Shown here: positions 1-27,983 of the stretch, in pieces | Position numbering within the stretch: the first letter of the stretch is position 1 | Layout: each line of letters starts with the position of its first letter | DNA from: Candidatus Uhrbacteria bacterium | Lineage (GTDB): Bacteria; Patescibacteriota; Patescibacteriia; UBA9934; GWF2-40-263 | Reading direction: 5' to 3' | Assembly: GCA_023246275.1 (NCBI GenBank) | Contig: JAHFIS010000001.1 | Coordinates: forward strand, 2,321 to 30,303 | Length of the DNA stretch: 27,983 bases | Translations under genes and position numbers: made by a program | The notes under the pieces: model-generated | Databases searched by the model: none | What the model saw: the letters and a program-made list of their open reading frames with translations, nothing else | What the model was told of the DNA's origin: nothing

Positions 1-2
1 CG

Positions 3-86
3 GACGTCTACGCGAGCTACCATTTGTCGCGCGACCCGTCGATTGGGATGCTTTCGGCGATCGCGATTCGGCACATCGTGGATTAA
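3..86 (+). CDS. 3' end of an upstream gene (partial, unknown product)
   Basis: Open frame from the window edge (DVYASYHLSRDPSIGMLSAIAIRHIVD*) ending at TAA 84-86, convergent on the next gene. Too short to identify. Confidence 0.35.
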   Translation, partial: DVYASYHLSRDPSIGMLSAIAIRHIVD

Positions 87-117
87 CTGCGCGGATTTTT
101 GTAAAAAAATTCCACGA

Positions 118-597
118 TCAGTTGATCGCGGACGTGGCGGGATCGGGCCAGGCGGCCAGAAGGTTCGTGATCTCGCGGGAATAATCCTGCCTGGATCGGC
201 CGCGGACCGGGTTGCGATTGAGCCAGCCGAAGACGCGGAAGATGACCGGAGGGGCGAATTGGCGCCGAAGGAACCTCGCGACGCGGTCGGTAGCCCCGTG
301 GACGAGGTCGCGTTCGCCCGCTTGCCGGTCAAACGCGACGCTGGCGGGGAAAGCGTCGTCCAGCGCGTCCATGACGCTTCGGACCGCGTCGATCTCGGCG
401 GCCAGAATCGCGATTCCGAGCGCCAGGTCCTCTTGGATCCCCATGAGCCTCGCGCGATTGTAGCGTACGCAGACAAGCATTCGGACCCTCTCCGTGAGCA
501 GCGACCCGCAAAGCAGCTCCTCCTCGCCGTAGAAGCGGCGGACATACCGTTCGAACTGCCGGACGGAAGGATCGGTTTCGATGAACTCAGGAATCAC
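118..597 (-). CDS. Hypothetical protein (~160 aa, start uncertain)
   Basis: Protein-like ORF divergent from holA. The track's TTG start at 648 is the -35 hexamer itself, so the in-frame GTG at 597 (or 622) is more plausible. No recognisable motif. Confidence 0.5.
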   Translation of the reverse strand: MIPEFIETDPSVRQFERYVRRFYGEEELLCGSLLTERVRMLVCVRYNRARLMGIQEDLALGIAILAAEIDAVRSVMDALDDAFPASVAFDRQAGERDLVHGATDRVARFLRRQFAPPVIFRVFGWLNRNPVRGRSRQDYSREITNLLAAWPDPATSAIN

Positions 598-619
598 GAG
601 ATACTCCAGAAGCGTTACC

Positions 620-670
620 ACACTATCGGAATTCGGGCGTTTTGTCAATCGTCTCCCATCGCGATACTAT
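620..670. promoter_or_regulatory. Overlapping divergent sigma70-type promoters
   Basis: Plus strand: TTGTCA(642-647)-17 bp-TACTAT(665-670), 9 nt before the holA ATG. Minus strand: TTGACA(648-643)-17 bp-TAGTGT(625-620). Confidence 0.6.
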
Positions 671-679
671 GCGGTCACT

Positions 680-1639
680 ATGCTGATCCTCGTCTACGGC
701 GACGACACGTTTCGCGCGCAGGAGAAGGTGACCAAGCTGCGCGAGGCGTTTTTGGAGAAACACGACAAGGCCGGGTTCAACCTGGCGGAGTTTGCGTCGT
801 CGGACAAGCCGGGAGAGATTCTGCAGGCGGTGTCGAGTTTGCCGTTCATGGGATCGAAGCGCATGGTGGTGATTCGGGACTTGGTCGCCACGACGAAGGC
901 GGACGCGAAGGACCAGTGGGCGAGCCTGGCGAATACGCCGGATTCGTCCGTGGTCGTCCTTTGGGAAACGCTCGAGCCGAAGGCGCTGGAGAAGAAACCG
1001 CTGTTCGCGTTGCTGTCGAAAGGGACAGACGTTCACTTGTACGCGTGCCCGCTGTTGGAGGGACAAGCATTGTCGAAGTGGACGAGCGATCGGATCAAGG
1101 AACTGGGCGGGCAGATCGCGCCAGATGCGCTGCGCGAACTCTGCGACCGCGTCGGCGGCGACCTGTGGCAGATGGATGGCGATATCAGGAAGCTCGTCGC
1201 GTATTCCCCCCGACGTGCGATTGCGCTCTCCGACGTCGACCTGCTGGTCCGCGCCACGTTCGACGGCGAGATCTTCGCGCTCGTGGACGCGATCAGCCGA
1301 AGGGAACCGGCGCGCGCGATTCGCCTGCTCGAAGAAGAGCGTCTCGCGGGCGGCTCTGACTTCGCCATCTTCGGAATGCTCGCGCGGCAGGTACGTCTGT
1401 TGCTCGGGGCGCGCGCTTCGCTCGACGAGAACCCACGTGCCACGTCGTCGCAGCTCGCCGCCGACATGGAGCTCAATCCGTTCGTCGCGCAGAAGGCAAT
1501 CGACCAGGCGCGCAAGTTTACGCTCGACGATCTTCGGGCGACGCACGATCTTCTTTTTCGATATGACGCGGGGATGAAGTCGGGCGTGCTCGACGCGGAG
1601 CTGGCCGTGGACTTGGTGACGACCGCGCTGATCCGTTGA
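680..1639 (+). CDS. holA: DNA polymerase III subunit delta
   Basis: MLILVYGDD start, SLPFMGSKRMVV motif, IFALVDAI and LARQVRLLL segments, ~320 aa. ATG 680 chosen over 581 because of the promoter position. Confidence 0.92.
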   Translation: MLILVYGDDTFRAQEKVTKLREAFLEKHDKAGFNLAEFASSDKPGEILQAVSSLPFMGSKRMVVIRDLVATTKADAKDQWASLANTPDSSVVVLWETLEPKALEKKPLFALLSKGTDVHLYACPLLEGQALSKWTSDRIKELGGQIAPDALRELCDRVGGDLWQMDGDIRKLVAYSPRRAIALSDVDLLVRATFDGEIFALVDAISRREPARAIRLLEEERLAGGSDFAIFGMLARQVRLLLGARASLDENPRATSSQLAADMELNPFVAQKAIDQARKFTLDDLRATHDLLFRYDAGMKSGVLDAELAVDLVTTALIR

Positions 1640-1664
1640 CATTCCCGCTCGCTTCTGCTATATT
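1636..1664 (+). promoter_or_regulatory. sigma70 promoter for the SPFH gene
   Basis: TTGACA(1636-1641)-17 bp-TATATT(1659-1664) with an upstream TG (extended -10); overlaps the holA stop codon. Confidence 0.75.
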
Positions 1665-1718
1665 TCCGGCTCGGTTTTCTTAGCGCATTCCGCGCGGATT
1701 GCCGATTCTGGAGGTCTC

Positions 1719-2801
1719 TTGAAGGTGGTTCCCTACTTGTTTCTTGCCTTGGCCGTAGCGGTGGCCGGCATGCTGCTCACGAACGTGACGTTCTGGCTGT
1801 TCAATCAGCCGAGCACGCTCGCCAACGTCTCCGGGCTGTTCCTGGGTCTCGCGACGACCATCGGCGAGACGGTCGCGATGGTCTGGATCGTGAGGCGGGT
1901 CGTCGGCCTGCTCAAGCCGTCCGGCATTCCGCCCGCCGTCGCCCTGCTGTTCGCGGCGATCGCGTCGTCGCAGCTCTCGGGCTGCACCACGATCGACCCA
2001 GGGCACGTCGGCGTCGTCATCAACATGAACGGCGACGACCGCGGCGTCGACGAGATCCCGCTGTCCACGGGCTGGGTCTGGTACAACCTGATCACGGAGA
2101 CGGTGTACAGCTACCCCACGTTCGTGCAGACCGCGGTGTGGACGAAGGACATCGGCGAGGGCAACCCGACGAACGAGGAGTTCTCCTTCGCGTCGAAGGA
2201 GGGACTCGTCATCAACGCGGACGTGTCGATCAGCTACCAGCTCGAGCCGGCGAAGGTCCCGGCGTTCTACGTGAAGTTCCGCAGCGACGACGTGACGAAG
2301 TTCACGAACGGCTTCCTCCACAACAGCGCGCGCGACGCCCTCAACGAGACGGCGAGCGAGTACGGCGTCGAGGACATCTACGGTCCCGGCAAGGAGGAGT
2401 TCCTCGCCAAGGTGCGCGCGCGGCTCACCGAGCAGGTCACGGACATCGGCGTCACCATCCAGCAGCTCGGGTTCGTCGGCGCGCTGCGCGTGCCGGACAC
2501 GGTGACCCAGGCGATCAACGCGAAGATCACGGCGACGCAGACCGCGATCCAGCGCGAGAACCAGCTGCGCCAGACCGAGGCCGAGGCCAAGATGGCGGTG
2601 GCCAAGGCCGAGGGCGAGGCGGCGGCGCAGATCGCCGCGGCAAGGGGCATCAGTGAGTCGAACGACCTCATCACGAAGTCGCTCTCGCACGAGCTGATCC
2701 TCTACCAGGCCGTGCAGAAGTGGGACGGCAAGCGCCCCATGGTCGAAGGCGCGGGCAGCGGGCTCATCATTTCGCTCCCCGCTGAGCAGACGGCCAAGTG
2801 A
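1719..2801 (+). CDS. SPFH/prohibitin (band 7) domain membrane protein with N-terminal extension
   Basis: IDPGHVGVV, F.SKEGL.INADVSISY, R.ALNE.A..Y, LRVPDTVTQAINAK and an Ala/Glu coiled coil (AEAEAKMAVAKAEGEA). GGAGG precedes the TTG start. Confidence 0.88.
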   Translation: MKVVPYLFLALAVAVAGMLLTNVTFWLFNQPSTLANVSGLFLGLATTIGETVAMVWIVRRVVGLLKPSGIPPAVALLFAAIASSQLSGCTTIDPGHVGVVINMNGDDRGVDEIPLSTGWVWYNLITETVYSYPTFVQTAVWTKDIGEGNPTNEEFSFASKEGLVINADVSISYQLEPAKVPAFYVKFRSDDVTKFTNGFLHNSARDALNETASEYGVEDIYGPGKEEFLAKVRARLTEQVTDIGVTIQQLGFVGALRVPDTVTQAINAKITATQTAIQRENQLRQTEAEAKMAVAKAEGEAAAQIAAARGISESNDLITKSLSHELILYQAVQKWDGKRPMVEGAGSGLIISLPAEQTAK

Positions 2802-2807
2802 GTCACT

Positions 2808-2836
2808 TCCGACGGATTCGTCCCGTCGGATTTTTT
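2808..2836 (+). terminator. Intrinsic terminator after the SPFH gene
   Basis: TCCGACGG / CCGTCGGA 8-bp stem followed by TTTTTT. Confidence 0.8.
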
Positions 2837-2844
2837 ATAAACTG

Positions 2845-2868
2845 AAAACCGCCGACACCAGTCGGCGG
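2845..2868 (-). terminator. Intrinsic terminator after the ABC transporter gene
   Basis: CCGCCGAC / GTCGGCGG 8-bp stem with 4-nt loop, followed by TTTT on the minus strand. Confidence 0.7.
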
Positions 2869-2878
2869 CGTCCGTCTG

Positions 2879-4651
2879 CTACTCCGCGAACCCGCCCGCC
2901 TGGATGTCCCAGAGCTTGCGATACGTTCCTTTCTTTTTCAGCAGCTCCTTGTGCGTTCCCTGCGCGGAGATCTTTCCTCCCTCGATGACGAGGATGCGAT
3001 CCATCTCCATGATCGTCGAAAGCCGATGCGCGACCACGATGACCGTCTTGTCCTTCATCAGCTCGTGGAGGGCGTCCTGGATGAGACGCTCGGACTCGGA
3101 GTCGAGCGAGCTCGTGGCCTCGTCGAGCACGAGAATGGGCGCGTTCTTCACGATGGCGCGGGCGATGGCGACGCGCTGGCGCTCGCCGCCGGAGAGCTTC
3201 ACGCCGCGCTCGCCGACGTAGGTGCCGTAGCCGTCCGGCAGCTCGTCGATGAAGATGTCGCATCGCGCCCGCTTGGCCGCTTCCCTTACCTCCTCGTCCG
3301 TCGCGTCCTGCCTCCCGTAGCGGATGTTCTCCATCAGCGTGCGGTGGAACAGGATTGGCTCCTGAGGCACGAGCGAGATCTGGTCGCGCAGGCTGTCCTG
3401 CGTCGCCCTCGCGATGTCCTGGCCGTCGATGAGAATCCTTCCCTCGTCGACGTCGTAGAATCGGAACAGCAGCTTTGTGATCGTCGTCTTTCCGGCGCCG
3501 GACGGTCCGACGAGCGCGACCTTTTCCTTCGGTTTGATCGTCAGGTTGAAGCGTTCCAGAACGCAGCGCGTCTTTTGAAAGCAGAACGTCACGTCGTCGA
3601 ACTCGATTTGTCCCTTCGTCGCCACGATCGCCTTCGCGCCGCGCCGGTCGCGAACCTCGTGCGGCTCGAGGAGGAGCTCGGCCATCTCCTTTCCGTCCGC
3701 GAACGAGTCGTAGACGTGCCGGAACGAGCGGCCAATGTCCCACAGCTTGCGGAAGACGATCCCGAGCGACGTCTGGATAAGCGCGAGGTCGCCGAGCGTG
3801 AGAACGCCGCGCTTCCAGTAGACGATGCCGACCCACATGAGCGTAACGTCGATGCCGATCATGAGCATCCCCTGCGTCGCATTGATGAGCTCGTGGCGGT
3901 CCCAAGCGATGGTCTGCGCGTCGGCGTAGGCGCGGTTGGCCTTGCGAAACCGTCCGGCCTCGAACCCGCCCGACGGAAACAGCTTGATTGTGATCGCGTT
4001 CGTGATGGCGTCGGCGAGCACGCCGCCCGCCTCGGAATCCAGCCGCGCCCGCTCGATGTCCGCCTGCACGGCCCATCGCGACGCCATGACGTTGAACCAG
4101 ACGAACACGGCGCACCACAGGAGGAAGGCAATCGCAATTGGCGGAAATCGCAGAGCGAGAACGATCGTCGATCCTGTGACAATGACGACCGTCGGAAGGA
4201 GCTGGAACTCGATCTCGTCGGCGAGGCGCTCGAAGGCGCGTGACAGCCTGCCGATCTTTTTGACGAGCGACCCGCCGAAGTGGTCCGCGAAAAATCGATA
4301 CGAGTGGCCGAGCAGATATTCGAACGACGACTGCTCGAGATCGACCATCACGTTCGGCTGGAACCGGTCGGTGCTTAGCGCGATGACGCGCCAGAGGAGC
4401 CAGCCGAGCGCGCGCGTCGCGATCATCATCGAGAGCGCGGGCAGAAAGATCGCGATCGTTGCGACGGCCGGGGTTACCGAGCCGAGCGTGTCGAAGATCA
4501 TCTTGTAGAACCAGGGCTGAGCCGCGTCGAGGGCGGTCGCGAGGAGAATGCACCCGAGGATGAGGAAGACGCTCGATTTGTATTTTCGCGCGTGCCGCCA
4601 GAAGACAAGAAGGACATCTCTTGTCGTCGCGGAATTTTTTGTCGTTTCCAT
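2879..4651 (-). CDS. ABC transporter, fused permease + ATPase (MsbA/MdlB-like half transporter)
   Basis: N-terminal TM helices, Walker A GPSGAGKT, signature LSGGERQR, Walker B/D-loop ILVLDEATSSLD, H-loop VAHRLST. Confidence 0.95.
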   Translation of the reverse strand: METTKNSATTRDVLLVFWRHARKYKSSVFLILGCILLATALDAAQPWFYKMIFDTLGSVTPAVATIAIFLPALSMMIATRALGWLLWRVIALSTDRFQPNVMVDLEQSSFEYLLGHSYRFFADHFGGSLVKKIGRLSRAFERLADEIEFQLLPTVVIVTGSTIVLALRFPPIAIAFLLWCAVFVWFNVMASRWAVQADIERARLDSEAGGVLADAITNAITIKLFPSGGFEAGRFRKANRAYADAQTIAWDRHELINATQGMLMIGIDVTLMWVGIVYWKRGVLTLGDLALIQTSLGIVFRKLWDIGRSFRHVYDSFADGKEMAELLLEPHEVRDRRGAKAIVATKGQIEFDDVTFCFQKTRCVLERFNLTIKPKEKVALVGPSGAGKTTITKLLFRFYDVDEGRILIDGQDIARATQDSLRDQISLVPQEPILFHRTLMENIRYGRQDATDEEVREAAKRARCDIFIDELPDGYGTYVGERGVKLSGGERQRVAIARAIVKNAPILVLDEATSSLDSESERLIQDALHELMKDKTVIVVAHRLSTIMEMDRILVIEGGKISAQGTHKELLKKKGTYRKLWDIQAGGFAE

Positions 4652-4659
4652 GTGCGGAC

Positions 4660-4668
4660 ATCATAGCA
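4660..4668 (-). promoter_or_regulatory. Extended -10 promoter, near-leaderless start of the ABC transporter
   Basis: TG-C-TATGAT on the minus strand, 8 nt upstream of the ATG at 4651; no SD. Confidence 0.55.
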
Positions 4669-4681
4669 CAGTCGCGCAAAG

Positions 4682-4707
4682 AAAAAACGCGCGCAGAGTA
4701 GCGCGCG
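4682..4707 (-). terminator. Intrinsic terminator after the CotH-like gene
   Basis: CGCGCGC / GCGCGCG 7-bp stem followed by TTTTTT on the minus strand. Confidence 0.7.
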
Positions 4708-4708
4708 G

Positions 4709-6223
4709 TCAGAGTGCCGTGTCGAGAACGGCCGTGTCGACGACTCCGGTGTCGACGGTCGCCGTGTCGACCGCTCCCGTGTCGCCGCATCCCGCCGAGC
4801 CGCCGGTATCCCAGGCGTACGGGTTGCTGCAGCCGTCGGGCATGACGTACGCCGCGAGTTCCTCGCGCGCCGCGTCGACGCGCGTCGAGTAGAACTCGTA
4901 CGCGACGGCGTACTCTCCGGCGTCGGGCGACCGGAGCATCCCGTCGCCTCCGTCGTCGCCCCAGGGCGCGGCGGCCGAGCGAAGGCGCTCGTACAGGTCG
5001 GGCAAGATCGTGTTCGCGGGGTCGAGCGCCTCCATCTGGTCGAGCAGGCCGTTACACGTGTCGACCGTCTCCTGCCAGCATTGCGAGTCGTACTCGCAGC
5101 CGACGGACATGGTGGAATATCCCCACAGGTCCATTCCGGTCCAGGCGCCGCCCCAGGCGAGGCCGGCGTTGATGTCCGTGGACCAGGGCATGACGCGGAA
5201 CTTCCCGTCGTCGCCCTCGATCATGACGATGTTGTTCAGGTTGTGAACGTAGTCGTCGCCGGTCTGGGCGTACCACGAGAGGCACATCTGGGTCTGGAAC
5301 GCCGGCCAGTCGAAGTACTCGGCCGTGGCGGCCTCGAATCCCTCCTGGTAGGCATTCGCGTCCACCGCGTCGGCGAACTCGGACAGGCGGTCGGTCGTGC
5401 ACCCGTCGTGCGTCTCGCAGAACTGGTTGATGGACGCCACGTTCGCGGCGCTGATGTCGTAGGAGTACCACTCCCAGATGTTCGCGCACCCGCCGCCAAA
5501 GAAGTCGGCGTGGTCCGCGCAGAACGCGGGCTTGTACACCTCGACGAAGGCGTACGGGACCAGAATCTTGTCGTCCTGCCACGGCGTTCCGCCCACGTAG
5601 GCGTAGCTCGTGCGCGGGACCGCGTAGCCCGCCGCGTCCCAGATGGACAGCGCGAGCGGCTCGCCGATCATCGAGCCGACGCTCTCGTTGTTGAGCCGGC
5701 CATGGTCGAGCAGCTCCGCGTAGTCGAAGTACTCGCCGTCCACGAACTCGTTGCTGTCGAGCGACAGGTTCGGGATGGTCGAGGTCGTCCACGTGGTGCC
5801 GGACGACTGGCCGACGACGGTCGCCTGGACCTTGCCGTAGTCCGCGGAGTTGGTCCCGTCGAACACGTACAGGTGGTCGGCATACGTGTCGCCGGACCCC
5901 TCGTCGTCGACCGAGTAGAGCGGCCCGTACCACCCGTAATCGCCGTTCTGCCAGTCTGCGTTCATCTGCGCGACCTGGGTTTCCGAGACGTCGAACCAGT
6001 ACACGACCCCGTCCTGCGCGAACGGATCGAGCGCGAGTTCCTCGGGGGTGACCGTGGGATCGAGCTCGCTCGGCGGGTCGATCTCCTGCCAGCCGGTGTC
6101 CTCGACCGTGGCGGGAACGGTCTCGGGACCGGTATCCTGCGCGACCTCGTACACGGTCTCGTAGTAGTTGTTCGTGACGGGCGCGGGCGTGGAACAGCCG
6201 GCGATGATGAGCAGAAGGAACAT
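4709..6223 (-). CDS. CotH-family atypical protein kinase, predicted lipoprotein (504 aa)
   Basis: Start at ATG 6223 (GAGG SD; MFLLLIIAG-C lipobox). CotH-like segments: E.LA..IWDAAGYAVPRTSYAYV, Y..VE, DWPAF, GDDYVHNLNN, GKFRVMPWSTD. Very acidic. Confidence 0.75.
   Translation of the reverse strand: MFLLLIIAGCSTPAPVTNNYYETVYEVAQDTGPETVPATVEDTGWQEIDPPSELDPTVTPEELALDPFAQDGVVYWFDVSETQVAQMNADWQNGDYGWYGPLYSVDDEGSGDTYADHLYVFDGTNSADYGKVQATVVGQSSGTTWTTSTIPNLSLDSNEFVDGEYFDYAELLDHGRLNNESVGSMIGEPLALSIWDAAGYAVPRTSYAYVGGTPWQDDKILVPYAFVEVYKPAFCADHADFFGGGCANIWEWYSYDISAANVASINQFCETHDGCTTDRLSEFADAVDANAYQEGFEAATAEYFDWPAFQTQMCLSWYAQTGDDYVHNLNNIVMIEGDDGKFRVMPWSTDINAGLAWGGAWTGMDLWGYSTMSVGCEYDSQCWQETVDTCNGLLDQMEALDPANTILPDLYERLRSAAAPWGDDGGDGMLRSPDAGEYAVAYEFYSTRVDAAREELAAYVMPDGCSNPYAWDTGGSAGCGDTGAVDTATVDTGVVDTAVLDTAL
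4716..4786 (-). repeat. Five imperfect 15-nt tandem repeats encoding an (x-D-T-x-x)5 tail
   Basis: Units recur at 4716, 4731, 4746, 4761 and 4776 around a shared GTGTCG core; protein GDTGA-VDTAT-VDTGV-VDTAV-LDTAL. Confidence 0.85.
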
Positions 6224-6311
6224 GGTGCCTCGGGGTTGTGTCGGATTCGACGAGATTGTCGAACGGTTGTGAAAACGAACCCTGCGCCGAACCATTACGG
6301 CGCAAGCGAGG

Positions 6312-6340
6312 ATGATAGCGGATTTTTGAGGGATTGTCAA
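6312..6340 (-). promoter_or_regulatory. sigma70 promoter for the CotH-like gene
   Basis: TTGACA(6340-6335)-17 bp-TATCAT(6317-6312). Confidence 0.75.
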
Positions 6341-6350
6341 CGCATCGATC

Positions 6351-6388
6351 AAAACAAAACGACCCAGCCGGTATGAACGGCGGGGTCG
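6351..6388 (-). terminator. Intrinsic terminator after rpsT
   Basis: CGACCC(C)GCCG / CGGC(T)GGGTCG stem followed by TTTTGTTTT on the minus strand. Confidence 0.7.
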
Positions 6389-6395
6389 GATTTGC

Positions 6396-6665
6396 CTATG
6401 CCTTCTTGATGGCGTTCAGCTTTCCCATCATGCGGCTCTTGAGGCGCGCGACGGTGTTCTTCTTCATGACCTTCTTGGAAGCCGACTTGTCCAGCTTTTT
6501 TCCGAGCAGGCGCGCGGCCTCCGCGGCGGCCGTCACTTCCTTCGAGGTGACCAGCTTGCGGAACTTCACGCGGAGCGACTTGATCTCGTCCTTCACCGCC
6601 TTGTTGCGCACGGCGCGCTTGAGCGACTGGCGAAGGGCCTTCTTTGCGTTTGCTTTTATCGGCAT
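6396..6665 (-). CDS. rpsT: 30S ribosomal protein S20
   Basis: MPIKANAKKALRQSLKRAVRNKAVK, DKSASKKVMKKNTVARLKSR; 89 aa and very basic. Confidence 0.96.
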   Translation of the reverse strand: MPIKANAKKALRQSLKRAVRNKAVKDEIKSLRVKFRKLVTSKEVTAAAEAARLLGKKLDKSASKKVMKKNTVARLKSRMMGKLNAIKKA

Positions 6666-6709
6666 ATCGTATGTGTTCCCGTGAGCGTGGGAATAAATAG
6701 CGTGAGGGG

Positions 6710-6738
6710 AGTATAGCCCGGGGTTTGGAAAAGGTCAA
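6710..6738 (-). promoter_or_regulatory. sigma70 promoter for rpsT
   Basis: TTGACC(6738-6733)-17 bp-TATACT(6715-6710). Confidence 0.75.
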
Positions 6739-6742
6739 TGAT

Positions 6743-7858
6743 TTACGTCGGCTCGACGTATTGGACGGTTTCGCCAAATGGCGAGTCGGCGGTCCAGTCG
6801 AGACCGTTCGCGTCGACCACCCCTGACCCCTCCTCCCTATGAGGAGGGGAAACTTGGGTTTGACGGACGAACGGGTGCGACAGCGGGACCTTTCCTTTTC
6901 CTCCCGGCAGGTCGAGCATGTATCTCGGGATGGCGATTCCCGTGACCGTTCCTTGCAGCTGTCGCATAAGGTCGATTCCTTCGGCGATGGGGACGCGGAA
7001 ATGGTTGGTGCCGCGGGCGAGGTCGAGCTGGTGAAGATAGTATGGTACGACGCGGATGTTGGTGAGCGTTTTGAAAAGTTGCGTGAGCGTCGCGGCGTCG
7101 TCGTTGATTCCGCGCAGAAGAACGGATTGATTGCGGACGACGATGCCGGCGTCGACGAGCTTCGCGATCGCCTCGACGTTTTCCGTCGCGATCTCGCGCG
7201 CATGGTTGAAATGCGTGACGATGAAGATGGGGTGCGTCGCATCCTGATACCGTCGAAGGATCTCGACGAGGTTGTCGGTGATGCGCGACGGGAGGTTCAC
7301 GGGCACGCGCGTGTGGAAGCGGATGCGCGCGACGGTCGGGACGCGGCGAAGGCGAACGAGCCAGTCCTCAATCTGCGCGTCGAGCAGGGTGAGCGGATCT
7401 CCACCGGTGAGGATCACCTCGTCGACCTCGGGATGCGCGACGAGATATGCCTCGATGATGTCCATGTCGTACGTCGATGGGCCGGGAGACGCGGCGCCCG
7501 TCTTTTCGCGGCGGAAGCAGAAGCGGCAGTAGTGCGAGCAGGAAAAGGTCGCGTACACGAGGACGCGATCGGGATACCGGTGCGTGAGGAACGGGACGGG
7601 CGATTTCGCGTCGTCGCCAATCGGATCGGCCATCTCCTCGGGCGTGATCGACAGCTCCTTCGCCTGCGGTACGGCCATGAGTAGAAGCGGATCGGCCATG
7701 TTCGCGAAGTCGATCAGCTTCAGCGTGTGCGGCGTGATGGAGAGCCGCATGTTCGCGAGGACGCGCTTCATCTCGTCGCGGTTTTCGATGGCAACAAAAC
7801 GCTCAAGCTGGTCGAGCGTGCGGACGCATTGTTGCAATTCCTCTTGCCAGAGCTCCAT
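6743..7858 (-). CDS. KamA-family radical SAM aminomutase (lysine 2,3-aminomutase / EpmB-like)
   Basis: LTHRYPDRVL, CSHYCRFCFRR (CxxxCxxC), EVILTGGDPL, THFNH, NQSVLLRGINDD, PYYLHQLD and PGGKGK (PLP lysine). kamA versus epmB not resolvable by eye. Confidence 0.93.
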   Translation of the reverse strand: MELWQEELQQCVRTLDQLERFVAIENRDEMKRVLANMRLSITPHTLKLIDFANMADPLLLMAVPQAKELSITPEEMADPIGDDAKSPVPFLTHRYPDRVLVYATFSCSHYCRFCFRREKTGAASPGPSTYDMDIIEAYLVAHPEVDEVILTGGDPLTLLDAQIEDWLVRLRRVPTVARIRFHTRVPVNLPSRITDNLVEILRRYQDATHPIFIVTHFNHAREIATENVEAIAKLVDAGIVVRNQSVLLRGINDDAATLTQLFKTLTNIRVVPYYLHQLDLARGTNHFRVPIAEGIDLMRQLQGTVTGIAIPRYMLDLPGGKGKVPLSHPFVRQTQVSPPHREEGSGVVDANGLDWTADSPFGETVQYVEPT

Positions 7859-7865
7859 AGAATCG

Positions 7866-7893
7866 AAAACCGTTCGCTATTTGCGAACGGTTT
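7866..7893 (-). terminator. Perfect 11-bp hairpin after rmuC (probable terminator)
   Basis: AAACCGTTCGC(7867-7877)-TATTT-GCGAACGGTTT(7883-7893). Confidence 0.7.
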
Positions 7894-7924
7894 AACACGG
7901 AATCGACGGGATGGCAATCGTCGG

Positions 7925-9055
7925 TTACTCAATAACCGGACGATCGATCTCGACTGGCAGGAGTGACTTTCCCGCGGTTCCCCCCGTGATCTTGAAGATA
8001 TCCTTGTCGATCTTCTTAAACTCCTTCCCGGAATCCGCGAATGCCTTGTACGTTGCCTCCAAGTTCTTTCCCACCTTGTTGTGGAAATCCTCGTACGACT
8101 TAAGGTGGCGGACGAGCTGCTCGGCGAACTGTTGGATTTCTTTGACACTCTCTTCGATCTGCAGGGCCTTGAGACCGAGGAGAACCGTCTGGAGGTAGGC
8201 GTAGAAGGACGTGGGCGAGACGATCATGACACCCTTCTCGAACGCATACTCGATGAGGTTGCGCGAGTTGACCGCGACGGCGCCGACGGAAGCGCCGATG
8301 AGGCTGTGGTAGACCCCTTCGGCCGGGACGAACATGAAGGCGAAGTTCGTGGTGCCGCGGTCCGGCTTGATGTACTTGGACGTTTCGTCGATGCGTTTTT
8401 TGACGTCGGACTTGAATTCCTTCTCAAGGATTTCACGACGCGCCGGATCGGACTCGAGGGAAACCTTGTTGTAATTTTCGAGCGAGAATTTTGCGTCAAT
8501 AGGTATCAACATTTCTTTGACGAAAATGACAGAGTCCGGGATAAGCTTTGCTCCCGTTTCGTCGTCGACGCCGAGGTCGTATTGCATCTTGTACTGTCCC
8601 GGCTGAAGAACCTGCCCAAGGAGTGTCTCGAGCCAGTACTCTCCAAGGATTCCTCGCTGTTTCGGGTTCTTCAAAATGTTTTCGAGGCTTTGGAGCTGCG
8701 TGGAAAACTCGAGGACCTGCTTGTTGGTCTCGTCGATCCTGGTGAGGCGCTCCGTGACGTCCTTGAACGTACCTAAGCTGTGGGCAAAGTGCTTTTGAAG
8801 GGTGCTCGACGATTCCGAGAGGCCTTTGAGAAGCTGGTCGCTCATGACGTCGAGGCGCTGCTGGACCTCCGTGCGGTTCTTGTGGGTGGCGTCCGTAAGT
8901 TCGCGTCGAAGGTCGTTCAAGATATTCACAAGGACCGCCGGATCCTGTGCGACTGGCGCGGAGGACCGACGGCTAAATGCTAAAAAAGCCAGGAAACAGA
9001 GGACAATAAGTAGGCCGACGACGATAAGGACAAATGCGAAGGGGGCTATTACCAT
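7925..9055 (-). CDS. rmuC: DNA recombination protein RmuC family
   Basis: N-terminal TM helix, coiled coil, KQRGILGEYWLE, PD..I, PIDAKF, FAFMFVPAE, VSPTSF. ATG 9055 chosen over 9118. Confidence 0.9.
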   Translation of the reverse strand: MVIAPFAFVLIVVGLLIVLCFLAFLAFSRRSSAPVAQDPAVLVNILNDLRRELTDATHKNRTEVQQRLDVMSDQLLKGLSESSSTLQKHFAHSLGTFKDVTERLTRIDETNKQVLEFSTQLQSLENILKNPKQRGILGEYWLETLLGQVLQPGQYKMQYDLGVDDETGAKLIPDSVIFVKEMLIPIDAKFSLENYNKVSLESDPARREILEKEFKSDVKKRIDETSKYIKPDRGTTNFAFMFVPAEGVYHSLIGASVGAVAVNSRNLIEYAFEKGVMIVSPTSFYAYLQTVLLGLKALQIEESVKEIQQFAEQLVRHLKSYEDFHNKVGKNLEATYKAFADSGKEFKKIDKDIFKITGGTAGKSLLPVEIDRPVIE

Positions 9056-9062
9056 ACGGCCT

Positions 9063-9091
9063 TTGACGGGATCGTTAAGGTGCTCTATAAT
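9063..9091 (+). promoter_or_regulatory. Strong sigma70 promoter toward the tRNA pair
   Basis: TTGACG(9063-9068)-17 bp-TATAAT(9086-9091). Confidence 0.8.
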
Positions 9092-9108
9092 TTCGGCACT
9101 GCCGCACA

Positions 9109-9117
9109 AGTATAGCA
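9109..9117 (-). promoter_or_regulatory. Extended -10 promoter for rmuC
   Basis: TG-C-TATACT on the minus strand; no good -35. Confidence 0.5.
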
Positions 9118-9216
9118 TGCCTCGGCTATGCAGGAGCGAGTGGATAAGCTAAACGTTTTACGACGCTTGGTTGTAAAACGAGCGGGTCTATCCGGTGACA
9201 GGGGCAAACATTGCGT

Positions 9217-9291
9217 GCCCACATAGCTCAACGGATAGAGCTGGCCCGTCCTAAGGGCAAGATGGGGGTTCGATTCCCTCTGGGGGCACCA
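9217..9291 (+). tRNA. tRNA-Arg (CCT)
   Basis: Hand-folded 75-nt cloverleaf: D-arm GCTC/GAGC with A20, anticodon CCT, T-loop GGTTCGATTCC, encoded CCA. Several non-canonical pairs. Confidence 0.85.
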
Positions 9292-9399
9292 TCCTACGCT
9301 CTAGCATTGTAGATTGAGTGCTTTGTAGAAAAGAGTTCATGAATCTAGAGTGGTTGGATTCAGAGCTTCGAATGGCAAGCCATCGAACTTAGTCTCAGC

Positions 9400-9415
9400 T
9401 GTTTCACGCGGAACA
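9400..9415. promoter_or_regulatory. parS-like site
   Basis: TGTTTCACGCGGAACA, one mismatch to the parS variant TGTTTCACGTGGAACA. Confidence 0.65.
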
Positions 9416-9446
9416 TTTACAATCGACGGAATAAGATTTGTTATAT

Positions 9447-9522
9447 GGGCCAGTAGCTCAGATGGTAGAGCGCTGCATTCGCATTGCAGAGGTCTGGGGT
9501 TCGATTCCCCACTGGTCCACCA
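9447..9522 (+). tRNA. tRNA-Ala (CGC)
   Basis: 76-nt cloverleaf, G3:U70 alanine identity pair, CTGCA/TGCAG anticodon stem with CGC, GGTTCGATTCC, encoded CCA. Confidence 0.95.
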
Positions 9523-9553
9523 AAAAAGACTCATCGAAAGATGAGTCTTTTTT
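9522..9553. terminator. Bidirectional intrinsic terminator after tRNA-Ala
   Basis: AAAAAAGACTCATC-GAAA-GATGAGTCTTTTTT, a perfect 14-bp inverted repeat with a GNRA loop. Confidence 0.9.
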
Positions 9554-9744
9554 GTAGTGGCCGTTCCCACGGCTCTGCAGTATTCGTCCAAGTGTCATTC
9601 CGGTCGAAGCTGGCAAGTCCTTGTAGAGATTGCCGCGTCGCATAAGGGCATTTCATAATGCGATGGTTCTTTGGACTTCCATCTTACTTACATCGGGAAG
9701 TTTAATTTTTACGTTAGACCAGATGATAAGAAGTGGAAATATCG

Positions 9745-9760
9745 AGTTCCATGTGAAACA
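9745..9760. promoter_or_regulatory. parS-like site
   Basis: AGTTCCATGTGAAACA, two mismatches to TGTTCCACGTGAAACA. Confidence 0.55.
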
Positions 9761-10130
9761 AGATGAATATCAACCGAATAAAGTATAAAGAAATATTTTT
9801 GATATTGATCCTCTACGAGACAAATCGCAAAAGATATTTTTCAAATTTCCCATAGTCAAATAATCATGGTTGTGGTGCTTGCTACAGTTCAATGGGCTGC
9901 AACTCCATCGTGTCATGCCATTGGCATTGCGAATGAATACAGATTCAGTTCATCGCAAAGATTGTTTCGTCGCCTGATGACTTCTCGTAATCACAAAGCG
10001 GGTAATACTGTCTGCGTTTGGACGTGAAATGAACACTGGTCGCTACTGGATATGATGACAAATTTTTTGACATAAAAGTTATTGAATTATTTTGTCAGTC
10101 ATTGACAATTCAGTAGAAGCCGAGCAAATT

Positions 10131-10280
10131 TTGTTCACTTGTCCACACCTGTGTAGACAAACTTATAACAAAGTGGATAAGTTCTTAAAAAGTGAAGATT
10201 TTGTGGGTAACTTTGAGGATTCCTCACAGTTCCTTAGTTTATTTATGAATAATTTGGCTAATTTAAGCTAATAAATTGAT
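10131..10280. other. Candidate oriC core: DnaA-box-like cluster plus AT-rich patch
   Basis: TTGTCCACA(10139 +), TTGTCTACA(10160-10152 -), TTATCCACT(10180-10172 -), TTACCCACA(10210-10202 -) and weaker TTGTTCACT(10131), TTCCTCACA(10220). 10231-10280 is 10/50 GC by hand count. Confidence 0.5.
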
Positions 10281-10308
10281 TGACGAAAGCGTGTATTCAA
10301 GGTATAAT
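10280..10308 (+). promoter_or_regulatory. Strong sigma70 promoter of the surface operon
   Basis: TTGACG(10280-10285)-17 bp-TATAAT(10303-10308). Confidence 0.8.
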
Positions 10309-10330
10309 GGAGCTACCGAATGGTCGAATT

Positions 10331-11236
10331 ATGCGAACGTCAGTCGCAGCCATGGTAATTCTGGGGTTTTTTGGTACGGCAGTTTGTACCTCCGCCCAAA
10401 TGGACTCTGCGAGTTACCAAATTCGGTGGGATACCGTTGGAAATGGCGGGGATGACACAAGCTCCTCCGCTTCCTATGTTCTCCAGGACACGACCGGAAA
10501 CGCAGGCACCGGCGACTCAACGAGCGCATCTTATGGGCTCGGGGCGGGTTATCGCGAAGGCATGGCGGTTCAGGTGCTCGATTTCACGTTCTTTGCGCAG
10601 GACAATTCCGTCTCAAAGGCCGCGACTGGACTTGCGGGGCTGACGATCACATGCAATCCGGCCGGGCTTTCCGTCGGAAACATGATTGCGCTTCTGCAGG
10701 ACAAGGGGGCCGGTCAGGTCACGGCGATCGGCAAGATCGTCTCGACGGCGGCAGGCTCGATTACCGTCGACGCTCTCAAGGACGGCGGAGTCGTGCCCGT
10801 GATCGACGGAACCAATGATTACGTCGTGCTCCTCAGCGGAGACGCATTGGGGTTCGGTACCTTGAGCGCCTCGGCCGTCCGCACATCCGTCATCGGGATG
10901 AACGTCAGCACGAATGCCTTGAGCGGATACGCGGTCCAGATTCTTTCCGACGGCGACTTACGCGACGGCTCGGAAACGATCAACCCGGTCGCCGACGGGT
11001 CCGTCACGGCTGGCTCGGAGGAATATGGCGCGCGTTCGTCCGATTCGGACATCGGCTCGTCAACATTCGATACGGAGGATTCTGCGATCTCGACGTCGTT
11101 CCTAACGGTCGCGGACAACGACGCAGCAGCATCGGATGATCGCAACTTTCTCGTCACAAAGGCATCCATTTCCTCGGCAACGGTCTCCGGAAGCTACGCG
11201 CAGACGCTCACGCTCATCGTCTCCGGACACTACTAA
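10331..11236 (+). CDS. Secreted Ser/Thr/Gly-rich beta protein with a WxL/pilin-like C-terminal domain (301 aa)
   Basis: ATG 10331 lies downstream of the promoter. Signal peptide MRTSVAAMVILGFFGTAVCTSA; N-terminal SASY repeats; STNALSGY..., EEYG and terminal SGSYAQTLTLIVSGHY strand; no anchor. Confidence 0.7.
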   Translation: MRTSVAAMVILGFFGTAVCTSAQMDSASYQIRWDTVGNGGDDTSSSASYVLQDTTGNAGTGDSTSASYGLGAGYREGMAVQVLDFTFFAQDNSVSKAATGLAGLTITCNPAGLSVGNMIALLQDKGAGQVTAIGKIVSTAAGSITVDALKDGGVVPVIDGTNDYVVLLSGDALGFGTLSASAVRTSVIGMNVSTNALSGYAVQILSDGDLRDGSETINPVADGSVTAGSEEYGARSSDSDIGSSTFDTEDSAISTSFLTVADNDAAASDDRNFLVTKASISSATVSGSYAQTLTLIVSGHY

Positions 11237-11237
11237 T

Positions 11238-12191
11238 ATGTCCCGACGATTCTTCCTCCCCCTCATCTGTGCGGTCGTCCTGTTGTGGATGCCGTGTCGC
11301 GCCCTTGCCTTCGCCGTCGCCCCCGCCTCTCTCGACCTTTCGGGACGGCGCGGCGAGACGATCAAGGACACGATCGCGGTCATCAACGACGGGAGCGCCG
11401 AACAGACGTTCACGCTCGGGACGCTCAAGTTCGTCCCGGACGAAACGTCGACGCCGAAGTTCATTCCATTTGAGACGGATCACTCGGGCCTCCCCGAGTG
11501 GATTGCGTTTCCGATAAAGACGGTCACGGTTCCCGCCAATACGAAGGTGGACGTCCCGTTCACGGTTACGATTCCCGACGCGGTTCCGTCGGGAACGGCT
11601 TACGCCGCGATTACCGTCTCCGCTGCCTCTTCCGAGGTCGTTGCGACGAACGGCGCTGCGATCAACGCGAAGATGGCTTCCCTCCTCTTCGTCACGGTCC
11701 AGGGAGAGACGGTCGAGAAGCTCGCGCTGCTCGACTTTGGCGCGACGAACTCCGGGAATACGTCGCTCCAGCTGGCGCGATGGTTCAACTTTCGCGTGCA
11801 GAACCAGGGAAACGTCGTGGCAGTCCCAAGCGGGACGATCACGCTCGTCGACGCAATCGGACGGACGCTTCTTTCTCAGCCGATCAATTCAGAACAATCG
11901 CGCGTCCTTCCAATGACCACGCGCTCGTTCGCCGGATCGATCGGTCCGATCCCGTCGAGCTTCGGCGACGCGCTCCGGTCCGAGGTCGCAAACTTCGCGA
12001 TCGGTCCCGTCACGGCAAAGCTTACGGTCGCGTCCGGTTCCCAGACCTTTTCGAAAACCGCGTCCTATTGGACGCTTCCCTGGCATCTCCTTTTGACCGC
12101 CGCGATGGCCGTCGTGATTCTCCTCGCTCTTTGGAAACTCCTGTCGCGCGGCCGGGACCGGCTCGGACGCATCAGGACGGGATCGCAATAA
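11238..12191 (+). CDS. DUF916-like (WxL-interacting / chaperone-like) protein with C-terminal TM anchor (317 aa)
   Basis: ATG 1 nt after the previous stop. Signal peptide, VAPASLDL, I.V.N.G, EWI.F....VTVPA...DVPFTVTIP....G..YAAI, V.N.GNV..P.G.ITL, then a C-terminal hydrophobic helix and basic tail. Confidence 0.7.
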   Translation: MSRRFFLPLICAVVLLWMPCRALAFAVAPASLDLSGRRGETIKDTIAVINDGSAEQTFTLGTLKFVPDETSTPKFIPFETDHSGLPEWIAFPIKTVTVPANTKVDVPFTVTIPDAVPSGTAYAAITVSAASSEVVATNGAAINAKMASLLFVTVQGETVEKLALLDFGATNSGNTSLQLARWFNFRVQNQGNVVAVPSGTITLVDAIGRTLLSQPINSEQSRVLPMTTRSFAGSIGPIPSSFGDALRSEVANFAIGPVTAKLTVASGSQTFSKTASYWTLPWHLLLTAAMAVVILLALWKLLSRGRDRLGRIRTGSQ

Positions 12192-12197
12192 TCGTGT

Positions 12198-15100
12198 GTG
12201 TTCAACCGCTGGTCAAAATCGTTCTGGAGCGTCGTATTCCTCATCGTTAGCGTAACGATGCTGGTTGCGGCTGCTTCATACGCGGCCACGGTCACCACGG
12301 CGAACGACACCCCGACGTCGCTTCAAACGTCGGCAGGCGCGAATCATACGGTGGTCTTCACCACCCCAAGCGGCGTGTCCGAAGGCGAGACGGTCGTCCT
12401 CGGATTCTCCACGGCATTCGACACCGCGTCGATCGTGGAGGACGACGTGGACGTTCAGGACGACGGGGTCGACCTCACCACCGCGGCGAATTGCGGTGGC
12501 GCGGAGCAGGCATCCGTCGCGATGGCGTCCGACGAGCTTACGGTCACGATCTGCGCCGGCGACGGCGGAACGATCGCGGCGGGAAGCGAGATTTCGGTGA
12601 GGATCGGAAACAACGCGGCGGCCTCGGGGATCGGGGCAGACCAGATCGCGAACCCGCCAACCGCGGGAACCTATTATCTCTCCATCGCCGGAACGTTCGG
12701 CGACTCCGGATCGATCGCGCTTCCCGTGCTTGAGTCGGGATCGGTCGGAGTGACGGGAACGGTCCCGTCGGCGGGAGGCGGCAGCGGAGGTGGCGGCGGC
12801 GGATGCGGCGACTCGACCGCGCCGGGGGTTTCCTCGATCGCGATCTCGGGCGTCACGACCTCGTCAGCCACGGTCAGCTGGACCACCGACGAGAACGCGG
12901 ACAGCGCGGTCGACTACGGGACCACGACGTCCTATCTGTCCGGCACGGAGTCGGACACGAGCCTCGTCACGTCTCACTCCAAGGTTCTGTCGGGGCTCTC
13001 CGAAGGAACGACCTACCACGTTCGCGCCCGGTCGAAGGACCTGTGCGTGAACGAGGCCGTCTCTGTGGATCAGACCTTCATGACTGCCGACGCGAGCGCG
13101 CCGGTCATCTCAAACGTCGTCGCGACCGTCACCTCGTCCTCGTCCGTCACGGTCACCTGGACGACCGACGAGCCAGCGACGAGCTACGTCCACTACGGCC
13201 CGACCTCGTCCTACGGGACGACCGTCGGCGACTCGTCGTTGACCACGACCCACTCGGTCATCCTGACAGGGCTGGACGCGGGAACGACCTATCACTTCGA
13301 CGTTCTTTCCTCGGATGCGTCGGGAAATTCCTCGTCGTCGACGGACGCGACGTTCGCAACCACGTCGAACCCGGCCCCGACGAATGTCTCCGACTTGTCC
13401 GTCGTGCCAGGCGACGGAACGCTTACGATCAGCTGGTCGAATCCGACCGATGCCGATCTGGCAGGCGTGCGCGTCCTCCTTTGTTCCGCGGGATACCCGT
13501 CAGGCCCGACAGATTCGAGCTGCTCGGTTGTCTACACGGGCCTAGCCAACTCGACGAACGTTTCCGGTCTAACAGACGGCACAACCTATTACGTCGGTGT
13601 CTTCGCATATGACACCGTTGGGCAGTTCGCTTCTGGCGCTCTCGGTTCGGGTACCCCGAATGCGTCAGTAGAAGAGGTGCCCATACCTGCAGAGGTTCCT
13701 TTACCTGTAGTGACTCCTCCCGAAGGGGAGCCGACCGTTCCGGCCGCGACTGGGACGACCGCGATTCCTTCGGCGGCAGTCCCTGCAGGGACAGAAACCC
13801 CCGCAGAGCCGGCGCTTCCCATCCCCCCGACCACGGTCGCGGCCGGGGAGCTTGTCCCACAGGGGGATGTCTCGTTCCTTGTCGCCAACGGGCAGATCGA
13901 GCTCGAACCGTCCGGCTCCGGCACGGTTCACTTGCTCGGCAACCGCCCGTTACGCGTGATGCTTGAAACAAAGCATCTCATGAAGCCAGTCTCCCGCGTG
14001 CAGCTCATCCTTGGCGCCAGCGCCTATATCATGGCCATGGCCCAGGACGGCTCGACGTATGCGGCCGACGTCACCTCCCCAGGTGCGCCCGCCGACTACG
14101 GAACCGCGGTGAGCCTCAGCTATGCGGATGGAACGGTCCAGTCCATCACGTTTACCCTCGAGGTCGAAGGCGACGGGTACGCCTACTTCCAACAGGACGG
14201 ACAAATCTCTCGCGTCGGAGACGCGAACGTCACGCTGGTCGCAAACGGTACTGCCCCCTGGGACGGATCCCCCTTCGCGCAGTTCAACCCGGCGACGACA
14301 ACAACGGACGGGCAATTCGGATGGTACGTGCCGAACACGACGTACGCTCTTTCCGCGGACGCGAGCGGGTACTCGCATGCCGAGACAGGGACGTTTACCG
14401 TGACGGACCACATCGCCAACCAATCCATCCGCCTGGAGCCGGTCCCGGCGGAGGTCGTTTCTCCGACGCAACTCACCAACACGGTGAGGTCGAACCTTTC
14501 CATCGCGGGCATGCTCGTGTCCGCGTCGCTCGAATCCGTTCGCTCCGTTCCCGGGGTCGAACGGGCGGCCGCGGCCTCCACCCCCGCGCTCGCCGTCGTG
14601 ACGGCACTCTCTGCCGCCGTGCTCTTTACCAGCTTCGATCTCCTTCCGTTCCTTCAATACGTCTTCACGTCCCCGTTCCTCTTCTTCTGGCGTCGCAAGC
14701 GCCAGGCGTACGGAGTGGTCTACAACGCCGTGACGAAAGTACCGCTGGACCTTGCGACCGTTCGGTTGTTCCGCATGCCGGACGACTGGAACGGTGACGC
14801 GAGCGTGGTCGGCAGGCTCGTTCAGAGCCGCGTCACCGACAAGGGCGGACGATATTTTTTCCTTCCTCCCCCGGGCCGGTACCGCATTGCCGCGCTTAAG
14901 AGCCAGTTCGTCTTTCCGTCCAAGTATCTTGGAGGAGCGAAGGACGACGGCATGTTCCTTGACGTCTACCACGGAGAGCCAATCCTTGTGACGGATGCGA
15001 ACGCGAGCGTCTCTGCAAACGTTCCGCTCGATCCGGCGCAGGCTGCCGAGCACCGAACCCCGAAGCAAATTGTGCGCCGAGCGCGGCTGCGCGTGCTGCA

Positions 15101-15515
15101 GAGGGTCGTCGCCATGCTGGGCGTATTGCTCGCCGTCGTGGTCGCGATCATCCGCCCGACCGCCTTTTCAATCGGCATGGTCGGCGTCCAGATCGCGTTC
15201 CACTTCCTCGTTCGCCGCCTCGCGGTTCCCCGCAAGCCAAAGTCCTGGGGAATCGTGTACGACAAGGCTACGGGCCGGCCGCTCGAGCACGTGATCGCCC
15301 GCGTGTTCGAACCGAAATATAACAAGCTGCTCGAGACCGCGGTCACGGACAGCAGGGGCCGCTACACCTTCCTTCTCGGGCCGAACGAGTACTACACCGT
15401 CTACGAAAAAGCGGGATTCTCGAACGCCGAAATTCGGCCGATCGACTATCGCAACCTAACGGAGCCCTCGGAATTCTCACGCGACGTTCAGCTGTCGCGC
15501 GAGGAGTCGCTATGA
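12198..15515 (+). CDS. Large surface protein: N-terminal beta domain, 3 FN3-like repeats, Pro-rich linker, carboxypeptidase-regulatory-like domains, TM segments (1105 aa)
   Basis: Signal peptide; Gly linker; FN3 signatures (ATVSWTTDE...V.YG.T.SY...H...L.GL..GTTYH) twice plus a third (ISWSNP...GLTDGTTYY); TDGQFGW / VTDKGGRYFF / VTDSRGRYTF motifs; hydrophobic helices near the C-terminus. Confidence 0.8.
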   Translation: MFNRWSKSFWSVVFLIVSVTMLVAAASYAATVTTANDTPTSLQTSAGANHTVVFTTPSGVSEGETVVLGFSTAFDTASIVEDDVDVQDDGVDLTTAANCGGAEQASVAMASDELTVTICAGDGGTIAAGSEISVRIGNNAAASGIGADQIANPPTAGTYYLSIAGTFGDSGSIALPVLESGSVGVTGTVPSAGGGSGGGGGGCGDSTAPGVSSIAISGVTTSSATVSWTTDENADSAVDYGTTTSYLSGTESDTSLVTSHSKVLSGLSEGTTYHVRARSKDLCVNEAVSVDQTFMTADASAPVISNVVATVTSSSSVTVTWTTDEPATSYVHYGPTSSYGTTVGDSSLTTTHSVILTGLDAGTTYHFDVLSSDASGNSSSSTDATFATTSNPAPTNVSDLSVVPGDGTLTISWSNPTDADLAGVRVLLCSAGYPSGPTDSSCSVVYTGLANSTNVSGLTDGTTYYVGVFAYDTVGQFASGALGSGTPNASVEEVPIPAEVPLPVVTPPEGEPTVPAATGTTAIPSAAVPAGTETPAEPALPIPPTTVAAGELVPQGDVSFLVANGQIELEPSGSGTVHLLGNRPLRVMLETKHLMKPVSRVQLILGASAYIMAMAQDGSTYAADVTSPGAPADYGTAVSLSYADGTVQSITFTLEVEGDGYAYFQQDGQISRVGDANVTLVANGTAPWDGSPFAQFNPATTTTDGQFGWYVPNTTYALSADASGYSHAETGTFTVTDHIANQSIRLEPVPAEVVSPTQLTNTVRSNLSIAGMLVSASLESVRSVPGVERAAAASTPALAVVTALSAAVLFTSFDLLPFLQYVFTSPFLFFWRRKRQAYGVVYNAVTKVPLDLATVRLFRMPDDWNGDASVVGRLVQSRVTDKGGRYFFLPPPGRYRIAALKSQFVFPSKYLGGAKDDGMFLDVYHGEPILVTDANASVSANVPLDPAQAAEHRTPKQIVRRARLRVLQRVVAMLGVLLAVVVAIIRPTAFSIGMVGVQIAFHFLVRRLAVPRKPKSWGIVYDKATGRPLEHVIARVFEPKYNKLLETAVTDSRGRYTFLLGPNEYYTVYEKAGFSNAEIRPIDYRNLTEPSEFSRDVQLSREESL

Positions 15516-18500
15516 ATTCGTGGATAATTCAAAACCGATTTTCCCGCCCGTTCGCGGCCGCGCTCATCGCGCTGGTCGCCTTTGCGGTCCTGTCCTCGCC
15601 CATCCTGACGGCCTACGCGGCCGCCCCTGTGAACGCCATCTCGTACCAGGGGCGGCTGCTCGATTCTTCCGGGAATCCCGTTTCCGACGCAAGCGCCGAG
15701 TTCGTGTTCCGCCTGTTCGATTCCGCCTCGGGCGGCACCTGCCTCTGGGAGTCCGACGACGGGGCCGCGTGCGACGACCCGGACGAGACGCAGACGGTCG
15801 CGATCAACGACGGACTCTTTTCAGAAAATATCGGATCCTCGGTCGATCCCGACGGATTGTCCGAGGCATATCCCGTCGACCTTTCCGGGGTCTTTGAGAA
15901 CAACTCGGCCGTCTATCTCGAGGTCGTCATCAACGGAGAGACCCTTTCCCCGCGCAAGCAGATCGTCGCGGCTCCGTTCGCGCTCAACTCGCAGTCGCTC
16001 GACGGCCTCGACTCGACCGCTTTTCTTTCGTCGACCGGCGACACGGCGAGCGGCGCGTTCGATTTCACCGGCGCGACGATCGCCGGAACGAGCGCCCTGT
16101 CGTTCGAAGGCGCGACGACCGACGGATTCCAGACGACCCTTTCGTTTGCGGACCCGACCGCGGACAATACGGTTACCTTCCAAAATGCAAGCGGCACGGT
16201 CGCGCTTACCTCCGACATCCCGGCGGGATCGTCGCTCTGGGAAACGGGAGCGTTCGGAACGTACGAGGACGACGCGAACGTGATCGTCGGAACCTCCGGC
16301 GACGAGACGATCTCGAACGCCGCCTTCACGCTGTCCGGCAACGACCTGTTCGTCGCGGACACGCTTGGCGTCGAGGGCTCGGTGTACAGCGACGGCGCGT
16401 TCGTCGCGGGAACGACCAGCTACGGAAACGGTGACATTTCTACCACGGGAGGACAGAACGTCTCGCTGACACCGAGCGGTGGAATCGTTGACGTTATCGG
16501 TACCACCATCCGTGGATCGGGCGCCTTGGAAATTAAGTCGCAGTCCGCAAATCTTTCCCTGAACGCGGACGGGGGCGACATCGTCATCGGCGACGATCCC
16601 AGCGATAAGTTCATGCGCTTCGGAGGAAACGGAATGCGCCAGATTGAGATTGGAACGAACGCCGGCGCGGGGTACACGAACGTTCATTCCGGTACGAACG
16701 GGACGCTCCTCGATTCGACCGGAGCGATCACGATCGACTCGGCGGACTGGGACGTCAGCGCGACGGGAAACATGACGGGAATCGGATCAATTTTCTCGGA
16801 CGGCCTGATTACCGCGAACGCCGGGATCGCGACGTCTGCGGCCACGTCGCTCAGCATCGTCAGCGGGACGACCGGAACGATGACCCTTGATTCCGGAACC
16901 ACGGGAACCGTGAACATCGGAACGGGAGACGGAGGAAAGGCGATCAACATCGGAACGGACAATACCGTCGGTAACGCGATTGCCGTCGGCGCGCCGAATG
17001 GAACGCTCGACATGTATGGCACGATGACCATGAACGGACCCGTCCTCGTGAACGGGAACTTTGAGGTCACGGGCGGCGGGGCGACGGCGACGATTCAGAC
17101 CCCCTTCGTCGCAAACGGCGACGTGACGATGAACAACGTCGGAGCGAACGCGATCCTGATCGGATCGGCGGCGGACACGGTGACGCTCGCCTCGGACGCC
17201 CTCTCGCTTACGGACGACAATTGGAGCGTTACCGCAGCCGGAGTGGCAAAATTCGTCTCGATCGGCGCGGGAGGAACCGCGGGAACGGGGTCGTTTACGA
17301 CGCTTTCCGCGACTGACGACGTGACCTTGTTTTCCGCGGCCGACTTCGACCAGTCTGGATCGACGGGAACGTTCAAGACGGGTACCGGCTCGGTCACGTT
17401 GAATGGGAACGTGAACGTCGTCAGCGGAAAGACCCTTTCGCTGGCAGATCTTGCTTCCACAATGTTGAAAACCAACGGATCCGGAACACTCGTCGCGGCG
17501 ACGTCCGGGACGGACTATCTGAGCGGCTCGCTCGCGGACAACAAGGTCCTCATCGGAAACGGCGCGGGACTTGCGACGGCCGTTACCCTCTCGGGCGACG
17601 TTACGAGCACGAACGCCGGCGTTTTGACGATCGGAAGCGGGAAGGTCAACAGCGACAAGGTGCTTGATGACTCGATCATGAATGCCGACATCAATTCGGC
17701 CGCCGCGATCGCGCTTTCCAAGCTCGCGTCCGGCTCGTCGATCGTCACGTCGCTTGCCCCTCCGTCCGGGTCGAGCGCGAACGGCGGATCTATCGCGGCG
17801 AACGTCCTCACTCTGTCCCTCGCGGACGGGACGAACCCTGGGGTCGTTTCGACAGGTTCGCAGACATTTGCGGGAGACAAGACGTTCGCGGGTACGCTTA
17901 CGGCGAACGGCGTCGTCGCGCTCGGCGACAATGGCGACACGGTTGCGATCAACTCGAGCGATTGGGACGTGGACGCGACTGGCGCGATGTCAGGCATCGC
18001 AACGGTCGCTTCGAACGAAAACCAGGGGGTCCTGTTCGCTAACGTCCCCATAACGGGAACGGACGCGACCCTGCATTCCGTCGGTCTCCAAATCGACGGC
18101 AACTCCGGCGTCCTCGTTACGGCCACCGGTGACGGCGCGGGAGGCGTAGGAGATCGGATCGTCGACATTGGAAAGTCGGGCGGAACGGACACGGTAAACG
18201 TCGGCGACGCGACGTCGTCGATCTCGATCGGCGCGGTGGGAGCGAACGTCGCCCTGACGGACACGCAGTGGTCGATAACCGGCGCGGGCGCCGGGTCATT
18301 CTCGTCCCTGTCTCTCGGCGGAAATCTCGACATGACGAACAATTTGATTCTCAACGTCGGCAACGCGAACACGGACTTCACGGCCGGCGGCGGCTTGACG
18401 ATCGCGGACGACCTTTCCGTCGGCGGAACGGCCCCGTCCTCCTCGCCGTTCGGCGTGGACGAGTCCGCGAACACGATCTACATCGGCGAAGGAGCAAACG

Positions 18501-21500
18501 GAAACGGGACACTGACGTTCAAGGCGTCGGACGCGGACACGGGAAACGTCGCGTATACGACGGACGATCTTTGGGCATTCACGGGAGGCAACGTGTTTAT
18601 CGGCGGAACGTCGGTAGGCTCCGTGAAGTCGACGTTCGTACCAAACGGCGACGACTTGTACGTGGCCGGCGATATCGCGGCGCAGTCGAACATGTACGCG
18701 GACTCGTTTACGGCCGGAGACGCGTCGACCGTCTATGCCAACGGATCCATCACGACGACCGAATTCGGAATGGTGAACAACATGGATGTGACGGGCGGCG
18801 TTGACACGTACACGTATTCCATTCAAATTGACGGGAATACGGCGCTTTCCGTGGCCGCTACGGGAACGGGGGGCGGATTTGTCGGGGCGCGAACCATCCA
18901 GCTTGGAGTTTCGGCGGGCGCGGACAGCGTTGGGATTGGCGACTCAAACGCCGACGTATCCGTTACCGACGCGCAGTGGTCCGTGTCCGGCGCCGGCGCC
19001 GCGTCATTTTCGTCGCTTGGGATGACGGGCAACCTGGACATGGCGACGCACACGATCACGCAGATCGGAAACGCGGCGACGAACTTTACGGGGACCGGCG
19101 GCCTGACGCTCGCTGGAGCGTTCACGGCAAACGGGACCGTTGACGTAAATGCCCTATCCACGTTCAACACCGACATGGACTTCCTGCTCGCCGGGACGGA
19201 AAACGTCCAGCTGACGAGCACGACCGGAGCCTCGTCGGTGAATGCGTTAGCGATTCGGCTTGAGAATAACGACGCGGTCGGCGCGGGAACACAGCGAGGA
19301 ATGTACGTGACGAACGAAAGCAACGCGACAAGCGCGACTACCGAGTCGCTCATCACCTTGGACAACCTGGATTCCGATACCCTGACGGACGCGTTAAATA
19401 TCTCATCGACGGGCACGATCACGGACGCGATCGATGCTTCCGCCGCGAACATTGTCAATGCGCTGAATGTCGGCGCCAATACAATTCTGGGAACGACTGG
19501 CGTTGTCGATTATACAAACTTTGACGTCGCCTCGAATGGTAACGTGACCGTTGCGGGCGGACAGGGAATCGACGTGAACGCGGCGGGAACGCTGGCGCTC
19601 GGTAATGTGACGGCAACGACGATCAATTTGGGCAGCACAGCCGTTACTCGCGCCATCAACGTCGGAACCGGAGGAAACGCCGACACGATCCTCATCGGGA
19701 CCGGCGCGGGGGCAGATGTCATCGGAATCGGCGCGTCTACCGGAACGCTCAATCTCACGTCAGGCGCGGGCGTCATCGACTTCAATGAGTTTGACGTTTC
19801 GGGAACGACCGGAAGCGTGACGATTAATGACACTGGAGAGGATCTCGGTGCGTTGACGGTGGAAGGGACGAATTTGGATATCAATTCGCTTGATTTTGTT
19901 GGAGCAGGGACGATCACGACGACGGGGGGCGCGTCAAAGCTCATTCTTGATTCCGGATCCGGAACGATATTTGGCGCAAATGGCGACGCATTCATGGTGT
20001 CGGCGCCTCCGATCGGCGCGGATCTCGCGATCCTTAGCTCGCCGTCGCTCGTCATGATGGGATCGTATGACAGCGACGCGACGGGATCATTTCTGAGTAG
20101 CCAGGTCAGCGGCTCCATTTTTCACAAGGTGACGGATGCAGCGGGTGGTATTCCGAAATCAGAACTGGACTTCGATATCGCCGGAGGAACGGCGGAGATG
20201 ACTTTGGATTACCTGGGAAATCTCAAGGCGGTCGGAGGTACGACGTTCGGGGATGCTAGCGGACCTGACCAGTTTGCCTTTACGACGAGCGCGGCAACCG
20301 TGGACGCGATGACGTTGACGGCGAACTCGCTGACATCCGGGGCCGGATTGACCATTCAGCGCGCCGCCGGCGGAGCCCCATTTACCAGCACGTCCGGTCT
20401 GCTCGACGTGAAACAGCTCAATGTCAACGCCGGTTCGACTGGCTACGTCGCTCAATTCGTGAACGCCGGTACGGGTCCGAGCGTCTTCGTGGACGCGAAC
20501 GGGAGTACAGGAGGAACGGTCAGCGATACGGTGGGAGGCGCCGTGCATATCAGCAATACGGGAAATGCGGATTATGGACTGACTGTTTACTCAAATCAAC
20601 CAGCATCGACGAGTCCGTTGGCAATGTTTTATACGGACAATAACTCTTTCGACACGGATACCGTGCTTATCAAACATGACCGAACGGCATTGACCCCAGG
20701 AAGCACGTTGGATATGGCAGCACTTCGCATCCAGGTTTCTGATCCCGGTGATCCTGCGGATAATGCTGTCAATAATGGCGGTATCGTAATTGATACGGAT
20801 ATTTTCGATGCGGTTCATGGAGATAACCTTGGATCGGAGGTTTTCCAGATCCGGGCGTCAAGCGGCGCGAATACCGTATTTGCCGTTGACCCGGATGGTG
20901 ACTTTGGTTATGACGGCACAGCGTATACGTCGGCCTCCGATCTTGCCGAGTCATATCAAAGCACGGATACGCTTGAGCCTGGAGAAATCGTTGTTACCGG
21001 GACAGGAACGGACTCAATTCAACGAACCTCCACTTCATACCAAAACGCAATTCTTGGTGCGATTTCAACGCAGCCAGGTATTCTTTTGGGCTCTTCTGGA
21101 GCGGACGGGGCTCCGGACACCGGATATATGTTGGCTCTTGCCGGTCGCGTCCCAGTCAAAGTTGACGACGAAAATGGTCCGATCGCGATCGGCGATCCGA
21201 TTGCTTCCAGTTCCACTGCCGGTTATGGAATGAAGTCAACCCAGGCGGGAGCGATTGTTGGCTTCGCGCTGGAGGCGTATTCCGGAATCGGCCCGGGATC
21301 GATCAGCGTGTTTGTCAGCCCGCAGTTCTACGTTGGGTCGGTCCTTGCGACGGACGGCTCGGCGACCGTCGTCTCTGGCGATCTCGCTATGGCCTCGACG
21401 GGAACCGCGACCGCCACGGCGTCGGGGTTCGATTCGAACGCTTTCCAGCTTCGCGGATCGGGCTGGGACGGAGCGGCGGCGCAGAACGTGCAGATGTCCA

Positions 21501-22885
21501 TGGCGACGGACGTGACGAACTCGTCTGATTACCGTCTTTCCATAAAGAACACGGCAGGATCCGAAGTCGCGTACGTTTCCCAGGCCGGCGACATGGCGAT
21601 TGCGGGAAGACTCTATCCGTCAGATCGCGGAACGCTGCAGACCTCCAAGTATATCTATTACGACGGTTCATCCGGAAGCGGCGGCGACTTCATGCGGACG
21701 AACGCGTCTGGCTGGGCGACTGGATCCTACGACTTCGCGGAAATGTTCCCGTCCGTCGACGCGCTCGAGGCCGGAGACGTGGTCATGTTTGGCACGAACG
21801 ACGAGAGCGTTCTGAAGTCGACGGGTTCGTCGGCGAGCCTCGCGGGTATCGTCTCGACGCGACCGGGGTTCCTTGCGGGAGAAAATCGGGCGGGAGACTA
21901 TCCGATCGCGCTTGCCGGTCGCGTGCCGACGAAGGTCACGCTTGAGAACGGGTCGATCGCGGTCGGCGACCCACTGACGGCGTCGGCGACGAAGGGGTAC
22001 GCAATGAAAGCGGTGGCTTCCGGGCCGATTGTCGGGTATGCGCTTGAGGCGTATTCCGGCGCGGCCGGGGCGGACGACCGGATCATTGCGTTCGTGAATG
22101 CCGGCTATTGGAGCGGCGGGCCGACGAGTCCGACGCCTGGGACGAGGAATACCGCCTCCACGATCATCGTCACCCGGAACGCGAAAAACTTGGCCTCGCT
22201 CAACATGGAAGGGAACGTGTACATGGCGGGAAACGACATTCTCGGCGTCCGCCGTATCGCCGGGCTCTCGGACCGATGGTCGCTAGAGGAGGACGGAACG
22301 GTGAAGACGGAGGGAACGTTCCAGAACGTGATCGAGACCTACCAGGGCGACAGGGTAGCAACGACCGCGGTAACATCGCCGGACGTACAGATCACGCTCG
22401 TCGGAACTGCGACGCTCGTGAACGGGGAGGCGGTGGTACGGTTTGAGGATATCAGTTCGTCATTCAACGACATGACGTCCACCTCCGCGCCGATTCGCGT
22501 GGTCGTGACCCCAAACGGGCCGGTTTCGTTGTACGTCTACGAGAAGAACAACGACGGGTTCGGCGTCCGCCAGATGAACGGAGCCGATTCCGACGTGACC
22601 TTCGACTGGATGGTGAGCGCGTTCCGGAAGGACTTCGAGCCAGCCGTCGTTCCCGAGGGAGCATTGGCTGGCGAGCCTGTCGAGATCGTCGCGCCGATCG
22701 TCGAATTGCCGGTTGACCTGATCGCGACAAACCCGACGGTCGTTCCCGAACCGGACCCCGGCATTGCCGAGGAGACGCTCTCGGATTCCTCATCTACGAC
22801 CGATGAAGCAAGTCCGGTGAGCCCGGACACGGCCATTCCCCCTGCCGATTCGACGGAATCGAACCCCTTGGTAAGCCAGCCATAA
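15512..22885 (+). CDS. Giant secreted phage-tail-fibre-like adhesin with two peptidase-G2-like (intramolecular chaperone) domains (2457 aa)
   Basis: ATGA overlap with the previous gene; signal peptide ending AYA. N-terminal ISYQGRLLD...GLFS..IG...YLEV.INGETLSPR..I.AAPFAL domain; long Gly/Thr/Ser/Ala/Asn beta-repeat body; DLAE (20939) and DFAE (21731) each followed by GD.V...G..ST.PG...G...AL.GRVP.KV..ENG.I..GDP...S...GY.MK; C-terminal beta module and acidic Pro-rich tail. Confidence 0.8.
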   Translation: MNSWIIQNRFSRPFAAALIALVAFAVLSSPILTAYAAAPVNAISYQGRLLDSSGNPVSDASAEFVFRLFDSASGGTCLWESDDGAACDDPDETQTVAINDGLFSENIGSSVDPDGLSEAYPVDLSGVFENNSAVYLEVVINGETLSPRKQIVAAPFALNSQSLDGLDSTAFLSSTGDTASGAFDFTGATIAGTSALSFEGATTDGFQTTLSFADPTADNTVTFQNASGTVALTSDIPAGSSLWETGAFGTYEDDANVIVGTSGDETISNAAFTLSGNDLFVADTLGVEGSVYSDGAFVAGTTSYGNGDISTTGGQNVSLTPSGGIVDVIGTTIRGSGALEIKSQSANLSLNADGGDIVIGDDPSDKFMRFGGNGMRQIEIGTNAGAGYTNVHSGTNGTLLDSTGAITIDSADWDVSATGNMTGIGSIFSDGLITANAGIATSAATSLSIVSGTTGTMTLDSGTTGTVNIGTGDGGKAINIGTDNTVGNAIAVGAPNGTLDMYGTMTMNGPVLVNGNFEVTGGGATATIQTPFVANGDVTMNNVGANAILIGSAADTVTLASDALSLTDDNWSVTAAGVAKFVSIGAGGTAGTGSFTTLSATDDVTLFSAADFDQSGSTGTFKTGTGSVTLNGNVNVVSGKTLSLADLASTMLKTNGSGTLVAATSGTDYLSGSLADNKVLIGNGAGLATAVTLSGDVTSTNAGVLTIGSGKVNSDKVLDDSIMNADINSAAAIALSKLASGSSIVTSLAPPSGSSANGGSIAANVLTLSLADGTNPGVVSTGSQTFAGDKTFAGTLTANGVVALGDNGDTVAINSSDWDVDATGAMSGIATVASNENQGVLFANVPITGTDATLHSVGLQIDGNSGVLVTATGDGAGGVGDRIVDIGKSGGTDTVNVGDATSSISIGAVGANVALTDTQWSITGAGAGSFSSLSLGGNLDMTNNLILNVGNANTDFTAGGGLTIADDLSVGGTAPSSSPFGVDESANTIYIGEGANGNGTLTFKASDADTGNVAYTTDDLWAFTGGNVFIGGTSVGSVKSTFVPNGDDLYVAGDIAAQSNMYADSFTAGDASTVYANGSITTTEFGMVNNMDVTGGVDTYTYSIQIDGNTALSVAATGTGGGFVGARTIQLGVSAGADSVGIGDSNADVSVTDAQWSVSGAGAASFSSLGMTGNLDMATHTITQIGNAATNFTGTGGLTLAGAFTANGTVDVNALSTFNTDMDFLLAGTENVQLTSTTGASSVNALAIRLENNDAVGAGTQRGMYVTNESNATSATTESLITLDNLDSDTLTDALNISSTGTITDAIDASAANIVNALNVGANTILGTTGVVDYTNFDVASNGNVTVAGGQGIDVNAAGTLALGNVTATTINLGSTAVTRAINVGTGGNADTILIGTGAGADVIGIGASTGTLNLTSGAGVIDFNEFDVSGTTGSVTINDTGEDLGALTVEGTNLDINSLDFVGAGTITTTGGASKLILDSGSGTIFGANGDAFMVSAPPIGADLAILSSPSLVMMGSYDSDATGSFLSSQVSGSIFHKVTDAAGGIPKSELDFDIAGGTAEMTLDYLGNLKAVGGTTFGDASGPDQFAFTTSAATVDAMTLTANSLTSGAGLTIQRAAGGAPFTSTSGLLDVKQLNVNAGSTGYVAQFVNAGTGPSVFVDANGSTGGTVSDTVGGAVHISNTGNADYGLTVYSNQPASTSPLAMFYTDNNSFDTDTVLIKHDRTALTPGSTLDMAALRIQVSDPGDPADNAVNNGGIVIDTDIFDAVHGDNLGSEVFQIRASSGANTVFAVDPDGDFGYDGTAYTSASDLAESYQSTDTLEPGEIVVTGTGTDSIQRTSTSYQNAILGAISTQPGILLGSSGADGAPDTGYMLALAGRVPVKVDDENGPIAIGDPIASSSTAGYGMKSTQAGAIVGFALEAYSGIGPGSISVFVSPQFYVGSVLATDGSATVVSGDLAMASTGTATATASGFDSNAFQLRGSGWDGAAAQNVQMSMATDVTNSSDYRLSIKNTAGSEVAYVSQAGDMAIAGRLYPSDRGTLQTSKYIYYDGSSGSGGDFMRTNASGWATGSYDFAEMFPSVDALEAGDVVMFGTNDESVLKSTGSSASLAGIVSTRPGFLAGENRAGDYPIALAGRVPTKVTLENGSIAVGDPLTASATKGYAMKAVASGPIVGYALEAYSGAAGADDRIIAFVNAGYWSGGPTSPTPGTRNTASTIIVTRNAKNLASLNMEGNVYMAGNDILGVRRIAGLSDRWSLEEDGTVKTEGTFQNVIETYQGDRVATTAVTSPDVQITLVGTATLVNGEAVVRFEDISSSFNDMTSTSAPIRVVVTPNGPVSLYVYEKNNDGFGVRQMNGADSDVTFDWMVSAFRKDFEPAVVPEGALAGEPVEIVAPIVELPVDLIATNPTVVPEPDPGIAEETLSDSSSTTDEASPVSPDTAIPPADSTESNPLVSQP

Positions 22886-22903
22886 CCGCTCTTTTTACGG
22901 CTG

Positions 22904-22934
22904 AAAAGCGCAGGTGCCCCACGCCTGCGTTTTT
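22904..22934 (+). terminator. Intrinsic terminator closing the surface operon
   Basis: AAAA-GCGCAGG...CCTGCGT-TTTT hairpin about 20 nt after the stop. Confidence 0.7.
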
Positions 22935-22999
22935 CGTTTATCCCGTCCCACTGGACAAAACCGTCATTTTCTGGTCAACTGTCCACGAGGACAGCAACA

Positions 23000-24040
23000 A
23001 TGAACGCTCTTTTCGTTCTTTCTGGACTGCTTGGCTGCTACGGCTTCATCACCCCGCAGGACGCTTCCCGCGCGATGGACCGCGACCAGGACGGGTTCGA
23101 CTACCGCGCGGACTGCAACGACGACGATGCGTCGATTGGCGCGGACACGATCTGGTACGTGGACGCGGACGGCGACGGCGACGGCGCACTGAATGCGACG
23201 GGAACCGTCTCGTGCGACGACCTGTCCGTGAACGGGTTTGTCCTGACGAACGGCGACTGTAACGATGCCGACGCGTCCATCTCGCCGACGGCGACCGAGG
23301 CGTGCAACGACATCGACGACAACTGCAACGGCGCGGTCGACGAGTCCGAGGAATGCCAGGGTCACAACACCGACGCGGACGGCGACGGATTCACGGAGGA
23401 CGTCGACTGCGACGACACGGACGCGGATGTGTATCCGAACGCGCCCGAGGTCTGGTACGACGGTATCGACGAGGATTGCCTTGGCGACGACGACTACGAC
23501 CAGGACGGCGACGGGTTCGACGCTGTCGACTACGGCGGGGAGGACTGCGACGACACGGTTGCGGCAGTGAATTCGTCGGCGGAGGAAATCTGCGACGACG
23601 GGATCGACAATGACTGCAGCGGTACCGAGAATGATGCGGATGACGCTGACGGGGATCAGTACACCGAGTGCACTGGCGACTGCAACGATGCAGATCCGGA
23701 TGTCGGGCCTTTTGCATATGATGCGTCATGCGATGGCGTCGACAACGACTGCGATGGAGAGGTCGACCAGCACGACGACCAGGACGACGACGGCGTCACC
23801 ACTTGTGATGGCGACTGCGACGACCACAACGCCAATCGCTATCCTGGAAATCCCGAGGTCTGCAATTATCTCGATGATGATTGCGACGGGTATGAGGATA
23901 ACGTTACGACGGACGTTGACGCCGATGGCTACAACACCTGTCAGGACTGCGATGACGACAATCCGGAAATCCATCCGAATGCGGAAGAGATCGTCGACGA
24001 TCCTTACGACTCCAACTGCAATGGTTCTCTGGACACCTAG
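23000..24040 (+). CDS. Lipoprotein made of Asp/Cys-rich putative metal-binding (MopE-related) repeats
   Basis: MNALFVLSGLLG-C lipobox; seven DC(N/D)D units, most with P.A.E.C..ID.DC second halves, and DxDxDG calcium-type motifs. Confidence 0.85.
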   Translation: MNALFVLSGLLGCYGFITPQDASRAMDRDQDGFDYRADCNDDDASIGADTIWYVDADGDGDGALNATGTVSCDDLSVNGFVLTNGDCNDADASISPTATEACNDIDDNCNGAVDESEECQGHNTDADGDGFTEDVDCDDTDADVYPNAPEVWYDGIDEDCLGDDDYDQDGDGFDAVDYGGEDCDDTVAAVNSSAEEICDDGIDNDCSGTENDADDADGDQYTECTGDCNDADPDVGPFAYDASCDGVDNDCDGEVDQHDDQDDDGVTTCDGDCDDHNANRYPGNPEVCNYLDDDCDGYEDNVTTDVDADGYNTCQDCDDDNPEIHPNAEEIVDDPYDSNCNGSLDT

Positions 24041-24076
24041 CCGTTGGACACACTCACACTACCCGGAGAATTCCCC

Positions 24077-24886
24077 ATGCTGACGCTCCTTCTTCTCGTC
24101 TCCCCGGCCCTCGCGCTCTGCGACAGGCCGTCCGACGTTTCCTCGATCTCCGTCGACGTCTCCACGGCGCAGCTTGCCATGGCGTCGCTTGACGACGAGA
24201 CCTTCGCGGCGTCCGTTCGTGACGCGCGGGCGACGCTCCTGTGCCTCGCGACGCCGCTCAATCCGCTCGACGCGTCGTCGTACCACGTGCTCATGGCGCT
24301 CGACGCGTTCATGGGCGGCAAGCCCGAGGACTCGGCGCGGTCGTTCCGGACCGTGCTCGCCATCAGCCCGACGTTCCGCCTTCCGGCCGCCATCGCCCCG
24401 GCCGGCGGTCCGCTCGAGAAGGCGCTCGACGCGGCGCGGGCCCAGAACGTGTCCGAGCCGCAGGCGCTTCCGGCCTACGACGGAATCGTCCTCATCGACG
24501 GCGTCCGCGCCCTGGTGCGTCCCACCGGCCGGCCGTGCATCCTGCAGCTGGTGACGACGAAAGGCGTCGTTTCCGCGACGTACTACCTCGGCACGGACGA
24601 CGAGCTGCCGCGCTGGGCCCCGCCGCCCACGGCCCTCCAGAAGGCGCTCCCAAAGGTCCGGAGCAAGCCGAGCGTGCCGTTCGCCATCGCCGCCGGCGCC
24701 ACCGCCGCGGCCGCCGTCGCCATCGACGTCTACGGGTCCACGCGGCACGACGCCTTCCTCGACCCGGCCACGCCGTACGACCAGCTCGACGCCCTGCGCG
24801 TCGAGTCCGACGGCTCCCTCGCCGCCAGCATCGGCCTCGGCGTCGCCTCGGCCGCCCTCACGACGTTCACCTTCCTTCGCTGGTGA
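24077..24886 (+). CDS. Secreted hypothetical protein: helical (TPR-like) N-domain, small beta domain, C-terminal hydrophobic hairpin
   Basis: ATG 24077 after GGAG; signal peptide MLTLLLLVSPALA; Cys pair in the helical region; two Ala/Gly-rich hydrophobic helices at the C-terminus; very high GC3. Confidence 0.65.
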   Translation: MLTLLLLVSPALALCDRPSDVSSISVDVSTAQLAMASLDDETFAASVRDARATLLCLATPLNPLDASSYHVLMALDAFMGGKPEDSARSFRTVLAISPTFRLPAAIAPAGGPLEKALDAARAQNVSEPQALPAYDGIVLIDGVRALVRPTGRPCILQLVTTKGVVSATYYLGTDDELPRWAPPPTALQKALPKVRSKPSVPFAIAAGATAAAAVAIDVYGSTRHDAFLDPATPYDQLDALRVESDGSLAASIGLGVASAALTTFTFLRW

Positions 24887-24903
24887 GCGTCTCTTTTTTT
24901 TGC

Positions 24904-24932
24904 AAAAAAATATCCGACACCGAGTGTCGGAT
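24904..24932 (-). terminator. Intrinsic terminator of the minus-strand ORFan
   Basis: ATCCGACAC-CGA-GTGTCGGAT 9-bp stem followed by a T7 run on the minus strand. Confidence 0.75.
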
Positions 24933-25753
24933 CAGTCCTGGTCGACGAGCTTGCGCTCGAGCTCCTCCTCGAAGTCATCCGGGATGTCCCTGTGGAACAT
25001 GGTCTTTCGGCTGATCGGGCGGAGGTTTTCGAAGATGCGCTGGTGGAGGTCGCCAGGATGGTATCTGGTCTGGCGCGGGTCGTCGAGCGGGACGCGGAGC
25101 ATGCGGAGCGTCGGCCCGATGCCCGGGCTCTGCGCCCACTTGTCCCAGATCTTTCCAAGGATCTTCGCCCCGTTCTCCCTGATCGTCTCGCGGACGGAAG
25201 CCTTGGTCGACGAGTCGTCGAGCCATGGGTCGCGGACGGGCGGGATGAGCCCGAACGCGCGGCGAAACATCACGGCAGGATTCCATGATTCGCGAACGCG
25301 ACGCTCTTGCTCTCGCCTTGCCAGGTCGGCGCAGGCGAAGTCGGACTCGAAGAAGTTGCTGCCCCCGTACATGGGCACGGAAAAGTACGCCGTGTACCAC
25401 GCCCCGCGCATGGCGCCGAGGCGGGTCAATTCCATGTGCAGGTCGCGGACGAGGTCGTCCAGGTCGCTGCGCGACAGCCGCTCGTGGGCGACCGGGTCGT
25501 TCGGGAAGCAGGACACGTTCCATTGCGCGACGCGCTCGTCCCCGATGTCCCGAACTGCCTTTGCTCGGCCGGTTATGCCGATGATCGCGGGATATTCCAC
25601 GTTGTCCCTGTCCTTGAGCCAGGCGACGTTCGCCGGAAGCTGGTCCCGCTTCGGAACGCGCACTTCCCGCCGGGACCGTTCCCCGGCGAGCAGCGAGTTC
25701 ATGGACGTAATGGCCGTGATGACCTTCGGGCGCTGATCATTCGTTTCGTGCAT
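24932..25753 (-). CDS. Hypothetical cytoplasmic protein (273 aa)
   Basis: GGAGG SD 4 nt before the ATG, own terminator, high GC3, globular composition. No family recognised. Confidence 0.7.
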   Translation of the reverse strand: MHETNDQRPKVITAITSMNSLLAGERSRREVRVPKRDQLPANVAWLKDRDNVEYPAIIGITGRAKAVRDIGDERVAQWNVSCFPNDPVAHERLSRSDLDDLVRDLHMELTRLGAMRGAWYTAYFSVPMYGGSNFFESDFACADLARREQERRVRESWNPAVMFRRAFGLIPPVRDPWLDDSSTKASVRETIRENGAKILGKIWDKWAQSPGIGPTLRMLRVPLDDPRQTRYHPGDLHQRIFENLRPISRKTMFHRDIPDDFEEELERKLVDQD

Positions 25754-25804
25754 GGTGCCTCCGTGCGCAATTCATCAGAATTCGGACGTCCCGTCAAGGG
25801 AACC

Positions 25805-25833
25805 TTTACAAAAACCCTCGGTTGGCGTAGGAT
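25805..25833 (+). promoter_or_regulatory. sigma70 promoter for the kinase
   Basis: TTTACA(25805-25810)-17 bp-TAGGAT(25828-25833); AGGAGG SD at 25862-25867. Confidence 0.6.
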
Positions 25834-25875
25834 CAGCCACTGTTCTTTCACACTTTTTCCTAGGAGGAAACGACA

Positions 25876-27522
25876 TTGGCAGACATCACATCGCTCGCGA
25901 AGGGCCGGTACAAGATCGTTCAGCGTCTCGGGGAAGGCGGCATGGCCGAGGTGTTCCTCGCGCTCGACACGTTCCGCGACATCCCGGTCGCGATCAAGTG
26001 TCCCTTGGCGGACGTGCTTGAAAAGGACAGGAAGAACTTTCGGTTCATGCAGGAGGTCGCGATCCACGGCCGCGTCATCCACCCGAACGTCGTCGTCATG
26101 CTGGACGCGCGAACCGAGGTCCTGTCCGACGGGAGCCGCATGCCGTACATGGTCCTGGAGTACGCTCCGGGAATTAACGCATATGACTGTTCCGGGCGTC
26201 CGGAGGAAGGCGGGTTCGGTCCGCTTCCCCCCGGGGTTGCCGGGCGCATCATGCTTTCCGTGGTCGGGGCGCTCGCGGCGATGCACCGGCAGGGAATCTG
26301 CCACCGCGACGTCAAGCCGGCGAACATCATGGTCGGCTGGGACTGCGTGGGATACCGATCGACCGGCTGGGATCCCCATGCCGTCAAGCTGATGGACTTC
26401 GGGATCGCGTTCGACGCGGACGACGACGACCGCAGGACTACCGCCAAGGCGATCCTCGGCAGCAAGCTGTACATGTCGCCCGAGCAGGACGGCGACGCGA
26501 AGAACGCCGATCACCGGTCGGATATCTTCTCCGCCGGGGCGACGCTCTACGCGCTGCTTACCGGGCAGGATCCCGCCGTCGACATCGAGGTTCAGGCGAT
26601 CACGGAGGACACGTTCGCGCTCCTGTCGGAGCCATGGAGGACGATCGTGTTCGGCGCGACGCGGTACCGGCGCCACGAGCGCGCCTATCAGACCGCCGAG
26701 GAGCTCGGTTCCGCGATCGAGTCCGCGCTCCGCGACTGTCCGGACAGGCTCGGCCCGTTCGAGCACTGGCTCGCGCAGAAAAAAATCGCGTCGCCCGTGG
26801 AGGCCGCGCTGCGACGGGCTCGCGGAAAGGGACTGACGATCGTCGCGGAGGCCGAGGAACCGGCGTCGTCCCTGTCCGGGACCGGACACACGCGCTGGTT
26901 CGACGCGGACAACGTGGACCTTCCCGAGCCGGAGGAGGTACCCGTCGCCCCGTTGCCGAAGAGCCGCGTCCGTTACGCCATGGCGGCCGTCGCGTTTGCC
27001 GCCATGGCGTCGCTCGTCCTGATCACTGCCATGGGTGGAAACGGGGCGAAGGACGGGAATTCCGCGCAGCCGGACACTGTTGTCGCCGTCGTTCCCGCCG
27101 TACTGCCAACGCCAAGCGTTGGCAGTCAGGGTTCCGCGGCCGTCGCTCCCTCGCCGGCCGTCGACGCCGCGCCCCCCTTGCCGAGCTCGAAGCCCAGGCA
27201 TCCGACGGGACCCGCCATTCCCGTTGCGACGGTCGCCGCGCCCGTCGTCCCCGTTCCGGTACTCCCAGCTCCCGTCGTGGCCCCGGCCCCCGCGGCCGAT
27301 ACCGGTTCCGTGCACCTCGTGAAGGGCGCGTCCTCGATCGTCCTTGTCGGCGCGGACGGCGTGGCACATCCCGCCGGGCGCGTATCGGCCGGAACGTACC
27401 AGATCAAGGCTTCGTTTCGGCCGTCGTCCGACCCCGTGAACGCCGGAACCGTTACCGTCATCGCGGGACAGGACCTGTCCGTGTCCTGCAGCGAGCCGAT
27501 GGCGCTGTGCAACGCCCGCTAG
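25876..27522 (+). CDS. Hanks-type Ser/Thr protein kinase with one TM helix and an extracytoplasmic Pro-rich + beta domain
   Basis: LGEGGMAEVF, VAIK, HPNVV, HRDVKPANI, DFGIA, YMSPEQ, SDIFSAG; TM YAMAAVAFAAMASLVLITAM; TTG start after AGGAGG. Confidence 0.93.
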   Translation: MADITSLAKGRYKIVQRLGEGGMAEVFLALDTFRDIPVAIKCPLADVLEKDRKNFRFMQEVAIHGRVIHPNVVVMLDARTEVLSDGSRMPYMVLEYAPGINAYDCSGRPEEGGFGPLPPGVAGRIMLSVVGALAAMHRQGICHRDVKPANIMVGWDCVGYRSTGWDPHAVKLMDFGIAFDADDDDRRTTAKAILGSKLYMSPEQDGDAKNADHRSDIFSAGATLYALLTGQDPAVDIEVQAITEDTFALLSEPWRTIVFGATRYRRHERAYQTAEELGSAIESALRDCPDRLGPFEHWLAQKKIASPVEAALRRARGKGLTIVAEAEEPASSLSGTGHTRWFDADNVDLPEPEEVPVAPLPKSRVRYAMAAVAFAAMASLVLITAMGGNGAKDGNSAQPDTVVAVVPAVLPTPSVGSQGSAAVAPSPAVDAAPPLPSSKPRHPTGPAIPVATVAAPVVPVPVLPAPVVAPAPAADTGSVHLVKGASSIVLVGADGVAHPAGRVSAGTYQIKASFRPSSDPVNAGTVTVIAGQDLSVSCSEPMALCNAR

Positions 27523-27528
27523 TCTCTC

Positions 27529-27562
27529 CCGCCCGTCGCCCTGAGCGACCGGGCGGATTTTT
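27529..27562 (+). terminator. Intrinsic terminator after the kinase
   Basis: CCGCCC-GTCGC / GCGAC-C-GGGCGG stem followed by ATTTTT. Confidence 0.7.
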
Positions 27563-27570
27563 GTTATACT
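27562..27570 (+). promoter_or_regulatory. Extended -10 promoter for the last gene
   Basis: TG-T-TATACT about 30 nt upstream of ATG 27601. Confidence 0.5.
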
Positions 27571-27600
27571 GAAGAGATCAATGGGAAGGATTCTTATCGT

Positions 27601-27983
27601 ATGGGAAAAATACTGACGGGCGGGTTGGAATCGATCGCGCGCTGGCTGGCGTACGCGCTGATTTTTTTGCTTCCGATCACGATGATCCCTTCCGCGCTTG
27701 ATCCGCTCGAGGCTCAGAAACAGACGGTCCTCGTCGTTCTGACCCTCTCGGCATTCCTAGCGTGGGCATGCTCGATGGTCTCGCGCCGTAGCTTTGCGAT
27801 TCGGACCGGATGGATTCACGCGGTTCCTCTTCTTGTGCTCGGCGCGACGGTCGCGTCGGCCGCCGCGTCGTCGGCTCCGTTTCTCTCATGGGTCGGCGGG
27901 TCGGGACAGGAATACATGAGCGCGCTGACGGTCTTCGCGCTGACGGTTCTGTATTATGTCGTCGTGAACGTTCTCGGCACGGA
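27601..27983 (+). CDS. Polytopic membrane protein, 5' part only (resembles O-antigen-ligase-like/TPR proteins common in CPR)
   Basis: Absent from the ORF track because it runs off the window. Hand translation: MGKILTGGLESIARWLAYALIFLLPITMIPSALDPLEAQKQTVLVVLTLSAFLAW...SWVGGSGQEYMSALTVFALTVLYYVVVNVLGT; about four hydrophobic helices. Confidence 0.7.
   Translation, partial: MGKILTGGLESIARWLAYALIFLLPITMIPSALDPLEAQKQTVLVVLTLSAFLAWACSMVSRRSFAIRTGWIHAVPLLVLGATVASAAASSAPFLSWVGGSGQEYMSALTVFALTVLYYVVVNVLGT

Follow-up and report, generated by a model that had tools for sequence, protein, structure and literature searches.

The closest described relative of the modules reported here is domain D4 of gp12, the pre-neck appendage protein of Bacillus phage phi29 (Peptidase G2, PF11962; PDB 3GQH, 3GQK and 3SUC), an autochaperone of 163 amino acids that forms the C-terminal end of a trimeric fibre rich in beta structure. 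Xiang et al. in 2009, and likewise MEROPS, reportedly assigned catalytic roles to the Asp and Glu at the very start of this module, D692 at the new N-terminus and E695 three residues later. Release of the module in phi29 uses ATP. The D4 crystal fragment begins at D692 (TWS followed by DFAEYF) and mature gp12* ends at residue 691, so that D692 is the first residue of the released fragment. The fold of D4 has been described as tandem beta-tulips. The beta-tulip fold is shared by decoration or cement proteins (PF09956; phi29 gp8.5 base 6QYY, HFTV1, Sf11, TW1), which are stand-alone capsid proteins outside fibres, lack a D-x-A-E start and are uncleaved. Peptidase S74 domains (K1F endosialidase, T5 L-shaped tail fibre) have another fold and another chemistry, being helical domains with a Ser-Lys dyad. 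They are conserved and C-terminal, start the trimerisation of the variable fibre or spike that carries them, and afterwards cut themselves off. A cell-encoded counterpart of phage fibres is found in the MAT (mosaic adhesive trimer) fibres of Bdellovibrio bacteriovorus, which are phage-fibre-like, trimeric adhesins whose mosaic body follows a conserved base at the N-terminus. A G2-type cassette is not known to us from these fibres.

The window analyzed here is a stretch of 27,983 nucleotides from a Candidatus Uhrbacteria bacterium. Its plus strand, on which all features of this protein lie, harbors at positions 15512-22885 a gene for a secreted, fibre-like protein of 2457 amino acids (P0001), delimited by its stop-free translation, the start codon of which shares bases with the stop codon of the upstream gene (ATGA). 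A probable Sec signal peptide with an Ala-x-Ala end was recognized by eye in the translation at residues 1 to ~36 (15512-15619). It precedes a conserved N-terminal base domain (residues ~37-175, 15620-16036), which is kept in 171 of 217 family proteins. Residues 34-131 resemble the N-terminus of MAT fibres (NCBIfam Bdello_MAT_N, NF053851) with 18.2 bits and an E-value of 0.0017 against a cut-off of 60, which is a lead only and does not establish membership in that group. The middle piece described below bears a faint structural resemblance to the Bd2439 fibre (VIA-align, Z 5.2). The following fibre body (residues 176-1809, 16037-20938) is rich in Gly, Thr, Ala and Ser and hypervariable, its segments being matched in 2 to 9 of the 217 relatives; its C-terminal residue S1809 would be the P1 residue of a putative first cut. 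Module 1 (M1; residues 1810-1936, 20939-21319) begins 648 amino acids from the C-terminus with a D-L-A-E motif (D1810, E1813) and is a G2-like double beta-tulip, a putative autochaperone. A middle piece (residues 1937-2073, 21320-21730; kept in 202/217) starts with a linker and a small beta domain, continues with ~40 amino acids that hardly vary, and ends with Y2073, the P1 residue of a putative second cut. Module 2 (M2; residues 2074-2196, 21731-22099), likewise a G2-like double beta-tulip, starts with D-F-A-E (D2074, E2077) and is followed by 261 amino acids. These comprise a segment (residues 2197-2286, 22100-22369; kept in 152/217) made of a linker modelled at low confidence (pLDDT 35-53 for model residues 431-470) and short beta elements, a C-terminal beta-sandwich (residues 2287-2372, 22370-22627; kept in 177/217) and a low-complexity tail rich in Pro, Glu, Asp and Ser (residues 2373-2457 plus stop codon, 22628-22885), which is conserved in none of the 217 proteins. 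The beta-sandwich resembles the C-terminal domains of tailspikes and pyocin fibres: with VIA-align it matched the cyanophage Pam1 tailspike (7eea_C 688-758) at Z 10.2, an rmsd of 1.8 Å and 25% identity, and the R2 pyocin fibre tip and the C-terminus of the Sf6 tailspike at Z 6.8-7.6. The initial annotation had placed two D-x-A-E motifs 264 amino acids apart (DLAE at nucleotide 20939, residue 1810; DFAE at 21731, residue 2074) within a span of 20930-22115, followed by a beta module and an acidic tail. Both motifs are where it put them, the span (residues 1807-2202) takes in both modules, and the beta-sandwich and the Pro-rich acidic tail lie after M2. The motif occurs nowhere else in the protein.

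The G2-like identity claimed for both copies is borne out by their fold. An AlphaFold model of 595 amino acids, with pLDDT values mostly of 82-96 in both modules, was superposed domain by domain with VIA-align. M1 (model residues 31-157) matched phi29 gp12 D4 (3gqh_A 692-854) at Z 14.4 with an rmsd of 2.5 Å over 113 amino acids and 26% identity, and M2 (model residues 288-417) matched pre-mature phi29 gp12 (3suc 686-854) at Z 14.0 with 2.5 Å over 115 amino acids. Both matches extend across the entire D4 and outrank every beta-tulip decoration protein (Z ≤12), and each predicted module is composed of two consecutive beta-tulips, as is D4. At the level of the predicted structure this shows M1 and M2 each to be a complete, compact homolog of the phi29 autochaperone, even though they are shorter (~125 versus 163 amino acids) and only 22-26% identical to it. 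The idea that the two copies are the two beta-tulips of a single D4 was rejected, since each copy by itself covers D4 692-854. Clear matches were obtained per domain, whereas Foldseek with the entire 595-residue model returned weak E-values only (≥1.4e-3).

At the sequence level the relationship is distant. A phmmer search with the C-terminal 678 amino acids against PDB sequences gave no match and a profile search was needed: the cassette profile retrieved 3gqh_A with DFAE aligned on DFAE (E 0.016), and hhalign yielded an E-value of 1.5e-5. The motifs at residues 1810 and 2074 align with DFAE 692-695 of phi29, with the Asp of each module on D692, and both modules share with D4 the N-terminal D-[FLIVY]-A-E start. 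In the Pfam check that the initial annotation had proposed, with a gathering score of 25 bits for PF11962 and 329.5 bits for the phi29 control, M1 of P0001 scored 19.5-20.3 bits with E-values of 4e-4 to 7e-4, matching positions 33-101 of the 228 in the profile, and M2 gave no match, whereas M1 of three homologs (P0040, P0089 and P0106) passed with 30.9-38.2 bits, their M2 scoring 13.6-15.5. All matches are confined to profile positions ~30-105 of 228. Because the scores of P0001 itself lie under the cut-off, we term the modules G2-like distant relatives and not Pfam members. For the phage cement family PF09956 (cut-off 24 bits) M2 of P0001 scored 16.7 bits; matches with E ≤0.01 occurred in 18 of 53 homolog cassettes (best 1.1e-6), the sub-threshold ones falling on the second half of the modules. 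An S74-type chaperone was rejected, as Pfam showed no match to Peptidase S74 when the full-length protein, its last 678 amino acids, each module by itself and the 53 homolog cassettes were scanned.

Over 120 amino acids, the segments following the two motifs share 48% identity and 66% similarity (BLASTP, E 1e-30), which indicates that M1 and M2 are a true internal duplication and not a chance resemblance. A chimeric or misassembled gene was rejected, because the two-module cassette is present in more than 200 independent proteins. More than 279 homologs harbor the full cassette and are mostly labelled Candidatus Uhrbacteria or Patescibacteria. Two modules were counted in at least 213 proteins and three in five, nearly all from Patescibacteria, and doubled modules recur independently in other members of this phylum. 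This identifies the tandem as a trait of the family rather than an oddity of one gene. A single copy, initially regarded as the usual case, is indeed found in phages and in a paralog from the same genome, but in this family the tandem is the rule. The paralog (P0123; G000:C17, 5374-10338, minus strand) contains one module that is 38% identical to M1, and shares the beta-sandwich and acidic tail; the virion structural protein gp359 of the Pseudomonas jumbo phage PA5oct carries one module, 33% identical to M2, at the end of a fibre-like protein. Unlike P0001, neither possesses the middle piece or an M2-type module. When M2 was compared with phage records by tblastn, the matches, at 33% identity, were limited to jumbo phages of Pseudomonas and a single phage of Sinorhizobium, and phi29 was absent. 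The module profile retrieves 29,650 cluster representatives, most of which are probably missed by the Pfam model. Literature searches for tandem G2 modules or intramolecular chaperones in Patescibacteria yielded nothing relevant.

The motif is strongly conserved in both positions. Among 119 relatives, chosen without motif-based selection, the Asp, Ala and Glu of M1 are present in 116, 115 and 119 proteins and those of M2 in 119, 119 and 118, and the pattern is likewise retained among the 213 two-module proteins. An unconserved Glu in one copy had been named beforehand as an argument against double processing; the residue is kept in both. D-x-A-E decays where other lineages (L010, L012) carry additional, degenerate modules. 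This indicates that the fold does not need the motif, and its retention in M1 and M2 argues for catalysis. Conservation also changes along the chain: M1 is conserved in 217 of 217 relatives and the segment of 105 amino acids before it in 9 of 217, and the switch from variable to conserved sits exactly at the M1 motif, a pattern also seen in phage fibres whose C-terminal chaperones are cleaved off. As the body is hypervariable and the chain is conserved from this motif on, the first cut would most likely free the variable fibre tip. Judged from these sequence patterns, the conserved tail of ~650 amino acids is most likely a maturation device.

The arrangement of D4 at the end of a trimeric fibre has a predicted counterpart in P0001. 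A construct of the middle piece and M2 only, modelled as a trimer, gave an ipSAE of 0.95 versus 0.00 for the best control, with a pLDDT of 92 and at least 96% agreement between runs. Of 30 proteins solved as one-chain pairs, 20 attained the mark applied, as did 1 of 23 that had been solved as single chains, and the positive outcome may in part stem from the model having learned the solved phi29 trimer. The near-invariant stretch of the middle piece is heavily inter-chain in this prediction, and residues 2035-2072 had low pLDDT in the monomer model; the middle piece seems to fold only as an intertwined trimer. The inter-chain interface of the predicted trimer contains the putative scissile residues and the Glu. 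Homotrimerisation together with the preceding segment, as expected of a G2 module, was thus predicted in silico for the middle piece and M2.

We propose, with a probability of about 0.5 and by analogy to phi29, that P0001 is a Sec-exported, homotrimeric surface fibre with a C-terminal maturation cassette, in which both modules cut after trimerisation. The protein would form a phage-tail-fibre-like fibre on the surface of the Patescibacteria (Uhrbacteria-type) cell, and the cassette would comprise the last ~650 residues, namely M1, the middle piece, M2, the beta-sandwich and the tail. At the exported C-terminus the beta-sandwich and M2 would trimerise first and set the register of the three chains, allowing the intertwined middle piece to fold. 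M1 would trimerise next and nucleate the zippering of the long variable fibre from the C- towards the N-terminus. After trimerisation each module would cut before its own Asp, between S1809 and D1810 and between Y2073 and D2074, with water activated by the conserved Glu (E1813, E2077) if the chemistry is that of phi29. The first cut would leave a mature fibre of ~1770 amino acids without signal peptide and expose its distal, hypervariable end, probably the tip that binds the target, and the second would split the released pro-piece into pieces of ~264 and ~384 amino acids. Speculatively, the second cut could help to dismantle and shed the pro-piece outside the cell, where ATP is unavailable; phi29 gp12 is part of a virion assembled in the cytoplasm, whereas P0001 would be an exported cell protein, which makes ATP-dependent release unlikely. 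In its working such a cassette would be similar to Peptidase S74. The single M1-type module of the paralog sits directly at the fibre end, which supports this proposal. Cleavage at either site is nevertheless something we infer from the phi29 comparison, and several points weigh against the proposal. The phi29 chain has one module at its extreme C-terminus, whereas P0001 has two, M1 being internal and M2 followed by ~260 amino acids with the acidic tail and the beta-sandwich, a tailspike-like domain that is retained in mature phage tailspikes. The P1 residue is Ser in phi29 but Tyr in M2 (117/119) and Ala or Ser in M1. The Pfam score of M1 falls short and M2 has no PF11962 match, as given above.

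Cutting by one module alone is possible, although we consider it on the unlikely side. M1 could free the fibre while M2 serves only as a conserved, uncleaved trimerisation nucleus within the discarded pro-piece, or M2 could cut and M1 persist as an in-line node of the trimer, in which case the mature fibre would end with M1 and the middle piece. M2 forms one well-supported group in the tree (100/92) and evolves slowly (median identity 62%), and M1 is diverse and groups with single modules from fibre ends. This contrast suggests different jobs. The bulky Tyr before the M2 site and the failure of M2 ever to attain the Pfam cut-off also point to a single cutter, and the ~40 near-invariant residues ahead of the M2 site, whose predicted intertwining resembles the D3-D4 junction of phi29, would suit cutting by M2. 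However, Asp and Glu hardly vary in either module across more than 200 proteins, and a copy without catalytic function should drift, as the degenerate extra modules have done. Cutting by M2 alone is further disfavored by the conserved/variable boundary, which lies at M1 and not at M2, and an adhesin tip made of M1 and the middle piece would be unusually conserved.

A related, rather doubtful extension of our proposal is that Patescibacteria fibres are polyprotein-like precursors. In-line G2-type modules (two here, three in some relatives, 170-1200 amino acids apart) would each fold the preceding trimeric segment and then cut, giving several trimeric pieces per gene, and the conserved M2 cassette would serve for shedding independently of ATP, or would itself turn into a small lectin-like trimer that has a separate extracellular function. 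It is improbable that no module cuts and that the beta-tulip pairs are retained as in-line trimerisation or clamp nodes, with the beta-sandwich as distal tip or anchor and D-x-A-E as a structural part of the first tulip strand: beta-tulips are general trimer-interface modules of the uncleaved decoration proteins, which are the next-best structural matches (Z 9-12), the beta-sandwich resembles domains retained in mature phage tailspikes, and multi-module fibres of other lineages, with spacings of 370-630 amino acids, can be read as structural nodes, but the motif start is shared at the same position by phi29 D4 alone and decays in degenerate modules, and a conserved cassette behind a hypervariable body is the opposite of what a specificity tip in the cassette would show.

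Bacteria of the Candidate Phyla Radiation live in attachment to other cells, and little is known of how these cells are recognized. To our knowledge, serial intramolecular chaperones in one chain have no earlier case; a doubled G2 autochaperone, if true, would be the first, and would place phage assembly chemistry outside the cell and without ATP. A tail-fibre-like gene has been reported adjoining the newly described Pam pilus operon. Taken together with this report, the base and putatively self-processing end of the giant fibres, both conserved, and the hypervariable body between them make these fibres good candidates for the recognition organelle. Knowledge of the mature end, most likely S1809, would show which part should be produced in experiments on the binding tip, and many giant proteins labelled 'hypothetical' among the profile matches would be annotated better with an improved family model.

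The window contains a single very long open reading frame (15512-22885, plus strand), whose ATG overlaps the stop codon of the 1105-aa gene upstream and whose translation yields P0001, the 2457-aa predicted secreted fibre protein. The whole of P0001 harbors only two D-x-A-E matches, D-L-A-E at residue 1810 (nt 20939, plus strand) and D-F-A-E at residue 2074 (nt 21731, plus strand); translation and motif scan agreed with the coordinates, residue numbers and 264-aa spacing reported in the initial annotation. The stretches following the two motifs, designated modules M1 and M2, share 48% identity and 66% similarity over 120 aa (E 1e-30). This is an internal duplication far beyond chance.

The modules were also compared with D4, the C-terminal autochaperone domain of phage phi29 gp12 (Peptidase_G2, Pfam PF11962). 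The Pfam model itself, which had been proposed as a check of the duplicated domain, scored 19.5-20.3 bits on M1, below the cut-off of 25, and gave no match on M2 of P0001. A profile of 53 homologous cassettes (alignment A1; in P0001 the cassette makes up the C-terminal ~650 residues) matched the phi29 gp12 C-terminal fragment 3gqh_A among PDB sequences with an E-value of 0.016, with the family DFAE aligned to the chain's first four residues. Comparison of the module alignment A2 with phi29 gp12 residues 670-854 by hhalign gave an E-value of 1.5e-5. The AlphaFold model of residues 1780-2374 showed pLDDT values mostly of 82-96 within M1 and M2. In VIA-align, M1 (model residues 31-157, protein residues 1810-1936) was superposed on 3gqh_A residues 692-854 with Z 14.4 and an rmsd of 2.5 Å over 113 aa (26% identity), and M2 (model residues 288-417, protein residues 2067-2196) on residues 686-854 of pre-mature gp12 (3suc) with Z 14.0 and an rmsd of 2.5 Å over 115 aa. 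These fold matches uphold the peptidase-G2-like nature initially ascribed to both copies, and M1 and M2 are almost certainly homologous to D4. Since D4 itself consists of two consecutive beta-tulips, and each module spans the entire domain, P0001 contains two full D4 equivalents; a single D4 read twice was rejected. The next-best structural matches were beta-tulip capsid decoration proteins (Z 9-12), a resemblance in fold that accounts for weak PF09956 matches of the modules in Pfam scans.

The phi29 gp12 sequence at the junction reads TWS/DFAEYF. According to the profile and structure alignments the released phi29 crystal fragment begins at D692, and residue 691 is the C-terminal residue of mature gp12*. 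Therefore D1810 and D2074 lie exactly at the phi29 cut position.

A word-indexed search identified more than 279 proteins (1351-4300 aa) with 83-100% coverage of the cassette and 46-77% identity to it; the named homologues belong to Candidatus Uhrbacteria or Patescibacteria. The module HMM, run over all 120 collected family proteins without selection by motif, detected a pair of modules in 119 and a set of three in the remaining protein. In M1 the Asp is conserved in 116, the Ala in 115 and the Glu in all of 119 family proteins, and in M2 Asp and Ala are invariant (119/119 each) and the Glu occurs in 118/119. These statistics were unchanged in an enlarged set of 219 module-bearing proteins, comprising family matches, matches of an exhaustive representative search and the own-genome paralog, in which 213 proteins carry two modules, five carry three (P0061, P0159, P0164, P0202 and P0208, some modules being ~600 aa or more apart) and one carries a single module. 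The module profile matched 29,650 cluster representatives at E <=1e-3 and 23,535 at E <=1e-10, and PF11962 evidently covers only a small share of this superfamily.

Segment-wise comparison of P0001 with 217 relatives located the boundary between hypervariable and conserved sequence at the M1 motif. Pieces of the fibre body were matched in 2-9 relatives (median identity 36-44%) and the 105 aa immediately N-terminal of M1 in nine (38%). M1 and M2 were matched in all 217 (44% and 62%), the middle piece in 202 (53%), the post-M2 segment in 152 (46%), the beta-sandwich in 177 (53%) and the tail in none. The same variable-to-conserved pattern occurs in phage fibres and spikes with a cleaved conserved C-terminal chaperone and a variable receptor-binding end. 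The N-terminal ~140 aa (window 15620-16036, plus strand) are probably a common base or attachment domain, because they are conserved in 171 of the 217 relatives (median identity 47%); this region also shows a weak match (18.2 bits, cut-off 60) to the N-terminal domain of Bdellovibrio MAT fibres. The fold of the beta-sandwich (residues 2287-2372) is similar to that of C-terminal domains from tailspikes and pyocin fibres, namely those of Pam1 (Z 10.2, 25% identity), R2 pyocin and Sf6 (both Z ~7). In P22-type spikes, domains of this kind can act as trimerisation units in their own right.

A maximum-likelihood tree of 122 modules places every M2 module on the same side of a branch supported at 100/92, with short branches; M1 modules are diverse and intermixed with single modules and those of other lineages. 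The paralog P0123 from the same genome (contig C17, 5374-10338, minus strand; 1654 aa), whose N-terminus may be lost at the contig end, has one M1-type module with a beta-sandwich and a Pro/acidic tail immediately C-terminal to it, an arrangement collinear with M2 and the C-terminal end of P0001. A single C-terminal module also occurs in gp359, a virion protein of phage PA5oct. In an even sample of Patescibacteria the module was present in 47 of 121 genomes, and ~8 genomes harbor doubled modules in one reading frame at spacings of 264-630 aa. Many Patescibacteria genomes also have short open frames of ~260-310 aa in which a single module-like match occurs (e.g. G024:C1:134602-135000, G022:C1:191422-191799 and G064:C1:12161-12478); these may encode stand-alone beta-tulip proteins. 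Several independent recent duplications were detected (locus L011, P0164, P0202 and P0159), and modules paired within one three-module protein are often mutual closest relatives, which points to repeated and recent joint duplication of a fibre segment and its module. Most extra modules of other lineages keep D-x-[A/G/R]-E, but the second module of locus L012 is truncated, the motif region being absent, and that of L010 has lost the Asp. The existence of such degenerate modules argues that the fold can do without the motif and that catalysis is the reason why M1 and M2 retain it so strictly.

In phi29, cutting comes after trimerisation. Prediction of a trimer from three copies of the middle piece and M2 only (A1 residues 196-425, protein residues 1975-2204) gave an ipSAE of 0.95 against 0.00 for the best control, a score that may partly be owed to the solved phi29 trimer; among proteins with solved structures, 20 of 30 one-chain pairs and 1 of 23 single chains attain this mark. 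Partner and overall pLDDT were 92, and at least 96% of contacts were shared between runs. N-terminal to the M2 site, the near-invariant stretch that was disordered in the monomer model forms dense inter-chain contacts in the predicted trimer. The interface includes the putative scissile residues Y2073-D2074 as well as E2077, a predicted position that fits the trimerise-then-cut rule.

The fibre gene is located on one of 151 contigs of a 0.89-Mb genome (79% complete) among ordinary cellular genes, including an SPFH gene. Downstream, one gene encodes a protein containing six metal-binding repeats of the MopE type (23000-24040, plus strand; E 4.7e-47), and another a Ser/Thr kinase of the Hanks type (25876-27522, plus strand; E 1.1e-34). 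The minus strand encodes a CotH-like protein (4709-6352; weak, 25.9 bits), a radical SAM protein with a weak lysine-2,3-aminomutase C-terminal match (6743-7858) and RmuC (7925-9118), beyond which lies an intergenic region of lower GC (~9100-10280). Three co-oriented genes immediately 5' of the fibre gene (10280-15515, plus strand) encode an exported protein, a protein weakly matching WxLIP_PGBD and the 1105-aa membrane protein, which contains three fn3 domains. These genes could represent a divergent Pam-type CPR pilus operon; a 2026 preprint describing the CPR Pam pilus reports consistent co-localisation of a tail-fibre-like protein with the pam operon. The phi29 authors are quoted as having remarked that D4 resembles bacterial adhesins, and our literature search turned up no publication dealing with tandem G2 modules or with the cassette in Patescibacteria.

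We propose that the cassette would fold from its C-terminus after export is complete, beginning with the beta-sandwich and M2 and proceeding via the middle piece and M1 to the long variable fibre. Each module would then cleave before its own Asp. The first cut, between S1809 and D1810, would yield the mature fibre with its variable distal end, and the second, between Y2073 and D2074, would split the released pro-piece. We give the occurrence of both cuts a probability of about one half. That only one of the modules cuts is a weaker alternative and appears doubtful. Retention of both modules as in-line nodes without any cut is improbable. The tandem cassette itself is real and widespread and not unique to the P0001 gene; the two cuts are putative.

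Follow-up and report, generated by a model that had tools for sequence, protein, structure and literature searches.

A putative three-gene cell-surface signalling module of Uhrbacteria, probably acquired long ago from the Myxococcota class UBA796

Genes of the block and integrity of the locus

The window, i.e., the whole stretch of 27,983 nucleotides analysed here, comes from a CPR MAG of Uhrbacteria of 892 kb and 62% GC, which bears out the CPR-like chromosome perceived in a preliminary description made from the sequence alone. That description singled out four genes at 23000-27522 as a Myxococcota-style block (Table 1). All four ORFs are real and intact, each is preceded by a GGAG/GAGG-type SD motif, as it had stated, and comparisons among the genus genomes indicate purifying selection (dN/dS 0.19-0.56, values inflated by GC3 bias).

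Table 1. Features of the block, its flanks and the separate CotH locus, in positions of the window
Feature	Positions	Strand	Basis
DTG-tailed CotH-like lipoprotein, genus-level, at a locus outside the block	4709..6223	-	Pfam, tree
CPR fibre gene, native, left flank	15512..22885	+	fixed neighbour throughout genus
MopE-type (PF11617) Cys/Asp repeat lipoprotein, 346 aa	23000..24040	+	Pfam, alignment, motif shared with UBA796 loci
"Hel", 269 aa, proposed co-receptor of the kinase	24077..24886	+	AF2, Atlas clusters, hydropathy
Hairpin resembling a terminator, where the Hel and ORFan genes converge	24912..24932	-	motif scan
ORFan, genus-restricted protein of 273 aa encoded between the Hel and kinase genes, in divergent orientation to the latter	24932..25753	-	genome comparison
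Sigma70-like promoter (TTTACA-17-TAGGAT) preceding the kinase gene	25805..25833	+	consensus match only
Hanks-type receptor Ser/Thr kinase, 548 aa	25876..27522	+	Pfam, hydropathy
Kinase C-terminal beta sandwich, 74 aa, transthyretin-like/CarboxypepD_reg-like	27298..27519	+	profile and fold comparison
CPR membrane protein (partial), native, right flank	27601..27983	+	fixed neighbour throughout genus

The first gene was correctly recognised as a MopE-type repeat lipoprotein: it has a lipobox-like cysteine (Cys13), six PF11617 stretches over the Pfam cut-off, and processing enzymes in the genus, Lgt being found in G000 and LspA in four relatives (not in G000, an incomplete genome). Its N-terminal motif, C-x-(G)-F-I-x8-D-R-D-x-D-G, also occurs beside Hel or the kinase in UBA796 loci, and in one genome (G188) three of the 11 lipoproteins with this motif adjoin a Hel (binomial p ~7e-4). 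The repeats themselves are common in this CPR class (101 of 251 genomes) and were rejected as a host marker.

Hel combines a cleavable signal peptide, a TPR-like helical domain with two conserved cysteines, a small beta domain and a C-terminal Gly/Ala-rich two-helix hairpin. The signal peptide and the two apolar C-terminal segments in the hydropathy profile confirm the secreted helical protein with a hydrophobic hairpin described before. The ATG at 24077 carries the SD motif, the longest ORF beginning at 24044. The ectodomain covers roughly residues 1-170 of the mature protein, and Hel has a conserved tip of sequence D-P-x-T-P. The AF2 model has a pLDDT of 96; Atlas neighbours stand at 0.88 and a PEGA cluster at TM 0.51. 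The relatives of Hel fall into 2,664 clusters at 50% identity, and Myxococcota are the commonest taxon among the Atlas clusters. Fold searches gave no significant match in the PDB; what they returned were weak TPR entries and matches to generic hairpins, a null result that implies neither absence nor a new fold.

The kinase matches the Pkinase profile (E 1e-34) with intact Gly loop, AxK, helix-C Glu, HRDxKxxN, DFG and xPE motifs, which by sequence criteria places it among the Hanks-type Ser/Thr kinases. These motifs were intact in all 14 CPR kinases checked. A transmembrane segment (aa 368-386, nt 26977-27033) is followed by a Pro-rich linker of ~90 aa and by a beta domain closed by the invariant C538-x6-C545, as the preliminary description had proposed. 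Among 66 C-terminal domains, 21 weakly matched CarboxypepD_reg.

The ORFan was rightly said to lack a recognised family: we found no Pfam family over its cut-off, no NCBIfam match and no usable Atlas match, and TrcR was discarded as its identity (match below cut-off). It is not unique to this genome, being present in eight of eight same-genus genomes (dN/dS ~0.26) and in none of 32 other relatives. It had no match in five UBA796 genomes.

The six-gene order, both junctions included, is identical on single contigs of G002, G003 and G006 and on a further, independent contig of 148 kb; G001 and G005 contain its two halves, and G004, G007 and G008 parts of it. A chimera or binning contamination would suit a fragmented MAG (151 contigs, 79% complete), but this synteny leaves it a negligible probability and excludes chimeric assembly as the main alternative it had been taken for. 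Of the intact promoters and terminators reported at the junctions, the hairpins stand (~22909-22934 and 27529-27562, by eye only), but no promoter passed the scan threshold at the left junction.

The composition of the block gave little sign of recent arrival. GC3 is 0.77 in the lipoprotein, 0.94 in Hel, 0.86 in the ORFan and 0.85 in the kinase (13th, 97th, 61st and 53rd percentiles in the genome, whose median is 0.84). The "mostly very high GC3" noted earlier thus applies to Hel only, and we rejected GC3 as a marker. Neither the atypical composition nor the absence from close relatives expected of a recent genomic island was found. That the block is such an island, acquired in one piece from a current partner, would fit the GC3 of Hel, which also exceeds that of the flanking genes in five of five genomes compared. 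It is nevertheless very improbable: gene order is constant throughout the genus, block GC3 tracks each genome and is only 0.48-0.59 in a low-GC congener, the trees follow genera, and the ORFan is not donor-derived.

Distribution and ancestry of the Hel-kinase pair

In 28 of 29 CPR loci Hel is followed immediately downstream by the kinase. The lipoprotein is within 1.5 kb of the module in only six of these 29 and may be an optional part of it. In UBA796, the Cys-domain is encoded no more than 4 kb away from 65 of the 120 listed Hel copies, and from 10 of the 12 copies of a single-contig genome. MopE-Hel-kinase triads are present in this class, and one locus (G203:C188) has exactly the gene order of the window; its Hel is the best match of the window Hel among the UBA796 loci fetched (35.5%).

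Hel was found in 49 of 162 genomes of the CPR order and in 40 of 73 of the family, in one copy each, and in none of 400 other Patescibacteria sampled. In the phylum of the putative donor, 29 of 201 genomes matched Hel, all from the class of G041, which is UBA796. Within this class, 43 of 71 genomes had strong Hel matches and 22 weak ones, with up to ~30 matches per genome. Beyond Uhrbacteria, Hel and the Cys domain occur almost only in UBA796, as many and usually adjacent paralogues, a restriction judged, for other phyla, from Atlas taxa and a few named matches. This patchy distribution over a single order of CPR and a single class of putative donors, other phyla being sampled indirectly, is that expected of ancient HGT. 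Vertical inheritance or broad occurrence in CPR had been named beforehand as arguments against a transfer; the former was found within the family, the latter was not. Word-limited protein searches did not recover the UBA796 relatives, and best-hit taxonomy cannot be based on such searches.

The gene trees, proposed earlier as a check, place the CPR copies within the diversity of UBA796 paralogues with moderate support, the direction for subfamily S being uncertain. CPR kinases and the UBA796 subfamily S were grouped (support 97/87), and a position of CPR outside S+C was rejected (p=0.04); monophyly of the CPR kinases was not rejected (p=0.07). In the Hel tree a single CPR clade was rejected (p=5e-6; a preceding rapid LG+G4 test, whose free search was incomplete, had not rejected it, p=0.63). 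There, the Hel of G203:C188 is sister of the window Hel (92/86), and the CPR copies from other genera form one branch inside the S group. CPR genera with several copies are each monophyletic. Hel and kinase share only 28-36% identity with the UBA796 copies, which leaves the deep branches uncertain.

Subfamily S lies inside the CPR sequences in the kinase tree, with starred support, which could be a back-transfer or a long-branch effect. It would also fit a transfer of the module, or of subfamily S, from Uhrbacteria or an unsampled lineage to UBA796. We find this improbable, since most of the family diversity and the distant relatives are in UBA796, CPR has one copy in one order, and the Hel of other CPR genera are a single branch inside the S group.

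Trees and distribution support UBA796 as the putative donor lineage. The horizontal acquisition from a host or neighbour suggested by the preliminary description is retained in that sense, and not as a recent single block. Its Myxococcota-style architecture is likewise traced to this class for Hel, the kinase C-terminal domain, the lipoprotein N-terminal motif and CotH. The idea of one foreign block has to be abandoned, given an ORFan lacking UBA796 matches and repeats widespread in this CPR class. Our preferred reading, to which we give a probability of about 0.7, is that Uhrbacteria anciently acquired the module from UBA796, probably twice (in this genus and in the rest of the family), kept it in single copy by vertical inheritance, and use lipoprotein, Hel and kinase as a three-gene cell-surface signalling module. 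The ORFan would be unrelated to the module and would have settled between Hel and kinase after the acquisition.

Proposed working and the host question

In the complex model the Cys loop of the kinase is docked into Hel with an ipSAE of 0.64, against 0.00 for the best control; at least 97% of the contacts are common to the runs, and partner pLDDT is at least 89. In the benchmark of the ipSAE mark, 58 of 80 solved and 2 of 110 mismatched pairs reached it, counts that apply only roughly as the Hel-kinase model was run with an alignment of our own. The loop of the beta domain is predicted to be the docking element for Hel. Conservation of the interface residues did not significantly exceed that of the remaining residues (p=0.10 and 0.73).

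PknB-type kinases are activated by clustering, and they served as a model for our proposal. The cytoplasmic kinase domain would be tethered, via the transmembrane segment and the proline-rich spacer, to the external beta domain, whose disulfide-closed loop would dock in a groove of the TPR-like domain of Hel, itself held at the membrane by its hairpin. The lipoprotein, which we propose as the outward-facing, putative ligand-binding member, may bind metal or a surface ligand and so change or cluster Hel, which in turn would cluster and activate the kinase. We infer the role of the lipoprotein, the signal, the activation by clustering and the substrates.

Surface mimicry or signalling interference had also been suggested, whereby displayed or released Hel and lipoprotein would bind paralogous kinase loops of a host and jam or disguise its signalling. 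Cross-binding is plausible because the donor has many Hel paralogues with a conserved groove and loop, and Hel and kinase have the highest dN/dS of the block (0.38-0.56), values subject to the GC3 bias. However, a decoy would not require the cognate kinase that almost always adjoins Hel in CPR, the module is in single copy there, and the catalytic motifs are intact. We regard mimicry as unlikely; retention of both partners agrees better with a signalling unit that is self-contained.

According to current descriptions CPR have no outer membrane, and we know of no host for most of their lineages, Uhrbacteria included. UBA796 may be a present or past host, in which case gene capture would reflect cell contact and the module would sense the host envelope. 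We regard this as possible but less likely than not. At least two Hel acquisitions and a genus-level CotH suggest a single donor class that contributed more than once over time, and CPR retain the length of the spacer (median 92 vs 94 aa) despite the described lack of an outer membrane. The CotH-like lipoprotein matches PF08757 weakly (25.9 vs 23.8-bit cut-off) and has full-length UBA796 relatives at 42-44%, but its subfamily, a long branch (100/100), is common to this genus, UBA796 and unassigned proteins; the one record that a profile scan of contigs recovered was from Patescibacteria. For two further DTG lipoproteins (contigs C61 and C143) neither UBA796 nor the phylum around it yielded a full-length match, so that the DTG style by itself does not prove transfer. 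ComEA/ComEC, for DNA uptake, are encoded by most freshwater CPR MAGs, and neighbours therefore suffice as donors. Microscopy of related families also speaks against the host reading: by CARD-FISH, family UBA9934 (order SG8-24) was seen unattached only, and cells of GWF2-40-263 were either free or attached to lake snow (PMC9166423). The 16S of one UBA796 MAG matches the OM27 clade, and OM27 sequences in sludge, not necessarily of UBA796, were labelled from E. coli prey (PMC9919749). A search of the literature, with most subscription papers outside it, returned no paper linking Uhrbacteria with Myxococcota. It is doubtful, if conceivable, that the family lives or evolved on UBA796 and repeatedly captured a host kinase module as contact sensor, its spacer crossing the CPR wall to dock on Hel in an outer lipid layer, possibly the host envelope.

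Class UBA796 is nevertheless a named and testable host candidate. The module also brings to light a receptor kinase paired with a proposed co-receptor through a predicted interface, a pair that has multiplied strongly in a Myxococcota class without cultured members, and a gene-poor genome of ~1 Mb that retains a diderm-derived signalling module over family-level time.

Comparison with known systems

The module is undescribed, as far as the literature searched extends (most subscription papers lay outside it). Horizontally transferred genes have been used before to infer hosts of CPR, e.g., with Saccharibacteria and Actinobacteria. As there, lineage-restricted genes are common to a CPR clade and one non-CPR clade; here, however, they form a whole signalling module and are ancient and ameliorated, not near-identical DNA. 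The lipoprotein resembles the MopE-related, putative metal-binding PF11617 proteins in its six repeats, but consists of repeats only, with the module-associated N-terminal motif. The window CotH is just over the cut-off of CotH kinases (PF08757), yet falls in its own long-branch lipoprotein subfamily.

TPR-PEGA proteins (PF08308, PF07719) pair with kinases in Myxococcota. Hel may share their general plan of signal peptide, TPR-like helices, small beta domain and C-terminal hairpin, but not the Pfam PEGA and TPR matches that define them (PEGA in 0 and TPR_2 in only 3 of 140 members). The kinase likewise differs from PEGA-tailed kinases, its C-terminal domain matching PEGA in 2 of 66 cases only. 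Like PknB/Stk1 (kinase-TM-PASTA), it has an intact Hanks domain, a single transmembrane segment and an external sensor domain, and its best NCBIfam match is to that family (NF033483), at 182 bits against a 450-bit cut-off. In contrast to PknB/Stk1, it has no PASTA domain (PF03793) by Pfam and lies outside the PASTA kinases in the tree; it carries instead a long Pro-rich spacer with a Cys-closed transthyretin-like domain, and has a dedicated partner gene beside it.

Gene content and integrity of the locus

The window genome is a CPR MAG of 892 kb with 62% GC. The preliminary description had placed four ORFs in a block at 23000-27522, and all four are there and match what it said of them. Its claim of mostly very high GC3 does not hold, as three of the four genes have ordinary GC3.

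Features of the window around the block (strand in the third column)
Feature	Position	Strand	Characteristics
CotH-like lipoprotein	4709-6223	-	DTG tail
Low-GC stretch	9300-10300		GC drops to about 41%; gene orientation switches
Fibre gene	15512-22885	+	left flank
MopE-repeat lipoprotein	23000-24040	+	six PF11617 stretches; lipobox-like Cys
Hel	24077-24886	+	GGAG motif upstream of the start; signal peptide; two apolar Gly/Ala-rich segments at the C-terminal end
Polar tip of Hel hairpin	24700-24790		conserved motif F-x-D-P-x-T-P...L-R-x-x-T-N
ORFan	24932-25753	-
Hanks kinase	25876-27522	+	complete set of catalytic motifs; TM at aa 368-386, then Pro-rich spacer; C-terminal beta sandwich of 74 aa containing an invariant pair of cysteines
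Membrane protein (partial)	27601-27983	+	right flank

AlphaFold2, run with 140 homologues, gives Hel TPR-like helices together with a small beta domain and a long hairpin of two helices (pLDDT 96). The Asn of the hairpin tip motif is 87% conserved and is Asp in the window copy; the motif is a possible second interaction or phosphorylation site. The beta domain of the kinase is similar to transthyretin-like/CarboxypepD_reg domains (best Z 8.2, with an rmsd of 2.0 over 70 residues), and in the Atlas it best matches the tail of a kinase cluster from Myxococcota (TM 0.80). Lgt and LspA were found in this genus, and lipoprotein maturation is therefore possible without a host. Three of the eight ORFan orthologues (L034, L038 and L041) have a hydrophobic helix at the C-terminal end, and two orthologues lack an internal segment, so some members of the genus may have a membrane-tethered form of the protein.

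Chimeric assembly, the main alternative to horizontal acquisition, is rejected because the order fibre-MopE-Hel-ORFan-kinase-membrane protein is repeated on single contigs in three congeners and on an independent contig of 148 kb; in other congeners contig ends interrupt it. Recent acquisition is also rejected: the block is genus-wide, with the kinase and the ORFan each in 8/8 genomes and Hel in 7/8, and its GC3 falls to 0.48-0.59 in a low-GC congener. Across all block genes, dN/dS is 0.19-0.56. In each of the five genomes compared, the GC3 of Hel lay above that of the native genes on either side (in G001, for example, 0.59 vs 0.38-0.43). Matches to the kinase or CotH were split in two in some congeners (contigs G007:C4, G006:C11, G002:C21 and G006:C1), the break in G007 falling at an N gap.

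Occurrence in Patescibacteria and in UBA796

Hel was identified in 49 of the 162 genomes of the order and 40 of the 73 of the family, essentially in single copy, and in none of 400 other Patescibacteria sampled. The kinase is immediately downstream in 28 of 29 CPR loci. In other genera the pair lacks the intervening ORFan and occupies a different genomic site, adjoining in three cases a putative seryl-tRNA synthetase gene. MopE repeats per se were rejected as a diagnostic marker, being present in 101 of the 251 genomes of the CPR class. In loci of four other genera (L043, L044, L046, L048), the place of the MopE lipoprotein of this genus is taken by a GC3-rich gene for a lipoprotein or secreted protein, lying a few kb ahead of Hel and having a DTG/DSG linker in three; this slot may be exchangeable. 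The Cys-domain kinase at 8562-10280 of locus L049 (G028:C1), from another family, is sister to the kinase of this genus, has no adjacent Hel and is preceded by two other GC3-rich genes. Two other families of the order (G955, G978, G979, G980) have shorter Hel relatives, about 190-234 aa long, that lack the hairpin.

The Hel profile search returned 2,664 clusters, whose named members are MAGs of Deltaproteobacteria, Myxococcota, Pseudomonadota or "Alphaproteobacteria bacterium". One cluster maps to JADKFE01 (genome G041) and JADJIW01; JADJIW is classified in the Myxococcota class UBA796, and its 16S matches the OM27 clade (PMC8012365 supplement). Hel occurs in 29 of 201 genomes of the phylum of G041, all within its class, where strong matches were found in 43 of 71 genomes (up to about 30 matches per genome) and weak ones in 22. 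The Cys-closed domain matched 28 genomes of this class at E<1e-6, and 65 of the 120 Hel copies listed have this domain at most 4 kb away (10 of 12 in one single-contig genome). The UBA796 pair is often flanked by a lipoprotein with the N-terminal motif of the window lipoprotein. Contig C188 of genome G203 has exactly the order MopE-Hel-kinase, and its Hel is the top match of the window Hel among the UBA796 loci fetched. The Pro-rich spacer measures about 92 aa in CPR vs 94 aa in UBA796. The ORFan had zero matches in the five UBA796 genomes searched.

Transfer history and the host question

In the kinase tree with outgroups, CPR sequences group with UBA796 subfamily S (97/87), with subfamily C adjoining. 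Topology tests rejected CPR outside S+C (p=0.04) and left CPR monophyly standing (p=0.07); back-transfer of the subfamily S kinases from CPR is conceivable. CPR genera were monophyletic in the Hel tree. The Hel mixture-model tree has two CPR groups, this genus with the G203 copy and other genera with subfamily S (100/100), and a single CPR clade was rejected (p=5e-6); it had not been rejected in a rapid preliminary test that used a poor tree search. Judged from these trees, there were probably two acquisitions, with vertical inheritance afterwards.

CotH, found in 6/8 congeners and in no other relative sampled, aligns for most of its length, at 42-44% identity, with proteins from three UBA796 genomes that also carry Hel, and its clade (100/100) comprises UBA796 relatives and proteins of unknown origin. 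This suggests an additional, later transfer. Two other DTG lipoproteins of the window genome had no full-length UBA796 match like that of CotH, and hence the DTG/DSG linker may be a common export or spacer signal joined to native domains. Many further lipoproteins are scattered genome-wide (contigs C48, C61, C65, C74, C121, C134, C143, C5 and C89; loci L239-L245), with short LLLxxC signals and, in the majority, acidic D-T-G/D-S-G linkers.

We regard the module as an ancient lineage-specific transfer. Repeated transfer from one class is the trace expected of long contact, but taking up the DNA of neighbours would leave it too, and we give about one chance in three that UBA796 is the host of these Uhrbacteria. 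FISH on two families of order SG8-24, perhaps not that of the window genome, showed cells unattached or on lake snow (PMC9166423). UBA796 is a host candidate open to testing.

A predicted Hel-kinase complex

When Hel and the kinase beta domain were modelled together, the complex scored 0.64 (best control 0.00), the three runs sharing at least 97% of contacts with partner pLDDT of at least 89, which lends support to the predicted binding. Of solved pairs, 58 of 80 attain this mark, as do 2 of 110 mismatched pairs; with the custom alignments these counts are a rough guide only. In the model, the Cys loop (domain residues 63-72; position 68 mostly F/M/L) sits in a Hel groove formed by the conserved motifs F-x-x-M-D, A-F and P-x-G-H-P-L. 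Conservation of the whole interface was not significantly above that of the remaining residues, and the PDB search gave no similar complex.

PknB-type kinases are activated through clustering. On this model, the lipoprotein, Hel and kinase would form one receptor complex, in which the lipoprotein would bind a ligand, Hel would be an adaptor held in the membrane, and clustering would activate the kinase. In the diderm donor, Hel might sit in the outer membrane and be linked to the kinase across the periplasm, which would fit the length of the spacer and the weak hydrophobicity of the hairpin; in the CPR cell, Hel and kinase might share the single membrane, or the spacer might pass through the wall. 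We found no paper on the module or on an Uhrbacteria-Myxococcota link, and we consider the module a new variant among receptor-kinase modules.
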